Origin: Candidatus Binatia bacterium
Lineage (GTDB): Bacteria > Desulfobacterota > Binatia > UBA9968
Reading direction: 5' to 3'
DNA length: 64,000 bases
NCBI GenBank assembly: GCA_036504975.1
Contig: DASXUF010000173.1
Coordinates: 2,745-66,744 of the forward strand
The notes below the pieces were generated by a model. It did not search any database. It saw only the letters and a list, made by a program, of their open reading frames with translations, and had not been told where the DNA came from. Below, piece after piece: positions 1 to 64,000 of this stretch. A program made the translations under genes and the position numbers. Every line of letters starts with the position of its first letter. Within the stretch, counting starts at the first letter, position 1.

Positions 1-193
1 GGGCGGCTCCATCTTGATCCAGTTGGTGCTGGAAAATTCGTAGACCGACGTTCGCGGGTGATCGTGCCAGTCCTTGCACGCGTGAACGCACTGGCGGCAG
101 CCGATGCACTTGGAGGCGTCGAAAAGAATCGTTCTCGGCTTGCCGTCGAGCAGTTTCGCGGTCGGTATCAACGTGCCGTATTTTTCACTCATA
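1..193 (-). CDS. 4Fe-4S dicluster ferredoxin-type protein, N-terminal 64 codons (continues beyond window start)
   Basis: Reverse complement of 1-193 reads MSEKYGTLIPTAKLLDGKPRTILFDASKCIGCRQCVHACKDWHDHPRTSVYEFSSTNWIKMEPP. CIGCRQCVHAC is a classic CxxCxxCxxxC Fe-S motif of HybA/FdhB-like electron-transfer subunits. Not in the ORF track because no stop lies in the window. Confidence 0.5.
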
Positions 194-332
194 GGGTGAT
201 CTCCGTTGTAAGCGGAATGATATTAGTGTCCCCGTTCCGATGCTGTCAAGGCTTTTGGCGATGTCCGTTTGACAACCGCCCTCATCTGCGAGAGAAAGAT
301 TAAGTAACAACAACAGCGGGAGGATATTTTCG

Positions 333-1268
333 ATGAGCGACAAGAAAAAATTGAGAATCATTTACCGATCCAACGCCCACGCGCCTCTTTGGGTCGTCGC
401 CGAGAAGAGCGGGATATGGGGAGAGAACGGTTTGGAAGTGGACACCAGTCCTCAGTTGGTCCGTGAAAAAGCCGTCGAGACGCTTAAGAGCGGAAGCACG
501 GACCTGATCTCCGGAAATCACCATAATCTTTACGAAAGAAACGCCCGCGGGGAAGACTTCGTGCACTTGGCCCAGGCGGCCAACACCTGGACGGACAATT
601 TCCTGGTCGTGAAGAACGGCATCAAGAGCGTTCAGGACCTGCGCGGGAAAACCATCGTCGTCGATAAACCGAGCTCCCATTCGGGACTCAACGTCTGGCT
701 CTTTTTGCGCCAGGAGGGACTCGACGTCGATCGTGGCGACGTCGAAATCGTAAGCTGTCCCGGGCCCGCAGAGGAAAGATACAATCGTGTCCTTCAGGGG
801 GAATTCGGCGCTACGTTCGTTTGCATTCCCCATGACGCGCGCGTGGCCAAGGCCGGCGGCCGCGTCATTCCCGTGCGCGCCATGCCGATGATCCGCGGCG
901 TCACGCTCACGACGACCATGACTTTTGTGAAGAGCCACGAAGAGGAAATCCGGCGCCTGATTCGCGGCTTCGTGGATACAATCCACTTCTTTCTCACCCG
1001 CAAGGAAGAGACGATCAAGATCTTAAAGAACCACTTGCCCGCCGCTCTCGGCATCAAAACGGACGAAGAAGTCCACGCTTTGTACGGCGAGTGGGAGCAA
1101 TCGCTGGAGCGTAAGCCATATCCGTCGATGGAGGCGATGGCCAACGTGTTTCAACTGGCAGTGCGCCGCAATCCCGAGGTTGCCAGCTACAATCCCGTGG
1201 CGATGTGGGACACGCACTATGTCCGCGAGCTGGACGACAGCGGATATATCGACAAGCTGTATCAATAG
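333..1268 (+). CDS. NMT1/THI5-like (SsuA/TauA family) ABC-type substrate-binding protein, no signal peptide evident
   Basis: 311-aa ORF with NMT1-like SBP architecture (DLRGKTIVVDKPSSHSGLNVWLFLRQEGLD). ATG follows GGGAGG-like RBS. Confidence 0.7.
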   Translation: MSDKKKLRIIYRSNAHAPLWVVAEKSGIWGENGLEVDTSPQLVREKAVETLKSGSTDLISGNHHNLYERNARGEDFVHLAQAANTWTDNFLVVKNGIKSVQDLRGKTIVVDKPSSHSGLNVWLFLRQEGLDVDRGDVEIVSCPGPAEERYNRVLQGEFGATFVCIPHDARVAKAGGRVIPVRAMPMIRGVTLTTTMTFVKSHEEEIRRLIRGFVDTIHFFLTRKEETIKILKNHLPAALGIKTDEEVHALYGEWEQSLERKPYPSMEAMANVFQLAVRRNPEVASYNPVAMWDTHYVRELDDSGYIDKLYQ

Positions 1269-1344
1269 GAATTAGGAATTACGGGTTAGGAGTTGGGGTT
1301 CGCAGTTGCCCATTCCCAATTCCTAACTCCCGATTCCCGTCCAT

Positions 1345-2409
1345 TCATCGCGCCCCCGGAAAGATTTCCCGGTACTGATTCCCGATCGCGTTATAGCGCC
1401 GGCCGATGTCGAGGATGTTGGGCATGCGGATGTCCAGTCCCTCGACCATCTGCGCTTCTTTTCCCCTGACTTGGCTGTGCGCCGCCATGCGGTTGGTCGA
1501 GACGATGACGCGCTGGCCGTCTTCCGAGAGCAGATAATCGATGAAGAGCGCGCCGGCGTGCGGGTGCGGCGCTCCTTGCGCGAGAAAGACGAGACTGGGG
1601 CTGTAGAAGAGCGGCTGGATGGGAGCGAACCAAACCGGAGCCCCCTGGCCGGCGAACGTCAGCACCGAATTCAAATTAGTCTCGACGGTCATGTCGAACT
1701 CGCCGGCGGCGACGAGCTGGCTCGCGAGGCGCCGGCCGCGGACGTGTCTTAGATCCTGCTCGTTCAGTTTCTTCATGAAGCGGAGCCCCGCTTCTTCGCC
1801 GAGAAACTGCATCATCGTCCCGAACCACACGTAGGACTGGCTGTCCATCGCGAGCTTGCCTTTCCAGCGCGGCTTCAAGAGATCGTCGAGCTTCGTCGGC
1901 GCTTCCTCCTTCTTTACCAGTCGCGTGTTGTAGGCGCTCACCATGACGTTCGTCAGGTAAGCGGTCCAGTAACCCTCCTTGTCTTTGAATCCCTCGCGGA
2001 AAAATTCCCTCTGCGGCGAGCGATAACGCGCCATCATTTTCTTGTCCATCAGCGCCAGCATGCCGAGCTGGCCGCTGTCGATCACGTCCGACACCACCTT
2101 CCCCGCGCGAGCTTCCGCTTCCACGCGCGTAATGATGCCCGCGCCCGAGATGCGAACCGGACTCGCTTTGATGAAAGGATATTTTTTCATAAAGTTGTCC
2201 GCGACGGCCTGCGCCGCGGCCGAGTCCAGGTTGCCATAAGCGATGACTTCGCCTTCTTTGCGCGCCGCCTCGACCAGCCGGGCTTGCCGCTCCTGCCGCG
2301 GAACGGAATCAAGCCAGGCGAGCCTGGATTCCGTCGTCTGGCCGTAAAGATGAGGCACGCCGGGAAGAAGGCAAAGTAGAAAACTAAACCACGCGCTTCG
2401 CTTCGCCAT
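1345..2409 (-). CDS. extracellular solute-binding protein family 1 (Fe3+/AfuA-like ABC SBP) with signal peptide
   Basis: Real start is MAKRSAWFSFLLCLLPG, the in-frame ATG at 2409 (cat at 2407-2409). Motifs KGKLAMDS and PHPHAGALFIDYLLS. The 724-aa track ORF is an artefactual 5' extension. Confidence 0.75.
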   Translation of the reverse strand: MAKRSAWFSFLLCLLPGVPHLYGQTTESRLAWLDSVPRQERQARLVEAARKEGEVIAYGNLDSAAAQAVADNFMKKYPFIKASPVRISGAGIITRVEAEARAGKVVSDVIDSGQLGMLALMDKKMMARYRSPQREFFREGFKDKEGYWTAYLTNVMVSAYNTRLVKKEEAPTKLDDLLKPRWKGKLAMDSQSYVWFGTMMQFLGEEAGLRFMKKLNEQDLRHVRGRRLASQLVAAGEFDMTVETNLNSVLTFAGQGAPVWFAPIQPLFYSPSLVFLAQGAPHPHAGALFIDYLLSEDGQRVIVSTNRMAAHSQVRGKEAQMVEGLDIRMPNILDIGRRYNAIGNQYREIFPGAR

Positions 2410-2420
2410 ACTTTCCTCCG

Positions 2421-3434
2421 TTATAAGTATCCCTGCTCCCGATAGTATTTCTTCGCCCCGGGATGCAGCGGGATCGTGAGCGGCCCGCTCTCGCTGCCGC
2501 GGCAGAACTCTTCCATCGTCATCGTCGTGCGGTCGAGGTGATCGGCCTCGATCTTGTCGCGGCAGCGGTCGATCGCCTTGGCCATCGTGTAGGCGATCGC
2601 TGCGGCGAGTTTTTGCCGGCAGAAGAAAACCCAGCCGCTGAAATCGACCGTGGCGATTTCCCGCTCCAAGCCGGGAAACGCGGCATTCGTGAGCGGGGCG
2701 CCGCCGAAACCCAGCCGCTGCATTTTTCTCAGCACGTCGTCGCGCACCGGCAGGAACTTCATTCCCGATCCCAGCGCAAGCGCGCCCCAGCTCTTGATCC
2801 CCTCGTCGAAGACCGCATGAACCTTTCCCGAGCGGATTTGCTCCGCGCGCGCCGGGTCGCTCGGGCTCTGGGCGCGGAGAACCTGGCCGCCCCATTTCGC
2901 GATGTCCTCGAAGCTGAAGCCGTGGGCCTTCAGGATCTCGTTGATGACGTAGAGCGTCGTGTGATATTTGCCGCCGGCGCGCGTGGAGACGACCAGCGGA
3001 TATCTTTTTTCTTTGATATCGTCGAGAGAGTGAATTCCGGAATCTTTCCGTACGGCGAAAGCGAGCCGATCCCAGGAAGGAAAGACGCCGATGGCCCGCA
3101 GATTCAGTTTTTTCTTGTACGGTCCGACGCCGAGCAGCGCCATGCGCGCGAGGCCCGCCGGATTGGCGAAGCCGAAGTCGTATTTCTTTTGATTCACAAG
3201 AAGGGGAATCGCCGTACCGCCGAGCTCCGAGTCCCGATATCCCATCCCGAGGTTGACCTGCGAGGTGGGCGATAGCGTCGCGCAACGGTAAAACGAATAA
3301 GCGACGTCGCGCGCGATTTCCGCTCGCCTGGAGGTCGTCGCGATGGAAATACTTGTTTCGCGACTCACGACGCGGCTCGCCGGGCTTTCGATGGCGCGAG
3401 GTGCCTGGCGAAGAAATCCAGCGTCCGCGGCCAT
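2421..3434 (-). CDS. TAXI-family TRAP transporter solute receptor-like protein, N-terminus atypical (no signal peptide)
   Basis: C-terminal PLHPGAKKYYREQGYL and central NLGMGYRDSELGGTAIPLLVN match the TAXI fold. The 5' end overlaps the upstream hydrolase gene by ~70 nt, so the true start may be an internal GTG/TTG. Confidence 0.55.
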   Translation of the reverse strand: MAADAGFLRQAPRAIESPASRVVSRETSISIATTSRRAEIARDVAYSFYRCATLSPTSQVNLGMGYRDSELGGTAIPLLVNQKKYDFGFANPAGLARMALLGVGPYKKKLNLRAIGVFPSWDRLAFAVRKDSGIHSLDDIKEKRYPLVVSTRAGGKYHTTLYVINEILKAHGFSFEDIAKWGGQVLRAQSPSDPARAEQIRSGKVHAVFDEGIKSWGALALGSGMKFLPVRDDVLRKMQRLGFGGAPLTNAAFPGLEREIATVDFSGWVFFCRQKLAAAIAYTMAKAIDRCRDKIEADHLDRTTMTMEEFCRGSESGPLTIPLHPGAKKYYREQGYL

Positions 3435-4090
3435 GCGGCGGCGGCTGATTGCGGCCGGTATTTACTGCCGTAGGGATCCATGAACGCGTGGCCGGTGGCG
3501 GCGTAAGAATAAAATTCATGGACCTTGCCGTGCTTCGTCAGCTCCGCGTCGAGCTTGCGCACGTCTTCCGGCGACGGGTTTTCATCTTCCACGCCGAAAT
3601 GGCCCATGATCGGGCAATGGATCTCGGGCGTGCGCTCAAACGGCGACGGTCCGTCGCCCCAAGGCGAGAAGGCGTTGCCGCCGTAGTGATCAACCGCGGC
3701 TTTGATTGCAGGGCCGGCGGAGGCCATCAAATACGAAACGCGGCCGCCCATGCAAAAGCCGACAATTCCGAGTCGATCGCCGTCCACCGACGGCTGCCGC
3801 TGGAGAAACTCTGCCGTCGCGTTGACGTCGCTGATGACCGTTCGGTCGCGGAGTCTTTCTCTCTTCGTCGGAGCGTCGTCTTTGCAGTCGGGGCTCTCCC
3901 GATAATAAAGATCGGGCGCAGCGGCAACGTAGCCTTCGGCGGCAAGCCGTTGGGTGAACTCCTCGATGAAGCGATCGACTCCCTTCTGGCCCTGAATCAC
4001 GACGATGCCCGGAAACGGACCCGATCCATCGGGGCGGCTTACGTAAAGATTCATCGTTCCATCGTTAGTCTTTGTCGATTCCCAGCCCAT
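3365..4090 (-). CDS. dienelactone hydrolase family protein
   Basis: 241 aa. GFCMGG nucleophile elbow, catalytic His near the C-terminus (ATGHAF); DLH-family length. Confidence 0.8.
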   Translation of the reverse strand: MGWESTKTNDGTMNLYVSRPDGSGPFPGIVVIQGQKGVDRFIEEFTQRLAAEGYVAAAPDLYYRESPDCKDDAPTKRERLRDRTVISDVNATAEFLQRQPSVDGDRLGIVGFCMGGRVSYLMASAGPAIKAAVDHYGGNAFSPWGDGPSPFERTPEIHCPIMGHFGVEDENPSPEDVRKLDAELTKHGKVHEFYSYAATGHAFMDPYGSKYRPQSAAAAWPRTLDFFARHLAPSKARRAAS

Positions 4091-4109
4091 AACAAACCTC
4101 CATGTCCGT

Positions 4110-5081
4110 TCAGCGTTTGATTTCCAATTCCTTTTTGACCTCGGCGGCGAGCCGCAGGCTCAAAAACTTCTCCGGCGCCACATCTTCCTTTATTTTAAGC
4201 GGCGCCTTCACGTCAAACTCGATAACGTTTTTTATTCCCTGCGGCGACGGCAGTCCGGGAACGCCGTCCGGCAGAGCTTTCGCAAAAAGGCGCACGCCTT
4301 CGACCAGCATCGGCCGGGTGAGATTTCCTAACGGCAGCTTCTTTTGCGCGATGTCAGCCGCTTCTTCCGGCTTTTGCCGGATGAAGACCAGCGCGCGCAT
4401 CATCGCCCTGAGCCACCTTTTGATCTCGCCGGGCTTCTCCGCGATCTTCTTGTCCGTCGTCAGAAATCCCTGAAAAGGGTAAGGGAAAAGATCGCCGATG
4501 AAGGCGAGGGTATTCAACCCTTCTTTTTCGCCGAGCAGCGCCTCGTCTCCATTGACGACAGCGGCCTGAACTGCGCCGGTTTTGAGCGAGAGGAACGTCG
4601 TGACGGTATTTCGCGACGGCATCGCGACGCGCGTAACGTCGCGCGCCGACAAACCGTTGCGCTCGACCAGCATCGTGAGCAGCGTGTCCTGCGTGTCGCC
4701 GATCGTTCCGACCGCGATCCTTTTTCCCTTGAGATCGGAAATTTTTCGAATTTCGGGGGCGGTCAGCAGGTACCAGGTGACTTTTTCCGTCTGGAACATG
4801 ATCGCTTTGATCGGCGCGCCCCGTAGCGCCGCGCGCATCCCGCTTCCGCCCGCGCCGCTGTAATCCACTTCGCCGCTCACAAGCGCGGCGATCGCCGTCG
4901 TTCCTGGAATCACGATCGTTTCATTTTCCAGGTTCTCGTCGCGAAAGAACCCCTTCACTTCCGCCACCGGCACCGAGAGATAATTGAGCGTCGCCCGCGG
5001 TGTGATCGTCCGAACTTTCTCGGCGTAGACAGGTATTGCCAGCACGGTGATGGAAAGAGTTATCAAGAGGCGCACAACCAT
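4110..5081 (-). CDS. NMT1/THI5-like ABC substrate-binding protein with signal peptide
   Basis: Start refined to MVVRLLITLSITVLAIPVYA (cat at 5079-5081); SBP fold motifs follow. Confidence 0.7.
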   Translation of the reverse strand: MVVRLLITLSITVLAIPVYAEKVRTITPRATLNYLSVPVAEVKGFFRDENLENETIVIPGTTAIAALVSGEVDYSGAGGSGMRAALRGAPIKAIMFQTEKVTWYLLTAPEIRKISDLKGKRIAVGTIGDTQDTLLTMLVERNGLSARDVTRVAMPSRNTVTTFLSLKTGAVQAAVVNGDEALLGEKEGLNTLAFIGDLFPYPFQGFLTTDKKIAEKPGEIKRWLRAMMRALVFIRQKPEEAADIAQKKLPLGNLTRPMLVEGVRLFAKALPDGVPGLPSPQGIKNVIEFDVKAPLKIKEDVAPEKFLSLRLAAEVKKELEIKR

Positions 5082-5085
5082 TGCC

Positions 5086-5553
5086 TTAGCTTCGCGACGG
5101 TCCAATGCCGCCTGCTGCGAGAAGTCGCTGACGGTTCCTAAACCACTTGGAGGCCCGCTCGTTCCAAGGCCAGATGCCGTCTGTCGTGGGATATACCACC
5201 TGGAGCGTCTTAAATTGATCGCCGCCATAAAGCCATCGATTCCAACCGAGATACTCTGGGTAGTGCTCTGACCCTACCGGCACAAAGAGCACCTCGAAAC
5301 CTTCGAGGAAACCGGGGTAAAGGCGATCCGTCTCAAATGACTCACCTGAACGTATGCGGCTGTTATATTCGTTGATGGTGAAATGAGCGATGTCTTTCTT
5401 TAGGCCGATGACAATTACTTCAGGTGCGCCTGAAGACTTTTGGATTCCAACTGAATACGAGAAGGGAGGAAGATCCCCTTCTTCGAGTACATGTATAATA
5501 TGGCATCCGTGCTGCGCGATGTCCGCTAGGACCTTTTCGTCGTTTGAGTCCAT
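5086..5553 (-). CDS. DUF4262 domain protein
   Basis: 155 aa; first gene of the minus-strand SBP operon. Confidence 0.5.
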   Translation of the reverse strand: MDSNDEKVLADIAQHGCHIIHVLEEGDLPPFSYSVGIQKSSGAPEVIVIGLKKDIAHFTINEYNSRIRSGESFETDRLYPGFLEGFEVLFVPVGSEHYPEYLGWNRWLYGGDQFKTLQVVYPTTDGIWPWNERASKWFRNRQRLLAAGGIGPSRS

Positions 5554-5698
5554 CTCGGACCTTCTTGGGAATCGGCGGAGTTCCTTGAGCTGGAGCGGGG
5601 TGACGATCGTCGTCGATATTTTTGTACGGGGATTTGTCGCCGCCGACGCCTTTTAAGCCAACTTGCGTTTCGGATGTGCCCGGCCCGCTTCGTCCAGA

Positions 5699-5896
5699 TT
5701 ACTTCTCGGCGGCGCGTCGCCATTTTTTGCGAAGCTCTGCCGCCACTTCCGCGTGCGTCATCGTCCGGCCTGCTTTAGCATCGGCGCGGCCTTTGTCGAT
5801 TTCCTGCAGCACGTAGAGATGGTACAGGACTTCGTCCACGCTGCAATCGTTGGGGAGACGATCCAGGAGAGCTCGCACGGTTTCTTTAGCTTTCAT
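5699..5896 (-). CDS. small hypothetical protein (65 aa), possible antitoxin-like DNA-binding protein
   Basis: Compact ORF between DUF4262 and an SBP gene. Charged helical C-terminus (HAEVAAELRKKWRRAAEK). No firm family. Confidence 0.3.
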   Translation of the reverse strand: MKAKETVRALLDRLPNDCSVDEVLYHLYVLQEIDKGRADAKAGRTMTHAEVAAELRKKWRRAAEK

Positions 5897-5975
5897 ATCG
5901 TGTAATCCTTGGGGTGAATCCTACATGATCCGAGGCTTCTCTTCCACCTGTAGCCGATCTCTGCCGGCAGGCTAT

Positions 5976-6974
5976 CTATCTCCCCACTCCCACTTCCTTC
6001 TGCGCTTCTCTGAGCAGCGAGAAATCTACCAGCTTGGCGATCGGCGGGGCTTCTTTGAGGTTGAGCGGGGTAACGATCGTGTCGTTGATATTTTTGCGCA
6101 GCGATTCGTCGCTGGCGCCGCCGGGATCGCGCGGGTCGATGGCGCGGATGCAGACGGCCGACGCACCCTCGGCCACGTCTCGCGGATGATTGAACTCCTG
6201 CATCGCGATCTTGATCGTCTCCTCCCTCTTGTTCAGCATAAAGAGAAGCGCTTTCACCATCGCCCGCGTCCAGCGCTTGATCTTGTCGCGCTCCTGCGCG
6301 AGCTTGGCGTCGGTCGTGGCGTAGCCGGCCCACGGCCACGCGCCCATCTCCGCCAGCGAAGCCAGCTCGTTGAAGCCCTTTTTCTTCAGCAGAAAGGCTG
6401 CGTCGGGATTGAACGCGCGCGCGTGGATGATCTTCTGCTGCATCGCCAGCACGGAGGTCTCGGAGCCGCCGGTGGAAAAGAACGTCACGTCCTTTTTGGG
6501 GTTGAGTCCATGATGTTCGAGCACCATGCTGGCCGCCAGCTCGGTGCTGCTTCCCGGAGAGGTGATGCCGATGACTTTGCCTTTCAGGTCTTGAACCTTT
6601 TTGATCTCCGGAGCGCCGATCAGAACGAACGTCGATCGCTGGTGCGTGAAGAAGATTCCTTTAAGCGGCGCGCCTCGGGCCGCGGCTCTCATCGCCGAGC
6701 CGGCGGCGCCTGCGACGTCGAGCTCGCCGCCCATAAGTGCCGTAATAACGATGCTCGTATTGACAACCAGCCACTGCACTTCCAGCCCTTCTTCTTTGAA
6801 CAGGCCGGCGCGCATGCCGACGAAGAGCGGCAGGTAGCCGTAGTCTTTGGTGGACATGGCGACGCGGACTCTTTCCAGCGCCGGCGCGGCTGCGGACTCA
6901 CGCGGTAAGTTTGAAGACGAGGCCAATATGAAAAACGCCAACGCTGAAAAGATCCTGCAGGAGACTTTGTTCAT
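5976..6974 (-). CDS. NMT1/THI5-like ABC substrate-binding protein with signal peptide
   Basis: Start refined to MNKVSCRIFSALAFFILASS (cat at 6972-6974). Paralogous to 4110-5081 (same GxxDxxGAxGSxMRAAxRGAPxK block). Confidence 0.7.
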   Translation of the reverse strand: MNKVSCRIFSALAFFILASSSNLPRESAAAPALERVRVAMSTKDYGYLPLFVGMRAGLFKEEGLEVQWLVVNTSIVITALMGGELDVAGAAGSAMRAAARGAPLKGIFFTHQRSTFVLIGAPEIKKVQDLKGKVIGITSPGSSTELAASMVLEHHGLNPKKDVTFFSTGGSETSVLAMQQKIIHARAFNPDAAFLLKKKGFNELASLAEMGAWPWAGYATTDAKLAQERDKIKRWTRAMVKALLFMLNKREETIKIAMQEFNHPRDVAEGASAVCIRAIDPRDPGGASDESLRKNINDTIVTPLNLKEAPPIAKLVDFSLLREAQKEVGVGR

Positions 6975-7096
6975 GCCTTGGAGTCCTTCTGTCATCCTGG
7001 AGCCCTTCGGCTTCGCTCAGGGTAAACTCCGCGAAGGATCTCTCTTTTTCTTCGGAGAGATTCTTCGGCTTCGCCTCAGAATGACATTCTTTGTCC

Positions 7097-7522
7097 CTAA
7101 GCTGTTTTCTGCGGCGGCGCGAAATGAAGCTCCAGATAATTTCCCTCGCTGTCGAACATGTAGATTGTCTTGCCGCTGTTGCGCTCGACGATGCGATGAA
7201 ACTTCTTTAGCTCTTTAGCCTTCTTTAGAGCTTCTTCGTACTCATTCCAGTCCATCTCGAACGCCTGGTGCGCGATGCCGTCCTGGTCGAGCGCGTCTCT
7301 CTGAATCGGCTTCGGCCGCTCGAACAGGACGACGTCGTCGTCGCCACAGCGCAAACGGTCCAGCCGCTGTACTTTGCCGTGAATTTCCAGGGCGTCGGGA
7401 TTTTTCGGATTGCCGCCGACGCGCCCCATGAACTCCATGCCCAGGACCTTGGTATAAAATTCCTGCGCCCGGTCGATATCATCGACCGGAATTCCGACGT
7501 GGTAGAGTTTCGTGACTTTCAT
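7097..7522 (-). CDS. VOC family protein (glyoxalase/bleomycin-resistance/dioxygenase fold)
   Basis: 141 aa. MKVTKLYHVGIPVDDIDRAQEFYTKVLGMEF is a typical VOC N-terminal module. Confidence 0.7.
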   Translation of the reverse strand: MKVTKLYHVGIPVDDIDRAQEFYTKVLGMEFMGRVGGNPKNPDALEIHGKVQRLDRLRCGDDDVVLFERPKPIQRDALDQDGIAHQAFEMDWNEYEEALKKAKELKKFHRIVERNSGKTIYMFDSEGNYLELHFAPPQKTA

Positions 7523-7555
7523 CGTTTTCCTCCTTCCAACTATTCACTTTCTTGC

Positions 7556-8563
7556 TTACTGTAGAAATAACTTCGCGTATTCCTTTCTCTTCTCCGCAAA
7601 AGCCGCCGTGTCCAGCTCGTCCATCTCGATGACTTGAATCTTATCAGCATCGGCGAGCGGCGGATAGATTCCTTTGCGGGTCACAAATTCGCCCATCCTG
7701 GCGATGGCCTTCATGCTTTCTTCGTTGAGAAAAAAATCGATAAAGACTTTGGCCGCATTCGGATGAGCGGCCTTGTTGTCGAGAGCGATGTAATGGCCGT
7801 GGCCGAGCATCTTATCCTGCCGCACGTAATCCATCGGCGCGCCCTTCTGGCCGAAGGCCACGACATATTTCAGGTAGGTGATACCCAGCGGCGTCTCGCC
7901 GGTCGTGATGCGCTCGGCGGCGTTCAGCACACCCTCCACGATCACCGGTTTGGTGGCCGCGAGATCGCGAATATATTTTTCCGCCTTATCTTTGCCCATG
8001 AGCTTGTAGAGGCTCGCCGGCCAACTGGCCGCGATCACGCCGCGAGTGGGATCGGGCATCGCCAACTTGCCTTTGTATTCCGGCCTCAGCAGGTCTTCGA
8101 GGGATTTCGGCGCCGCCTCCGGCTTCATGATGCTCTTGTTGTAGACGATCCCCACGACGCCCGTGCGATATCTCGGCCCAAGCTCGGGGTGGATCAGGTT
8201 TTGCGGAAAATCTTTGCCGGCCGGCGAGCCGTATTTTGCGAAAATATTTTCTTTAAGAAGGATCAGCATCGGGCCGGAATTGGTCGCTACCACGTCGGAG
8301 ATCACCTTGCCGGCCCGGTGCTCGGTGACGACGCGGTCCGTGACCGAGGCGGCCGACGCCCGCCAGTAGTCTACGGTTATGCCGGTTTTCTTTTCGAAGG
8401 ATTTCTTGATGTCCTCGAAGATGTCCTGCTCCATCGATCCATAGACCACGACCTTACCCTCTTTTTTGCCTTCGGCGATGAGCTTGGCGTCCTGGGCCAA
8501 GAGCGGCTGCGTCAGGCAAAGTAGAAAAAAGACAATCGCGCCGCTCATTGTCCGATCACTCAT
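7556..8563 (-). CDS. extracellular solute-binding protein family 1 (Fe3+-type ABC SBP) with signal peptide
   Basis: 335 aa. Signal peptide AIVFFLLCLTQPLLAQ. Motifs KGKLAMPDP and HPNAAKVFIDFFL. Confidence 0.75.
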   Translation of the reverse strand: MSDRTMSGAIVFFLLCLTQPLLAQDAKLIAEGKKEGKVVVYGSMEQDIFEDIKKSFEKKTGITVDYWRASAASVTDRVVTEHRAGKVISDVVATNSGPMLILLKENIFAKYGSPAGKDFPQNLIHPELGPRYRTGVVGIVYNKSIMKPEAAPKSLEDLLRPEYKGKLAMPDPTRGVIAASWPASLYKLMGKDKAEKYIRDLAATKPVIVEGVLNAAERITTGETPLGITYLKYVVAFGQKGAPMDYVRQDKMLGHGHYIALDNKAAHPNAAKVFIDFFLNEESMKAIARMGEFVTRKGIYPPLADADKIQVIEMDELDTAAFAEKRKEYAKLFLQ

Positions 8564-8579
8564 TTCGCCTCCCTGAATC

Positions 8580-10481
8580 TCACTCGCCTAGGTGGCTCCA
8601 TTCGGAGAATTCTTCCAGCCTGAGCCGCGCGAGCGTATCCTTGAACGGCCGGCCGCTTCTCTCGTGTCTCCCCGATAAACGGTAATATTCGAAAATCATG
8701 TCCGGCAGCCATTTGGCGATGGTAAAGCCCTGATATTTCCCGTCGGGAATCGGCTCGAGAAAGCGCGCGCCGACGTCCTTCCAGTCGTGGTCGGCGATCC
8801 AGCCGCGCTGCGTGGCGAAAATGCTTTGCAGCAGCATGCTGCGATGGCCCGCCTCCAGCGCCTGATCGAGAGTAAAATTCCAGCCGGTGATCGCGTTGAA
8901 CGCATCGACGATGCTGTTGAGGCCGTCCGGCTTGTGTTGCATCTGCGCGAACCAGCAGCCGCCGAAGATTCCGGTGAACTGCCGGTGCTGCTCGGAGAGA
9001 ATGTGCGACCACGCCCAGCCGTCGGGGCTGTCGTCGGCCAGCGGGCCCCACTTTTCCCGGTAGCGCAAGTCCGGCGGCGGCTTGGCCGACCCGCCGCCCT
9101 GCGGTTTCATGCCGCCGCTCGCGACCAGCTCGCGGAGCATCTCGCCGAGCTTCGGGCGCCACTCGTGCATCGCCGGCGTCCCGCCTTTGGTGTGCACCGC
9201 CCACTTGGGCGCGTCGCCGCCGATCGCCTCCGCCACCTGCTTGGGACCGTCCGCTAAAAGATTCCCGAGCCAGCCCTCGCGCCGGGCCGCCATCTCCAAA
9301 AGTTTCTCCACCGCCTCGACGTTGCCCCATTCGAGCCGGAGTCCGTTGGTCCGCTCCGGACCGAGAAGGCCTTTCTCCCACGCCTCGAACGCCACGCCCG
9401 CGCCGCAGGAGAAATGGCTGCACTCGATGCCGAGGTCGTTGATTCGCTCCGCCAGATAGAGGGCGGCGTTTCCTTTGACGCCGAGGTTAAAAAAAGTATC
9501 GAGCCACTCGCCGCCGGCATTGAAGCGCACGGTGGTTCCCTTGTAAGGCCCCTCGCCGAGCGTCGCGTCCCAGGGGCAGAGTCGCTGGCACTGAAAGCAG
9601 GGGCGCAAAACCACGTCGTTCTTGTCGAAGCCGCGGATGTGCTCGGGATTCAAGTCGGTGCTGCGCCAGTTCAAGTTATTCAGCGCGCCCCACGATTCGC
9701 CGTGGCCATACTTGGTTTTTTTCTTCTGCACGTCGTGGACTTGCAAAATAGCCCGCCAGCGCATGCCCGCTTCGATCAGCTTCGCCTTGTCGCGAGCCGA
9801 AGGCCGGGCCGTGCCGCTGACGATAACGGCCTTCAATTTCTTGGAGCCGAAGACGGCGCCGCCGCTGTGGGCGGCGAAATGATTATAATCGTTCGCCAGC
9901 ATCGCCGCGCGGTTGAGATTCTCGCCCGCCGGTCCGATGCACAGTATCTTCGCGTCTTTGATACCGACCTCTTCGCGCAGCCGGTCTTCGGTTTGGCGAG
10001 TGCCCAATCCCCAGACCCGGCTCGCATCGCGTAGTTCGGCTTCTCCGTCGTGAATATATAGGTAGTATGGCTTCTCGGCAGCGCCGCTGATGATAAGTCC
10101 GTCGTAGCCCGCGGCTTTGAGATAGGTCCCCCAAAAGCCGCTGGTGGCGCCTCGGCCGAGCGTATAGCGGGTCAGCGGGCTGAGATAAACGGCGGTCATC
10201 TTGGTGCCGCCGGGCGTGAAGCCGTTGCCCGTGAGAGGGCCGGTCATGATGACGACGCGGTTTTCCGGGCCAAAGGGCTCGGCGTCGAGCGGTAATTCTT
10301 TAAGAAGAATGTAGGAAGCCAGCGCCTGCCCGCCAATGAATTTCTCCAGCACATGGGATTCGGGCAGGTTCTCGTCGTTGAGAGCGCCGGACGTGAGATC
10401 GACGCGGAGCAGTTTCCCCATGTAGCCGCCGGGAAGGGGGCTCTTGCGCGATGAAGGAAAAAGGTCGGAGTTTGCTGCCAT
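8580..10481 (-). CDS. tungsten-containing aldehyde:ferredoxin oxidoreductase (AOR family)
   Basis: 633 aa. AOR N-terminal domain (GKLLRVDLTSG; true start possibly the internal M of GYMGKLL) and CFQCQRLC (Cx2Cx3C) 4Fe-4S ligand motif. Size fits the AOR family. Confidence 0.85.
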   Translation of the reverse strand: MAANSDLFPSSRKSPLPGGYMGKLLRVDLTSGALNDENLPESHVLEKFIGGQALASYILLKELPLDAEPFGPENRVVIMTGPLTGNGFTPGGTKMTAVYLSPLTRYTLGRGATSGFWGTYLKAAGYDGLIISGAAEKPYYLYIHDGEAELRDASRVWGLGTRQTEDRLREEVGIKDAKILCIGPAGENLNRAAMLANDYNHFAAHSGGAVFGSKKLKAVIVSGTARPSARDKAKLIEAGMRWRAILQVHDVQKKKTKYGHGESWGALNNLNWRSTDLNPEHIRGFDKNDVVLRPCFQCQRLCPWDATLGEGPYKGTTVRFNAGGEWLDTFFNLGVKGNAALYLAERINDLGIECSHFSCGAGVAFEAWEKGLLGPERTNGLRLEWGNVEAVEKLLEMAARREGWLGNLLADGPKQVAEAIGGDAPKWAVHTKGGTPAMHEWRPKLGEMLRELVASGGMKPQGGGSAKPPPDLRYREKWGPLADDSPDGWAWSHILSEQHRQFTGIFGGCWFAQMQHKPDGLNSIVDAFNAITGWNFTLDQALEAGHRSMLLQSIFATQRGWIADHDWKDVGARFLEPIPDGKYQGFTIAKWLPDMIFEYYRLSGRHERSGRPFKDTLARLRLEEFSEWSHLGE

Positions 10482-10779
10482 CTTTATTCCGTTTCGACTG
10501 AAACATAGGAGAAGAGGCAGTTTGCGTCAAGAGCAATTCGGCTTAATCGCAAAAAATGCGCGCTGTCGAGGGGGGCCTGCGCCTCAGCGGGAGCCGATAG
10601 GCCTCTACTTGTCTGCTTCAAAGTGCCGTTTGGCTCGCCGGTTCTCTCTGTGAACCTCTATTGTCGGACGTCTCCCTGTCTTCGGCGCAGGCTCCCCTTC
10701 GCGCGCTCAAGTCCCTGGGTTCCGAAGGAGGAAACCTGAAGGCCGCAGACGCAGGGACGAGGAGGTTTCGGTAGGCCCG

Positions 10780-10915
10780 GACGGTGGGATTTAATCAGAC
10801 AAAGGGATGGGCGAGGGCGGTCCTCGAGGCAGAAAACTATCGTCTGCGGCCGGAAGGTTTTCTCCGAGGAACCGTACTTTGGGCCGAAGGCGAGCAATTC
10901 GCTTGCGGCAAAGGA
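10780..10915 (+). ncRNA. candidate Moco/Tuco-type riboswitch in the moeA 5' leader (tentative)
   Basis: ~490-nt untranslated gap between divergent AOR and moeA. Contains CTCCGAGG and GGGCCGAAGGCG elements and nested stems reminiscent of the Moco RNA motif; its gene context (moeA, AOR) is canonical for that riboswitch. Not verified by a covariance model. Confidence 0.25.
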
Positions 10916-10970
10916 TTTGGTCATTTGCTTACCGGCGAAGCTTTTGAATATACTTCTTGCGAGTGAAGCG

Positions 10971-12209
10971 ATGGCGAAGGCATTTTTCAAAGTCGTAACG
11001 CCGAAGGAGGCGCGCGAGATTCTGCTCAGGGCGCTTCCGGTGGGGACCGAACCGGTCGAAACCGTTCGCGCGCGCGGCCGCGTTCTTGCGGAGGACCTGT
11101 ACTCAAAAGTCGATCTGCCGCATTTCAGCCGCGCGGCGATGGACGGCTACGCCGTGATCGCCAAAGACACTTTCGGCGCGAGCGCGAGCCAGCCTGGTTA
11201 TTTGAAGCTCGTCGGCACTGTCGAGATGGGAAAGGAAGCGACGCGCCCGCTCAGCAAGGGTGAAGCGATGCGGATCTCAACCGGCGGCATGCTGCCGCCG
11301 GGAAGCGACGGCGTGGTGATGGTCGAATATACGGAAGAGGCGGGCGCAGACACGGTGGAGATCCATCGCGGCGTGTCGCCATGGCAAAACGTGATCCAGA
11401 TCGGCGACGACATCCAAAAAGGCGCGCCGGTTTTCCCGCGCGGGCGGCGCCTGAGGGCGCACGATCTCGGCGCGCTGACCGGCATCGGACTCTCCGCGCT
11501 GCCGGTTTACAAGAAGCCGCGCGTCGCGCTGATCTCGACGGGCGACGAGATCGTCGAAGCGGAGCGCGAGCCGCTCCCCGGCCAGGTGCGCAACATCAAC
11601 CAGCACTCGCTCGCCGGTCTCATCGACGAGTGTGGCGGCGAGCTGAAGGACTTCGGCGTGATTCGCGACGACCGGGACGCTCTTCGTGAAGCGCTCGATC
11701 AAGCGCTTCGCTGGGCGGATCTCGTGCTTCTCTCCGGCGGCAGCTCGATGGGCGCCAAGGATATCGCGCTCGACGTGATCCTTTCTTTCCCCCAGGCCGA
11801 AATGGTTTTTCACGGTATTTCCGTGAGCCCGGGTAAGCCGACGATCTTCGCGCGCGCCGGCGGCAAGCCGGTGCTGGGACTTCCGGGCTATCCGGTCTCG
11901 GCGCTCGTCATCTTCGAGCTTTTCGCCGCGCCGCTGATCCGCACCCTCGGCGGCGAGGATGCGGCGGCCGCATGCGAGTTCAAAAAGACCACGCGCGCCG
12001 TTCTCAAAACCAACGTCGCGTCCCAAGCCGGGCGCGAAGATTACATTCGCGTCTGCCTTGAGCAGGCGAACGGCAAGCTCTACGCCCAGCCGCTGCCGAG
12101 CAAGTCGGGCGCGATTTTTACGCTGGTGAAAGCGGACGGCATGATCCGGATCGATTTAAACCAGGAAGGGATCGAGCAGGGAGAGGAAGTCGAGGTAATA
12201 CTTTTTTAG
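10971..12209 (+). CDS. moeA: molybdopterin molybdotransferase MoeA
   Basis: Start refined to MAKAFFKVVTPKEAREILL (ATG 10971). Full MoeA N, MoCF-biosynthesis and C domains (SGGSSMGAKD, GLPGYPVSALV). Confidence 0.85.
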   Translation: MAKAFFKVVTPKEAREILLRALPVGTEPVETVRARGRVLAEDLYSKVDLPHFSRAAMDGYAVIAKDTFGASASQPGYLKLVGTVEMGKEATRPLSKGEAMRISTGGMLPPGSDGVVMVEYTEEAGADTVEIHRGVSPWQNVIQIGDDIQKGAPVFPRGRRLRAHDLGALTGIGLSALPVYKKPRVALISTGDEIVEAEREPLPGQVRNINQHSLAGLIDECGGELKDFGVIRDDRDALREALDQALRWADLVLLSGGSSMGAKDIALDVILSFPQAEMVFHGISVSPGKPTIFARAGGKPVLGLPGYPVSALVIFELFAAPLIRTLGGEDAAAACEFKKTTRAVLKTNVASQAGREDYIRVCLEQANGKLYAQPLPSKSGAIFTLVKADGMIRIDLNQEGIEQGEEVEVILF

Positions 12210-12348
12210 GGAGAGATCCTTCACGGAGTTTACCCTGAGACTCTTCCTTCGTTCAGAGTGACAAACGAAGGGTTCAGGATGACAAATTCAACGCTGTCAT
12301 TCTGAGCGCAGCGAAGAATCTCTCTTTTCCCGAACGTTATTTTTCACG

Positions 12349-14280
12349 ATGGCGCGCAAACGATACCTCAAGAAAACTCCGCTCAAAGAAGCTCGCGAGC
12401 TTTTTTTGAGCCGCGTCGATCCGCGCGCGCTCGCGAGCGAAGAGTTGCGCATGGATCAGGCGCTCCATCGCGTCACTTCCGACCCGGTCTTCGCGCGTAT
12501 CTCCTCTCCCCACTATCACGCCGCCGCCATGGACGGGATCTGCGTGCGCGCAGAAGATACCTTCGGCGCGACCGAGTTCGCGGCAAAAAAGCTCAGGTGG
12601 ACGCCGCGCGAGGGGGGAGGGGAGGGAGCTTTCGCTTACGTCGACACCGGCAACTCGATTCCGCTCTGGGCCAACGCCGTCATCATGATCGAAAAAGTCC
12701 ATCAGCTCGACGACGGCAACGTGGAAATCTTCGACTCCGTCGGCCCCTGGAACCACGTGCGGCTCGTCGGCGAAGACGTCGTCGCGACCGAGCTGCTGCT
12801 GCCGCGCGCGCACCGGCTTCGCCCTTACGATCTCGGGGCGCTTTTGGCCGCGGGCCATACGACGGTAAACGTCAAAGAGAAGCCGAGAGTGGCGATTCTC
12901 CCGACCGGCGACGAGCTGATCGAGCCTGGCGACGAGCCGAAACCCGGAGCGGTGATCGATTTCAACTCCAGCGTGCTCGGGGCTTTCATCCAGGAATGGG
13001 GCGGCGAGCCGGTCAAGTCGCCGCGGGTCAAGGACGATCCGGCCGAGCTCGGCGCGGCATTGAGAGCAGCGCTGGAAAAAAATCACGTGGCCGCGATCAT
13101 CGCCGGCTCGTCCGCCGGCGAGCACGACTTTACGGCGGAGGTTATTGCCAACGCCGGCGAGCTGCTGGTCCATGGCATCGACGTGATGCCGGGAAAGCCG
13201 GCGGTCCTGGGAATTGTGGACGGGAAACCCGTCATCGGCATACCCGGCTATCCGGTCTCGGCGATCGTCATCGCGCGCGAGATACTCCGGCCCGTCATCG
13301 AAAAACTGTTGGGCGCCGGCCCGCAGTCGGCGCCTTCGGTTAAAGCCGTGGTGCCGAAGAAGATCCCTTCGCACCTCGGCCTGGAGGAATTCGTCCGGGT
13401 TAATTTGGGCCGCGTGGAATCCAAGCTTGTCGCAGTGCCGCTCGGCCGCGGCGCCGGCGTCATCACGACGATGGTCCACGCCGACGGTTTGATGCGCATT
13501 CCGAGTCTTGTCGAGGGCATCAACGGCGGCGACGAGGTGGAAGTCGAGCTGTTGCGGCCGATCGAAGAAGTCGAGAACACGATACTCTGCACTGGCAGCC
13601 ACGATCTCGCGATCGGCGTGCTCGAAGACCAGCTCAAGATGAGTTATCCGGAATTGAAAATCGCGGCGACCAACGTCGGCAGCGTCGGTGGTTTGCTGGC
13701 GCTTAAGCGCCGCGAGACGCACATCGCCGGCAGCCATCTCCTCGACCCGGACACTGGCGCGTATAACGTCCCCGACATCAAGCGCCTCATCCCAGGCACT
13801 CCGTTGGTTCTGGTTCATCTGGCGCGGCGCGAGCAGGGGCTGATCGTCAAGAAGGGCAACGCGAAAAAGGTTTCGGGCCTGCAAGATCTGTTGAGACCAG
13901 ATCTAACTTTCGTCAACCGCCAGCCAGGCTCAGGCACACGCGTTCTCCTCGACTACGAGCTCAAGCGACTCCAACTCGATTCGGCGCAAATCCGCGGCTA
14001 CGAGCGCGAGGAATTCACGCACATGTCGGTCGGCGTGGCGATCGCGAGCGGGCTCGCGGACGTCGGCTTGGGCGTGCGCTCCGCCGCCAACGCCCTCGGC
14101 CTCGACTTCATCCCTGTCGGCAACGAGCAGTACGACCTCGTCGTGCTGCGATCGTTTTTCGAGTCGGAAAAAGGGGAGAGGCTCGTTGACGTGATCCGCT
14201 CCGACGGCTTCAAAAAGGCTGTCACGGCGCTGGGCGGATACAATACGGGTAGAGCGGGAGAAGTTCTTTACCGTCAGTGA
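12349..14280 (+). CDS. MoeA-like molybdopterin molybdo-/tungsto-transferase fused to a C-terminal PBP-like (substrate-binding-like) domain
   Basis: 643 aa. The N-terminal ~400 aa are a MoeA paralog (GIPGYPVSAIV). The C-terminal ~240 aa are a periplasmic-binding-protein-like domain of the kind fused to MoeA in tungsten-utilising organisms. Confidence 0.8.
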   Translation: MARKRYLKKTPLKEARELFLSRVDPRALASEELRMDQALHRVTSDPVFARISSPHYHAAAMDGICVRAEDTFGATEFAAKKLRWTPREGGGEGAFAYVDTGNSIPLWANAVIMIEKVHQLDDGNVEIFDSVGPWNHVRLVGEDVVATELLLPRAHRLRPYDLGALLAAGHTTVNVKEKPRVAILPTGDELIEPGDEPKPGAVIDFNSSVLGAFIQEWGGEPVKSPRVKDDPAELGAALRAALEKNHVAAIIAGSSAGEHDFTAEVIANAGELLVHGIDVMPGKPAVLGIVDGKPVIGIPGYPVSAIVIAREILRPVIEKLLGAGPQSAPSVKAVVPKKIPSHLGLEEFVRVNLGRVESKLVAVPLGRGAGVITTMVHADGLMRIPSLVEGINGGDEVEVELLRPIEEVENTILCTGSHDLAIGVLEDQLKMSYPELKIAATNVGSVGGLLALKRRETHIAGSHLLDPDTGAYNVPDIKRLIPGTPLVLVHLARREQGLIVKKGNAKKVSGLQDLLRPDLTFVNRQPGSGTRVLLDYELKRLQLDSAQIRGYEREEFTHMSVGVAIASGLADVGLGVRSAANALGLDFIPVGNEQYDLVVLRSFFESEKGERLVDVIRSDGFKKAVTALGGYNTGRAGEVLYRQ

Positions 14281-14287
14281 GCTTGAA

Positions 14288-14318
14288 TGGTGCGCCCGCC
14301 GAGATTCGAACTCGGACT
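14288..14318. repeat. direct repeat copy 1: 3'-terminal 31 nt of tRNA-Arg(CCG) incl. CCA (att-like)
   Basis: tggtgcgcccgccgagattcgaactcggact. The 28-nt core is identical to 15238-15265 and differs at one base from the 3' end of the intact tRNA at 22249-22279. No 5' tRNA half upstream. Confidence 0.7.
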
Positions 14319-14338
14319 CGCCTTCATTGAGGTGCGAT

Positions 14339-14872
14339 TCAAGCAGATCCGAAAGTGTCGATGGTTTTCTCCACGGCTCGTCGGAAGGCCGGCGCGTCGA
14401 TAGCGGGATAGCGATACAATTGCGGTTCGATCGCTTCGAAAAGTTTTCGGAGTTCGACCGGCTCAATAAGGCCGCGTCGGAACATTTCCTGGACATCCGT
14501 AACATCGAGCGCATGGCCGCGCTCGATCTTCGCCAATGCCTGCGCGTAAAGATCATAGTGGTAGAAGCTCAACGGCCCCTCTTGGACGATGAAAAGGCTC
14601 CGCTCTTCCCAATGCGGCAGTTCGGGAATGAAATGGGCCGGACAGGCCAACTCCAGGTTGATTTCAAGCTCTTCCTTCAGCGCCGGTAGCGCTCGTAGAA
14701 CCGCGTCTTCCTCCGGAACAAGGAGTATGTCAACGTCGATCGTGCTGGAACGCCAGCCCAGTAACACGGCAGTTGCCCCGCCGGTGAAGTAAAGACGGGC
14801 ATTGCGTGCGGCTTTGGCGCTGATGGCTTTGATGAAACGTTGGATGTGATCGCGGCCGGCTAGGCGACGCAT
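14339..14872 (-). CDS. putative nucleotidyltransferase (DUF6036/MNT-like), toxin-antitoxin-like cassette component
   Basis: 177 aa; overlaps the upstream 107-aa ORF by 13 nt (translationally coupled pair). Lies between two tRNA-Arg 3' repeats. Confidence 0.45.
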   Translation of the reverse strand: MRRLAGRDHIQRFIKAISAKAARNARLYFTGGATAVLLGWRSSTIDVDILLVPEEDAVLRALPALKEELEINLELACPAHFIPELPHWEERSLFIVQEGPLSFYHYDLYAQALAKIERGHALDVTDVQEMFRRGLIEPVELRKLFEAIEPQLYRYPAIDAPAFRRAVEKTIDTFGSA

Positions 14873-15183
14873 TCGAGGGCTCGTTCGAAGCGCACCAACC
14901 GGCGCAGCAGCGCGTTGTAACGCGAGTGCGCCGAGTCGGGATTGGAGGAGGCAAGGAGCCGATACAGTTCGTGTTCAGGAATCTTTAAACCGGGTTCCGG
15001 CACCTTAAATCCAAGCCGGCGTAGTCGTGGAGCGCCGATAAGAACAAGGAGAGCTGCCTCTGATTCCCGCCCTGCGGCCAGATCTTCAAGCCCTTTGCGG
15101 ACCAACTCGCCGCCGGGGAAAGGACTGAAATCCTTGAGATCCATATACGCACTTTCGTACCACGCAGGACCGCGCCGTTTCAA
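14860..15183 (-). CDS. small partner protein of the NTase cassette (hypothetical, 107 aa)
   Basis: Co-oriented, overlapping the downstream NTase gene. No other family evidence. Confidence 0.35.
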   Translation of the reverse strand: MKRRGPAWYESAYMDLKDFSPFPGGELVRKGLEDLAAGRESEAALLVLIGAPRLRRLGFKVPEPGLKIPEHELYRLLASSNPDSAHSRYNALLRRLVRFERALECVA

Positions 15184-15237
15184 GGATCTTCAACCAAGCT
15201 CAACGCCGAGGATGTTCAGGAATTTTTGCTGCACTCA

Positions 15238-15267
15238 TGCGCCCGCCGAGATTCGAACTCGGACTTA
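15238..15267. repeat. direct repeat copy 2: 3'-terminal 30 nt of tRNA-Arg(CCG) (att-like)
   Basis: tgcgcccgccgagattcgaactcggactta; identical core to copy 1. Shares the ggactTA extension with the intact tRNA-Arg at 22249-22323. Confidence 0.7.
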
Positions 15268-15374
15268 AGATCACTAACTAAGAATCAGCTTACTTACCCG
15301 AGGCGCATTTCAAAACTTGACGAGTCAGTCGTCAAATGTCATGATTATCGTCGGAAAGGCGCCAAGCGTGGCAA

Positions 15375-16520
15375 ATGGACGTGCCGGTCATTCAACGCAT
15401 CGTCAACCTACCGGAATGGCTGAAGAAGAAGTCCCATTTTCTCTTTGGCCCGCGCCAGACTGGAAAGACTTTCCTGGTTCGCCAGGTCCTGCCCCAAGCG
15501 CGAGTCTACGACCTGCTCGACAGTTCGGTTTACCTGGCTCTCAGCCAGCGGCCCAGCCGGTTGGCGGAAGAACTGACGCCTCGGGATAAGCTGGTCGTCA
15601 TCGACGAGGTCCAGCGCCTGCCGGAACTTCTCAACGAAGTCCATCGCCTGATCGAGCAGCGCGGCATCTGTTTTCTTCTCACCGGCTCGAGCGCGCGCAA
15701 GTTGCGCCGCGGCGGCGTCAACCTTCTTGGCGGCCGCGCCCGCACGCGTCATCTGCACCCGTTGACCTACCGCGAGCTGGGAGAGCACTTTGAGTTATCG
15801 CAGGCCATCGAGCGCGGGCTGTTGCCGTCGATTTATTTCTCTGACGATGCGAAAGCAGACCTCGACGCGTACACCGGCACTTACTTGCAGCAGGAAATCG
15901 TTGCGGAGGGGTCCACGCGAAACGCGCCGGCCTTCAGCCGCTTCTTGCGCGTCGCCGCCCTGTGCAACGCGACGCTCGTCAACTTTACCAACGTGGCTAA
16001 CGACGCCCAGGTGCCGCGAACGACCGTCTACGAATATTTCGAAATTCTGAAGGATACACTGCTGCTGCATGAACTCCCGGCGTGGCGGTCGTCGAAGAAG
16101 CGCAAGCCGGTGGTCTCGTCCAAGTATTACTTCTTTGACGCGGGAGTCGCTTCGGCTCTGCAAGGGCGGCTGGTGAAACAGGGCGCACCTGAATTCGGCG
16201 GCGCCTTCGAGACTTGGCTGTTTCATGAACTCATCGCCTGGCGGGACTATGCGTCGGGCGAAGCGTTGAGCCACTGGCGCTCCACTTCCGGCTTCGAGGT
16301 GGACTTCATTCTCGGCGATCACACCGCCGTCGAGATCAAGGCTAAGGAGAACGTGTCCCCGCAAGATCTCAAATCGCTGCGGGCGCTAGCCGAAGAACAA
16401 AAGCTGAAGCGGTATCTTTGCGTGAGTTTGGAGCCGCGTCCGCGCGAGCTTGAGGGAATCGCAATCCTCCCCTACAAGCAGTTCCTCGATGCGCTGTGGA
16501 CCGGCGAATTCTCGTCCTAA
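15375..16520 (+). CDS. AAA family ATPase (DUF4143-type, archaeal-ATPase-like)
   Basis: 381 aa. Walker A GPRQTGKT, Walker B LVVIDEV, DUF4143-like C-terminal region. This family is frequent on genomic islands. Confidence 0.75.
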   Translation: MDVPVIQRIVNLPEWLKKKSHFLFGPRQTGKTFLVRQVLPQARVYDLLDSSVYLALSQRPSRLAEELTPRDKLVVIDEVQRLPELLNEVHRLIEQRGICFLLTGSSARKLRRGGVNLLGGRARTRHLHPLTYRELGEHFELSQAIERGLLPSIYFSDDAKADLDAYTGTYLQQEIVAEGSTRNAPAFSRFLRVAALCNATLVNFTNVANDAQVPRTTVYEYFEILKDTLLLHELPAWRSSKKRKPVVSSKYYFFDAGVASALQGRLVKQGAPEFGGAFETWLFHELIAWRDYASGEALSHWRSTSGFEVDFILGDHTAVEIKAKENVSPQDLKSLRALAEEQKLKRYLCVSLEPRPRELEGIAILPYKQFLDALWTGEFSS

Positions 16521-16659
16521 CTGCGCGTGCCGTATGCTGGAATCATCTATCTTTGAATGATACGTGATTGCACGCTGCGCTGTATTGTCGGAATCTTAGG
16601 AGAGAGAAAAATCCTCACCGCCATAGATCTGTAGGCGTTCATAAAAAAGGAGAAATATT

Positions 16660-17217
16660 ATGGCAGACAACGAGAACAAAGAACTATGGGAACAGGGACA
16701 GTCTTCGCTTTTCAAGGCGCGGCTCGAGCGTCGCAAAGCGGATACAGCCCGACGCAAGGCGGGCCGCAAGGCGCTCACGGCCGAAGAGGTCAAGATGGAG
16801 TGGGAGCCGACCAACGGCGTTTGGTTCGGGAGTCTCTGCACGCGAGAGCTGGGCTTCGACAATCGGATCATCGAAGTCGATTGCCACATCTACCCGCCGC
16901 ATTCGCATTCGGTCACGCACAAGCATAACGAAGCGATCATTATCATTCTAAGAGGGAGAGGCTACAGTATTCTGGACGGCGAGCGCATCGACTGGAAGCC
17001 AGGCGATACTCTCTACATCGGCCAGGGAGTCTGGCACCAGCACCACATCACCAGCGACGAGCCGGCTATGGCATTCGCCATCAAGCCGCTGCCGCTGCAA
17101 GAGTATCTGGGCGAGCTGAATATCATCTACAAGGGCGACAAGCCCAAGATCAACGAGACTTTTAAAGCCAAATCGTTCGTCGAAGAGTTCGCGAAGATTA
17201 ACAACGAGAAAAAGTAG
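16660..17217 (+). CDS. cupin domain protein
   Basis: 185 aa. HIYPPHSHSVTHKHNEAIIIILRGRGY...GQGVWHQHHITS matches the two-motif cupin signature. Confidence 0.6.
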   Translation: MADNENKELWEQGQSSLFKARLERRKADTARRKAGRKALTAEEVKMEWEPTNGVWFGSLCTRELGFDNRIIEVDCHIYPPHSHSVTHKHNEAIIIILRGRGYSILDGERIDWKPGDTLYIGQGVWHQHHITSDEPAMAFAIKPLPLQEYLGELNIIYKGDKPKINETFKAKSFVEEFAKINNEKK

Positions 17218-17460
17218 ACGACCTTCCGTCGGGAACAAGCTATACGATCTCGCCAGCGTCAAACAACGTGTGATCTACGGCGCGGCGGCTACATCTTTGT
17301 TTGGTGGAAAGGAGATCACCCGCCCAGGCATGTGCACGTTTACAGGGACGAAAGGCTTGTCGTGAAGTGGGATATCGATAACCATAAAGCCATGAAAGGA
17401 GATGCGTCGAAAAAGGTCGTTAAGCTCATCGAGGAACTCGAGTCGGAAGGGTTGCTATGA
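17218..17460 (+). pseudogene. DUF4160-like small ORF lacking a canonical start codon (possible pseudogene or unconventional start)
   Basis: Frame reads ...GGYIFVWWKGDHPPRHVHVYRDERLVVKWDIDNHKAM...ELESEGLL, matching the DUF4160 GDHxPPHxH core. It opens directly after the cupin stop with no ATG/GTG/TTG in frame. ATGA overlap with the next gene. Confidence 0.35.
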
Positions 17461-17924
17461 AGGTTAGGTCGGTAAGTTTCAATAACAAGAGGAAGGATTT
17501 CGTTGTCAAAGCATCCGGCAAGACGTATGCCTTTCCTTACGTCAAAGCCAGGCCGAGTCCGACTTCGGACGATCCAGTCGCCCAGGTCTATGTCGACAAA
17601 GAGCTTGGCGGCGAAGGGTTCACGTACAAGCTTCAATCGGGAAAGACGGGAACCGTACATGTAGAGCAGGTGCTGGAATACAATCGAGATCCGAACTATC
17701 TGAGAGATCTCATGCTGTATAAATTAACATTGGAGGCTCAAAGGCGCATCGCTGAAAGCCCGCTCTCCAAGCGCGAAATCGTTCGCAGGTTAGGCACTTC
17801 TGCGACTCAGCTCTATCGGCTGCTGGACCAAACCAATTATCAGAAGTCGGTGGACCAGCTTGTCTCTCTGCTTCAACTCCTGGAGTGCGACGTCGATCTG
17901 GTGGTGCGGAAGAAGTCGGCGTAG
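17457..17924 (+). CDS. DUF2442-like N-terminal domain / C-terminal HTH protein (partner of DUF4160 cassette)
   Basis: 155 aa. MKVRSVSFNNKRKDFVVKASGKTYAFPY resembles a DUF2442 beta N-terminus. SKREIVRRLGTSATQLYRLLD is an HTH. Start overlaps the upstream stop (ATGA). Confidence 0.4.
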   Translation: MKVRSVSFNNKRKDFVVKASGKTYAFPYVKARPSPTSDDPVAQVYVDKELGGEGFTYKLQSGKTGTVHVEQVLEYNRDPNYLRDLMLYKLTLEAQRRIAESPLSKREIVRRLGTSATQLYRLLDQTNYQKSVDQLVSLLQLLECDVDLVVRKKSA

Positions 17925-17951
17925 TTCTCTTCAGCGCTTCAATCTTATAAT

Positions 17952-19043
17952 TTACTTTCCCTGCTCTCTCGACTTCATTATGGATTTGGCGAGCTCGAAG
18001 ATCGGCGCCATGTCGGCGTACTCCGGCCGCGCGACGTCGAGGTATTTTCTTCCCTCGACGATTCGATTGTCCGGCGGAACGTCACCTTTGGGAATATCGA
18101 TTCGCCTGGAGTTCGGCGGGTTTTCCGGATAACCGTATTTCTGTAAAGCGATTTGTCCCTTGCGCGAGAGAAACCAGTTGATGAAAACCTTCGCCGCGTT
18201 CGGATGTGGCGCCTGATTCATGAGACTGAGAGAGCCGTTCCGTACTCCAAAAGCGCTGCCTTCTTTCCAACCGCTCGTGTCCAGAGTCTCTATGGGAAGA
18301 CCCTGAGCTCTAGCCATGGATGCGGCGCAACCGAGGCAAAGAGCAAACTTGCCCTGAGCGAGCCAGTCCGTCATCTGCCGCTGGTCCCGGCTGAATGTTA
18401 CGTCCATCCGACCGAAGAACCGCTTGATGAATTCAGGGCCCAAGTCGGGATGATGAAAGAAAAACTGCATCGGGATGCCGATGCCGGTGTTGGTAGGCTC
18501 AAACGAGACGATCTTTCCTTTCCACTTCGAATTCAAAAGATCCCAGTACGATTTGAATTCCTTCGGCTCGACCAGCGTTTCGTTGTAGGCGAGCCGCATC
18601 GCGCTGGGATTGACTTCGTACGCGAAGATGTATTTTCCCTCGGCGTCGATGTATCGGTGTTCTCCTCCGTACCAGTGAGACTGTTCCACAACTTCGGGCA
18701 ACACGAGACTCGGCTTGATGGGATCGAGCGCCTTGCCTTTATAAAGAACGTTGTAGCTGGTGTTGGCGCCACTACTGAAAACGTCCGGGATGAATTTTCC
18801 GCCCCGCCTTTCAGCGACAACCCGGCTTCCCAACTGCGAACCCGGCGCCGCCAGCGAGTTCACCTTTATTTCCGGAAACTCCTTCTCGAACCATTTTACC
18901 GCTGGCTCGTACTGGTAGATGTAAATCGTCACCTGCCCGTCTTTTTTCGCCGCTGCCAAAGTTTCGGTCCACGTCTCTGATGAGCCGGCATAGCCGGAAC
19001 CGGTAAAGGTAAGAAGAGATAGCAAAGCCCGATACAACTTCAT
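17952..19043 (-). CDS. extracellular solute-binding protein family 1 (Fe3+-type ABC SBP) with signal peptide
   Basis: Start refined to MKLYRALLSLLTFTGSGYA (cat 19041-19043). Motifs KWKGKIVSFEP and HPNAAKVFINWFLS. Confidence 0.75.
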   Translation of the reverse strand: MKLYRALLSLLTFTGSGYAGSSETWTETLAAAKKDGQVTIYIYQYEPAVKWFEKEFPEIKVNSLAAPGSQLGSRVVAERRGGKFIPDVFSSGANTSYNVLYKGKALDPIKPSLVLPEVVEQSHWYGGEHRYIDAEGKYIFAYEVNPSAMRLAYNETLVEPKEFKSYWDLLNSKWKGKIVSFEPTNTGIGIPMQFFFHHPDLGPEFIKRFFGRMDVTFSRDQRQMTDWLAQGKFALCLGCAASMARAQGLPIETLDTSGWKEGSAFGVRNGSLSLMNQAPHPNAAKVFINWFLSRKGQIALQKYGYPENPPNSRRIDIPKGDVPPDNRIVEGRKYLDVARPEYADMAPIFELAKSIMKSREQGK

Positions 19044-19248
19044 CCGCGATTTCCAATTGCGCATACTGTCACGCATTCGAAATCGGAGATAACCCACTTT
19101 TGTAAGAGCTGTCAAACAAAAAAGACGTATAGAGGAAGTCCGCAGGGGGATCTATTAAACGGACTTCGAGTCGTGTTATCTGTTGCCAGTGCTTCGCGCC
19201 GAAAAAGCGTCCCAGGGCGTCCCCTTCGCCGTAAAGGAGGGAGTCTTT

Positions 19249-20193
19249 ATGTTGTATGTGCTTTATGTCGGCCTCATCCTTTTTCCCTCGTTGTGTTTCT
19301 CCGCAGAAAAGGTTCGGCTTGCCTACCCGGCCCGCTCTTTGAGCGCGCTCCATATTCGGATCGCGCAAGAGAAAGGCTTATATCGCAAATACGACTTGGA
19401 GGTCGAAGCGATCCAGATGCGCCCGACTATCAGCGCCGCCGCGCTCATCAGCGGCGAGGTGCGTTATCTCGCCTCCGTGGGGTCCGCTATCCGTTCGGCG
19501 GGAATGGCCGCTCCCGTGAAGATCGTTTCCGTGGCGAACGTCGCCCCTTTCTTTAGCCTAGTAGCACGACCGGCTTTTGCGAAGATCGAAGCGCTTAAAG
19601 GCAAAGAGATCGGCCTTACCGGCAACCCGGGCGGCACCAACGACCGAGTCATGCGGTTCATTCTCAAGGAGGCGGGGCTCGATCCCCAAAAGGATGTTCA
19701 ACTTATCTACGCGGGCGATCCGCCGCTTCTTTATTCGTCCTTTCAGGGCGGACGTTTTGACGCGATGTTCGTAAGCCTTCCCTTTCCCGTTCTGGCGGAA
19801 CAACAAGGCTATCGGATTCTGGTCAATGCGGCGGAGCGGATCAGGGTTCCGCTATCGGGCCTGGCGGTCACCGAAAGCACGCTCAAGGCCGGCCGAGATC
19901 AGGTGAAAAGAATGATCAAGGCCGATGTCGAGGCGCGCCGGTTGATCAGAAGAGAAAAGGAGACGGCCGTCGAGGTCATGGTCGGTTGGCTAGGCCTGGA
20001 TCGCCCCGTCGCACGGCGTTCCTATGATCTCTACCTTCCGGCTGTGAGCGGAGATCCTACTGTGGAACGGGAAGGCGTGCGCCTCATTTTGGATATGGAA
20101 GTGGAGAGCGGAGTTCCGATCAAAATTAGGGACCCGGATCAGATCGTCGACGCCAAGATCGTCGAAGAGGTCAGGAGAGAACTCTCGCAGTGA
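19249..20193 (+). CDS. NMT1/THI5-like ABC substrate-binding protein with signal peptide
   Basis: Start refined to MLYVLYVGLILFPSLCFSAEK (ATG 19249), preceded by a perfect AAAGGAGGG Shine-Dalgarno at 19233-19241. Confidence 0.7.
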   Translation: MLYVLYVGLILFPSLCFSAEKVRLAYPARSLSALHIRIAQEKGLYRKYDLEVEAIQMRPTISAAALISGEVRYLASVGSAIRSAGMAAPVKIVSVANVAPFFSLVARPAFAKIEALKGKEIGLTGNPGGTNDRVMRFILKEAGLDPQKDVQLIYAGDPPLLYSSFQGGRFDAMFVSLPFPVLAEQQGYRILVNAAERIRVPLSGLAVTESTLKAGRDQVKRMIKADVEARRLIRREKETAVEVMVGWLGLDRPVARRSYDLYLPAVSGDPTVEREGVRLILDMEVESGVPIKIRDPDQIVDAKIVEEVRRELSQ

Positions 20194-20304
20194 ACAGGCG
20201 TGCATGATCGATGCTGACCCTCGGAGTACGCGCCTGACCGCTAAGAGTCGAAGGCGGCCTGCCTGCTCACAGGCGAGATTCGGAGCCATCGATTGCAACC
20301 AACC

Positions 20305-21213
20305 ATGAGCAAGCTCTGTACTCTTGGAGAAGCGATCTCCAGCATTCCAAACGGCGCGGCGGTGGCGATGGGCTGCGGCCTTGAGTCCCTGATTCCCTTT
20401 GCCGCCGGCTATGAGATCATGCGTCAGAAGAAACGCGACCTCACGCTGATCGCGCCGATCTCGGATATCCAGTTCGATCAGCTCATCGGCGCAGGCTCGG
20501 CGAGAAAAATCATCGCCGCCTGGGTGGGCAACGTCGCCGCCGGGCTGGGGCACAATTTTCGCCGGGCGATGGAAGAGGGCGTTCCGCGGCCGCTCGAAAT
20601 CGAAGAGCACTCCAACTTCACGATCGCTCTCGCTCTCAAGGCCGCCGGCATGGGCGTGCCCTACCTGCCGACGCGCACGGCGCTCGGGAGCGATTTCAGC
20701 CGCGCGCCGCATTTCAACGCGATCACCTGCCCGTTCACCGGCGACAAGCTGCTCGCCGTGCGCGCGGTCGCGCCGGACGTGGCGATTCTCCACGTCCAGC
20801 GCGCGGATGACGAAGGCAACGCTCACCTCTGGGGCAACCTCGGCGTGGTGCGCGAAGCGGCGTTAGCGGCGAAGCGCGTGATCCTGACTTGCGAAGAGAG
20901 AGTCGATCACGAGATGATTCTCAGCGATCCCAACCGGACTCTGATTCCGGGATTTCTCGTTTCCCATGTGGTCAAGGCGCCGTTCGGCTCGCACCCGTCG
21001 CCAACTCAGGGCTATGCCAGAAGGGACGACGGGTTTTATTTCGACTATCACCGGCAATCGCGCGCCCTTGAGGGTTTTCAAGAATGGCTCGGCAAGTGGG
21101 TTTTCGGAACGGGCGGACACGACGGCTATCTCGATCTTCTCGGCAAAGAGCGGCGCGAGCGGCTCACCCCCGGAAAAGAGGTTTTCTCGCCGGCGGTCAA
21201 TTTCAGCGTGTAG
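20305..21213 (+). CDS. CoA-transferase subunit A (glutaconate/3-oxoacid CoA-transferase family)
   Basis: Start at MSKLCTLGEAISSIPNGAAVAMG; CoA-transferase family I alpha-subunit N-terminus. Confidence 0.8.
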   Translation: MSKLCTLGEAISSIPNGAAVAMGCGLESLIPFAAGYEIMRQKKRDLTLIAPISDIQFDQLIGAGSARKIIAAWVGNVAAGLGHNFRRAMEEGVPRPLEIEEHSNFTIALALKAAGMGVPYLPTRTALGSDFSRAPHFNAITCPFTGDKLLAVRAVAPDVAILHVQRADDEGNAHLWGNLGVVREAALAAKRVILTCEERVDHEMILSDPNRTLIPGFLVSHVVKAPFGSHPSPTQGYARRDDGFYFDYHRQSRALEGFQEWLGKWVFGTGGHDGYLDLLGKERRERLTPGKEVFSPAVNFSV

Positions 21214-21383
21214 CACGGGTGGCTAACGCTCTCGGGAGCGAGCCTATTCGGGCAACGGCAATAGATCCTGCCATTAGGCGACCTTCGCGATCGGTGCCGT
21301 TGCCCGTCGCGACTCGCCCCGTCGATCGCCGCACGGCATGATTTTTTCTCGCACCATGAGAGTGCCGGGCTAGGTGACGGCAG

Positions 21384-22142
21384 ATGGACTATACGCTCAA
21401 AGAACTGATGGTGATCGCGGCGGCCCGGGAGATCCGCGATGGAGAGATCGTCTTCGTCGGGATGCGGCTGCCGCTTCTGGGCTTCGCCGTCGCCAAAGAG
21501 CTTCATGCGCCGCGCGCCGTCGGCCTCTTCGAGAACGGCGTCATCCGCGACTGGCCCGCGCTCGCGCCGATCTTCACGATGAGCGATCCGCCCAATGTAA
21601 GCCGCTCGCTTTCATGTTGCGGCCTGGTCGACGTGATGTCGCTCCTGCAAGCCGGTCGCGTCGATCTCGGCTTCATCGGCGGCGCCGAGATCGACCGCTT
21701 CGGCAACCTCAATACGCACTGGGTCGAGGAAAACGGCAGGCGCGTGCGGCTTCCGGGAAGCGGCGGCGCGGCGGACATCGCCAGTCTGGCCGGGCGCTGC
21801 ATCATTATTATGAACCACGAGCGGCGACGTTTTCCGTCGAAAGTGCACTTCATCACCTCGCCCGGCCACGGAGAAGGGAAAGGCTGGCGCGAGGGAAAAA
21901 ATCTCAAGGGAGGCGGCCCGGCGCGAGTGATAACGAGCCTGGGGATTTTTTCCTTTGACCCGGAGAGCCGCGAGATGGTTTTAAGCTCGTTCCATCTCGG
22001 GCTCTCCATCGAGAAAATCCGGCAGGAAACCGGCTGGGCTCTCAGGGTTGCCGATGAGGTTCGCGAGACCCAATCGCCATCCGCCGAAGAGCTTGTCGCA
22101 GTGAGAAAGTACGACCCAAATGGAGTTTGGACCGGGAATTAG
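21384..22142 (+). CDS. CoA-transferase subunit B
   Basis: 252 aa. MDYTLKELMVIAAAREIRDGEIVFVGMRLP...FIGGAEIDRFGNLN...GSGGAADIA is a beta-subunit signature containing the catalytic Glu region. Confidence 0.8.
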   Translation: MDYTLKELMVIAAAREIRDGEIVFVGMRLPLLGFAVAKELHAPRAVGLFENGVIRDWPALAPIFTMSDPPNVSRSLSCCGLVDVMSLLQAGRVDLGFIGGAEIDRFGNLNTHWVEENGRRVRLPGSGGAADIASLAGRCIIIMNHERRRFPSKVHFITSPGHGEGKGWREGKNLKGGGPARVITSLGIFSFDPESREMVLSSFHLGLSIEKIRQETGWALRVADEVRETQSPSAEELVAVRKYDPNGVWTGN

Positions 22143-22248
22143 GCGGGAGATCGCCGTTCAACGCGGTGGGTCGGAAGCGCGGCAGGGGGTCCAAGATCGC
22201 CATGAGCGTCATCCCGCGGGCCCTTTAAGGAAAGTCACAGGCGAGATG

Positions 22249-22323
22249 TGGTGCGCCCGCCGAGAGTCGAACTCGGACTTAAGGCTTCGGAGGCCTTCGT
22301 GATATCCGTTTCACTACGGGCGC
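22249..22323 (-). tRNA. tRNA-Arg (anticodon CCG)
   Basis: Reverse complement folds as a 75-nt cloverleaf. Acceptor GCGCCCG/CGGGCGC, D-stem GTGA/TCAC, anticodon stem AAGGC/GCCTT with loop CTCCGAA (CCG), T-arm CCGAG-TTCGACT-CTCGG. CCA encoded. Confidence 0.85.
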
Positions 22324-22466
22324 GCGAAGATTGTTCTATCAACCGACTTCCGCTCAGTCAATGTTGTCGCTCTGTTGTTCGCTCTCGGGAGGCGCGCTCT
22401 CAACTGCGGCCGATAGGGCGGTCATCCGGAGTGTGGTGTTTCAGAAATTCGCCGTCCATGTCAGAC

Positions 22467-22557
22467 CGTCATTCCGGCCGAGCGGGCCGATGCTCGCGAG
22501 AGCCGGAATCCAGGGAATTCAAAAAGGGTCTGGATTCCCGCTTTCGCGGGAATGACG
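22467..22557. repeat. MITE/REP-like element with 9-bp terminal inverted repeats (CGTCATTCC / GGAATGACG)
   Basis: Internal hairpin GGATTCCCGCTTTCGCGGGAATGAC. It generates the spurious ...DSRFRGND... ORF (22248-22580) characteristic of dispersed repeat elements. Lies next to tRNA-Arg. Confidence 0.45.
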
Positions 22558-22576
22558 CTGATGGACTACCGGAACA

Positions 22577-23368
22577 CTAACGACTCTGTTTTACTTCCTT
22601 GAGCGCTTCGAGCATCTCGGCGTGGATCAGGCCGTTGGACGCCAGCGTCTCTTCGCCCGAGATCGAAAACGGCTTGCCGGAAAAATCCGTGACGGTGCCG
22701 CCCGCTTCGCGGACGATCAGCGTCCCCGCCGCCGTGTCCCAGGGATGTAGCTTCAGCTCCCAAAAGCCGTCCAGCCGGCCGCAGGCCAGATAACAGAGAT
22801 CGAGAGCCGCCGCTCCCGCGCGTCGGATCCCCTGGCTGCGCTTGGCGAAGGCGCGAAAGAACTTGAGATAGAAATCGATATTCTCGCGATGATCGTAGGG
22901 GAAGCCGGTCGCCAGCAGAGCCTTATCAAGCTCTGGAATCTTTGAGGTGCTGATCGGCCTGTCGTTCAGCAGCGCGCCTTCCCCTTTGATCGCGCTGAAG
23001 CCTTCTTCGCGCAGCGGATCATAGACGACGCCGAGAACGACCTGTCCCTCGTGCTCCAGCGCGATCGAGACGGCGAACTGCGGATAGGAATGGGCGAAGT
23101 TGGTCGTGCCGTCGAGCGGATCGATGAGCCAGCGATAGTCGCTGCCGGGCGCCACGATCGCCGTCTCTTCCTCGGCGAGAATCGAGTGGTCGGGAAAGTT
23201 CTTGAGCAACAAATCGACGATCTTTTCCTCCGCCTGCCGGTCGGTCGCGGTCACGAGGTTGATGGTCGATTTGTAATGCACTTCTTTGGCCTGTTGCCAG
23301 TTTTCCCGGATCAAACCGCCCGCAAGTCTCGCTGCCCGCCACGCGACCGAGAGAAATTTTTTCATCAT
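22577..23368 (-). CDS. suhB: inositol monophosphatase family protein (SuhB-like)
   Basis: 263 aa. IMPase motifs AEEE, WLIDPLDGTTNF, WDTAAG. Confidence 0.85.
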   Translation of the reverse strand: MMKKFLSVAWRAARLAGGLIRENWQQAKEVHYKSTINLVTATDRQAEEKIVDLLLKNFPDHSILAEEETAIVAPGSDYRWLIDPLDGTTNFAHSYPQFAVSIALEHEGQVVLGVVYDPLREEGFSAIKGEGALLNDRPISTSKIPELDKALLATGFPYDHRENIDFYLKFFRAFAKRSQGIRRAGAAALDLCYLACGRLDGFWELKLHPWDTAAGTLIVREAGGTVTDFSGKPFSISGEETLASNGLIHAEMLEALKEVKQSR

Positions 23369-23423
23369 CGCTCCATGCTTTCCGTCTTGGCAAAGGTGAA
23401 TACCCTATGTTACCTAATCGAGC

Positions 23424-24278
23424 ATGAGGATTCGAGCGCCCGCGAAGATAAATTTATCTTTGCGGGTGGTGGGGAAGAGGCGCGACGGTTACCATCTCCT
23501 CGACACCCTCATGATCCCGATCGGCCTGTACGATGAAATCGAGATCACGAGGCCCAAGCGCCGTCATGCGGCGAAGGGTCTTACCGTTACTTGCGACCAT
23601 TCGCTGGTCCCGTCGGGAAAACGGAACCTGGCCTATCGAGCGGCCGAGGTGCTGCTCGGAAAGCGAGCCGCTCGCGAGGCTCTTCATATCGACATCCGGA
23701 AGAACATTCCGGTCGGCGCCGGGCTTGGCGGCGGCAGCAGCGACGCCGCGGCGGTTTTGCTGGGGCTCAACCGGCTGTTCCAGCTTAAAAAAACCCGGCG
23801 CGAGCTTCTTTCGCTGGCGGCCGCGCTCGGCGCGGATGTGCCCTTTTTTATCTACGGTCGCCCCGCCAGGGCGCGAGGGATTGGGGATGAAGTCCATCCA
23901 CGGCGCACCCACCGGCGGTTTTGGGTAGTCATCCTGTATCCCGGGTTCCCTATATCGACCTCATGGGTGTATCGGAATCTGTCTTACACGTTGACAAAAG
24001 GTATTGAAAATACTAGCCTTAATTTTTCGGCACGCAGTGGCAAAAAGCTTGCACGATCGTTGGTCAATGACCTGGAAAAGGTTGTTTTTCGCCGCTACCC
24101 TAAAGTCGCCTTTCTCAAAAAGCGGCTGCTCCAGGAAGGCGCTGCGGGGGCTCTGATGTCGGGGAGCGGCTCATCGGTGTTTGGGATTTTTTTTACCGGA
24201 GACAAGGCCAGAAAAGCGTTTCTCCGTTTGCGCAAGGAGGATGGGACACAAGCGTATCTTGTGCGATCATTGAGCTGA
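23424..24278 (+). CDS. ispE: 4-diphosphocytidyl-2-C-methyl-D-erythritol kinase
   Basis: MRIRAPAKINLSLRVVGKRRDGYHLL N-terminus and GHMP kinase motif PVGAGLGGGSSDAAA. Confidence 0.85.
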   Translation: MRIRAPAKINLSLRVVGKRRDGYHLLDTLMIPIGLYDEIEITRPKRRHAAKGLTVTCDHSLVPSGKRNLAYRAAEVLLGKRAAREALHIDIRKNIPVGAGLGGGSSDAAAVLLGLNRLFQLKKTRRELLSLAAALGADVPFFIYGRPARARGIGDEVHPRRTHRRFWVVILYPGFPISTSWVYRNLSYTLTKGIENTSLNFSARSGKKLARSLVNDLEKVVFRRYPKVAFLKKRLLQEGAAGALMSGSGSSVFGIFFTGDKARKAFLRLRKEDGTQAYLVRSLS

Positions 24279-24341
24279 GACAGAAAGCCTAACGTACAAC
24301 TCGCTGAGCACCCTGGCAGGCTCGACGCAAAGGGGGTCCCT

Positions 24342-24629
24342 ATGGAGATTACGGAGGTTAGGGTCTTTCCTGTCAACGAGGAAAAGCTCAGGGCTTACGT
24401 TACGATCACGTTTGACCAGTGTTTCGTCATCAGGGATCTCAAGATTATCCAGGGCGCAACGGGCCTGTTTGTTTCGATGCCGAGCAAGAAGCGCAAGGAC
24501 GGCACGTATAGAGACATCGCTCATCCCATCAACAACGAGACTCGCAGGATGATCGAAGAAAAGATCATCGCCGAATATCACAAAGTGGTCGCTGAGGGCG
24601 GTGGAGAGCGAGCGCTAGGCGGTCAATGA
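24342..24629 (+). CDS. spoVG: septation protein SpoVG
   Basis: 95 aa. MEITEVRVFPVNEEKLRAYVTITFDQCFVIRDLKIIQG is near-consensus SpoVG. Confidence 0.85.
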   Translation: MEITEVRVFPVNEEKLRAYVTITFDQCFVIRDLKIIQGATGLFVSMPSKKRKDGTYRDIAHPINNETRRMIEEKIIAEYHKVVAEGGGERALGGQ

Positions 24630-24675
24630 TGAGAGTTCCTCGAAGAGCGCGCGAGCTCTTTGAGGAGTTCGGGGT

Positions 24676-24749
24676 TGGGCGGTCGCCAAGTGGTAAGGCC
24701 CCGGACTTTGGATCCGGTATCGAAGGTTCGAATCCTTCCCGCCCAGCCA
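24676..24749 (+). tRNA. tRNA-Gln (anticodon TTG)
   Basis: 74-nt cloverleaf. Acceptor TGGGCGG/CCGCCCA, D-arm GCC-AAGTGGTAA-GGC, anticodon stem CCGGA/TCCGG with loop CTTTGGA (TTG), T-arm GAAGG-TTCGAAT-CCTTC. CCA encoded. Confidence 0.85.
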
Positions 24750-24827
24750 GTTTTTCCAAGATGATGGAGATGCCGGAGTTGATTTGACACTCCGGCTGTT
24801 CTATTTTTAACGGGTTCGCCGTAAGCC

Positions 24828-25781
24828 ATGAGCCAGCATCAAGACGACTTGAAAATCTTCGCCGGCAATTCGAATCTGCCGCTCGCGCAGGAGATTTGCC
24901 AGCACCTCAAGATCCCGCTCGGCCAGGCGACGGTGGAAACCTTCAGCGACGGGGAAAGCCGGGTCGAGGTCAAAGAAAACGTGCGCGGCGGCGACGTGTT
25001 CGTGATCCAGTCCACCTGTTCGCCGGGAAACAACAACCTGATGGAATTGTTGCTGATGCTGGACGCCTTCAAGCGCGCCTCGGCGAAGCGGATCACCGCG
25101 GTCATCCCCTATTATGGCTACGCCCGGCAGGACCGCAAGGTCGCGCCGCGGGTCCCCATCAGCGCGAAGCTGGTGGCCGACCTGATCACGACCGCGGGGG
25201 CATCGCGAATTCTCACGATGGACCTCCACTCGGGACAGATCCAGGGATTTTTTAACATCCCCGTGGACAATCTCTACGCGACCCCGGTGCTGCTTCAGTA
25301 CTTGAAGCGACGGCTCAATCACAGCGAGGTGACGATCGTCTCGCCGGACGCCGGCGGCGTGGAGCGGGCGCGCGATTTTGCGACTAGGCTCGACGCTTCG
25401 CTCGCGATCATCGACAAGCGGCGGTCGGGTCCCAACGTCGTTGCCGAGATGAACATCATCGGCGAGGTCAAGGGACAGATCGCGGTGCTGCTCGACGACA
25501 TGGTGGACACGGCCGGGACGTTGACGATGGCCTCCGGCGCGCTCAAGCGCGAAGGGGCCAGGAGAATTCTCGCGTGCTGCACGCATGCGGTATTGTCCGG
25601 GCCGGCGATTCAGAAGATCAATGAGTCGCCCTTGGAAGAGTTGATCGCCACAAATTCCGTTCCGCTCAGCCCGCAATCGGCAAGCTGCAACAAAATCAAA
25701 GTTCTTTCCGTCGCCCACCTGATCGGCGAAGCGATCCGGCGCACGCACGAGGAGCGGTCGATCAGCTCGCTCTTCGACTGA
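24828..25781 (+). CDS. prs: ribose-phosphate pyrophosphokinase
   Basis: 317 aa. PRPP synthetase signature DLHSGQIQGFF and PRPP-binding loop VLLDDMVDTAGT. Confidence 0.9.
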   Translation: MSQHQDDLKIFAGNSNLPLAQEICQHLKIPLGQATVETFSDGESRVEVKENVRGGDVFVIQSTCSPGNNNLMELLLMLDAFKRASAKRITAVIPYYGYARQDRKVAPRVPISAKLVADLITTAGASRILTMDLHSGQIQGFFNIPVDNLYATPVLLQYLKRRLNHSEVTIVSPDAGGVERARDFATRLDASLAIIDKRRSGPNVVAEMNIIGEVKGQIAVLLDDMVDTAGTLTMASGALKREGARRILACCTHAVLSGPAIQKINESPLEELIATNSVPLSPQSASCNKIKVLSVAHLIGEAIRRTHEERSISSLFD

Positions 25782-25812
25782 GCGAGCGGAAAAATTTTAG
25801 GAGGTCGTATCA

Positions 25813-26484
25813 GTGGAAACCGTCGAGATAAAGATCGAACCGCGCGAGACCGGGGCCAAAGGCAAAGCGAAGCGTCTGCGCCGCGACGGCAAGCTGCCGG
25901 GCGTTTTTTACGGACCCAAGACCCAAACGGTTCCGCTGGAGGTCGATAGGAAGGACTTTCTCACCCGCGTCGCCGATCTGGAGGGGTCGCATCTCATCCG
26001 CATCAAATCCGCGTCGCCGCTGCTGGCGGACAGGGTCGCGCTCGTGAAAGAGATGCAGTTCCATCCCGTTACGGGCGAAATCGTCCATGCGGATTTCTAT
26101 GAAGTCGATCTCTCCGCGAAGATCCGCGTCAAGGTGCCGCTCCACTTCGTCGGCAAGGCGGCGGGCGTCGTCCGCGGCGGGATTCTCCAGCCGGTCGTGC
26201 GCGAAGTCGAGGTCGAATGTCTGCCGATGGATATACCGGAGTTTTTCGACGTCGAGGTTTCGGCGCTCGATATCGGCGATTCACTGCACGTTACCGAGCT
26301 GACTATGCCGGAGGGCGTTACCGCCGCCTCTGAATCAGACCTGACGCTCGTCACGGTTGTGCCGCCCAGCATCGAAGAGGCGCCGACGCCGGTCGAGGCG
26401 CCTGTCGTTGCGGTCGAGGGAGCGGAAGCGCCTGCGGCCCCCGTCGAGGAGAAGAAAGAGGAAGAGGGCAAAGAGGAGAAATGA
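25813..26484 (+). CDS. rplY: 50S ribosomal protein L25 / general stress protein Ctc
   Basis: GTG start after AGGAGG. N-terminal L25 domain (RRLRRDGKLPGVFYG) plus acidic C-terminal extension. Confidence 0.85.
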   Translation: METVEIKIEPRETGAKGKAKRLRRDGKLPGVFYGPKTQTVPLEVDRKDFLTRVADLEGSHLIRIKSASPLLADRVALVKEMQFHPVTGEIVHADFYEVDLSAKIRVKVPLHFVGKAAGVVRGGILQPVVREVEVECLPMDIPEFFDVEVSALDIGDSLHVTELTMPEGVTAASESDLTLVTVVPPSIEEAPTPVEAPVVAVEGAEAPAAPVEEKKEEEGKEEK

Positions 26485-26570
26485 TCGTGTTTCGTGTTCG
26501 TGCTGAAATCACCGACGCGCCTACGAATACGGCATGCGGCGAGCGCGGTTTCTCTCAGAAACTCTGATCA

Positions 26571-27128
26571 GTGAAGGTCGTTGTCGGGCTGGGCAATCCG
26601 GGAAAGAAGTACGAGCGAACGCGACACAACCTGGGTTTCATGGTTGTGGATCGCCTCGCCGCTGAAAACCGAGTCGCCTTCACGGAAAAAGAGAGGCACG
26701 ATGCTCTCATCGGCGAGTGGAACCGGGATGGCGAAAAGGTTCTGCTGGTCAAGCCGCTGACTTACATGAACCAAAGCGGCAAGACGCTCGAGAGCCTTCC
26801 AGTCGAAAAAGAAAATATTGTCCTGATCCACGACGATCTCGACCTTCCCTTCGGCCGCATGCGAATTCGTCAGCAAGGCAGCCCCGGCGGTCACCGCGGC
26901 ATGATTTCTGCGACGGGAGTGTTGGGTGAACAGGGTTTTTCACGCCTGCGGATCGGTATCGGCCGCCCGCCGCCAGGAGTCGATCCTACTGTTTTCGTCT
27001 TACAGAAATTTTCTCCAGATGAAGCGGCGAGGCTGGACGAAATTATCTCCAAGGCGGTCGAGGCGGTTCAATGTTTGCTCGATGAAGGCGCTCGGCGGGC
27101 GATGGAAAAATTCAACCGGGCGGAGTGA
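26571..27128 (+). CDS. pth: peptidyl-tRNA hydrolase
   Basis: MKVVVGLGNPGKKYERTRHNLGF and HDDLDLPFGRMRIR...GGHRG (Pth catalytic His/Asp motifs). Confidence 0.9.
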   Translation: MKVVVGLGNPGKKYERTRHNLGFMVVDRLAAENRVAFTEKERHDALIGEWNRDGEKVLLVKPLTYMNQSGKTLESLPVEKENIVLIHDDLDLPFGRMRIRQQGSPGGHRGMISATGVLGEQGFSRLRIGIGRPPPGVDPTVFVLQKFSPDEAARLDEIISKAVEAVQCLLDEGARRAMEKFNRAE

Positions 27129-27242
27129 TCGAGCATCACAATGAATGAGGTTGATCCCCTCTCAAGTCACGCGCGTCGTATTTGTATCACGCTCAATTGT
27201 AAAGCCCAGACGCTTGTGATAAGCCACAAGTAACAATTTTTT

Positions 27243-27638
27243 ATGGCGACAAAACCGACAGTGGCGCTTTACGAGACGATGTTCATACTCCATCCCGACA
27301 GGGGAGGGACGGTAAAGGAGTACATCGAAAGATTCAAGAAAATCGTCGAAGAGCAGGGCGGAACCGTCGCCCACCTGGAAGAATGGGGGCTCAAAGATCT
27401 GGCCTACCGCATCGGCAAGCAGATGAAGGGCTACTACACGTTGCTCCAATACAACTCCCCGGCGCGCGCGGTGGACGAGTTGGAACGCACGATGAAGCTC
27501 ACCGACGGCGTGCTGCGGTATCTTACCGTGCGTGTAGACGAAAGCGCCCAGACGGCCCCGCAAACCACGGCCAAGAAGATTTCCGGAGAAGCCGGCAAAA
27601 AGGAAGAGGACGCCGCGAAGGCCGAGCCGCAAGCGTAA
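27243..27638 (+). CDS. rpsF: 30S ribosomal protein S6
   Basis: [10 protein letters not shown]...[12 protein letters not shown] signature. Confidence 0.9.
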
Positions 27639-27693
27639 GCGCGGGACGAGTAAGAGCGTTTTCCGACTGAACACAGCGAGGGAAAATCAGACC

Positions 27694-27987
27694 ATGGCCC
27701 AGCCATCTTCATATTCCCGGCCGCCCCGTGAGCGATCCGACGAAGAGAAGGGCGGTGGCCGCCGCCGGCCCATGATGCGGCGCAAAGTTTGCCGCTTTTG
27801 CGCCGATAAAGAGGCCAGGATCGATTACAAGGACATCAGAATTTTGACCCAGTTCGTCACCGAGAGAGGAAAGATCACTCCCAGCCGGATCACCGGCACG
27901 TGCGCGCGTCATCAGCGACTTCTCACGGTCGCGATCAAGAGGGCGCGCAGCGTCGCCCTCCTGCCGTTCACCACAGTCAAAAACTGA
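27694..27987 (+). CDS. rpsR: 30S ribosomal protein S18
   Basis: [53 protein letters not shown]. Confidence 0.9.
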
Positions 27988-28011
27988 GCGGGTTCTACTC
28001 TGCGGCTCGTT

Positions 28012-28965
28012 ATGAGTTGGCAAGTCGCCAAGAGCTTTTTACTGGCTTTAGCCTCCACGGTTTTGCTCGCTCTTTGTGGAGCCGTGATTCCGCTGGCCGG
28101 CATGTTGTTGATTCCGCTGATTCCCCAGCCGGCGCTCGCTTTCGGACTGCGGCACGGAAGAGCTCAAGCGACCGGCCTGCTATTGCTGGCGCTGGCATTG
28201 GTTGCGTCACTCGGGGGGAGGGAACTGGGCCTCGCCTATTCTTTCCTGGCGCTGATGGTGCTTTTGCTTTTTCTCTGTCTCGGTCGCGATTGGTCGATCG
28301 AACGGGTTGTGGCCAGCACGGCGGCAGGAATGCTCGCCGCTCTGGCCGCCGCTCTCTTGCTGGTGTTCGGTTCCGTATCCGGCATTCAGCAGGGCATCCG
28401 CGCGGCGCTCCAGGAAAATTTGCACGCCTCGATCGAGGTTTACGGCACGGTTGGTTTTTCTCCTCAGGGGTTGGAGTTCTTAAAAGAGAACGCGCCGCAG
28501 ATGATCGACATGACTCTCAGAATCCTGCCGGCGCTGGCATTCGCCGGGTTTGTGACGCTGGTCCTGATCAATCTTTTTTTGCTCCTGCGCCGTTTCCCCG
28601 ATCGCTATGCTTTTTTCTTCGGCGCGAGCCAGGATTTGAGGGAATGGCGCTCGCCGGAATTTCTCGTCTGGTGCTTCCTTGCGTCAGGCTTCGCCCTGTT
28701 TGTTCCGGGCGCGGAAATCGTGAAGACACTCGCCTTGAATCTTTTCCTCGGGATCGCGCTCTTTTATTTCTTTCAGGGGCTTTCGATCATCGCGTATTAT
28801 TTCCATCACAAGCGCGTGCCGTATTTTTTCCGCAGCCTGGCGTACATCTTGATCGTGTTCGAGCAGGTATGCACGGTTTTTGTGGTCGCGCTCGGCCTGT
28901 TCGATCTGTGGGGCGATTTTCGCCGCTTGAAGAAAAAGGATTTCAATCCGGGCCGGGTATCTTGA
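28012..28965 (+). CDS. DUF2232 (YybS-like) polytopic membrane protein
   Basis: 317 aa with multiple hydrophobic helices. Position between rpsR and rplI mirrors the Firmicutes yybS-gdpP-rplI arrangement, but no GdpP gene follows. Confidence 0.65.
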   Translation: MSWQVAKSFLLALASTVLLALCGAVIPLAGMLLIPLIPQPALAFGLRHGRAQATGLLLLALALVASLGGRELGLAYSFLALMVLLLFLCLGRDWSIERVVASTAAGMLAALAAALLLVFGSVSGIQQGIRAALQENLHASIEVYGTVGFSPQGLEFLKENAPQMIDMTLRILPALAFAGFVTLVLINLFLLLRRFPDRYAFFFGASQDLREWRSPEFLVWCFLASGFALFVPGAEIVKTLALNLFLGIALFYFFQGLSIIAYYFHHKRVPYFFRSLAYILIVFEQVCTVFVVALGLFDLWGDFRRLKKKDFNPGRVS

Positions 28966-29052
28966 AAAAAGCGGCTTTCAGCGGTTAGCCGTCTCCGCCC
29001 AAGGCGGATCAGCCTCCGGCTGAAGCGATGAGTTGAAAAGAAGGAGCAAGCC

Positions 29053-29508
29053 ATGGAAGTGATTTTGAAAGAAGACATCCCCAACGTGGGAAAGATGGGC
29101 GAGGTGGTGCGGGTGCGCGACGGCTACGCGCGCAACTATCTTCTGCCGCGCGGGCTGGTTCTCGTTGCCAATAAGAAAAACCTCAAGGGCTTCGAGCATC
29201 AGAAACAAGTGGTTCAGTCGCAGAAAGCGCGGGTCGTCAATCAAGCCCAGGCGCTGGCGGAAAAGCTGTCTCAAGTCTCTCTCGTCATCCAGGTCAAGGC
29301 GGGCGAAGAGGGCAAGCTCTTCGGCTCGGTGACCAACATCGACATCGAGAAGGCGCTTAAAGCCAAGGGCATCGAGATCGAGCGGCGCAAGATCCATCTG
29401 AGCGAGCCGATCAAAATGGTCGGCGACTATCAGGTGCCGGTCCGCTTCACGTCCGAAGTGCAGGCCAACGTGCAAGTTTCGGTGGTTGCCGAGCAGGAGA
29501 AAAAGTAA
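29053..29508 (+). CDS. rplI: 50S ribosomal protein L9
   Basis: MEVILKEDIPNVGKMGEVVRVRDGYARNYLLPRGLV. Confidence 0.9.
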   Translation: MEVILKEDIPNVGKMGEVVRVRDGYARNYLLPRGLVLVANKKNLKGFEHQKQVVQSQKARVVNQAQALAEKLSQVSLVIQVKAGEEGKLFGSVTNIDIEKALKAKGIEIERRKIHLSEPIKMVGDYQVPVRFTSEVQANVQVSVVAEQEKK

Positions 29509-29562
29509 GGGCCTTGTTTTTTTGGAGAGGTGTCCGCAGCGCCGGTTTCGAATGAGACCGAT

Positions 29563-30642
29563 ATGGCTTCGCGAACTCTGGCCCGCCTAACGGTAAGATC
29601 ACTCATCCTCTTCACCTCGCTTGCCTTTCTGTGCGTTCCCAGACCGCTGGACGCGCGCAACGAATATTATATCGGAGAGAAGCTTGTCTCCTATCAGGTT
29701 TACCGGGCCGCAATTCTCGTCAACGAAACCCTTCCGCTTATCAACTCAAACCGCCTGGAAGAAGCGAAAGAGAAACTGCTGAACGCCCTCAAGCTAGCCC
29801 CGGATTTTCCCGAGGCTCACTATAATTTAGCGTTGGTTCTGTCGCGACTCGGTAAGACCGAGGAGGCTTTACAGCGATTGAGGGCGCTCGTAGCCATGAA
29901 GACAGAGCTTCCGGTGGCCTGGTTGCTGCTCGGCAACCTCTATCTTACCACTGGACAGCTCGAGGAAAGTGTCAAGTATTCCCAGGAATTCGTTCGGCGA
30001 TTTCCCAATGATCCGGAAATTCCGTTGGTGGTCGATGAGATCAAAATTTTGGAACGGGAGTTGGAACAGTCGAGGCTATATGTTAACAGCGCAGACCGGG
30101 CAAAAACCGGCGAAGATTACTTTTTTAAAGCCACCCGGAATGGAACGAAAAAATGGCCGGCCGAGTCGATGCCGTTACGAGTGTATATTCATCCGTCCCA
30201 AGGCATAACGGGATTCCACCCCCGGTACGACGATATACTCAGGGCCTCTTTCGACAATTGGGCCGCAGCCTCTCGTGGGGCGGTGGCGTTCAGGTTTGTC
30301 GAGGACCTTGCGCAGGCCGATATTGCATGTCTCTGGAGCGGCGATCCGTCGCAACTTAGCAATCGCGTCGAGGCGGGCGAAGCGATGGTATTCTTTCAGG
30401 AAGACGGCCTTATCAAGAAAGCCGCCATGGTTATCTTGACGGTTCCGGTCAGCGCCATGCGCCCGATCGACGACGATTTGATAAGAGCCACCGCGCTTCA
30501 CGAGATCGGGCACGTTCTCGGTATTCTCGAGCATAGCGACAATCCCGTAGATATCATGTTCCTCTCCATGAGCCATAGGAATAAGAGCGGTCTGTCGGAG
30601 CGCGACAGAAAAACTTTAATTCGCCTCTACTCGGTCAAGTAG
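29563..30642 (+). CDS. secreted TPR-repeat / metzincin-type zinc metalloprotease fusion protein
   Basis: Signal peptide MASRTLARLTVRSLILFTSLAFLCVP. TPR repeats (AHYNLALVLSRLGKTEEAL). C-terminal HEIGHVLGILEH (HExxHxxGxxH zinc site, matrixin/M10-like). The alternative GTG at 29530 would add 11 aa. Confidence 0.65.
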   Translation: MASRTLARLTVRSLILFTSLAFLCVPRPLDARNEYYIGEKLVSYQVYRAAILVNETLPLINSNRLEEAKEKLLNALKLAPDFPEAHYNLALVLSRLGKTEEALQRLRALVAMKTELPVAWLLLGNLYLTTGQLEESVKYSQEFVRRFPNDPEIPLVVDEIKILERELEQSRLYVNSADRAKTGEDYFFKATRNGTKKWPAESMPLRVYIHPSQGITGFHPRYDDILRASFDNWAAASRGAVAFRFVEDLAQADIACLWSGDPSQLSNRVEAGEAMVFFQEDGLIKKAAMVILTVPVSAMRPIDDDLIRATALHEIGHVLGILEHSDNPVDIMFLSMSHRNKSGLSERDRKTLIRLYSVK

Positions 30643-30656
30643 CTGCATGAGGATCG

Positions 30657-31367
30657 TCAAATATTCATCGCCGCGCGAAAGCCGTAATCCGCGTACTTGA
30701 AAGCCGGGTTGAGCGAGCTGCGCGCAGCGCAGCGGCTGAATTTGATCTTGTGCCGCCACGATCCTCCGCGCGAGACTTTTCTCGGTCCGGAGGACGGGCC
30801 GGACGGATTCTTTTCCGGCGATATCTGATAATAGCTTGGATCGTAAAAGTCGCTGCACCATTCGTGAACGCTCGCGCTGATGTCGTAAAGACCGAACCCG
30901 TTCGGCTGGTTGGCGCCGACGCGCTCCGGGCCGCCGTGCTCGAGGTCATAACCAGCATATCCTCTCTCCTCCGGCGTCACGTCGCCCCACGGATATTTCC
31001 GGCTTTCCCTGCCACCGCGGGCGGCGCGCTCCCATTCCGCTTCCGTGGGAAGACGAAATGTTTTTTCGGTTCGCTCGCTCAACCAACTACAGTAGGCAGT
31101 GGCATGGTGCCAACTGACACCGACCACCGGCTTTTCCGGATGAGAGAACATCGGTTCCAAGCAAAAAGGCGGCGGCACGGATTTCGTCTGTTCGACGAAA
31201 ATTCGGTATTCGCGGTTGGTCACGGGGAACTTGCCGATTGAAAAACCGTCCACCCACACCCGGTGCACCGGTTTTTCGTTATCCATCCCGTCTTCGCTCC
31301 CCATGAGAAAATCGCCTTCGGGGATAGGGATCATCACCGGAATAAATTCTTTTTCCAGACGTGCCAT
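30657..31367 (-). CDS. formylglycine-generating enzyme (SUMF1/FGE) family protein
   Basis: Start refined to MARLEKEF (cat 31365-31367). Motifs GDFLMGS, RLPTEAEWERAARGG, RGGSWR. Confidence 0.8.
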   Translation of the reverse strand: MARLEKEFIPVMIPIPEGDFLMGSEDGMDNEKPVHRVWVDGFSIGKFPVTNREYRIFVEQTKSVPPPFCLEPMFSHPEKPVVGVSWHHATAYCSWLSERTEKTFRLPTEAEWERAARGGRESRKYPWGDVTPEERGYAGYDLEHGGPERVGANQPNGFGLYDISASVHEWCSDFYDPSYYQISPEKNPSGPSSGPRKVSRGGSWRHKIKFSRCAARSSLNPAFKYADYGFRAAMNI

Positions 31368-31398
31368 GATAGAAACGCTGTAATCGGGCACAAATTGT

Positions 31399-32258
31399 AT
31401 GTCAAACGGCGAAGAAAGGATTCTGACGACTGCGGATGCGGGCCGCGGCAGGCTTCTGATCCTCGTCACGGCGGTTTTGTGGAGTCTCGCCGGGGTTTTC
31501 ATCAAGTTTCTCGAGCTTCATCCGCTGACGATCGTTTTTTACCGCAGTCTTTTCGCCGGGATTTTTTTTCTGCCGCTGATCAAGGGAAAAAGCTGGAAGA
31601 TCAACCTGCCGGTTTTGGTATCCGCTCTGAGTTATACGGCCGCGATCAGCTCTTTCGTCTCGGCGAACAAGCTCACCACGGCGGCGAACGCGATCGTCTT
31701 GCAGTACTCGGCGCCGATCTTCGTGTTTATTTTCGCCCGCATCTTGTTTCGCGAGCCCATATCAAAACTCAATCTGCTGACGTTGATCGCGGGCACGGTG
31801 GGAGTGGGGGTGATATTTGCCGGCAGCGCCGGTCTTCCCGACATCGGCGGTGTCGGCGTCGCGCTTTTGAGCGGGCTTTTTTTTTCGATTTACATGACGA
31901 ATCTCAGGTTTTTGAAAGAGACCGATCCGGCGTGCTTGACGCTCGTGAACAATCTCGCCTGCTGCATCGCGCTTTTACCCTGGATCCATTCGCGGCTTAC
32001 CCTGACCGCGGTAGAGACGGTGACGCTATTCGTGATGGGCGTGATTCAACTAGGGATTCCGTACTTTCTCTTTTCCAAGGGGCTGGAAAAAATCCCGCTG
32101 CAAGAGGCGTCTCTGATCGTTCTCGTCGAGCCGGTCTGAATCCGATCTGGGTGGCGCTGGCTTTCGGCGAGATCCCTTCGAGCGCCACTCTGATCGGCGG
32201 CGGGATTATTTTGTTGAGCCTGGGAATCCGCTACGCCTGGCCGCCAAAAAAATGTTGA
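31399..32258 (+). pseudogene. EamA/DMT-family transporter interrupted by a 1-nt frameshift near 32134-32139
   Basis: Frame 1 ends ...SLIVLVEPV* at 32139. The downstream frame continues LNPIWVALAFGEIPSSATLIGGGIILLSLGIRYAWPP, the normal EamA C-terminus. Restoring one base in ccggtc-tgaat gives the contiguous VEPVLNPIW. Confidence 0.6.
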
Positions 32259-32317
32259 ATTTTGAGTTTTGAATGATGAATTGAATTCAAAATTAAGAAT
32301 TCAACATTCAACATTAT

Positions 32318-32731
32318 TTACCGGATGCTGCCGCCGTGTCGGATCCGCTCCGTTTCCTCGGGCGAGAGCTGCTTGATGTCCTTGCGCAGCTCGTAGTTGA
32401 TGTGCTGAATCGCTTCGCTTGCGCCGGAGCGATTGCCCATCATCACCATCGGTCTGCTGCCGCTGTTCTCCAACTGGTAGAATGAGCCGCCGGTGATCAA
32501 CGCCGCCATCCCCGGCGTCATCACGGCCTTGCCGCCGTCGGGGAAATGCATCGTGCACTCGCCCTCGATCACGTAAAAAGTCTGATCGGCATTGTGGCAA
32601 TGCATGTCGTCCTTGTCTCCGGGATTGGGATAATAATGGACCCAGGCGTGGAACCTCGGCGTGTTGAGCACGACCTTTCTCTTTTTTAAATGATGCGCCA
32701 TTTTTACGGTGTCGATGATTTCGATCGGCAT
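32318..32731 (-). CDS. cupin 2 barrel protein
   Basis: Start refined to MPIEIIDTVK (cat 32729-32731). Cupin motifs HYYPNPGDKDDMHCH and PGMAALITGGSFY. The 62 upstream codons of the track ORF are spurious. Confidence 0.6.
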   Translation of the reverse strand: MPIEIIDTVKMAHHLKKRKVVLNTPRFHAWVHYYPNPGDKDDMHCHNADQTFYVIEGECTMHFPDGGKAVMTPGMAALITGGSFYQLENSGSRPMVMMGNRSGASEAIQHINYELRKDIKQLSPEETERIRHGGSIR

Positions 32732-33039
32732 AGTCGCTCCTCCAAGCTTGATGCGAGAGCCTAGCAATCTACAGGCAGCCGTGTCAACTATAAGGCGCGT
32801 TTGGAAACCGTCCACCTGGGAGTCTCTCTCCGGGCCGATGCGATACGTTTGTTTTACGCCCGACAAAAATGATGAGGGTATCTCCCCGGTACGCTTGGTT
32901 CTCCTCGTCCCACACATCGGCCCTTCAAGAAACCCCCAGGCGGACGGTTACAATAGTTGGGCGATGACCGTTTCACTTTTTGCGGAATTTTATGATAGGT
33001 TCGTTCGGTCATCATCACGTTACAAGGAGGCTCGCACAG

Positions 33040-33843
33040 ATGGATTGGGGAATGAAAAACAGACTGGCAAGGATCATCAAGCCGGAGGACGGCCGGGCGG
33101 TGATGCTCGCCGTGGATCACGGCTATTTCTTGGGCCCGACGAGCGGACTCGAAGAGCCGCGCAAGACGATCGAGCCGCTTTTACCTCACGCGGATTCGAT
33201 CATGCTCACGCGCGGCGTGCTCCGGACCTCCGTCGATCCGAACGCGAACGTCCCGGTGGTGCTGAGAGTTTCGGGCGGGACGAGCATCTTGAAAGAGCTT
33301 TCCAACGAGGACATTACGGTTTCGATCGAGGACGCCGTTCGGTTGAACGTCTCGGCGATGGCTTTGTCGATTTTCGTCGGATCGGAATTCGAGAAGCAGA
33401 CGCTGGTGAGCCTCGCGAAGCTCGTCGACGAAGGTGAGAGGCACGGGATTCCGGTCTTGGCTGTCACCGCGGTGGGCAAAGATATGGCGCGCGACGTTCG
33501 TTATCTCGGTCTCGCCTGCCGCATCGCAGCCGAGCTCGGCGCCCACGTCGTCAAGACGTATTATTGCGCAGAGTTCGAAAAGCTGGTCGAAAGCTGCCCG
33601 GTCCCGGTGATCGTCGCCGGAGGCAAGAAGACTCCCGAGAGGGAAGCGTTGGAGCTGGCCCACAACTCCGTTCGGGCCGGCGCCGTGGGCGTGGATATGG
33701 GGCGAAATATTTTTCAGTCCGACAGCCCGGTCGGAATGATCCGCGCCGTGCGCGCCATCGTCCACGACAAAGCTTCCGTCGCCGACGCCTATAAGATCTA
33801 CGAAAGCACGAAGGGTGTAAAAGCCAGAAGAGCGGCAGGATGA
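33040..33843 (+). CDS. class I fructose-bisphosphate aldolase family protein (DhnA/LsrF-type)
   Basis: Start at MDWGMKNRLARII after AAGGAGG (33024-33030). AVDHGYFLGP and VKTYY (Schiff-base Lys region) are typical of the DhnA-type aldolase fold. Confidence 0.75.
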   Translation: MDWGMKNRLARIIKPEDGRAVMLAVDHGYFLGPTSGLEEPRKTIEPLLPHADSIMLTRGVLRTSVDPNANVPVVLRVSGGTSILKELSNEDITVSIEDAVRLNVSAMALSIFVGSEFEKQTLVSLAKLVDEGERHGIPVLAVTAVGKDMARDVRYLGLACRIAAELGAHVVKTYYCAEFEKLVESCPVPVIVAGGKKTPEREALELAHNSVRAGAVGVDMGRNIFQSDSPVGMIRAVRAIVHDKASVADAYKIYESTKGVKARRAAG

Positions 33844-33941
33844 CCGCCCGTGTTCGTGCGCCGTGCTCGTGTTCGTAAATGCGAGCCCGGATTCCTGATC
33901 ATCAGGGCACGAGCACGAAACACGACCACGAACACGATCTC

Positions 33942-34970
33942 ATGCGCGTCGCGATGTACTACAACAACCGGGACGTTCGCCTCGAAGAGATGGCGGTTCC
34001 CTCAATCGGTCCCGGCGAGCTCTTGGTGCGGGTCAGGGCAAGCGGCATCTGTGGCACGGACGTCATGGAATGGTACCGCATACAAAAAGCGCCGCTGGTG
34101 CTGGGCCATGAGATCGCCGGCGAGGTTGCGGCTGTCGGCGAAGGAGTGAAGGACTACCACACCGGCGACCGCGTTTTCGTCTCGCATCACGTTCCCTGCA
34201 TGAGCTGCCGCTACTGCCGCGCCGGCCATCATTCGGTGTGCGACACCCTGCGCCGGACCCATTTCGACCCCGGCGGCTTTGCCGAGTACATCCGCGTGCC
34301 CAAGATCAACGTCGAGCTGGGAACCTCCCGCTTGCCCGACGAGGTCTCTTTCGAAGACGGCTCGTTCATTGAACCCCTGGGCTGCGTCGTGCGGGCGCAG
34401 AGATTTGCCCGGGTGGGCGCCGGTCTAAGCGTTCTCGTCGTCGGCAGCGGCATCTCCGGCCTGCTGCACGTGCAGTTGGCGCGCGCGCTCGGCGCGGCAT
34501 TGATCGTCGCTACCGACGTCAACGATTTTCGCCTCAAGGCGGCGCGCGAGTTGGGTGCCGACGTTGTCCTTCATGCCGCCGAGGACGTGCCGCAAAAAAT
34601 GCGCACAGCGAACGATGGACGATTGGCTGACGTGGTCATCGTCTGCACGGGAGCGACACCGGCGGTGGAGCAGGCGTTCAAGTCGGTCGAAAGAGGCGGG
34701 ACGATTCTTTTCTTCGCGCCGACCGCGGCGGGCGTCAACGTGCCGGTCCCGCTTTACGAGTTGTGGCGCGATGAAATCACGGTCACGACGTCGTACGCGG
34801 CGAGTCCTCAGGATATTGCGGCGGCCATCGAGTTGATCCGCACCCGGCGCGTGCGCGTCAGCGAGATGATCACGCACCGGTTAAGTTTGGCGGAAGCGGG
34901 ACTTGGCTTCGAACTGGTGTCGAGCGCGCGCGATTCTATCAAGGTGATCATCGATCCCCAGCGTCTTTAA
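33942..34970 (+). CDS. zinc-dependent alcohol dehydrogenase family (threonine/sorbitol dehydrogenase-like)
   Basis: Motifs GICGTDVMEW, GHEIAGEV, structural-zinc CMSCRYCRAGHHSVC, Rossmann GSGISGLL. Confidence 0.8.
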   Translation: MRVAMYYNNRDVRLEEMAVPSIGPGELLVRVRASGICGTDVMEWYRIQKAPLVLGHEIAGEVAAVGEGVKDYHTGDRVFVSHHVPCMSCRYCRAGHHSVCDTLRRTHFDPGGFAEYIRVPKINVELGTSRLPDEVSFEDGSFIEPLGCVVRAQRFARVGAGLSVLVVGSGISGLLHVQLARALGAALIVATDVNDFRLKAARELGADVVLHAAEDVPQKMRTANDGRLADVVIVCTGATPAVEQAFKSVERGGTILFFAPTAAGVNVPVPLYELWRDEITVTTSYAASPQDIAAAIELIRTRRVRVSEMITHRLSLAEAGLGFELVSSARDSIKVIIDPQRL

Positions 34971-35274
34971 AGACATAAATTTCCTCGAAAAAGCCTCGAT
35001 CCCGGCGGTTTTTTCCGCCTAAATGGGCACATTTTTTCCCTCGGTATCGGCCTTTTGGCCTCATCCGCCACTCGTGTCTAAGGTTCTGCCCTTCCTGTCC
35101 TATCGGGGGCTCGGATAGCAAGTTTTGTCAACGCTTTTGTCGTGGATTGTCCTCGGATTCCACGCCCATCTTGTCCTGACCTGAGTAGACGCCTTTAAAA
35201 ATAGCCGGTTAGAAGGCTGACCCGTCCTGGCATATGGCTTGCTCCGATGTCCAGCTTCGTGGAGGTGCGAAAAC

Positions 35275-35478
35275 ATGAACGGTGAGCAGACCGAACTCAA
35301 ATTCCTGACCCTGGCCGAGGCTGCAACGATCCTGCAGGTGTCTAAACGGACTATTCTCAGGATGATCCAAAAGAAAGATGTCCCGGCGTTGAAAGTCGGC
35401 GGTCAGTGGCGGCTGCGAGAGAGCCAGTTGAAGAAATGGGCGGAGGAAAAAGAGGGCTTACTGGCGGCTTTCGAATAG
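35275..35478 (+). CDS. helix-turn-helix DNA-binding protein, excisionase/MerR-type (TIGR01764-like)
   Basis: MNGEQTELKFLTLAEAATILQVSKRTILRMIQKKDVPALKVGGQWRLRESQLKKWAEE. ATG 35275 preceded by GGAGGTG. No integrase nearby. Confidence 0.65.
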   Translation: MNGEQTELKFLTLAEAATILQVSKRTILRMIQKKDVPALKVGGQWRLRESQLKKWAEEKEGLLAAFE

Positions 35479-35589
35479 CGCTCCGGGAAAATAGGTTCAC
35501 TCAGCAAGCAATCGTCGTTTCAAAAGCAAGTCCAATGGCGCTTCATCGAGCCGATCAGCGGCGCAACGGACAGCCGAGGAGTAATTGAC

Positions 35590-38500
35590 GTGGGTCTCTC
35601 CGACCGCATGGCCGAAGCCTTACAAGAATCTTATCAAGGCTTAGAGAGAAAAATTACCGAAAGAACGCGGGACCTTTCGGCCCTCTATGCGGCTCTGGCG
35701 CCTTTGGCGTCTGCGGATCCCACCCGCTTGCTTCAACAAATCGTGGAGCGGCTCAAAGAGGCAACGGGCGCCGACGCCGCGCTCATTCGTATTCTCGACA
35801 AAGAAACAAAATCTCTTCGTTCTCCGGCTCACGTCGGGTTTTCTTCCGCTTACTTGCAGTCGACGCAGGATCTCGACGAAGGCTCGGCCGTCCGCGCCGC
35901 CTTCACGTCGGGCGAGCCGATCATCGCGGCGGATATTTCAAAAGATTCGCGGCTGAAGGGTAAGAAGCAAATAGAGGCGGGATTTCGCTCGTGCGCTTTT
36001 CTGCCCCTGAAAGTATCCGGCGAGCTGCGCGGAGTCGTCCATCTTGCCAGTGGCAAGGCCGGGCACTTCAGCGCGGATAAGATGGACAACCTCATGGCGA
36101 TCGCCCGTCAAATGGGCGTGGCCATGGAGAATCGCGAGCTGCTCGAGGAAACCAAGCGGCGCGCGGAACAGCAGGAGGCATTGGTCAAGTCGCTGAGCTT
36201 GCTCATCGGCGCGTCGCAGAAGCTGGTTGCGCGGGTCGATATCGACACGCTGGCTCAAGATATTTTGACAACCGTCGTGACCTCTTTCGGCATACGTTTG
36301 GCTTGGATCGGCAGCGCCGAATCCGACGGCCGAGTACGCCCGCTTTATTGGGCGGGAGACGTAGCGGAGTATCTGAGGCACGTCGAAATCCGCTGGGACG
36401 ATTCCCCGCTTGGACAAGGACCCGCCGGACGCGCCATCCGGACCGGCCGGCCGGTTGTCATGGACGTTGCCACCGATCCTGGATTTGAGCCGTGGCGCAA
36501 GCCGGCTCTTGACCATGGCTATCGCGAGGTCGCCGCATTTCCTCTTATGCGCGGCGCCACGCCGTTCGGCCACCTGATTCTCTACAGCAGCCAAAACGGT
36601 TTTTTTACTTCCGAGCGAGTGGAATTGCTGCAAACCTACGCGAATATCGCCACCGGCGCCCTCGAGAGCGCCCGTCTCTTTGAAGAGACCAAGCGCCAGG
36701 CGCAGGAAAAAGCGGCTTTGAACACGATCGCCACGGCTGTGAGCCAGTCGCTCGACGTGCAACAGATCCTAAACATCGCCATCGAAAAAGTGCTGGAAGT
36801 TACCGGCCGCGAGCGGGGTTACATCCGACTTAAAGATCTGGTTACTGGCGAGGTCACGCTGGCGGCCCACAAGGGGATCTCCGAGGAGTACGCTAACGTT
36901 CTCATTCACCAAAGGACTCCGGGAGGCAAGACCGATCAGGTCTTTACAACCGGGAAGCCCGTGATCATCAACGATCCCACGGCGATACCGCTCAAAGGAG
37001 AGACGCGCCGCGAGGGGCAAAATGTCGTGGCTTGGATTCCTGTGAAGGCGCGCGGCGAAGTGATCGGGATTCTCAACGTCGCCTCGGCGCGGCTGGTCCC
37101 TTTCTCGACTCAGGAAGTGGAGCTGCTCCAATCGATCGGGAATGTTATTGGAGTAGCCCTGGAAAACGCCTGGCTCTATAAAGAGTCGCAGCAGCATCAC
37201 GATATCCAAAAGCTTCTGAAGGAGGTGAGCCAGGACGTTACGGTTCTCGGTCTCGACCGCTCGCTCACGAAGATCGCAGATAAGGTTCGGGAGATGTTTA
37301 AAGTCGACATCGCCGATTTCCGGATTATCGAGGCAGGGGCCGCGAAGTACATCGGCCGGTCGGGGCAATGGTCCGAGCTTCTCGTGGGATCCGGTAAGAT
37401 GAGAGGGCGGATGAAATGGATTTTAGAGCATCGAACTCCTCTCATCATTCCGGATATCAACGTAGAGACGAACCTTCCCAGCGGCGATTCTATCCGGCAT
37501 CTCGGCCTCAGGGGTTTTCTCGCGGTGCCTCTCTTGTCGAGGAGCGCGGAGGTCATCGGCGTTCTCAGAGCGCTGACTTATTTGCCCCGAGACTTTAGGC
37601 CGGAACAGGTCGATTTTCTCCAGCAGTTGGCCAACGGGGTGGCCATTGCGATCGAGAATGCGCGCCTCTTCGAAGAGACCGTGCAGCGGGCGCAAGAGCA
37701 GGCAGCTCTTAGCGCGATCGCGACGGCGACCAGCCAATCACTTCACATCGACGAAATGCTCCATTTAGCGTTGGACAAGGTGTTGGAGGTCACAGGGCGT
37801 GAAAAGGGTTACATCAGGCTGAAGGATCCACTCACCGGCGACGTCAAGTTAGCAGCCCACCGGGGCATCTCCGATAAATACGTCACGCTTCTGCAACGCC
37901 GGACTCCGGGCGGTAAAAGCGATCAGGTTTTTGAAACGGGAGAACCGGTCATCATCAACGCTCCCGAAAAAGCGCTTCTCAGGGAGGAAACCCGTGATGA
38001 AGGCAACAGCTCCATCGCCTGGATTCCACTGAAGGCGCATGGGAAAGTCGTGGGGATCCTCAACGTCTCTACGGCTCAATCGGGTTTTTTCACCTCGCGT
38101 GAGGTGGATCTCTTGCAGGCCATCGGAAACGTGATCGGAGTCGCGGTTGAAAACGGCTGGCTTTACCAGGAATCCCAGCGGCAGGAGGAGATTCAAAAAC
38201 TCCTGAAGGAATTGAGCCAGGACATCACCTCTCTCGACATCAAATCTTTTTTTCAAAAGGTCACGGACAAAGTCCGCGAATACTTCAAGGTCGATATCTC
38301 GGACATCCGGCTGATCGAGCAGGGCGGGATTCTGCCGCCGGTCGGCTTGTCGGGTGCAGATTCCAAGCCTCTGTACAAATTGGGCGGACTGAGGGGACGA
38401 GCCGGATGGATCGTCAAAAATCGGCGCGCCGCGGTTATTTCGGATACCTCGAAAGACACGACTATTCCGGCCGGCGATACGACGCGTGAGATCGGTATCC

Positions 38501-41064
38501 GCGGCTATCTCGCCGTGCCGCTGTTCGCGCGGAGCGGCGAGGTCATCGGCATTCTCAGGGCGCTCACTTATAAACCGCGCGAGTTCAGCCAGTCCGAAGT
38601 CGATCTCGTCCAGCAGTTGGCCAACGGCACCGCGATCGCACTCACCAATGCCCGCCTCTTCGAGGAGACCGAGCGCCGGGCGCGCGAGCAGGCGGCTCTC
38701 TATGGCGTGACCGCGGCGGTCAGCGGCTCTTTCGATATCGAACAGATTCTTCTCAAGGGTCTCGATGCGGTCCTCGAAGCGACCGGCATGGAAGGGGGAT
38801 ACATCCAGTTTCTTGATGGAAACCCTCCGAAGCTCGTCCTTAGAGCGCATCGCGGGATGTCCCAGACCTTCATCGCGAAGACTCGCGATGAAATTCGTCC
38901 GGGCGGCAAGACGCAGCAGATTATCGCGACGAAACAGCCCCTGGTGCTGGAAGATATCGCTCCCGATCACGGAAAATTTCAGGGCGAGAACATCACCGCC
39001 GCCGCGTGGGTGCCGATCGTGGCGAAAGACAAAGTGATCGCGGTTCTCGCCGTCAGCACCAAGACCAAACGCCATTTTCCCCAGGCCCAGCTCCCGCTCC
39101 TGGTCTCGATCGCCAACGCCCTCGGCGTGGCGCTGGAGAACGCCCGGCTGTTTCAGGAGACCGAGCGCAACCTCGAGCGCATCCGCGCGCTCCGAGAGAT
39201 CGACCAAGCCATTTCCTCGACCCTGGACCTGCGCAACGTCCTCGATGTTTTGCTCGAGAAGATCGATCTCTCCCTTCCCTACGCGACGGCTACCATCAGG
39301 CTGTTTAACAAAGAGAACGGCATGTTGGAGCCGGTCGCCTGCCGGAATCTGGACGAAAACGAATGGAAGCTCGAGCAATGGAAACCGGGCCGCGGCATCG
39401 CCAATGTCGTGTTCGAGACCAAGACCCCTTTGATCATCCCGAACGCGCAGGCCGACCCGCGCGTGCTCGACGCCGAGTTTTACCGCAAGCACAGGCTCAC
39501 CTCCTATGTCGGCGTTCCGTTGATCGTGAAAGAGGAGGCGCTTGGGGTGCTTGGGTTTTACACCAAGGAGGAGCACGACTTCACCGGCGAGGAAGTCGAT
39601 TTTCTCGCCACCCTGGCGGGTCAGGCGGCGATCGCCATTCACAATTCGCAGCTCTACGAGAATGCCCGCCTTAGAGAAAAGCAACTGGAGGAAACCAACC
39701 GGATGCTTTCGGCGCTCCATGCGGTGGCGGCGACGGCGAGCCAATCGCTGGATCTGGATCGGGTCTTTCAATCGGCCATCGGGAAGATCACCGACATTTT
39801 CGGCTTCGACGCCACCCATATTCATATCTACAACGAGCGCACGGACGAGCTGGCGTTAAGAGCCAGTTTCGAGAGCGATCCGAATCGTTTCGTCCCGGTC
39901 CAGTCCTTCCAGAGGGGCCAAGGCATTGTCGGCGAGGTGGCGGAATCGGGCCGATCTATGATCTTTGAAGACGTTCAGACCGATCCCACATACCAAAAGC
40001 TCAGCCGCAGCAAGACCTCGGGCTGTGCCGGCTATCATCTTTTCGCGGTCTTCCCGATCAAGGGCAAGCTGAGAAACTTGGGCACTCTGGCATGCACCGG
40101 CATAGACCCGCGAAAATTGACTCCGGGCGAAATCCAACTCCTCGAGGCGGTCGCGGACCAAGTCGCCGTGGCGATCGAAAACGGCCAGCTTTACGAGCAG
40201 CTCCGACAGAAGGTCGAAGAGCTGATGCAGGCGAACAAAGTCAAAGACGAATTCTTGAGCGTCATGTCGCATGAGCTGAGGACGCCGCTGAACGTGGTCA
40301 TGGGCTACGCGGCGATGATCAAGGACGAGATGCTGGGGGTCGTCAATCTGGAGCAGAAGCGGGCGTTGGAGAAAGTCATCAGCCGCTCGAGCGATCTTTT
40401 GAACATGATCACAAGCATTCTCTACGCCACCAGCATTGAGGCCAAAGAGGTCCGGGTGCAAAACAGCGAGTTCGGCTTGAGCGATCTGCTCGACGAGCTC
40501 AAGAGAATCTACGACATCTCTCTGCTCAAGCCGATTGCGCTCGACTGGGATTACGCTCCCGGCTTGCCTCAGGTGTTTTTGGATCGCGACAAAGCGCGGG
40601 TCGTACTGCAGAAACTCATCGACAATGCGACCAAATTCACCGAGACCGGCGGCGTCACCGTCACCGCGCGCCTGAGCGAGGGCCGGAAGCAGAATCCGGA
40701 AAACAGTCGGCGCGAGGCGCCGCTTCCCGAACCTGCCAACGGCTGGTTGTTCTTGGAGCCGCCGTGGCTGGAAGTGAAGGTGACCGATACCGGGGTGGGA
40801 ATAGCCAAGGACAAGCTCCCCGTTATCTTCGACAAGTTCCGCCAGGCCGACAGCTCGGAGACCCGGCGTTATGGCGGCGTCGGCCTGGGACTTTATATCG
40901 CCAAGCACTTCACCGAATTGCTGGGCGGTCATATCGAAGTCGAGACGGAGGAAGGAAAAGGATCGATTTTTACACTCAAGGTACCGTGCCCGATCTTGCC
41001 GTCGTCGGCGAGTTCAAAGAGCGAAAATATCGAATTGACCGGCCATGTGTCCCAGATTCACTAA
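35590..41064 (+). CDS. cytoplasmic sensor histidine kinase with nine tandem GAF domains + HisKA + HATPase_c (HK1)
   Basis: 1824 aa. Nine repeats, each ending in a linker of the form ...IENARLFEET... C-terminal H-box LSVMSHELRTPLNVVMGYAAMI and G1/G2 boxes (DTGVGI, GGVGLGLYIAKHF). No TM or receiver domain. Confidence 0.85.
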   Translation: MGLSDRMAEALQESYQGLERKITERTRDLSALYAALAPLASADPTRLLQQIVERLKEATGADAALIRILDKETKSLRSPAHVGFSSAYLQSTQDLDEGSAVRAAFTSGEPIIAADISKDSRLKGKKQIEAGFRSCAFLPLKVSGELRGVVHLASGKAGHFSADKMDNLMAIARQMGVAMENRELLEETKRRAEQQEALVKSLSLLIGASQKLVARVDIDTLAQDILTTVVTSFGIRLAWIGSAESDGRVRPLYWAGDVAEYLRHVEIRWDDSPLGQGPAGRAIRTGRPVVMDVATDPGFEPWRKPALDHGYREVAAFPLMRGATPFGHLILYSSQNGFFTSERVELLQTYANIATGALESARLFEETKRQAQEKAALNTIATAVSQSLDVQQILNIAIEKVLEVTGRERGYIRLKDLVTGEVTLAAHKGISEEYANVLIHQRTPGGKTDQVFTTGKPVIINDPTAIPLKGETRREGQNVVAWIPVKARGEVIGILNVASARLVPFSTQEVELLQSIGNVIGVALENAWLYKESQQHHDIQKLLKEVSQDVTVLGLDRSLTKIADKVREMFKVDIADFRIIEAGAAKYIGRSGQWSELLVGSGKMRGRMKWILEHRTPLIIPDINVETNLPSGDSIRHLGLRGFLAVPLLSRSAEVIGVLRALTYLPRDFRPEQVDFLQQLANGVAIAIENARLFEETVQRAQEQAALSAIATATSQSLHIDEMLHLALDKVLEVTGREKGYIRLKDPLTGDVKLAAHRGISDKYVTLLQRRTPGGKSDQVFETGEPVIINAPEKALLREETRDEGNSSIAWIPLKAHGKVVGILNVSTAQSGFFTSREVDLLQAIGNVIGVAVENGWLYQESQRQEEIQKLLKELSQDITSLDIKSFFQKVTDKVREYFKVDISDIRLIEQGGILPPVGLSGADSKPLYKLGGLRGRAGWIVKNRRAAVISDTSKDTTIPAGDTTREIGIRGYLAVPLFARSGEVIGILRALTYKPREFSQSEVDLVQQLANGTAIALTNARLFEETERRAREQAALYGVTAAVSGSFDIEQILLKGLDAVLEATGMEGGYIQFLDGNPPKLVLRAHRGMSQTFIAKTRDEIRPGGKTQQIIATKQPLVLEDIAPDHGKFQGENITAAAWVPIVAKDKVIAVLAVSTKTKRHFPQAQLPLLVSIANALGVALENARLFQETERNLERIRALREIDQAISSTLDLRNVLDVLLEKIDLSLPYATATIRLFNKENGMLEPVACRNLDENEWKLEQWKPGRGIANVVFETKTPLIIPNAQADPRVLDAEFYRKHRLTSYVGVPLIVKEEALGVLGFYTKEEHDFTGEEVDFLATLAGQAAIAIHNSQLYENARLREKQLEETNRMLSALHAVAATASQSLDLDRVFQSAIGKITDIFGFDATHIHIYNERTDELALRASFESDPNRFVPVQSFQRGQGIVGEVAESGRSMIFEDVQTDPTYQKLSRSKTSGCAGYHLFAVFPIKGKLRNLGTLACTGIDPRKLTPGEIQLLEAVADQVAVAIENGQLYEQLRQKVEELMQANKVKDEFLSVMSHELRTPLNVVMGYAAMIKDEMLGVVNLEQKRALEKVISRSSDLLNMITSILYATSIEAKEVRVQNSEFGLSDLLDELKRIYDISLLKPIALDWDYAPGLPQVFLDRDKARVVLQKLIDNATKFTETGGVTVTARLSEGRKQNPENSRREAPLPEPANGWLFLEPPWLEVKVTDTGVGIAKDKLPVIFDKFRQADSSETRRYGGVGLGLYIAKHFTELLGGHIEVETEEGKGSIFTLKVPCPILPSSASSKSENIELTGHVSQIH

Positions 41065-41108
41065 GGCGGTTGCGGCTTCGTCGTTTCGACCGCCGGCGCG
41101 CTAAATCT

Positions 41109-43796
41109 ATGCGGCAAAAACTCGTACAGTTAACGCTCGGCAACATCGCGGGTCGCCTCTGGTCGCTCCTGCCCTCGGGCGGCTCCCTGCCCGACGAGGT
41201 CTGGCGCAACCGGCACCGCTTTCTCGTCGGGCTCACGTGGTTCCATGCGGTCATCATCGCTCTTCTGGGGCTGATATTGAGCGAAAACTGGGAAGTGAGC
41301 CTGAGCGCGATTTACCATGAAGACACCCTGCTCCACGCGGTTTCCGAAGGATTGCTGGTCGGCGGGTTTGCGTTCTTGGGCAGCAGGCTCAAAGCCAGTC
41401 GCGCCTTGCGCGCCGCGCTCGTGGGCTTGGGACTGATCAGTTCCTCCGCCATTCTCGTGCATCTTTTTGGCGGCTACATCGAGCTTCATTTCCACTTCTT
41501 TGTCATGCTCACCTTTCTCGCGCTCTACCAGGATTGGTTCCCCTTCGGACTATCGATCTTGTACGTCGCGGTGCATCACGGCGTGGTGGGCGTCCTGTGG
41601 CCCACGGAAGTCTACAATCATCCCGCGGCGATCGAATCTCCCTGGACGTGGGCCGGCATCCACGCTTTCTTCGTGCTCTGGGCTTCCGTCGGAAGCGTGA
41701 TCGCCTGGCGTCTGAACGAGGCGGCGATCGCCCGCACCAAACTCATTTTGAACTCGGCCGGCGAAGGCATCTTCGGCGTCGACGCCGACGGCAAAGCTAT
41801 TTTCGTGAATCCGGCGGCGGAGAAGATGCTCGGCTATCAGATGACGGATCTGAACGGCCGGAGCATGCACGACGTTCTGCGCCATGCGCGAGCGGATGAG
41901 ACGCCATGCGCCGGTGAAGAATGCCCCGTATGCGCCGTGTTGAAGGACGCGACCGTCCACCAGGCAAGCGAGGAAGTGTTCCGGAGTAAGGACGGCACGG
42001 GCTTCCCCGTGGATTACGTGAGCACACCCATCATCGAAGGCGGGGAATTGCGCGGCGCCGTCGTGACTTTTCGAGACGTGAGCCAGCGCCAGCAAGCGGA
42101 GAGGGCGCAGAGAGAAAGCGAGCTCCGATTTCGCCAGATGGCTGAGAACATCAAGCAGGTTTTTTGGATAACCGATACGCTGACTAACGCGTGGCTCTAC
42201 GTCAGTCCCGCCTACGGTGAAATATGGGGGCGCAGCGCCGAAGCGCTCGGCCCGATGGCCCAGTCCTGGCTTGGCGCGATCCACCCGGAAGATCTCGAGC
42301 GGGTGCTCGCCGCCGTACGAACGAAGCAGGTCACGGGAAGCTACGACGAGGAGTACCGGATCGTGCGGCCCGACGGATCGATCCGTTGGATTCGCGACCG
42401 TGCCTTTCCGGTAAGAAACGACTCGGGCAGGAACTATCGCGTCGCGGGCATCGCCGAGGACATCACCGAGCGCAAGCGCGCGGAAGAGGACGCGGAGCGC
42501 AATTTGGAGCGCTTGCGGGCGCTCAGGGATATCGATCATGCCATTTCTTCGAGTCTGGATCTCCGGACGGTCCTCGCCGTGCTGATGGAGAAGATCGATC
42601 TCGTTCTGCCTTATGCCGTCGTTACCGTGAGGCTTTTCAATAAGGCGAGCGGCCTGCTCGAGCCCGTCGCCTGCCGAAACCTGGACGAAAACGAATGGAA
42701 AGAAGCTCAGTGGAGAGGCGGGCGGGGCATCAGCAACGTCGTGTTCGAGGGCAAGGCGCCGCTCATCATCCGGGACACCCTGGCCGACGCTCGAGTCGTG
42801 GACGGTGAATTTTACCGCAAGCATAGCCTGATTTCATACGTCGGGGTTCCATTGACCGTCAAAGAAGACACTCTAGGCGTGCTCGGCTTCTACACCAAAG
42901 AGGAGCACGATTTTACCGGCGAGGAAGTCGAGTTTCTCATGACGCTCGCCGGCCAGGCGGCCGTCGCGATCCATAATTCCCAGATCTACGAGGAGATGGC
43001 GCAATTGGCGGTCGACTTGGCGAGCTCCAACAAGGTGAAGGACGAATTCTTGAGCGTGATGTCGCATGAGCTGAGAACGCCGCTGAACGTGGTGATGGGC
43101 TATGCAGCGATGATCAAAGACAAGCTGCTCGGCGAGGTGAGTCCGGAGCAGAGCCATGTCCTGGATAAGTTGATGAGCCGGATGCGCTCCCAACTGGATA
43201 TGGTCAACGGCATCCTGCAGGCGACCCAGATCCAGGCGCACAATGTCACGATCGATCAAGAAGAGGTGAGCGTGGCCAATCTTTTAAACGAGCTTCAATT
43301 GGCTTACAGGGCTGCCCTGGACAAGCCGGTCAAGCTCATCTGGGACTATTCCCCGGATTTGCCTGCGATCCAGAGCGACGGCAAGAAGTTGAAGCAGATT
43401 CTGGCGAACCTGGTGGATAACGCCATCAAGTTCACCGACGAAGGCCGCGTCACCGTCTCTGCCAGAGTAAAGGAAGGCGACAAGGCTGTGGAGTTGCGGG
43501 TCGAGGACACCGGCCGCGGGATTCCGGCCGAAGCGCTGCCCATTATTTTCGAAAAATTTCGCCAGGCGGATAGCTCGGAGACGCGCCTCCACGGCGGGAT
43601 CGGTCTGGGACTCTACATCGCCAAGAACTTCGCCGAGCTTCTCGGCGGCGCGATCAAAGTCGAGACCGCGGTGGGGAAGGGGTCGGTCTTTACCGTGACG
43701 ATCCCGTGCTCGGAGCATTCGTCGAAAACATATCCTCCGGGAGACAAATCGACGGCGAGCGGTCACGCCCGGGAGTTCGGGCCGGTGTCGTTTTAG
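41109..43796 (+). CDS. membrane sensor histidine kinase: His-rich polytopic TM domain + 2 PAS (one Cys-rich) + GAF + HisKA + HATPase_c (HK2)
   Basis: Real start MRQKLVQLTL at 41109; the upstream 115 codons of the 1010-aa track ORF overlap HK1. TM region with many conserved His. PAS with PCAGEECPVC. Confidence 0.85.
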   Translation: MRQKLVQLTLGNIAGRLWSLLPSGGSLPDEVWRNRHRFLVGLTWFHAVIIALLGLILSENWEVSLSAIYHEDTLLHAVSEGLLVGGFAFLGSRLKASRALRAALVGLGLISSSAILVHLFGGYIELHFHFFVMLTFLALYQDWFPFGLSILYVAVHHGVVGVLWPTEVYNHPAAIESPWTWAGIHAFFVLWASVGSVIAWRLNEAAIARTKLILNSAGEGIFGVDADGKAIFVNPAAEKMLGYQMTDLNGRSMHDVLRHARADETPCAGEECPVCAVLKDATVHQASEEVFRSKDGTGFPVDYVSTPIIEGGELRGAVVTFRDVSQRQQAERAQRESELRFRQMAENIKQVFWITDTLTNAWLYVSPAYGEIWGRSAEALGPMAQSWLGAIHPEDLERVLAAVRTKQVTGSYDEEYRIVRPDGSIRWIRDRAFPVRNDSGRNYRVAGIAEDITERKRAEEDAERNLERLRALRDIDHAISSSLDLRTVLAVLMEKIDLVLPYAVVTVRLFNKASGLLEPVACRNLDENEWKEAQWRGGRGISNVVFEGKAPLIIRDTLADARVVDGEFYRKHSLISYVGVPLTVKEDTLGVLGFYTKEEHDFTGEEVEFLMTLAGQAAVAIHNSQIYEEMAQLAVDLASSNKVKDEFLSVMSHELRTPLNVVMGYAAMIKDKLLGEVSPEQSHVLDKLMSRMRSQLDMVNGILQATQIQAHNVTIDQEEVSVANLLNELQLAYRAALDKPVKLIWDYSPDLPAIQSDGKKLKQILANLVDNAIKFTDEGRVTVSARVKEGDKAVELRVEDTGRGIPAEALPIIFEKFRQADSSETRLHGGIGLGLYIAKNFAELLGGAIKVETAVGKGSVFTVTIPCSEHSSKTYPPGDKSTASGHAREFGPVSF

Positions 43797-43820
43797 CAAA
43801 GCGTCGCGCTGGAAAAGATT

Positions 43821-46800
43821 GTGAAGTCCAAGAAAAAAACTGCTGCGCTCGCCGAAAGAATCGCCGAAAGGAATTCCGATCTTTCCGCTCTCGCCCGAGA
43901 ACAACAGGCGCTCAACATGATCGCCCAGGCCGTCAGTCAATCGCTGCACCGCGACGAGCTGCTGGAGATCGCGCTCGACAAGGTTCTGGAGGTCACCGGC
44001 CGCGAGCGGGGAACGATCAGGCTCAAAGATTCGGTCACCGGCGACGTCAAGCTGTCGGCCCACCGCGGCTTCTCCGAAGAGGAAATAGCGGAGCTGCGTC
44101 GCAACATGCCGCATCGAATCAGCGAGCAGATTTTTGCTTCCGGCCAGCCGCTCGTCGTCAACGATCGGGCGGAGCTCCGTAACACGCAGTCTCTGTTGCC
44201 CCAAAGCCGCTCGGTCGCCTGGATCCCGATCAAGGCGCGGCAAAAAGTCGTCGGCGTGCTCGGGGTTTCCGCGGGCCGGCCCATACCATTTAGGCAACGC
44301 GAGGTCGATCTTCTTCAGGCGGTTGGCAGCGTCATCGGCGTCGCGATCGAAAATGCCCGGCTCTTCGAAGAAACCGGACGCCGGGCGCGCGAGCTGGCCG
44401 CGCTGCATGCGGTGACGGCCGCGGTCAGCGGCTCTTTCGATCTCGATCAGATTCTCCTCAAGGGTCTCGACGCGGTCCTCGAAGTAACGGAAATGGAAGT
44501 GGGTTACATCCAGTTTCTCGATGGCCACCCGCCCAGGCTTCTCCTCAAGGCGCATCGCGGCATGTCCGAATTGTTTCTCACGAGGTTCCAGGGCCGAGTT
44601 CGTCCGGGCGGCAAGACCGAGCAGATCATCGCGACGCGACAACCGCTGGTGCTGGAAAATATTCCCGCCGATCACGTGGGAAAATTCTCGGGCGAAAGAG
44701 TCACCGCGGCGGCGTGGGTGCCGATCACGTCGAAGGACAAAGTCATCGGCGTTCTCACCATCAGCACCAAAACCAGACCGACCTTTCCCCTGGCCCACCT
44801 TCCGCTGTTGGCCTCGATCGGCAATACGCTCGGGGTCGCGCTGGAGAACGCCCGGCTTTTCGAAGAAACCAAACAGCGCGCTCACGAGCAAGCGGTGCTC
44901 TCCGCGGTTGCCATGGCGATGAGCGAGTCGCTTCAGCTCGACGAGCTTCTGCGGATCGCGTTGGACCGGGTGCTCGAGGTCACCGGGAGGGAGCAAGGAT
45001 ATATACGGCTAAAAGATCCCGTCACCGGCAACCTAACGCTCGCCGCCCACCGCGGCGTTTCGGAAAATTATCTCCAAACGCTGCTGCATGGGCGCACGCC
45101 GGGCGGCAAGAGCGACCGCGTTTTCAAATCGGGGGAGCCGCTGGTCATCAACGATCCCGAAGGCTTTCAGCTCAAGGAACAGACCCGCCGCGAAGGAAAC
45201 CGCTCCTTCGTATGGGTTCCGTTAAAGGTGGGAGGAAAAACGGTCGGCATCGTGAACGTCTCGACGAGCCGGCCGCTTCCGTTCCAGCCGCGAGAAGTGG
45301 AGCTTTTGAAGGCGATCGGCAACGTGATCGGCGTGGCGCTGGAGAACGCGCGTCTCTTCAACGAAACCGAGCGGAGTCTGGAGCGCATCCGGGCGCTGAG
45401 AGAAATCGACCAGGCCATCACCACGAGTCTGGATCTGCGCACGATCCTGGACGTGCTGATGGAAAAAATCGATCTCGTCCTCCCGTACGCCGCGGCGACG
45501 GTGCGATTGCATAACAAGGAAAGCGGCTTCTTGGAACCCGTCGCCTGCCGAAACCTGGACGAAGAAGAATGGAAGAAAGCGCAGTGGAAAGGCGGACGGG
45601 GCATCGCCAACGTCGTTTTCGAAAAGCGGGCGCCGCTGATTATCCGCAACGCCCAGGCGGACGCGCGCGTGCTCGACGCCGCGTTTTACCGCAAGCACAG
45701 CCTGACCTCATACGTGGGAGTTCCCTTGCGGGTCAAGGACGAGGTCCTGGGGGTGCTCGGTTTCTACACCAAAGAGGAGCACGAATTCACCGGCGAGGAG
45801 GTCGAGTTCCTGATGACGCTGGCGGGGCAGGCGGCCATAGCGATCCACAAGTCCCAGCTTTACGAGGAGGCGCGTACTCGGGAAAAGGAAATGCAAGAAA
45901 CCAACCGCATGCTCTCGGCGTTGCATGCGGTGGCCGCCGCGGCGAGCCAATCGCTGGACCTCGACCGGGTCGTGCGCGCGGCGATCGAGAAAATTACCGA
46001 AATATTAGGCTTCGACGCGACGCAAATCCACGTTTACAACGGGCGCTCGGACGAGCTGGTCATGCGCGCCTACTACGAGATGGACCCGAAACTTTTCGTT
46101 TCGGTCCGAGCATTTAAGGTCGGACAAGGCATCGTCGGCAAAGTGGCCGAATCGGGCCAGCCGTTGATCTTCGAGGACGTCCTTACCGATCCGTTGTATC
46201 AAAGTCTCAGCCGCACGAAAGCGTCGTACCAGTTGGGCTATCATTTCTTTGCCGTCTTTCCGATTCGCGGCAAGCTCAGAAGCTTGGGCACGCTCGCCTG
46301 CACCGGCATCGACTCCCGGCGTTTGAGCTCCGGCGAGGTCCAACTGCTCGAGGCTATGGCGGACCAGATTGCCGTGGCGATAGAAAACACCGGGCTCTAC
46401 GAGCAGTTGACGCAGAAAGTCGACGAGCTGCAATTCAAGACCGAAGAGCTCCAGCGCGCCAACAAAGTCAAGGACGAATTCTTGAGCGTGATGTCGCACG
46501 AGCTCCGAACGCCGCTGAACGTCGTCATGGGTTATACCGCGATGATCAAGGACCAGATGGTCGGCGCGGTGAATCCGGAGCAGAGTCAAATTCTGGAGAA
46601 GCTGATGAGCCGCGTGCGCTCTCAGCTCGACATGGTCAACAGCATATTGCAGGCGACCCAGATTCAGGCGGCTACCGTCGCTCTCGAGCGCGAAGAAGTC
46701 AAGTTGAAAGATCTTCTCGACGGTCTCAAATCGGACCACAGCGCCAATTTGACCAAGCCCCTGACTCTGATCTGGGACTATCCACGGGACTTGCCCGCGA

Positions 46801-47276
46801 TCCAGAGCGACGGCAAAAAGCTGAAGCAGATTCTGGAGAACTTGATCCACAACGCCATCAAGTTCACCGACCAGGGCTGTGTGACCGTCTCGGCGAAGAT
46901 AACAGAAGGCGGTATGCGGAAAGCAGTAAGCAGCGGGCACGAAGCTGAGATTCTGCCTGCTGCCGACCGCCTGCTGGCTACGGGGAGGCGGTGGCTGGAG
47001 TTGCGGGTTGCGGACACCGGGCGCGGGATTCCGGCGCAAGCGCTGTCCATTATTTTCGAAAAATTTCGCCAGGCGGACAGCTCCGAGACCCGGCGCTACG
47101 GCGGCGTCGGCCTGGGACTTTATATCGTCAAGAACTTTACCGAACTCCTCGGCGGCGCGGTCGAGGTCGAGACCGAGGAAGGAAAGGGATCGATCTTTAC
47201 TGTGACGATTCCTTGCACGGTCTCGTCTTCGGCTGCGGAACGCCCGGAGGAATCCAAAAGGCTGAAATCCGCGTGA
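43821..47276 (+). CDS. cytoplasmic sensor histidine kinase with five tandem GAF domains + HisKA + HATPase_c (HK3)
   Basis: 1151 aa; same module grammar as HK1. H-box LSVMSHELRTPLNVVMGYTAMI. Confidence 0.85.
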   Translation: MKSKKKTAALAERIAERNSDLSALAREQQALNMIAQAVSQSLHRDELLEIALDKVLEVTGRERGTIRLKDSVTGDVKLSAHRGFSEEEIAELRRNMPHRISEQIFASGQPLVVNDRAELRNTQSLLPQSRSVAWIPIKARQKVVGVLGVSAGRPIPFRQREVDLLQAVGSVIGVAIENARLFEETGRRARELAALHAVTAAVSGSFDLDQILLKGLDAVLEVTEMEVGYIQFLDGHPPRLLLKAHRGMSELFLTRFQGRVRPGGKTEQIIATRQPLVLENIPADHVGKFSGERVTAAAWVPITSKDKVIGVLTISTKTRPTFPLAHLPLLASIGNTLGVALENARLFEETKQRAHEQAVLSAVAMAMSESLQLDELLRIALDRVLEVTGREQGYIRLKDPVTGNLTLAAHRGVSENYLQTLLHGRTPGGKSDRVFKSGEPLVINDPEGFQLKEQTRREGNRSFVWVPLKVGGKTVGIVNVSTSRPLPFQPREVELLKAIGNVIGVALENARLFNETERSLERIRALREIDQAITTSLDLRTILDVLMEKIDLVLPYAAATVRLHNKESGFLEPVACRNLDEEEWKKAQWKGGRGIANVVFEKRAPLIIRNAQADARVLDAAFYRKHSLTSYVGVPLRVKDEVLGVLGFYTKEEHEFTGEEVEFLMTLAGQAAIAIHKSQLYEEARTREKEMQETNRMLSALHAVAAAASQSLDLDRVVRAAIEKITEILGFDATQIHVYNGRSDELVMRAYYEMDPKLFVSVRAFKVGQGIVGKVAESGQPLIFEDVLTDPLYQSLSRTKASYQLGYHFFAVFPIRGKLRSLGTLACTGIDSRRLSSGEVQLLEAMADQIAVAIENTGLYEQLTQKVDELQFKTEELQRANKVKDEFLSVMSHELRTPLNVVMGYTAMIKDQMVGAVNPEQSQILEKLMSRVRSQLDMVNSILQATQIQAATVALEREEVKLKDLLDGLKSDHSANLTKPLTLIWDYPRDLPAIQSDGKKLKQILENLIHNAIKFTDQGCVTVSAKITEGGMRKAVSSGHEAEILPAADRLLATGRRWLELRVADTGRGIPAQALSIIFEKFRQADSSETRRYGGVGLGLYIVKNFTELLGGAVEVETEEGKGSIFTVTIPCTVSSSAAERPEESKRLKSA

Positions 47277-47286
47277 TGGTGGACGA

Positions 47287-49530
47287 ATGAATAGATTTTC
47301 CTTCTCGGGGCTCCGCGTCCGCTTGATCCTGCTGGTTCTTTTGGCCGTGATCCCGGCCTTGGGACTGATCTTCTACGCGGCCTCTGCGCCGGACGAGCAT
47401 AACATGGCGCACAGTCTGGTTTGGCTCATGATCGTTTTGCTGTTGACCCTGGCCGGCGCTTGGTGGGGCGGTAACTGGCTGATCGTCGGGCAATTGAAGA
47501 GATTGATGGAAGCGACTGAAAAGCTCGGCACCGGTGATCTCGACGCGCGGGTTGCCGTTTCGAACGGCGACGGCGAGCTGCAAAAACTTGCCCGAGGGTT
47601 CAATCAAATGGCCGAAGGCCTGCAACGTCGCGACGCCGAGACGAAGCTGGCGCAAAGCGAGCTCAAGCGGCTGCTGCGGCAGAGCACGGCGCTGCGCGAG
47701 ATCAACCTCGCCGTCACCTCGAGTCTGGATTTACGCGCGGTATTGGGGGTCTTGATGGAGAAAATCCAGATCCTGCTTCCTTACGCCGTGCTTCTCGTCT
47801 GGCTCAGGAACCGCGAGACCGGAGAACTGGAGCGGACGGCTTGCTGGAACATCGATGAAGCCGACTGGAAGCGGCGGAAGAACAAGGACGCGCCGCCGAT
47901 TATCAAAGCGGCGATTGAAAATCAGAGTCCGGTTTCCGTCCTCGACGTGCCCACCGATCCCCGGACCGAGAATCCGGAGTTCTACCGCCGGAACGGCGTG
48001 GTCTCCTATCTCGGAGTCCCCCTGATCGTCAAAGGCGAGGCGCTGGGGGTTTTGGCCTTTCTGACACGCGAGCGGCACGAATTCACCGCCGAGGAGGTAG
48101 AGTTCTTGTCCTCCCTGGCGGGCCAGGCGGCGGTGGCGATCCATAACTCTCAGCTTCACGAGCAGAGCAAAAGACAGGCGGTCGAGCTCGAGAAAGCGAA
48201 CAAGGATTTAAGTCGAAAGGAAGCGATCCAGGCGCTGCTCAAGGAGCTAAGCCAGGACATCGCGTCTCAGGACGTGGGAAGCTTGCTTAAAAAGCTCACC
48301 GACAAAGTGTGCGAGTTCTTCAAAGTGGACATCGCCGACGTGCGCATCATCGACAACGGCGTGCCGCGCATCCTCGGCGTCTCCGGCGTCGACGAAGAGA
48401 AGATGCGGCTCGGCAGCACCGGCAGCGGCAGAGGCGCATCGGGATGGATCGTCGCAAACCGCAGACCGCTCGCGATAGCGGACTTGACGAAAGTAAAAAA
48501 TCCTCCGATCGGCCGGACGACGCGCCGCATCGGCATCCACGGCTATCTTGCCGTGCCGTTTTTTTCCCGCAGCGGAGAAGTCCTGGGCGTTCTCCGGGCG
48601 TTGACCTACCGGCCGAGAGAGTTTCTCCAGGAGGAAATAGATCTGTTGCAGCAGATGACCAACGGCGCCGCCATCGCGTTGGAAAACGCCCGGCTTCTGG
48701 AGCAGACCCAGACCCAGGCGGCCGAGCTCAGGCAGGCGAACAAGGTCAAGAACGAGTTTCTGGGCTTCGTGTCGCACGAGCTGAGGACGCCGGTGAACGT
48801 CATCATGGGTTATGCGGCGATCCTGCAAAGCAAGATGCTGGGCGAGATCAACGCCGAGCAGGACAACGCGCTGGAAAAAATGAGCGTCAATTCGAAAGAG
48901 CTGCTGAGCATGATCGAACTGCTTTTGGAGGCGACCAAGATCGAGGCCGGCGCCGCGGCGGTGGAGATCGCGGAAGTCAATTTGTCCGATTTTCTCGAGG
49001 ATCTAAAATCCGCCTACTCCATTCCGTTGAAGAAGCAGATACGTCTGGATTGGGATTGGCCCAAGAACTTTCCCGTTATAAAAACCGACCGCGAGAAGCT
49101 GAGACACATCCTGCTGAACGTCATCGGCAACGCGGTCAAATATACCGAGCAGGGCAGCGTCGGCGTTTCGGCGCGCTATCTGGTCGAACAGGGGCGGGTC
49201 GAGTTCGAAGTCACGGACACCGGGATCGGCATTCCGAAAGAGGAGCTGCCGCGCATCTTCGAGATGTTCTCTCAAGTCCGCAGCGCCCGGTCCAAGTCTT
49301 CCGGCGGAGTGGGCCTCGGCCTTCACATCGTCAAGAAGTTTACCGAGCTGCTCGGCGGAGACATCCGCGTGACGAGCGAAGAGGGCAAAGGATCGACGTT
49401 TGCGATAAGGTTGCCCACCGGCGGCCAGGCCGGGCAGGCGCCCGACCGTCAGGACTTTCGCGCGGATGAATCTTCGGCTGCGCGAGAAAAAGAAAGCGCC
49501 GAGCGTCCGGTCCCGGCGGGGGATTCTTGA
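47287..49530 (+). CDS. membrane sensor histidine kinase: 2 TM + HAMP + 2 GAF + HisKA + HATPase_c (HK4)
   Basis: 747 aa. Two hydrophobic helices, HAMP (GDLDARVAVSNGDGELQKLARGFNQMAEGL), H-box FVSHELRTPVNVIMGYAAIL. Confidence 0.85.
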   Translation: MNRFSFSGLRVRLILLVLLAVIPALGLIFYAASAPDEHNMAHSLVWLMIVLLLTLAGAWWGGNWLIVGQLKRLMEATEKLGTGDLDARVAVSNGDGELQKLARGFNQMAEGLQRRDAETKLAQSELKRLLRQSTALREINLAVTSSLDLRAVLGVLMEKIQILLPYAVLLVWLRNRETGELERTACWNIDEADWKRRKNKDAPPIIKAAIENQSPVSVLDVPTDPRTENPEFYRRNGVVSYLGVPLIVKGEALGVLAFLTRERHEFTAEEVEFLSSLAGQAAVAIHNSQLHEQSKRQAVELEKANKDLSRKEAIQALLKELSQDIASQDVGSLLKKLTDKVCEFFKVDIADVRIIDNGVPRILGVSGVDEEKMRLGSTGSGRGASGWIVANRRPLAIADLTKVKNPPIGRTTRRIGIHGYLAVPFFSRSGEVLGVLRALTYRPREFLQEEIDLLQQMTNGAAIALENARLLEQTQTQAAELRQANKVKNEFLGFVSHELRTPVNVIMGYAAILQSKMLGEINAEQDNALEKMSVNSKELLSMIELLLEATKIEAGAAAVEIAEVNLSDFLEDLKSAYSIPLKKQIRLDWDWPKNFPVIKTDREKLRHILLNVIGNAVKYTEQGSVGVSARYLVEQGRVEFEVTDTGIGIPKEELPRIFEMFSQVRSARSKSSGGVGLGLHIVKKFTELLGGDIRVTSEEGKGSTFAIRLPTGGQAGQAPDRQDFRADESSAAREKESAERPVPAGDS

Positions 49531-49545
49531 GGGAGGCCTCAGAGT

Positions 49546-51642
49546 TTGATGGAAGTTAACGCTCTCGTTCGAATCAGTCGAGTCATGCGACGCGCTCTCG
49601 GACAGGCGCGTGCCGCGGTCGCCTACCTGATTTACGAGCACACGATTCTCCTGCTGACCGTCATGTTTTGCGCCGCAGGGGCGGCGACGCTGTGGCATTT
49701 GTCCCGCCTGTCGGCAACTCTAGTCGAGTCCGGAGCGTTACAGGGAACCGTGCTCTATTCCGGATCTCTCACCGAGCTGCGCACCTTCTATGGCTCCGAG
49801 GTCGTGGATAGGGTCAGGTCGCGCGGCATCGAGGCCACCCACGACTACGCCGGCAAACAAGGCGCAATCCCGATTCCGGCGACATTCACGATCGAGTTCG
49901 GCAAGCACATGGGCGCGATCAGCCCCGGGATGCAGATCCGCCTCTACAGCGATTATCCTTTTCCGTTCAGGAAAGACGGCGGTCCGAGAGATGGTTTCGA
50001 GCGCGACGCTCTTCTGGAGCTGAGAAAAAATCCCGGCCAACCTTATTTTCGTTTTGAAGATTTCCAGGGCAGAGCGTCCTTGCGCTATGCCACCGCGGTC
50101 CAACTGCGCGCCGGGTGCGTCTCCTGCCACAACACTCATCCCGAGAGCCCCAAGATCGATTGGCAGGTCGGCGACGTAAGAGGAGTCCAGGAGATTATTC
50201 GCCCCTTGGACAGCGCCATCGCCGAGACCCGCTCGGGCCTCCAAAGCACCTTTGTCCTTCTCGGCACGATGGGACTTTTGGGAGTGGGCGGCCTAGCCAT
50301 GGTGATCGGCAGGATGCGCCGCACCTCGGTGGAGTTGCAGCAGCGGGTCGCCGAGCGCACCGCCGCCGAGGCCCGTTTGGCGGCGTTACATGAAATCAAT
50401 CTGGCCGCGACCTCGACCCTGGATCTGCCTAACGTCTTGAGAGTGTTGTTGGAAAAAATCGGCGTCTTCCTACCCTATGCCGCGGCCACCGTCCGTTTAT
50501 TCAATGAAGCGAGCGGTCTCCTGGAGCCGATTGCCTGCCTGAACCTCGACGAAGAGGAATGGAAGGAAGAGCAATGGAAAGGCGGCCGCGGATTGCCGAA
50601 CGTGATCTTCAAAAATAGGGTGCCTTGGATGGTGCGGAATATTCAAACCGACTCGCGCGTCCAGGACCCCGATTTTTTTCGCCGGCAGGGTTTGGTTTCC
50701 TATCTGGGAGTTCCTTTGATCGTGAAAGACGAGATCTTCGGGGTCATTTCCTTTTATACGAAAAAAGAGCACGATTTCAGCGACGACGAAATCGAATTTC
50801 TCAACACGCTCGTCGGACAGGCGGCCATCGCGATCAATAATTCGCAGCTCTTCGAGCAGACCCGAAGCCAGGCGGTCGCGATGGAGAAATCAAACAAGGT
50901 CAAGGACGAATTTTTGAGCGTCATGTCGCATGAGCTGAGAACTCCGTTGAATGTGGTCATCGGCTATACCGGACTGATGAAAGAAGGAATATTGGGCGCC
51001 GTCAGCGAAGAGCAAACCAAAGCCTTGGACAAAATCGGCGATCGGGCCAAGGACCAATTGACCATGATCGACAGTATTTTGTTCGCTACTTCGGTCGAGA
51101 CCCGCGAGATCAAGGCGGAGTCCCAGGAGTTGAACCTGGCGGCGTTTCTCGACGATCTCAAGTCAAGCTATGAAGTTTCGGTGGAAACGCGAATCCGTCT
51201 GAATTGGATCTACGCGGCGGATTTGCCGGTGGTCCAGTTAGACGTGGCAAAGCTGAGACACGTCCTGCAAAATCTCATCAATAATGCACTCAAGTTCACC
51301 CGCGAGGGCGAGGTGGCGGTATCGGCGAGAATGATGGGAAACGGACAGCACGCAGGGGGCAATGGGTATCCGGCATTTATAGAATTCAAGGTGGCCGATA
51401 CCGGTATCGGCATTGCGGAGTCGCATGTGCAGGTCATCTTCGACAAGTTCCGCCAGGTGGACAGCTCCGAGACGAGACCGTACGGAGGCGTCGGCATCGG
51501 CCTTTACATCGTGAAAAAATTCACCGAGATGCTCGGCGGCACCGTCGATGTCGAGAGCAAGCCCGGCGAAGGATCGACGTTTACGGTCCGAGTGCCTTGC
51601 GCCGTCGCCAATGTTAAGGGTCAAGGCGCCGATTGGATATAA
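49546..51642 (+). CDS. sensor histidine kinase with periplasmic DUF3365 (CXXCH, putative heme-c) domain + GAF + HisKA + HATPase_c (HK5)
   Basis: 698 aa. N-terminal TM, periplasmic domain containing GCVSCHNTHPESPKIDW (CXXCH), second TM, then the conserved C-terminal GAF and kinase core. Confidence 0.85.
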   Translation: MMEVNALVRISRVMRRALGQARAAVAYLIYEHTILLLTVMFCAAGAATLWHLSRLSATLVESGALQGTVLYSGSLTELRTFYGSEVVDRVRSRGIEATHDYAGKQGAIPIPATFTIEFGKHMGAISPGMQIRLYSDYPFPFRKDGGPRDGFERDALLELRKNPGQPYFRFEDFQGRASLRYATAVQLRAGCVSCHNTHPESPKIDWQVGDVRGVQEIIRPLDSAIAETRSGLQSTFVLLGTMGLLGVGGLAMVIGRMRRTSVELQQRVAERTAAEARLAALHEINLAATSTLDLPNVLRVLLEKIGVFLPYAAATVRLFNEASGLLEPIACLNLDEEEWKEEQWKGGRGLPNVIFKNRVPWMVRNIQTDSRVQDPDFFRRQGLVSYLGVPLIVKDEIFGVISFYTKKEHDFSDDEIEFLNTLVGQAAIAINNSQLFEQTRSQAVAMEKSNKVKDEFLSVMSHELRTPLNVVIGYTGLMKEGILGAVSEEQTKALDKIGDRAKDQLTMIDSILFATSVETREIKAESQELNLAAFLDDLKSSYEVSVETRIRLNWIYAADLPVVQLDVAKLRHVLQNLINNALKFTREGEVAVSARMMGNGQHAGGNGYPAFIEFKVADTGIGIAESHVQVIFDKFRQVDSSETRPYGGVGIGLYIVKKFTEMLGGTVDVESKPGEGSTFTVRVPCAVANVKGQGADWI

Positions 51643-51838
51643 CCCGCCAAAACGTTTCCTTTTCCGCCGCTTTTTGTTTGAGGAACACAGGGACCGGCAT
51701 GCCGCCGCGATAGTTGCGGATTTGCGCAATTGAGCAAACGTGACAAAGCCGCTTTTTCTCAGGCCATCTGACCCGCCATAGGTTTTTCCGCGCGTCGGAG
51801 TAGAATTCAAATGAGACTTAGGAAAGGGGGACGAGCCC

Positions 51839-52735
51839 ATGGCGCTATCCGACGTTATTGGATGGGTTGAATACTTCATTAATTTGAGGCTTTTCGAGGT
51901 CAACAAAACAGCGATCACGCCCGCTTCGATCCTCATGTTTGTCGTCGTTATCGCGGTGTTTGGCGTGACTTCGCGTTTGCTGCAACGGCTGCTGAAGGCG
52001 CAACTTTTTTCTCACATGAGGATCGATGAGGGCATCCAGTATACTCTGATCCGCATCAGCCACTATCTCATCATGATCGTCGGCGCCGTAGTCGCCTTTC
52101 AGTTCATCGGCATCGATCTCACCGGCCTGGCGATCATTCTCGGCTTTTTATCCGTCGGCATCGGCTTTGGATTGCAGAACATCACTTCCAACTTCGTCGC
52201 CGGTCTTATTCTTCTTCTCGAGCGGCCGATCAAGGTCGGGGACAGGGTCATGGTCGGCGAGCAGGAAGGAGATGTGGTCGAAATCAAGATGCGCTCGACG
52301 ACGATTAACACCTTGAACAACGTCGCGTTGATCGTGCCGAATTCGGAGTTTGTTTCTGCGAAGCTGGAGAACTGGTCTTATGGCGACCAGAAGATCAGGC
52401 TGGACATCGACCTGGGCGTCTCGTACCGATCCGACCTGGAAACCGTTATCCGCTCTCTAAAGGAGGTGGCCGCAGAACATCCGGAGGTCCTGAAGCATCC
52501 CGCTCCCGATGTGCTGCATAGAGGATTCGGGGACTCGGCATGGAACATGCGGCTTCGGGTTTGGATCGGTCATCCGCGGCGGCATCTAGAGGTCGAATCG
52601 GATATCCATTGCGCGATTGTGCGAAAGTTCCAGCAGAACAGCGTGGAGATTCCGTTCCCCCAGCGCGACTTGCACGTGCGATCTCCTCTTCCGGTTCCCA
52701 TATCGACGGGCACTGAATTTCGACGCCCGGCTTAA
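51839..52735 (+). CDS. mechanosensitive ion channel family protein (MscS-like)
   Basis: 298 aa. TM helices and the MscS signature ...GFGLQNITSNFVAGLILLLERPIKVGDRV. Confidence 0.8.
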   Translation: MALSDVIGWVEYFINLRLFEVNKTAITPASILMFVVVIAVFGVTSRLLQRLLKAQLFSHMRIDEGIQYTLIRISHYLIMIVGAVVAFQFIGIDLTGLAIILGFLSVGIGFGLQNITSNFVAGLILLLERPIKVGDRVMVGEQEGDVVEIKMRSTTINTLNNVALIVPNSEFVSAKLENWSYGDQKIRLDIDLGVSYRSDLETVIRSLKEVAAEHPEVLKHPAPDVLHRGFGDSAWNMRLRVWIGHPRRHLEVESDIHCAIVRKFQQNSVEIPFPQRDLHVRSPLPVPISTGTEFRRPA

Positions 52736-52760
52736 TGTAGGGGGAAAGCGTAATTCCGCT

Positions 52761-53798
52761 CTAGATTTCGCTGCCGATCCCGGCTTCGCGTGCTTTGTCA
52801 TGCGCCAATCGGGCCAGAGCCATGAAGCCGACTCCCTGATCGCTGTTTTGTTTGAAGAGCGTGATCTGCTTTGCGTTTGAGCGGCCGGCGGCCTTTTGAG
52901 CCAGAAGAGAGCTTAGATCGTTGATATCTTCCCACTGAAGCAATCCTTTGCCGATCGGCTCGACAAAATCTCCCTGCTCGTCGTGAATGCCTTGCTGCCG
53001 CAAGGTCGCGATTATGACGTCGGCGCGAGTAAGAACTTTGTCGTCCAACTCCCGTCTCGGACTACTGACGAGTCCTTCCTGCAAAAGCTCCTTGTTGCTG
53101 CCAACGATCGACGTTACGTGCTGGCCTTCATCGAGCCAATCGCCGTACAGCACCGGTACGTTGCTCCCCGTGGCGCAGACGATCAAGTCGGAACCGACCG
53201 CAACATCGCGTGGATCGTCAACCGGCACGAGTTCAGCATCGACGTGCGGACGCATGAGATCGCAAAAGGTCTTGCGGTTCTCCCGGCTTCGGCTGAACAC
53301 TTTGACCTTTTGGATCGGCCGAAGTGTGCACATGACTTTTAAATGACGCCGGGCTTGGCGACCCGTGCCATAGAGGCCCAAGACCCGGCAATCTTCGCGC
53401 GCCAAATATTTCGTTCCCACCGCGCTGGTGATGGCCGTCTCGGTAGCGATATCGTTGTCGTCGAAATCGTAGAGAGGTATGCAACCGACGATGATCGTGA
53501 GAAGCGCCGCGGTCTCGCTGTCGTAAGCCATGTACACGCGCTTACCAACGGCGGCGTAGGTCTGATCCTCTTTGGTATAGCGATGACGTTCGTAGTGGAT
53601 GAACGTCCCGGCGACGCGCAGATCGACTGAGCCGCCCGAGTGGATGTTGATGCGCCGATCGCCCGCCATCATACGCTGGCGCGGCAGGCTGAATTGCGGA
53701 TGCCGTGCCTGATCGCGAAACCCATTCTCGACGGCGCTGATCGCCTCCTCGATCGAAATCAGCCCTTTCATCTCTTCCGCTTTGAGTAGTAGTGCCAT
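52761..53798 (-). CDS. ornithine cyclodeaminase / mu-crystallin family protein
   Basis: 345 aa. OCD family Rossmann core (GLYGTGRQARRHL). Call is family-level only. Confidence 0.7.
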   Translation of the reverse strand: MALLLKAEEMKGLISIEEAISAVENGFRDQARHPQFSLPRQRMMAGDRRINIHSGGSVDLRVAGTFIHYERHRYTKEDQTYAAVGKRVYMAYDSETAALLTIIVGCIPLYDFDDNDIATETAITSAVGTKYLAREDCRVLGLYGTGRQARRHLKVMCTLRPIQKVKVFSRSRENRKTFCDLMRPHVDAELVPVDDPRDVAVGSDLIVCATGSNVPVLYGDWLDEGQHVTSIVGSNKELLQEGLVSSPRRELDDKVLTRADVIIATLRQQGIHDEQGDFVEPIGKGLLQWEDINDLSSLLAQKAAGRSNAKQITLFKQNSDQGVGFMALARLAHDKAREAGIGSEI

Positions 53799-53951
53799 GC
53801 TATTCCTCCACGATGATGCATCCCTTACGTCTTTCGGTCTCTGAGGTCAAACGGATTATTTCCGCCCTATGTACCGCAAAAATCTGGAACATGACCGTGC
53901 GGCAAGCGAAGCAGGTCTTGACCGAGGGTCGACGTTCAGTTTCATTAAGGC

Positions 53952-54353
53952 ATGCAGAACGATGAACAATCGATTCGCGAGTTAGTCGCCGAATGGCAGG
54001 AGGCCGCCGCGGCCGGGAATTTATCGAGACTTCTCGAGTTAATGGCGGATGACGTCACCTTTTACGTAGTGGGTCAGCCGCCCATGCGCGGCAAGGAGGC
54101 GTTTGCGGCGGCGTTCCGAACCGCCGTGGAGCGTGTCCGCATCGAATCGACCGCAAAAATCGAAGAGCTCCAGATCGCAGGCAACTTCGCGCATCTGGCA
54201 AATTATCTAGTGGTGACGATGACGCCGCTCCACGGCGGGTCAATCATGCGCCGGTCGGGGCACACGCTCACGATCCTGCGCAAGGAAGTCGATGGGCGTT
54301 GGATCCTATTCCGCGATGCCAACATGCTGGCGCCGGAAAAATCGAATGCGTGA
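53952..54353 (+). CDS. SgcJ/EcaC-like NTF2-fold protein (DUF4440/SnoaL-like)
   Basis: 133 aa. IRELVAEWQEAAAAGNLSRLLELMADDVTFYV is a typical NTF2-like opening. Confidence 0.55.
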   Translation: MQNDEQSIRELVAEWQEAAAAGNLSRLLELMADDVTFYVVGQPPMRGKEAFAAAFRTAVERVRIESTAKIEELQIAGNFAHLANYLVVTMTPLHGGSIMRRSGHTLTILRKEVDGRWILFRDANMLAPEKSNA

Positions 54354-54391
54354 GACCTTACTATGACCGCGACTCTCGACGTAATTCTTTC

Positions 54392-55519
54392 ATGAAGCTT
54401 TCAAGCACGGCAGCCCTGGGATTTGTCTTTTGCCTTTGGCTGACGTCGGGCCACGCCGCCGAGTCCAAAGCGGCGTGGCAAGCGGAATGGGACGCGATCG
54501 TCGGAGAGGCGGCCAAGAAGGACGGGCAGATCGCGATCTACCACACCCGCGGTCCCTTCGAAAATGTCTTCGCCGAATTCTCTAAGCGTTATCCCGCGAT
54601 CAAGGTCGTCTCGGTCTCCGGACGAGGCGGCGAGCTGATCTCACGGATCATGACCGAGAGGAGGGCCGGCAAGCAGGTGGCCGACGTTTATTTGGGCGCA
54701 ACGGGCACGCCGATGGACGTTCTCTATCCGGGCAAAGTTTTGGAGCCGGTCCCGCCGCTGATGATCTTGCCCGAGGTCAAAGACGCGTCGAACTGGTTCC
54801 GAAAACAACACCACTACGCCGATCCCGAGGGCAAATACATTTTTGTTTTCGAAGGCGTGGTGCGCTCCGACATGGCTTACAACACCAAGCTGTTAGATCC
54901 CAAGGAGGTCGGCTCTTATTGGGACTTGGTGAAGCCCAAATGGAAAGGAAAGATCGCCGCGATGGATCCCAAGCTCTCGGGCTTCCCGAGCGGACTCCTT
55001 CAGTTCGCTTACTATCATCCCGAGCTCGGCGCGAAATTTTTAAGAAAACTCTTCGGCGAAATGGATGTCACTTTGTCGCGCGACGGCCGGCAGATTGTCG
55101 ATTGGCTCGCCGTGGGGAAATTCGCCATCGCGCTGGCGCCGTCTGCCAGCGACGTTCAGGCGGGCATGAAGCAGGGCCTGCCGTTGTCGCGGTTCGAGCC
55201 GCGGGTCTTTAAAGAAGGACTCTACATGCGCGCCACCCAGGGATCGCTCAGCGTCCTCAGCCAGTCACCGCATCCGAGCGCGACGAAGCTCTTCGTCAAC
55301 TGGCTCCTCTCGAAGGAAGGGCAGACGCACTATCAGAAGCAGTTTTTGCGAATCGATCCGATCTTCACTTTGCGCGAAGACGTCCCCGCAGATCCAGCCT
55401 TCGAGTCCTACCGGCCAAAGCCAGGCGACAAATTCATGGCCGTGTATCGCCCGGAATTTAGAGACCTCGATCCGGCGCTCAGGGTGATCGACGAGGTTTT
55501 GAAGCGTGTGGAGAGATAG
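54392..55519 (+). CDS. extracellular solute-binding protein family 1 (Fe3+-type ABC SBP) with signal peptide
   Basis: Start refined to MKLSSTAALGFVFCLWLTSGHA (ATG 54392). Motifs KWKGKIAAMDP and HPSATKLFVNWLLS. Paralog of 17952-19043 and 59780-60928. Confidence 0.75.
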   Translation: MKLSSTAALGFVFCLWLTSGHAAESKAAWQAEWDAIVGEAAKKDGQIAIYHTRGPFENVFAEFSKRYPAIKVVSVSGRGGELISRIMTERRAGKQVADVYLGATGTPMDVLYPGKVLEPVPPLMILPEVKDASNWFRKQHHYADPEGKYIFVFEGVVRSDMAYNTKLLDPKEVGSYWDLVKPKWKGKIAAMDPKLSGFPSGLLQFAYYHPELGAKFLRKLFGEMDVTLSRDGRQIVDWLAVGKFAIALAPSASDVQAGMKQGLPLSRFEPRVFKEGLYMRATQGSLSVLSQSPHPSATKLFVNWLLSKEGQTHYQKQFLRIDPIFTLREDVPADPAFESYRPKPGDKFMAVYRPEFRDLDPALRVIDEVLKRVER

Positions 55520-55533
55520 ATTTGGGTAGAATA

Positions 55534-56307
55534 TTACTCTGAGGCTTCAGTGAAGCTAACCGACAATTCTTTTACTCTGAAAACGGGAATAGTTGTCGGC
55601 AGTCGATACCAGCTCAAAGTTGTCTCAATCAAACGTTCTTCGCCGGGAGTTAGAACAAACTGTGTTACCCGACTCTCGTGGAGTTTCCAGCCTGATGAAT
55701 CCGATAGAAGCGCGTTTCGAGGTTGATGCCCGCTCGATGTAACAAGTTGCGTTTTCACGGCACGATCACACCCATTCTGGTAGACAGTCGCCTTCTTCAG
55801 GAGATTATTATCCGAATGTGCGTACCAAATCGTTAGGTCACGTTTGGCTTGAATACATCTTTTAGCCGTCGCCGTGGCGTTAAGAAGAGCAGGCGTATTA
55901 TGCAATCGTTCAGCTTCCCTTTCGTCCTGACGATGGATGCGTTGTCCTTGCGACACGGCTGATCTCGTATCGACCTCTGTAGCCAAATATAGTTCGTTGC
56001 CATCATATATTTGCAATAAATAGATTCCACGTTCAAGCCCTTTGAATTCGTAACGTCCATTGTGAGAAGTACTGGAATGTGCCGTAGAACCGGCAACAGC
56101 GGGTAAAGCCTGAAGTCTCACGGTTAGATTAGGACGACCACCGGGATTTTTTTCGTTGTCTATATTTCTCGCGTTGGTTTCATCCGCAACGGAGATCCTC
56201 AGCTCTTCCCCGAGATGGCGGATCTCCAGCGCGATAAAATGGGACGAGATAACCGGCAACCCTCCATCGCTTGTGAAATGGGTGAACGTGGCGAAACAGA
56301 ATGACAT
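55534..56307 (-). CDS. hypothetical protein with carboxypeptidase-regulatory-like beta-sandwich segment, in locally low-GC DNA
   Basis: 257 aa. NGRYEFKGLERGIYLLQIY resembles a CarboxypepD_reg-like fold. Region is visibly more AT-rich than the surrounding ~62% GC. Confidence 0.4.
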   Translation of the reverse strand: MSFCFATFTHFTSDGGLPVISSHFIALEIRHLGEELRISVADETNARNIDNEKNPGGRPNLTVRLQALPAVAGSTAHSSTSHNGRYEFKGLERGIYLLQIYDGNELYLATEVDTRSAVSQGQRIHRQDEREAERLHNTPALLNATATAKRCIQAKRDLTIWYAHSDNNLLKKATVYQNGCDRAVKTQLVTSSGHQPRNALLSDSSGWKLHESRVTQFVLTPGEERLIETTLSWYRLPTTIPVFRVKELSVSFTEASE

Positions 56308-56562
56308 CCGAAACAGGTTGCCAGTGACAGCAGGAACAACTTTGTCAGCGTGCTGAACAGCCTGCCGCCGCGATCATTTGTCCTGATGCAACGGAATATC
56401 ATCTCAGATCCGCCTCAACTCCCTCCTGTGATACTAATGGCTGCCGCCTTGGATGGCCAAAACCGAGCCCCTGCTTGTTAGATAGTTAGCGGGGGACTGA
56501 TTTCTAACCTCTTCGTAGAGATACAGTCAAGCCCCTTAGGAAACTGAGTCGGGATTATTTCG

Positions 56563-56722
56563 TCCCAAAAATTTTATGGAAAAGCTTAACGTAGCGGTCG
56601 AAGTCGGCATAGACCTCGTCGGGAGTGAAAACTGCGGTGAATCCCTGCGCCAGTTTGGGGGTATCGGGCGAGACGTCGGTGCGGTCGGGCACGCGCCGCT
56701 GGGCGCGGATACTGTCTGGCCG
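56563..56722. repeat. gene-remnant repeat copy 1 (C-terminal ~50 codons of an unidentified gene, minus strand)
   Basis: ~88% identical over ~160 nt to 57548-57710. Minus-strand translation ...IRAQRRVPDRTDVSPDTPKLAQGFTAVFTPDEVYADFDRYVKLFHKIFGTK*. Confidence 0.6.
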
Positions 56723-56830
56723 GCCTAAAAATAAAACGGACAGGCAGACAAGCCGATTGGATTCCTCATTTGCCTCGAAGATTTCAATCTGATACGCATG
56801 TCAACGTTTGAGACGAAGGAGGCAGCGGAT

Positions 56831-57175
56831 ATGAGATTAGCCAAAGCAATCCCTTTGATGTTGATGACGCTGACGTTGCCGGCCTTGATCGGTTGTGGAA
56901 CCATGGGCGGCAAAACTCCTCCCCCAGAACAGCCTGTGGCTCGGCCGATGGGCGTCGAGACGCCTGAGGACGCAGCTCTTAGCAAAGCGGTCAAGCAACG
57001 ACTTTCAGCGGAGAAAGCCGTCAACCTATCGCCCGTGGTCGTGGAAGCGAGAAAAGGGACGGTCTACCTGAGCGGGCGCGTGTCGTCTTTAGATGCGCGG
57101 GAGCAAGCGACCAAAATTGCATGGCAGGTAGCGGGCGTTCAAACGGTTTTGAATCATCTCGAGGTTGGAGAATAG
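56831..57175 (+). CDS. BON-domain lipoprotein
   Basis: Start MRLAKAIPLMLMTLTLPALIGC (lipobox LIGC) after GAAGGAGG. BON domain (VVVEARKGTVYLSGRVSSLDAREQATKIAWQVAGVQTV). Confidence 0.7.
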   Translation: MRLAKAIPLMLMTLTLPALIGCGTMGGKTPPPEQPVARPMGVETPEDAALSKAVKQRLSAEKAVNLSPVVVEARKGTVYLSGRVSSLDAREQATKIAWQVAGVQTVLNHLEVGE

Positions 57176-57547
57176 CAAGTCTACGAGGTCATCACTGAGT
57201 CATCATTTCGACGCCAAAGCCAGCCCTGGTCGGCCCGCAGGGTCAGACTTTCTCAGACTGTTGAAAAAGTCCTACTCGTGCTTCGACAAGCTCAGCACGA
57301 ACGGAAATTACTCAACGATTCCAATACTAGGTCCGTTCGCCCTGAGACTCTCGAAGGGTGAACGGGGGTTTTTCAACAGTCTGTTCTATTCTAAAGAATC
57401 TTCCTCATGTGAGTTGTTTTACACCGCGATCGATTCGATCCGCTGGAGCGGAGAGTGAAAGCCGTTCGGCTTGGAGGTCTTCTTTCAGACGTTGCTGGCG
57501 CGTGGTTTCGGTCCAACAACCCCGTGCCCCTGCGGATTCTCAGGCCG

Positions 57548-57710
57548 ATTATTTCGTCCTAAAAATATTCTGGAAAAGCTTCACGTAGCGGTCAAAGTCG
57601 GCGTAGGCCTCATCGGGAGTGAAAACCGCGGTGAACCCTTGCGCCGGTTTGGGAGGATCGGGCAGGACATCGGTGCGGTCGGGCACGCGCCGCTGCGCGC
57701 GGATAATCTC
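57548..57710. repeat. gene-remnant repeat copy 2
   Basis: Minus-strand translation ...IRAQRRVPDRTDVLPDPPKPAQGFTAVFTPDEAYADFDRYVKLFQNIFRTK*. Paralogous to 56563-56722. No intact parent gene in the window. Confidence 0.6.
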
Positions 57711-57825
57711 CTACCCGGCTTTTGACAGCACGAAATCGATGAACAATTTTCCCGCACTGGGGCGGCGCGCTTGACTCGAAATCAAGTGTTGCGATTGCGC
57801 GTTAACCCCCTGGATGCCAACTTCC

Positions 57826-57849
57826 ATGTTTCCGGAATTCCGGAAACGT
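57826..57849. promoter_or_regulatory. palindromic operator copy A (core GTTTCCGGAATTCCGGAAAC, outer arms imperfect)
   Basis: Located 28 nt downstream of the ArsR stop. Followed by the conserved GTGAGATATAACG tail shared with copies B and D. Confidence 0.55.
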
Positions 57850-57876
57850 GAGATATAACGTCATCGTTGTCTGTCT

Positions 57877-58179
57877 CTAGCGCCGTACCGGAGAAGCCGC
57901 TTTCACAAAGCGCGAAAGCGCGGTTAGAACACTCTTAACCTCACTCGGATGTTTGAGCCGGTACTGATTCCGCCTGCCATCCATCTGGTAGCGCACAACC
58001 TCGGCCACCCGCAGCACGCCGAGCACGGTGCTGACCCGCTGCACGCTCCTGCCGAGCGCGCGGGCGATTGCGCCGACGCTCAGCTCTTTGTTCTCCGCCA
58101 GCAGTTGAACGACGGCGAAGGCCAGCGGATTCCCGAGCAAGCGACAGAGCCGCGATTGTCTGTAGCTCCCTTCCTCCAC
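57877..58179 (-). CDS. ArsR/SmtB-family transcriptional regulator (no canonical metal-binding Cys pair)
   Basis: 100 aa. Winged HTH (LSVGAIARALGRSVQRVSTVLGVLRVAEVVRYQ). GTG start 14 nt downstream of palindrome B. Confidence 0.8.
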   Translation of the reverse strand: MEEGSYRQSRLCRLLGNPLAFAVVQLLAENKELSVGAIARALGRSVQRVSTVLGVLRVAEVVRYQMDGRRNQYRLKHPSEVKSVLTALSRFVKAASPVRR

Positions 58180-58192
58180 GCCGGCTTATGTA

Positions 58193-58220
58193 TCACGTTT
58201 CCGGAATTCCGGAAACGTGA
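58193..58220. promoter_or_regulatory. palindromic operator copy B: perfect 28-bp palindrome TCACGTTTCCGGAATTCCGGAAACGTGA
   Basis: Self-complementary over all 28 nt. Immediately upstream of arsR (minus) and in the divergent region toward the bicupin gene (plus). Confidence 0.65.
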
Positions 58221-58632
58221 GATGTAACGTAGTCGCTGCCCCCCTACCGGACCTCGGACGCGGACTGTACAAACGGGAAAGAACGCTGAGAACACTTCAA
58301 TTACCGGCTCAATATCACCGACCAACCTAAGTCCACCGCCTCGCCAACTGCTCGTATCGAACGGATTTACGGATATCGCTAGTTGGTCGGAAATCCCGCT
58401 GCCGCCGCCGGCAATAATTGCGGTGCGATCTTCCAAGGAAAAGCGACAGAGATCAATGCAAAGAGGAAGATGGGCCGGTGTGGAGAAGACGGCTTGCCTT
58501 CTTTCTCCAAATGGTGTCTTCTCTTTTGCGAGTGGCTATTTTTTTTAAACGGATCCAGCGCGGATCATTCCGCGGTGGCTCCACTCAGCCAAATCTCAAC
58601 TGAGTCGGGACAGATCAGGAGGCACGGAACCC

Positions 58633-59757
58633 ATGGAAGCACGGAGCGAGGATTTCCCGCGCGAGCGGCTCACGCCCAAGACCGCTTACGAAAAGTGGCA
58701 GGAGGAAGAGAAGATACCGATCCTCAAGGCTTTCTACATCGAAGATGTCCTCAAAGTGGAGCTTGAACCATGGGAAAGGGTGGGGGGGAAAGGCGCGTTT
58801 CTCAACATGGCGGGATCCGAGAATACCAACGGCGCGTATCTCTGCGAAATACCTCCGGGCAAAGGGCTAAAGCCGCAAAGGCATCTTTACGAAGAGATGA
58901 TCTATGTCTTGAGCGGCCGGGGAGGGGCCACGATATGCAACGAGGGAGGAGCCAAGCAGACCTTCGAGTGGCAAGCCGGAAGTCTCTTCAGTCCGCCGCT
59001 CAATTGTTGGTTCCAGCTCTTCAACGGCTCGGGCGGCGAGCCCGCCAGGTTTCTCTCCGTGACTACCGCGCCGCTGGCGATGAACTTGTTTCATAACGCG
59101 CATTTCATCTTCCACTCCGATTATAATTTTACCGACCGTTTCGACGGGCAGACAGGCTATTTCACCGAAAAGAAGGAGCCGGCGCGAACTCATGTCTGGG
59201 AAACGAACTTCGTTTCCAATCTCGGCACGTTCGAGCCGCGGAGCTCGCTCGAGGCTACGGGCAAAGTGGAGAAGCGCGGGGTGGGCATTCGTCGGGCCAT
59301 CTTTGAGATGGCCAGCAATGTCCTTTGCGCCCATATCTCCGAATGGAAGCCCGGGGTTTACAAAAAGGCCCACCGTCACGGCCCCGGCGCCAATATTTTG
59401 ATCCTTGCGGGGCGCGGCTATTCGCTCCTGTGGCAGGAGGGAAGACCGCGCCAAAGAGTCGACTGGCGTCCCGGGAGCCTCTTTGTCCCGCCGCCCCAAT
59501 GGTTCCATCAGCATTTCAATACTTCCCCCACTCCGGTCAGGTTCGTCGCTTTACGCTGGAGCAATAAATTCAGTCTGGGAAGCGTCTTCGGATACGAGGG
59601 CTTCAACACCGACGTCAAGGAGGGGGGCAACCAGATCGAATGGGAGGACCAAGGCCCGGAGATCCATGAACTTTTCGTCAAGGAATGCGCCAAGGCGGGA
59701 GCGCAGGTAGCGCCTGAATTACAACAGATATTCGATCAAGGAAAAGCGCGAGGGTGA
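58633..59757 (+). CDS. bicupin protein, gentisate/hydroxynaphthoate 1,2-dioxygenase-like
   Basis: 374 aa with two cupin modules. The second carries His-rich motifs (KKAHRHGPGANILI...PPPQWFHQHFN) typical of ring-cleaving bicupin dioxygenases. Confidence 0.55.
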   Translation: MEARSEDFPRERLTPKTAYEKWQEEEKIPILKAFYIEDVLKVELEPWERVGGKGAFLNMAGSENTNGAYLCEIPPGKGLKPQRHLYEEMIYVLSGRGGATICNEGGAKQTFEWQAGSLFSPPLNCWFQLFNGSGGEPARFLSVTTAPLAMNLFHNAHFIFHSDYNFTDRFDGQTGYFTEKKEPARTHVWETNFVSNLGTFEPRSSLEATGKVEKRGVGIRRAIFEMASNVLCAHISEWKPGVYKKAHRHGPGANILILAGRGYSLLWQEGRPRQRVDWRPGSLFVPPPQWFHQHFNTSPTPVRFVALRWSNKFSLGSVFGYEGFNTDVKEGGNQIEWEDQGPEIHELFVKECAKAGAQVAPELQQIFDQGKARG

Positions 59758-59779
59758 GGGTCTGCAGGGAACAAACGAC

Positions 59780-60928
59780 ATGAAGAACGATGCCTTGTCT
59801 ATTCTAGCCCGCTGCGCCGCCATCGGACTCTTTTGTTACGGCCTTGTTCCGTTCGGAAAAGGCGTATCGCCGGCGCTCGCGGCGGAGATAAAACCGGACT
59901 GGCGCGCGGAGTGGGAGAGGACGCTGGCGGCGGCGAAGAAGGAAGGCGAGGTTTCTATATACGGACCTTCGAACCGCGACGAGCAAAACGCATTGGTCGA
60001 CGCTTTTCAAAAAGCCTACCCGAATATCAGGGTCAAGTACGTCACGGGAAGACTCAGCGAGCTGGCCAGCAGGATCATGGCGGAGCGGCGGGCGGAAAAA
60101 TTTATCGTCGACATTCTCCTCGGCTCCACCACGACCCCCAACCGGACGCTCAAGCCGGCGGGAGTTTTCCAGCCGATCCACAGCGCTCTGATCCTGCCGG
60201 AGATCTTGGACGCCTCCGCATGGTTCAAAAAGAAACTATGGTTCGGCGACAACGAGGAGCGCTTTTTGATACTCTGGCGCGGCGGTTCCTCGGGCTCTTT
60301 CATGATCAACACCAATCTGGCAAAGCGCGAAGAATTCAGCTCCTATTGGGACCTGCTGAACCCGAAGTGGAAAGGGAAGATTACGGCGCAAGACCCGCGA
60401 GTGACCGGAAGAGGCTACAGCACCTCGGTCTTTTTATACTATGCGAAGGACTACGGCCCCGACTACTTGAAGCGGCTCTTGGGTGAGATGGAAATTGTGC
60501 TCTCGCGCGACAGCCACCAGATCGTCGATTGGCTCGGTCAGGGTAAATTCGCCGTCGCTCTGTTCGTCGGGAGCCAGGGGGAAGGCGACGTCGCGATCCG
60601 ACAGGGCTTGCCGATCACTGAAATCGAGCCCACCAAGGGAAGCGGCGCGTTGGGAACGCCGCGAACCGTTACCTTTGTCAATGGCGCGCCTCATCCCAAC
60701 GCGGCCAAGATATACATCAACTGGCTCCTGTCGCGCGAGGGGCAGATCGCTTACCAGAAAGCGACCGGGACCAATTCCTTAAGAACGGATATACCCAAGA
60801 ACGACGTCAATCCCGCGGAGATGTTGCGGGATGACCGCGACTACATACCGCAGAACCTGGAGAAGTACGAAGAGGGCGCGCGGCCGGGCCTGAAGCAGGT
60901 TTTCGACGCGGTTCTGCCGCAGCGCTAA
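59780..60928 (+). CDS. extracellular solute-binding protein family 1 (Fe3+-type ABC SBP) with signal peptide
   Basis: 382 aa. Signal peptide ILARCAAIGLFCYGLVPFG. Motifs KWKGKITAQDP and HPNAAKIYINWLLS. Confidence 0.75.
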   Translation: MKNDALSILARCAAIGLFCYGLVPFGKGVSPALAAEIKPDWRAEWERTLAAAKKEGEVSIYGPSNRDEQNALVDAFQKAYPNIRVKYVTGRLSELASRIMAERRAEKFIVDILLGSTTTPNRTLKPAGVFQPIHSALILPEILDASAWFKKKLWFGDNEERFLILWRGGSSGSFMINTNLAKREEFSSYWDLLNPKWKGKITAQDPRVTGRGYSTSVFLYYAKDYGPDYLKRLLGEMEIVLSRDSHQIVDWLGQGKFAVALFVGSQGEGDVAIRQGLPITEIEPTKGSGALGTPRTVTFVNGAPHPNAAKIYINWLLSREGQIAYQKATGTNSLRTDIPKNDVNPAEMLRDDRDYIPQNLEKYEEGARPGLKQVFDAVLPQR

Positions 60929-60944
60929 ATGGCTGGAGGTTACG

Positions 60945-61655
60945 ATGGACTGGCTACAAGAATGCCGACAAGAGCTGGACCGCATGGCCAACGAAGTATT
61001 CGAGACGCCGGAGCTGAAGCGCTATTTTTCCAGCCCTCTCACCTGGGCCGGCTATCATGTGAAAAGGACCATGTGGAGCCGCTACGCCAATCCCACACAC
61101 CGGGATTGTTGGGCCTATGTCATGGGAGCCGCTCCGATAGACGTGAAGCAGGTGATCTGGCGCCACGAAGAGGATGAGCTGATTTTTGACGAGCGGCTCG
61201 GGCGAGCGCACGTGGCCTGGGATAAAGAGGAGGAAGAGGAAAAATCTCGAGACAAAGGCTTCGAGGTCCCCGAGGCTCCGCCTGGAGTGCGGGTCGCTTG
61301 TTGGGGGCGGGTTCATATTGCAAAGAACAGCCCATGGCTGGAAGGATTGGCCGCCTCGCACATCATTGAGCGCCTCAATAATCCTAAAGTCGTCAAAGAG
61401 GGGCTGACGCTTTCCCGCCGGGGAGTGAACCAGGTGATGAACGATCTTAAAGTTCCTTTTGACAAGTTAAGTCCCAGCGCACGGGTGCATCTGGACGCGG
61501 ACGAAGAGCACAGCGCTCTTACGTGGAGCGTATTCGAGCGGCACGTCAAGGGCGAGGAGGCATTCAGTCAGTCGATCCAGGGCGCAAAGAGGTCGTTGGA
61601 TTGTTTTAGGGTTTATGCCGACGCGGTGGGGAATCTGATGGCCAGTGTTTCGTGA
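60945..61655 (+). CDS. heme-oxygenase-like fold protein (TenA/PqqC/CADD superfamily, iron-containing redox enzyme family)
   Basis: 236 aa, helical. Paired acidic/His residues (HEEDE...H, E..H) are consistent with di-metal HO-like oxidases. Family-level only. Confidence 0.45.
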   Translation: MDWLQECRQELDRMANEVFETPELKRYFSSPLTWAGYHVKRTMWSRYANPTHRDCWAYVMGAAPIDVKQVIWRHEEDELIFDERLGRAHVAWDKEEEEEKSRDKGFEVPEAPPGVRVACWGRVHIAKNSPWLEGLAASHIIERLNNPKVVKEGLTLSRRGVNQVMNDLKVPFDKLSPSARVHLDADEEHSALTWSVFERHVKGEEAFSQSIQGAKRSLDCFRVYADAVGNLMASVS

Positions 61656-61710
61656 CAATCGCTACCGTGATCGAAGAAATCGTTCAACGAACGTCACGGT
61701 CTTAGTGAAG

Positions 61711-61832
61711 CAGCAGTTGAACGACGGCGAAGGCCAGCGGATTCCCGAGCAAGCGACAGAGACGCGATTGTCTGTAGCTCCCTTCCTCCACGGCGGCTTA
61801 CGTATCACGTTTCCGGAATTCCGGAAACGTGA
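61711..61832. repeat. duplicated arsR 5' end + operator module (copy of 58099-58220), ending in palindrome copy C (61805-61832)
   Basis: ~122 nt with 3-4 mismatches versus 58099-58220. Contains a degenerate arsR N-terminus (GTG EEGSYRQSRLCRLLGNPLAFAVVQLLLH*) and a perfect 28-bp palindrome. Confidence 0.7.
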
Positions 61833-61871
61833 ATACAATCGGCTTGACGTGTCGCGTGCCGTGGATTCCCG

Positions 61872-62096
61872 CTAGCGCGGGATCGCCGGCTTGTCGGAAT
61901 AGCCGTAGCCGCGGAGATCGATATTGATGACTTTGAAGAACGCGGAGAAGTGCGCCGCCTGATGGATGAACATGCGCCGGTCGAACGGGTTGGCATGAAC
62001 CATGATCAGCGGGTAACCCTCGCCTGAGGTCTCGTAATAAATCTTGACCCCGTTTCTCGCGCAGTAAGGCATGGTTTCCTCCCGGAGTAGCGGCAC
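61872..62096 (-). pseudogene. alpha/beta-hydrolase fold protein, N-terminal 74-aa fragment only
   Basis: MPYCARNGVKIYYETSGEGYPLIMVHANPFDRRMFIHQ...INIDLRGYGYSDKP is the canonical start of an ~280-aa alpha/beta hydrolase. The ORF stops after 74 aa exactly where the duplicated arsR/operator module begins. Confidence 0.6.
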
Positions 62097-62103
62097 AGAC
62101 GGC

Positions 62104-63108
62104 TCACTGAATCGCGGCGGCTTTCAGGTATCTCAAGTCGACGAAGCGCTCCGCCGCCGGGACCGGCGTCGGGATCACACCCGCCTCGCCCATCAGAGCC
62201 AGCACGCGATTAAATGCCGCGAGATCCAGTTCGCCCTTCTTCGGCAAGACGTTTTTGCCGGGCTCGAGATAAGGCGCGAAAATCTCGCGCGCGACATCGT
62301 CGGAAATTTTAAGATATTCCTTGATGATGTTCGTGACCTCGTCGCGATTCTTGGGGTCGTTGATGAACATGTAGGAAGCGGCGAACGCGCGCGTGAACCG
62401 GACCAGAGCGTCCTGGTTCTTCTCTCCCCAGGCGCGGCGCGTCATGTCGACGTTGAAAATCAGATCCGTGCCCGCCTCATAGGTGAAGCTGAGTCTGGGA
62501 AAGCCCTGCTTGACCGCGCCCAGGTCTTCCGGCTGGCCCATCGGCACCGCGGCGCATTCTCCCGCTTTGAGACAGTCGAAGCGGGCGGCGGTGCCGACGA
62601 CGGCCTTGGCGCGAAAATCCGCCGCCTTGATGCCTTTGGCGGCAAGCAGCCTCAACGTCGACAACGTGATCGTATCGCCCGTCGTCGACAGACCCAGCAC
62701 CTTCTCTTTCAAATCGGCAAAGCTCTTGATCTCGGGTCTCACGATCAGGCTGTAGACGGGATTGGTCGTTTGGGCGAGGATCGCCACCGCGTCGGAGCCC
62801 TTGAGCGCCGCCTGGATCAGGTAGGGCGTGGCGTTCCTGCCCGCGTCGATCTCGCCCTTGTCGAGCGCTGCGACGATCCTGTCCGTGCCGCCGGGAATCG
62901 GAACCACGACTAGATTGATCCCCTCACGGACGAAGAAACCCTTGCGCTCGGCAACGGTCAGCGGGAGCGACGACAGGCTGCCGGCCGAGGCAGCGTTTTG
63001 CCCGTAGCGCAAGGTGAACGGCTCCGCGGCGAGCGCCGCCTCGATCATGCCTGCGCAGAATAGCGCGGCGAGGGAGAGAATGCGCCGAATCATGATGGCC
63101 TTCGTCAT
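62104..63108 (-). CDS. NMT1/THI5-like ABC substrate-binding protein with signal peptide
   Basis: 334 aa. Signal peptide MIRRILSLAALFCAGMIEAALA. GGGGAGG Shine-Dalgarno upstream of ATG 63108. Palindrome copy D lies ~60 nt upstream. Confidence 0.7.
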   Translation of the reverse strand: MTKAIMIRRILSLAALFCAGMIEAALAAEPFTLRYGQNAASAGSLSSLPLTVAERKGFFVREGINLVVVPIPGGTDRIVAALDKGEIDAGRNATPYLIQAALKGSDAVAILAQTTNPVYSLIVRPEIKSFADLKEKVLGLSTTGDTITLSTLRLLAAKGIKAADFRAKAVVGTAARFDCLKAGECAAVPMGQPEDLGAVKQGFPRLSFTYEAGTDLIFNVDMTRRAWGEKNQDALVRFTRAFAASYMFINDPKNRDEVTNIIKEYLKISDDVAREIFAPYLEPGKNVLPKKGELDLAAFNRVLALMGEAGVIPTPVPAAERFVDLRYLKAAAIQ

Positions 63109-63168
63109 AGACTGCCTCCCCTGGCACGTCTCAATTTTTATATCTTCGACTCCACGCCGGCTTATGTA

Positions 63169-63196
63169 TCACGTTTCCGGAATTCCGGAAACGTGA
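63169..63196. promoter_or_regulatory. palindromic operator copy D: perfect 28-bp palindrome TCACGTTTCCGGAATTCCGGAAACGTGA
   Basis: In the divergent intergenic region between the NMT1-like SBP (minus) and the reductase-like gene (plus). Flanked by the same CTCCACGCCGGCTTATGTA and GTGAGATATAACG arms as copy B. Confidence 0.65.
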
Positions 63197-63298
63197 GATA
63201 TAACGCATCCGTAATCTCAACCGACTTCGCGACAGCGTAGTTGACTCAACACCCGCCCGTGCAGTAGGGGTATGGTTAACCCTAAAAGGAACTCTGTC

Positions 63299-64000
63299 AT
63301 GACGAATCATGCTGTCTCAAATCGAAGTCACCGCGCGTCTCACCGCATCGTCGCAATCGCCGCGTTAATTCTTGCGTTAGGAACTTTGCCGCGGACGGTT
63401 TTTGCCCAGGCGGCCACCGGCGGCTCTGCCGTCAAGATCGGGATCGTCGGCTCCGGCAATTTGGGCGGCGCGGTGGGAGCGCTGTGGGTGAAGAGCGGCC
63501 ATCCGGTGCTGTTCTCTTCCCGGCATCCCGAAGAACTCAAAAAACTCGTCGACGGTCTCGGACCGTTGGCGCGCGCCGGCACGGTGCGCGAAGCGCTCGC
63601 GTTCGTCGACGTCGTTTTCGTCGCGGTGCCCTACGCCGCCTACCCGCAGCTCGGCAAGGATTACGCGCGGGAGTTTGCCGGCAAGATTGTCATCGACGCC
63701 GGCAACGCGGTGCTCGCGCGCGATGGCGAGATCGCCAAAGAAGCGCGCGAGAACGGCATCGGCATCACGTCGGCGAAATATCTCGCCGGGGCGCGCATCG
63801 TTCGCGCGTTCAACACGATGAACTTTCGCCGGCTCGCGAGCAACGCCAACCGACCCGAAGGCCGCATCGCCATCCCCATGGCCGGCGATGACAAGGAGGC
63901 GCTAGCGGTGGCGTCGGCCCTGGTGCGGGACGCGGGCTTCGATCCAGTGATTATCGGCCCGCTCGAACGCGCGAAGGACTTTGCGCAAGGCGCGCCTCTA
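63299..64000 (+). CDS. NADP-binding Rossmann protein of the F420-dependent NADP oxidoreductase / pyrroline-5-carboxylate-reductase-like family, with N-terminal signal-like peptide (partial, continues beyond window)
   Basis: Manual translation: MTNHAVSNRSHRASHRIVAIAALILALGTLPRTVFAQAATGGSAVKIGIVGSGNLGGAVGALWVKSGHPV... GIVGSGNLGG is the dinucleotide-binding motif. No stop before 64000. Confidence 0.6.
   Translation, partial: MTNHAVSNRSHRASHRIVAIAALILALGTLPRTVFAQAATGGSAVKIGIVGSGNLGGAVGALWVKSGHPVLFSSRHPEELKKLVDGLGPLARAGTVREALAFVDVVFVAVPYAAYPQLGKDYAREFAGKIVIDAGNAVLARDGEIAKEARENGIGITSAKYLAGARIVRAFNTMNFRRLASNANRPEGRIAIPMAGDDKEALAVASALVRDAGFDPVIIGPLERAKDFAQGAPL

Follow-up and report, generated by a model that had tools for sequence, protein, structure and literature searches.

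The window (the whole 64-kb stretch of DNA analysed here) carries an intact gene for a 100-aa ArsR/SmtB-like winged-helix protein, flanked and followed by four copies of the palindrome TCACGTTTCCGGAATTCCGGAAACGTGA (A to D in Table 1). In a search of the complete 64 kb, this 28-mer occurs exactly as copies B, C and D, whereas copy A (CCATGTTT...) shows two mismatches, so that of the four perfect palindromes described in an earlier note on this DNA the repetition stands and the perfection holds for three. The symmetry of the motif is 13-2-13, all four copies have its 20-nt core GTTTCCGGAATTCCGGAAAC without a mismatch, and 100 dinucleotide-preserving shuffles of the window gave a mean of 0.00 and a maximum of 0 occurrences of the 28-mer. 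No additional half-sites were found in the remainder of the 64 kb, nor in the 2.8 kb past its right end covered by an independent, 100% identical contig (L128). The tail GTGAGAT[A/G]TAACG, which had been ascribed to all the copies, follows A, B and D, but copy C continues with GTGAATACAATCG. The 5′ arm CTCCACGCCGGCTTATGTA is common to B, C and D as previously noted, with two substitutions in the version of copy C (CTCCACGGCGGCTTACGTA), and the CTCCAC within it corresponds to the regulator's own codons 1-2 (GTG GAG). The left arm of copy A is of the ACTTCCAT or 'GGAAGT' type seen at solo sites, and the right arm of copy C is the outer flank of the intact gene in a close relative (L129).

Table 1. 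Position and strand of the elements at the palindrome locus, in window coordinates
Feature	Position	Strand	Remarks
Palindrome A	57824..57851	.	2 mismatches, in left outer arm; 25 nt beyond regulator stop codon
3′ arm, conserved (GATATAACGTCATCGTTGTCTGTCT)	57852..57876	-	Between palindrome A and stop codon; from alignment, arm cluster 1
ArsR/SmtB-like winged-helix gene, intact, 100 aa	57877..58179	-	GTG start; between copies A and B
5′ arm	58180..58192	-	Minus strand TGATACATA-AGCCGGC-GTG; promoter-like, no Shine-Dalgarno
Palindrome B	58193..58220	.	Exact; presumed autoregulatory operator
3′ stump of second regulator copy, decayed	58221..58300	-	80 nt abutting palindrome B
Bicupin gene	58633-59757	+	Between palindromes B and C
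Family-1 solute-binding protein gene	59780-60928	+	Between palindromes B and C
236-aa protein gene	60945-61655	+	No family match; between palindromes B and C
5′ stump of regulator (27 codons) and 5′ arm	61711..61804	-	98% identical to 58099-58192; tblastn 61791-61711
Palindrome C	61805..61832	.	Exact; right arm GTGAATACAATCGG...
Truncated alpha/beta-hydrolase gene	61872..62096	-	N-terminal 74 aa; Abhydrolase_1 profile positions 1-44 only
NMT1/SsuA-like solute-binding protein gene	62104..63108	-	Promoter-arm side of palindrome D
Regulator 5′ arm and two first codons	63138..63168	-	Family D13; 5′ of solute-binding protein gene
Palindrome D	63169..63196	.	Exact; divergent region between solute-binding protein and reductase genes; conserved in L129, L130
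3′-arm-like tail (GATATAACGCATCCGTAATCTC)	63197..63222	+	Homologous to arm normally after regulator stop; cf. L005_5737, L082
Secreted NADP/F420-type oxidoreductase-like gene	63299..64000	+	Continues to 64057 per L128; 252 aa

The encoded protein is a plain ArsR-like fold (a1-a2-a3-a4-b1-b2-a5) with no catalytic domain, matching profiles of SmtB (3.9e-5), ArsR, CadC, BigR, NolR and HlyU as well as the NCBIfam ArsR/SmtB model (5.9e-13), its scores for the ArsR models of Pfam and NCBIfam staying under the curated thresholds. It has a single conserved cysteine (C12) and lacks the alpha3N and alpha5 sensing residues; metal-sensing Cys sites are absent, as had been proposed for this regulator, and so are the His sites. 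Comparison of 14 genes gave a dN/dS of ~0.10 with a dS of ~1.3 (1.33), which points to an ancient gene maintained by purifying selection. At loci ascertained through the protein, 16-20 of the 20 core positions are identical, although synonymous changes in the gene approach saturation, and the commonest core variant (TCGG...CCGA) is a symmetric change.

The sites known for SmtB/ArsR proteins are inverted repeats of the 12-2-12 type, located at or close to the promoters under their control (PMC8790569). In all the homologs examined, including the five of five loci fetched via the protein (L127, L129, L130, L131 and L132), the palindrome has a fixed place next to the start codon, its core ending 17 nt, and the 28-mer 13 nt, before the start. 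In the window, copy B lies likewise 13 nt from the GTG at 58179, so its adjacency to the regulator had been rightly described and only the distance, given as 14 nt, needs amending. Across loci, arms of the regulator 5′ type adjoin 19 gene starts and 2 gene ends, and the GTGATA arm is kept among members of arm cluster 0. The composition of this arm suggests a leaderless transcript; since a consensus scanner gave no sigma-70 promoter in it, nor at any of the four copies, the promoter itself is one that we infer. Moreover, paralogs at 44-48% identity have different palindromes in the same placements: one (P0163) carries ACTTCGGGAATACCCGAAGT 13 nt upstream of its start, repeated just past its stop, with four copies within 1.5 kb; another (P0157) has four palindrome copies within 650 nt; a third (P0165) shows a perfect 30-nt TGCACGTTTGCACAATTGTGCAAACGTGCA ~185 nt downstream of the stop; a fourth (P0181) has an imperfect palindrome (84% complementary, 25-nt arms) ~20 nt upstream of the start; and the 47% identical paralog of L053 adjoins the symmetric variant GTTTCGAGAATTCTCGAAAC. 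Within the palindrome, variation is limited to one 4-nt block (N4), which recurs as discrete classes. In view of its position, its 13-2-13 symmetry, close to the 12-2-12 pattern usual in the family, its covariation with paralogs and its near-invariant core, the palindrome very probably serves as cognate site for the ArsR-like protein encoded next to it, as the earlier note had supposed.

The same covariation bears on whether the motif acts rather as a nucleic-acid hairpin, for instance in terminating transcription, in stabilising mRNA 3′ ends or as a cruciform linked to replication, and is only secondarily associated with the winged-helix gene. As a single strand, the 28-mer folds at -13.5 kcal/mol (z -5.6) and the 36-mer at -19 kcal/mol (z -8.3), symmetric, and hence compensatory, N4 variants preserve pairing, and many sites lie after gene ends. 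However, no T-run and no terminator call was obtained at any of the four copies, Rfam gave no match, and the variation falls in discrete classes of one block instead of drifting freely along the stem. The site is, moreover, fixed in position over the regulator promoter region and covaries with the recognition helix of the paralogs, which makes a hairpin function highly improbable.

Past the stop codon, another site is present in L004, L005, L024, L027, L050, L093, L103, L129, L130, L131 and L132, and the precise post-stop position of copy A recurs in six of these (L004, L005, L027, L050, L103 and L129), the two sites of one unit being 348-369 bp apart, start to start. This site-gene-site unit of ~400 bp is present in metagenome-assembled genomes labelled as several phyla (labels taken from the records, which binning errors could affect) and also in soil metagenomes, where more than 120 contigs carry it; the contexts that flank it number at least 20, and stumps of the gene are common, as are solo palindromes. 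The exact core served as the query for most of the metagenome sites, which partly accounts for their perfect conservation, and genes at these loci were called with a crude home-made caller. Among the best 150 representatives of 50%-identity clusters, no more than 34 represent the complete protein and 63 consist of an N- or C-terminal stump fused to unrelated sequence, and frameshifted or truncated copies occur at ten loci (L028, L051, L053, L063, L067, L086, L087, L098, L101 and L109).

Remnants of this kind also lie at the other palindromes of the window. The decayed 3′ end abutting copy B is nearer to the allele of L005 than to the resident gene; the 122 nt from 61711 to 61832 are a 98% duplicate (family D15) of the regulator 5′ end, promoter and palindrome; and the stump at copy D now forms a 5-codon mini-ORF (GTG GAG TCG AAG ATA TAA). 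The duplicate confirms the previous suggestion that a promoter-operator piece has been copied around the locus. Neither this duplicate, nor the stump at copy B, nor the coding nature of CTCCAC had been recognized before. Because the window holds such stumps, the fourfold repetition is best explained by duplication and decay of the regulator unit, and not by operators arisen before target genes. On the other hand, no gene remnants were found at the extra palindromes upstream of P0163 and P0157, so some extra sites may not be decayed units.

The earlier note read the locus as a compact regulon, in which an ArsR-like repressor responding to an organic or redox effector would co-regulate the genes for the bicupin, the binding proteins, the 236-aa protein and the reductase, the operator copies having been fixed because they serve one catabolic or detoxification pathway. 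The well supported relationship between operator and regulator agrees with this proposal, as does the restriction of the four sites to the regulator locus within the 64 kb and the additional 2.8 kb; genes for the NMT1 binding protein, the reductase, the 236-aa protein, BON and PrpD also remain near the sites in a relative. Furthermore, copy D, alone among the four, does occupy a genuine divergent promoter region, an arrangement that L129 and L130 have kept. Copies A and C, however, face no intact gene start: the former sits after the regulator's stop codon, and the latter faces nothing but the hydrolase remnant and the gene for the 236-aa protein at its 3′ end. The label of heme-oxygenase-like given to this protein finds no support in Pfam or NCBIfam. 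The bicupin operon starts 412 nt from copy B, behind the stump of the second regulator copy, and the genes from 58633 to 61655 are tied to the palindrome by position alone. The regulator stumps at the extra sites indicate that these arose by copying of the regulator locus, and with broken module copies at the nearby palindromes, what had been proposed as a regulon appears to result largely from the copying and decay of the module.

Data from other genomes point in the same direction. The 220 non-redundant neighbours of the palindromes are functionally heterogeneous (scans of two batches gave 141 and 66 Pfam families), toxin-antitoxin genes being commonest, with the PIN toxin domain as the most frequent family, and loci that are 93-95% identical already differ in how the genes are ordered around the sites. 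Palindromes lie after gene ends about as often as before gene starts, the proportion of solo sites between convergent genes (20/79) is at chance level, and 'GGAAGT' arms adjoin 58 gene ends and 24 gene starts, unlike promoter operators. A coherent local regulon is only partly supported; the copies do not stand as operators before a coherent gene set, and a classical regulon seems unlikely to account for the locus.

Genomic dispersal could instead reflect a selfish or mobile repeat, either REP/REPIN-like or a recombination site of the dif-module type, with the winged-helix protein as the site-binding factor of the element, serving its spread or maintenance and not host regulation, and with incidental effects on neighbouring genes. 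Repeats of its own flank the gene, and gene subfamilies pair with distinct repeat subfamilies, both hallmarks of RAYT-REPIN systems (PMC3337134); the sample contains ~10 sites for every intact gene, ~93% of the sites are extragenic, and they cluster in accessory islands with toxin-antitoxin, restriction-modification and CRISPR-Cas genes and IS fragments. Flanks are shuffled at the palindrome: the regulator 5′ arm is joined through it to at least 13 clusters of partner flanks and 9 singletons, clusters of other arms are likewise combined with 2-3 different partners, and L070 (site-gene-site) and L034 (solo site) represent occupied and empty versions of a single locus. The close relative represented by L129 and L130, 93-95% identical to the window, contains the same four palindromes with the blocks in a different order, each order being found in two independent assemblies, and homology with the window stops exactly at the last base of copy B and 7 nt outside copy A. 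Solo sites occur most often as ACTTCCAC-core-GTGGAAGT, as expected if the two sites of a unit had recombined with each other, and the 28-mer can be formally read as a dif-like 11-6-11 (PMC6449649).

Nevertheless, the flanked protein lacks a catalytic domain, and no recombinase or transposase is consistently near the sites (a Y1 transposase at only 1 of 126 loci, L015; no enrichment of integrases). The many decayed gene copies differ from single-copy RAYTs, the site is perfectly symmetric with no dif-like ATAA/TTAT motifs by inspection, and plasmid and viral contigs gave no matches. The earlier note took occurrence at hundreds of random genomic sites as the mark of a generic REP element; because the palindrome is widely dispersed in metagenomes but absent from the other 58 kb of the window, a density unlike that of REPs, such an element is neither established nor cleanly excluded. 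Taken together, a primarily selfish or mobile repeat is in our opinion a doubtful explanation.

We lean, though only mildly, towards a cognate operator with an autoregulated regulator, whose unit duplicates, moves and decays, and whose sites are rearrangement hotspots. A site over the promoter and another just past the stop would make the gene a self-contained unit of ~400 bp. Regulator dimers would recognise the 13-2-13 palindrome and, from the 5′ site, repress the regulator's own, probably leaderless, promoter, and the 3′ site may assist by looping or serve as a roadblock. The window would then hold one unit that is still intact (A-gene-B) besides the remains of at least two or three others, namely the 3′ stump at B, the 27-codon 5′ stump at C and the 2-codon stump at D. 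Wherever a stump keeps its promoter arm facing an intact gene, that gene could be captured under regulator control. This has probably occurred at copy D, whose promoter side may now drive the gene for the NMT1-type binding protein, perhaps with capture of the reductase gene as well. The arrangement of the binding-protein gene and copy D is shared by L129 and L130, an ortholog in L102 begins directly at the regulator's start position, and in L037, L083 and L117 genes for a TctC receptor and a glyoxalase diverge from a site with arms as at copy D. Unit and solo sites are spread among soil bacteria labelled as several phyla, in many contexts, and the identical palindromes act as breakpoints of rearrangement, as the many partner flanks and the block order in L129 and L130 show; short-homology or hairpin-stimulated recombination, or a site-specific recombinase, are candidate mechanisms.

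Among known systems, the ArsR/SmtB autorepressors with 12-2-12 operators (SmtB, ZiaR, AztR/AzuR, CzrA, BigR) share the small winged-helix fold and a long inverted repeat at the own promoter, here 13-2-13, with one or two repeats per operator-promoter region. In contrast, the present protein falls below the curated ArsR cut-offs and lacks the alpha3N/alpha5 sensing residues, its site is a perfect palindrome, near-invariant across genomes labelled as different phyla, and the gene is bracketed by a second site just past its stop codon, with dispersed solo sites and gene stumps and no efflux or detoxification gene co-transcribed. Two identical sites 348-369 bp apart around a promoter and gene also recall the looping operator pairs of lac (O1/O2), gal (OE/OI) and deo, although looping is here something that we purely infer and the second site lies past the regulator's own stop, a placement conserved in paralogs of 44-47% identity. 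REPIN-RAYT systems, made of REP sequences and tyrosine transposases, resemble the unit in their short gene flanked by associated palindromic repeats, the pairing of gene and repeat subfamilies, extragenic repeats, purifying selection and long persistence. The gene described here, however, encodes a DNA-binding domain only, without HUH/Y1 catalytic motifs, has many decayed copies and appears horizontally transferred, and its repeat is one continuous perfect palindrome with no GTAG or CGTC tag, in sparse and clustered copies rather than hundreds evenly spread. Finally, the dif modules of Acinetobacter plasmids are likewise small discrete modules, including toxin-antitoxin pairs, bounded by conserved 28-bp sites (pdif, recognized by XerC/XerD), in varied contexts and in different orders in close relatives. 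Unlike them, the site is fully symmetric and does not resemble dif, an association with Xer forms no part of the evidence, the locations appear chromosomal, in uncultured soil bacteria and with no plasmid matches, and the commonest "module" is the site-binding regulator itself.

A pattern search of the window recovered three exact copies of the 28-mer TCACGTTTCCGGAATTCCGGAAACGTGA together with a copy carrying two mismatches (palindrome A), so that three of the four perfect copies announced in the earlier note are indeed perfect. As no copy arose in 100 dinucleotide-preserving shuffles of the window, the repeat is real and non-random. All four copies lie within 5.4 kb, the remaining 58 kb of the window contain none, and not even the 14-nt half-site occurs elsewhere in the 64 kb. 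An independent JGI contig (L128), 100% identical to the window along the overlap, reaches 2.8 kb further to the right and shows no additional copy in that extension. The single-stranded 28-mer DNA has a folding energy of -13.5 kcal/mol, but a role of the palindrome as a hairpin or terminator is highly improbable, as the sites lack a T-run and such a role would leave the covariation with the protein unexplained. An intrinsic terminator was also dropped as a candidate, with no G+C-rich hairpin plus T-run called at any of the four sites, and so was a known RNA family, with a chance match to RsmY (E 0.55) as the only result of an Rfam search of positions 56000-64000 at a permissive threshold.

Positions of the features discussed, in the window or in related contigs
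Feature	Contig	Positions	Strand	Description
Palindrome A	window	57824-57851		two mismatches
Palindrome B	window	58193-58220		exact 28-mer
Palindrome C	window	61805-61832		exact 28-mer
Palindrome D	window	63169-63196		exact 28-mer
Regulator ORF	window	57877-58179	minus	GTG start, 100-aa winged-helix protein
Overlap with L128	window	59275-64000		100% identical
Direct repeat D12	window	56553-56716, 57547-57710		164 nt, 88% identical, flanks BON-domain gene
236-aa protein	window	60945-61655		next to palindrome C
32-nt sequence, two copies	window	14291-14322, 15238-15269
32-nt sequence, third copy	window	22252-22283		inside tRNA-Arg(CCG) gene
tRNA-Arg(CCG) gene	window	22249-22323	minus
Paralogous large genes	window	~36700-51600		array of 4-6 genes, 60-85% identical segments
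Regulator/LivF-like junction	L008	1154-1200
Regulator/LivF-like junction	L103	2161-2210
P0157 sites	L133	83, 227, 374, 728
Sites of two N4 classes	L070	1401/1520
Sites of two N4 classes	L034	1670/1790
P0163 and cas6-cas1-cas2-cas4	L134	3001-6303
P0163 and cas6-cas1-cas2-cas4	L135	823-4125
Y1_Tnp match	L015	383-775	minus	IS200-like fragment, E 2.3e-6

Palindromes A and B bracket the regulator gene, with their starts 369 bp apart; B ends 13 nt upstream of the start codon and A begins 25 nt past the stop. The shared arms that had been taken for a copied promoter-operator cassette are present, and they are pieces of what surrounds the regulator gene itself. Reverse-complemented, the 5' arm CTCCACGCCGGCTTATGTA reads TACATAAGCCGGC-GTG-GAG, a short untranslated stretch and the first two regulator codons, and the 3' tail GAGATATAACG... 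corresponds to the conserved 25 nt from the stop codon to the downstream site; this tail, claimed for all copies, is absent at copy C. The latter belongs to a 122-nt segment (family D15) that is 98% identical to the first 27 regulator codons plus 5' arm and palindrome. Copy D keeps the 5' arm with two regulator codons only, now within a 5-codon mini-ORF, after which come a Shine-Dalgarno sequence and the ATG of the gene for the NMT1-type binding protein. On the right-hand side of copy B, 80 nt align to regulator 3' ends from other genomes, and this stump is nearer to the allele of another carrier locus (L005) than to the resident gene. The locus, with these three stumps at copies B, C and D, is thus made of one intact unit and the remnants of at least two to three more.

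The earlier note had read the region as a compact regulon for an unknown small molecule. Such a regulon, which would have the operator inference in common with the reading developed below, is unlikely, being weakened by the regulator stumps, by the positions of copies A and C, and by the heterogeneous neighbours and the reshuffling found elsewhere. Copy C faces only the truncated hydrolase gene (74 aa; Abhydrolase_1 positions 1-44), and the bicupin gene starts 412 nt from copy B, beyond the regulator stump. Within 2.5 kb of the sites there are 220 non-redundant proteins, which in the two batches scanned gave 141 and 66 Pfam families, with the PIN toxin domain as the commonest (6 proteins); many sites belong to islands that also contain toxin-antitoxin pairs, restriction-modification genes, IS fragments or cas genes. 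With gene calls from a crude GC3-based caller, checked beforehand on the window, 20 of the 79 fully flanked sites lie between convergent genes, which equals the chance expectation. The arms show polarity, with 19 gene starts and 2 gene ends facing the GTGATA arm, and 58 gene ends and 24 gene starts facing the commoner (A/G)TGGAA(G/A)T arm, which in 76 cases has no gene closer than 350 nt. Among solo sites, the most frequent form is a 36-bp palindrome, ACTTCCAC-core-GTGGAAGT, and 49 sites have this arm type on either side. The heme-oxygenase-like label given to the 236-aa protein finds no support in Pfam or NCBIfam, where it has no match; the protein is kept next to palindrome C in L128 and in a close relative of the window (L129).

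Outside the window, the exact 28-mer occurs in six metagenome-assembled genomes (MAGs), labelled in their records as Binatia (two), Acidobacteriota, Acidiferrales, Syntrophobacteraceae and Deltaproteobacteria, and the 20-nt core in at least 120 metagenome contigs, which are short and carry approximate gene calls. Most of these sites come from an exact-core search and their perfection is partly built in; the unbiased sample consists of five loci fetched through the protein and of secondary sites, of which about 40% are exact. Self-bracketed units with sites 348-369 bp apart, start to start, were found in seven loci (L004, L005, L024, L027, L050, L093 and L103). A word-index protein search gave about 500 regulator homologs, and the 120 matches listed are all 99-113 aa long and 75-93% identical; in a library of 1.84 billion representatives, only 477 proteins reach E 1e-3. 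There is no evidence for a phage- or plasmid-borne element, because the core matched no viral contig and neither the regulator nor the unit had a protein or DNA match among PLSDB plasmids. A full-text literature search found the core sequence in no paper.

The sites bound by SmtB/ArsR proteins are 12-2-12 inverted repeats located at, or close to, the promoters under their control (PMC8790569), commonly that of the regulator gene itself. An inverted repeat of this type is present here as a perfect 13-2-13 palindrome, 13 nt from the start codon, a position kept in all homologs, and a palindrome abutting the start codon fits this habit of the family. In all five protein-fetched loci (L127, L129, L130, L131 and L132), for which the site itself played no part in the selection, the core of a family palindrome stops 17 nt short of the start codon, and in four of them a second palindrome lies past the stop. 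Their cores are identical at 16-20 of the 20 positions, and the commonest variant, TCGG...CCGA, is a symmetric change. Written as GTTT-N4-AATT-N4'-AAAC, the core falls into the classes CCGG, TCGG, CGAG, TGAG, CGGG and TCGC, each with the exact complement opposite, and several of these symmetric classes recur at independent loci. Sites of two distinct classes, for instance GTTTTGAGAATTCTCAAAAC and the canonical core, are separated by about 119 nt, with a conserved spacer, in L070, L034, L022 and L053.

Regulator paralogs have palindromes of their own. In L053, two CGAG-class sites enclose a frameshifted paralog (47% identical). At paralog P0163 (44% identical), ACTTCGGGAATACCCGAAGT stands 13 nt upstream of the start codon and recurs past the stop, with four copies in 1.5 kb, and P0157 has four copies of its palindrome in 650 nt. 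A perfect 30-nt TGCACGTTTGCACAATTGTGCAAACGTGCA follows about 185 nt downstream of the stop codon of P0165 (48% identical), an imperfect palindrome (84% complementary, 25-nt arms) stands about 20 nt upstream of the start of P0181, and P0167 has a 16-nt palindrome upstream. With paralogs carrying other palindromes in the same places, the clustering of some four cognate palindromes at the gene is a trait of the family, repeated in a different sequence, and it provides the strongest computational support for the predicted protein-site pair. On sequence grounds, the site-regulator link is well supported. No decayed gene copies were seen between the extra palindromes upstream of P0163 and P0157; the P0157 sites upstream of the gene are spaced by 144 and 147 bp, a regularity that may reflect cooperative or phased binding. 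P0163 lies about 500 nt upstream of cas6-cas1-cas2-cas4 in two contigs, and its MAG DATMAM01 (Candidatus Acidiferrales) also has the canonical 28-mer as a solo site (L003). The Cas3 HD and Cas3 C-terminal domains are matched by one protein encoded near a canonical site, perhaps the 889-aa ORF of L094.

The regulator protein itself stays below the thresholds of the curated ArsR/SmtB models HTH_20 (24.5 against a cut-off of 27), HTH_5 (16.5 against 22) and NCBIfam NF033788 (E 5.9e-13, yet 48.4 bits against 55). MarR_2 is likewise sub-threshold, and the sole Pfam model above its cut-off is PF25212 HVO_A0114 (30 against 27.6). A profile of 23 homologs, on the other hand, matches SmtB in the PDB at 3.9e-5, and also ArsR, CadC, Rv0081, BigR, NolR, HlyU and PagR. 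The structure model built from the 23-sequence alignment, with a pLDDT of only 51, has the DSSP order H-H-H-H-E-E-H, equal to the ArsR order a1-a2-a3-a4-b1-b2-a5, and thus both significant profile similarity and the winged-helix topology a1-a2-a3-aR-b1-b2-a5 of the family are found. Members of the family bind their repeat as dimers until an effector releases them. The inducer-sensing sites (alpha3N CXC, alpha5 Asp/His/His/Glu), which define the metal-sensing subgroups and not the whole family, are absent: the regulator has a single, nearly invariant cysteine (C12), reads K-H-P at the residues aligned to SmtB D104/H106 and has no equivalents of H117/E120. Taken together, the sub-threshold models, the profile matches and the missing CXC and alpha5 sites place the regulator in the ArsR/SmtB fold as a divergent, non-metal member. 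The genes are old and under purifying selection, with a median dN/dS of 0.10 and a median dS of 1.33 among 14 full-length copies, and the near-identity that the core has nonetheless kept at the protein-fetched loci is a further sign that the site belongs to the protein. Csa3 models include ArsR-like COG profiles, and a CRISPR role suggested by weak PADLOC matches to Csa3 and CasR (26-34 bits) was rejected as generic ArsR-type winged-helix similarity.

Stumps and frameshifted copies of the regulator are common among the sampled loci. Among the best 150 representatives of 50%-identity clusters, only 34 are full length, and 63 are N- or C-terminal fragments that run on into 15 or more unrelated residues. 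Stumps end at profile positions ~38-79 and start at ~17-62, breakpoints thus being spread along the gene as in random truncation, and a site-specific hotspot inside the gene was rejected. The regulator 5' arm is joined via the palindrome to at least 13 clusters of partner flanks and 9 singletons, and arm clusters unrelated to the regulator have two to three different partners each. Two loci represent the occupied (L070: flank-site-gene-site-flank) and empty (L034: same flanks, solo site) versions of one locus, which in L093 and L028 holds a 28-aa stump only. In two diverged contigs (L008 and L103), the first 8 regulator codons are fused at the same junction to what looks by eye like an internal piece of a LivF-type ABC ATPase (...EGVT(I/V)LLVEQ...), which would be an old retained stump.

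The most telling indication of rearrangement comes from comparing the window with its close relative L129/L130, where the regulator is 92% and the DNA 93-95% identical and where the same four palindromes are present with a different block order. The block BON...A-gene-B, left of the bicupin gene in the window, lies there between the reductase and PrpD; homology ends exactly with the final base of palindrome B and 7 nt beyond the outer edge of palindrome A, and the intact gene of L129 carries the outer flank seen at copy C in the window. Two independent assemblies contain each arrangement, which speaks against an artefact of assembly. Around a given site, the frequency of extra family sites is about 1 per 10 kb up to a distance of 8 kb and 0.43 per 10 kb at 8-16 kb, and there are none at 16-64 kb, a range covered by the window alone; from this drop beyond 8 kb, the sites therefore cluster in islands, unlike the evenly spread REP elements.

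Other repeats were noticed in the window. The direct repeat D12 resembles the C-terminal coding fragment of a minus-strand gene, has no Pfam match and may be a second recombination-prone repeat, because copies of the fragment also lie at two rearrangement junctions in L129. A 32-nt sequence (TGCGCCCGCCGAGATTCGAACTCGGACT...) is present three times, once at the lower-coordinate end of the tRNA-Arg(CCG) gene, and the other two copies look like duplicated tRNA-gene fragments, as left by tRNA-integrating elements. The translated motifs of the array of large paralogous genes (families D1-D11 and D14) suggest GAF/histidine-kinase-type sensor proteins.

In summary, a widespread, self-bracketed ArsR-like regulator-operator module is present in the window as one intact copy and several decayed ones; this module, classed as a variant of the autoregulated ArsR-type repressors, reshuffles its surroundings and occasionally captures neighbouring genes. 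Confidence in the following mechanism, as a whole, is moderate. The palindrome would be the operator of the ArsR-like protein, which would regulate its own expression, with the promoter in the GTGATACATA arm; only 7 nt separate this motif from the GTG, and the lack of a Shine-Dalgarno sequence together with this gap suggests a leaderless transcript. A consensus scanner called no sigma-70 promoter at the palindrome sites in the window, and the promoter is a predicted one. The second site past the stop codon, given its conservation, could act in looping or as a roadblock. The unit would be duplicated, often in tandem (copy B in the window; L103), moved between lineages and then truncated, and the surviving promoter-operator stumps could come to drive neighbouring genes, as may be the case at copy D, in the like arrangement of L129 and L130, in L102 and in L037/L083/L117. 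Identical 28-36-bp palindromes are the likely substrates of flank exchange, possibly through short-homology recombination, hairpin-stimulated recombination or an unlinked site-specific enzyme; no dedicated recombinase is evident near the sites.

If this is correct, abundant uncultured soil bacteria, whose MAGs are labelled as Binatia, Acidobacteriota and Desulfobacterota relatives, would contain a compact and unusually conserved protein-DNA pair, and a natural case in which regulation is rewired as a regulator's own promoter-operator cassette is copied and decays. The paralog palindromes, like the N4 classes, would represent orthogonal repressor/palindrome pairs that might serve as synthetic parts, and the palindromes would mark rearrangement hotspots in accessory and defence islands. 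The case would also caution against taking clustered operator repeats for a designed regulon.

A last question concerns the relation to known element classes. The dif/Xer systems were considered because the 28-mer can be divided as 11-6-11 and because toxin-antitoxin modules are found between sites. A dif site is a 28-bp 11-6-11 sequence with distinct XerC and XerD arms and a conserved dif sequence, whereas the palindrome is fully symmetric, TCACGTTTCCG-GAATTC-CGGAAACGTGA, and unlike dif, and membership was rejected. By inspection, the palindrome has none of the ATAA/TTAT inner motifs described for dif-like sites (PMC6449649). One module in different contexts and orders is found both there and here, and a recombinase-based mechanism as such is a possible one. 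The integron attC sites have the order R'' RYYYAAC ... R' GTTRRRY and an imperfect stem with extrahelical bases. The order GTTT...AAAC of the palindrome is the reverse, its stem is perfect, and attC/CALIN elements were rejected on this anatomy and for want of an integrase, none being found by a Pfam scan of the 220 neighbouring proteins.

The REP/REPIN-RAYT systems offer another comparison, as there, too, a gene subfamily pairs specifically with a repeat subfamily. However, the flanked gene of these systems encodes a Y1 (HUH) tyrosine transposase and not a 100-aa winged-helix protein, it is single-copy and free of the decay seen in the window stumps and in the 63 of 150 stump representatives. 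Its repeats are extragenic and number hundreds genome-wide; the window has four copies in 5.4 kb and none in its other 58 kb, and extra sites at the sampled loci become rarer beyond 8 kb. A canonical REP/RAYT element was rejected on the flanked gene and on the copy density in the window. Of the 126 loci, L015 alone has a Y1_Tnp domain nearby, at a distance of 160 nt from the canonical palindrome. That the element is primarily a selfish repeat or recombination module, as its REPIN-RAYT-like features (PMC3337134) and its likeness to dif modules (PMC6449649) would suggest, is unlikely, as it lacks any catalytic protein and its density in the window is not REP-like. Beyond the autoregulated, duplicating and decaying regulator-operator unit proposed here, it is tentatively possible that these loci represent a previously undescribed class, a self-propagating regulator-operator module that would be the non-transposase counterpart of the REPIN-RAYT systems. 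In such a class, a DNA-binding protein and its cognate perfect palindromes would co-evolve in discrete specificity classes, recombination at the palindrome would let the unit and its solo sites spread and change order, both inside accessory islands and from phylum to phylum, and a repressible promoter would be delivered ready-made to any adjoining gene.
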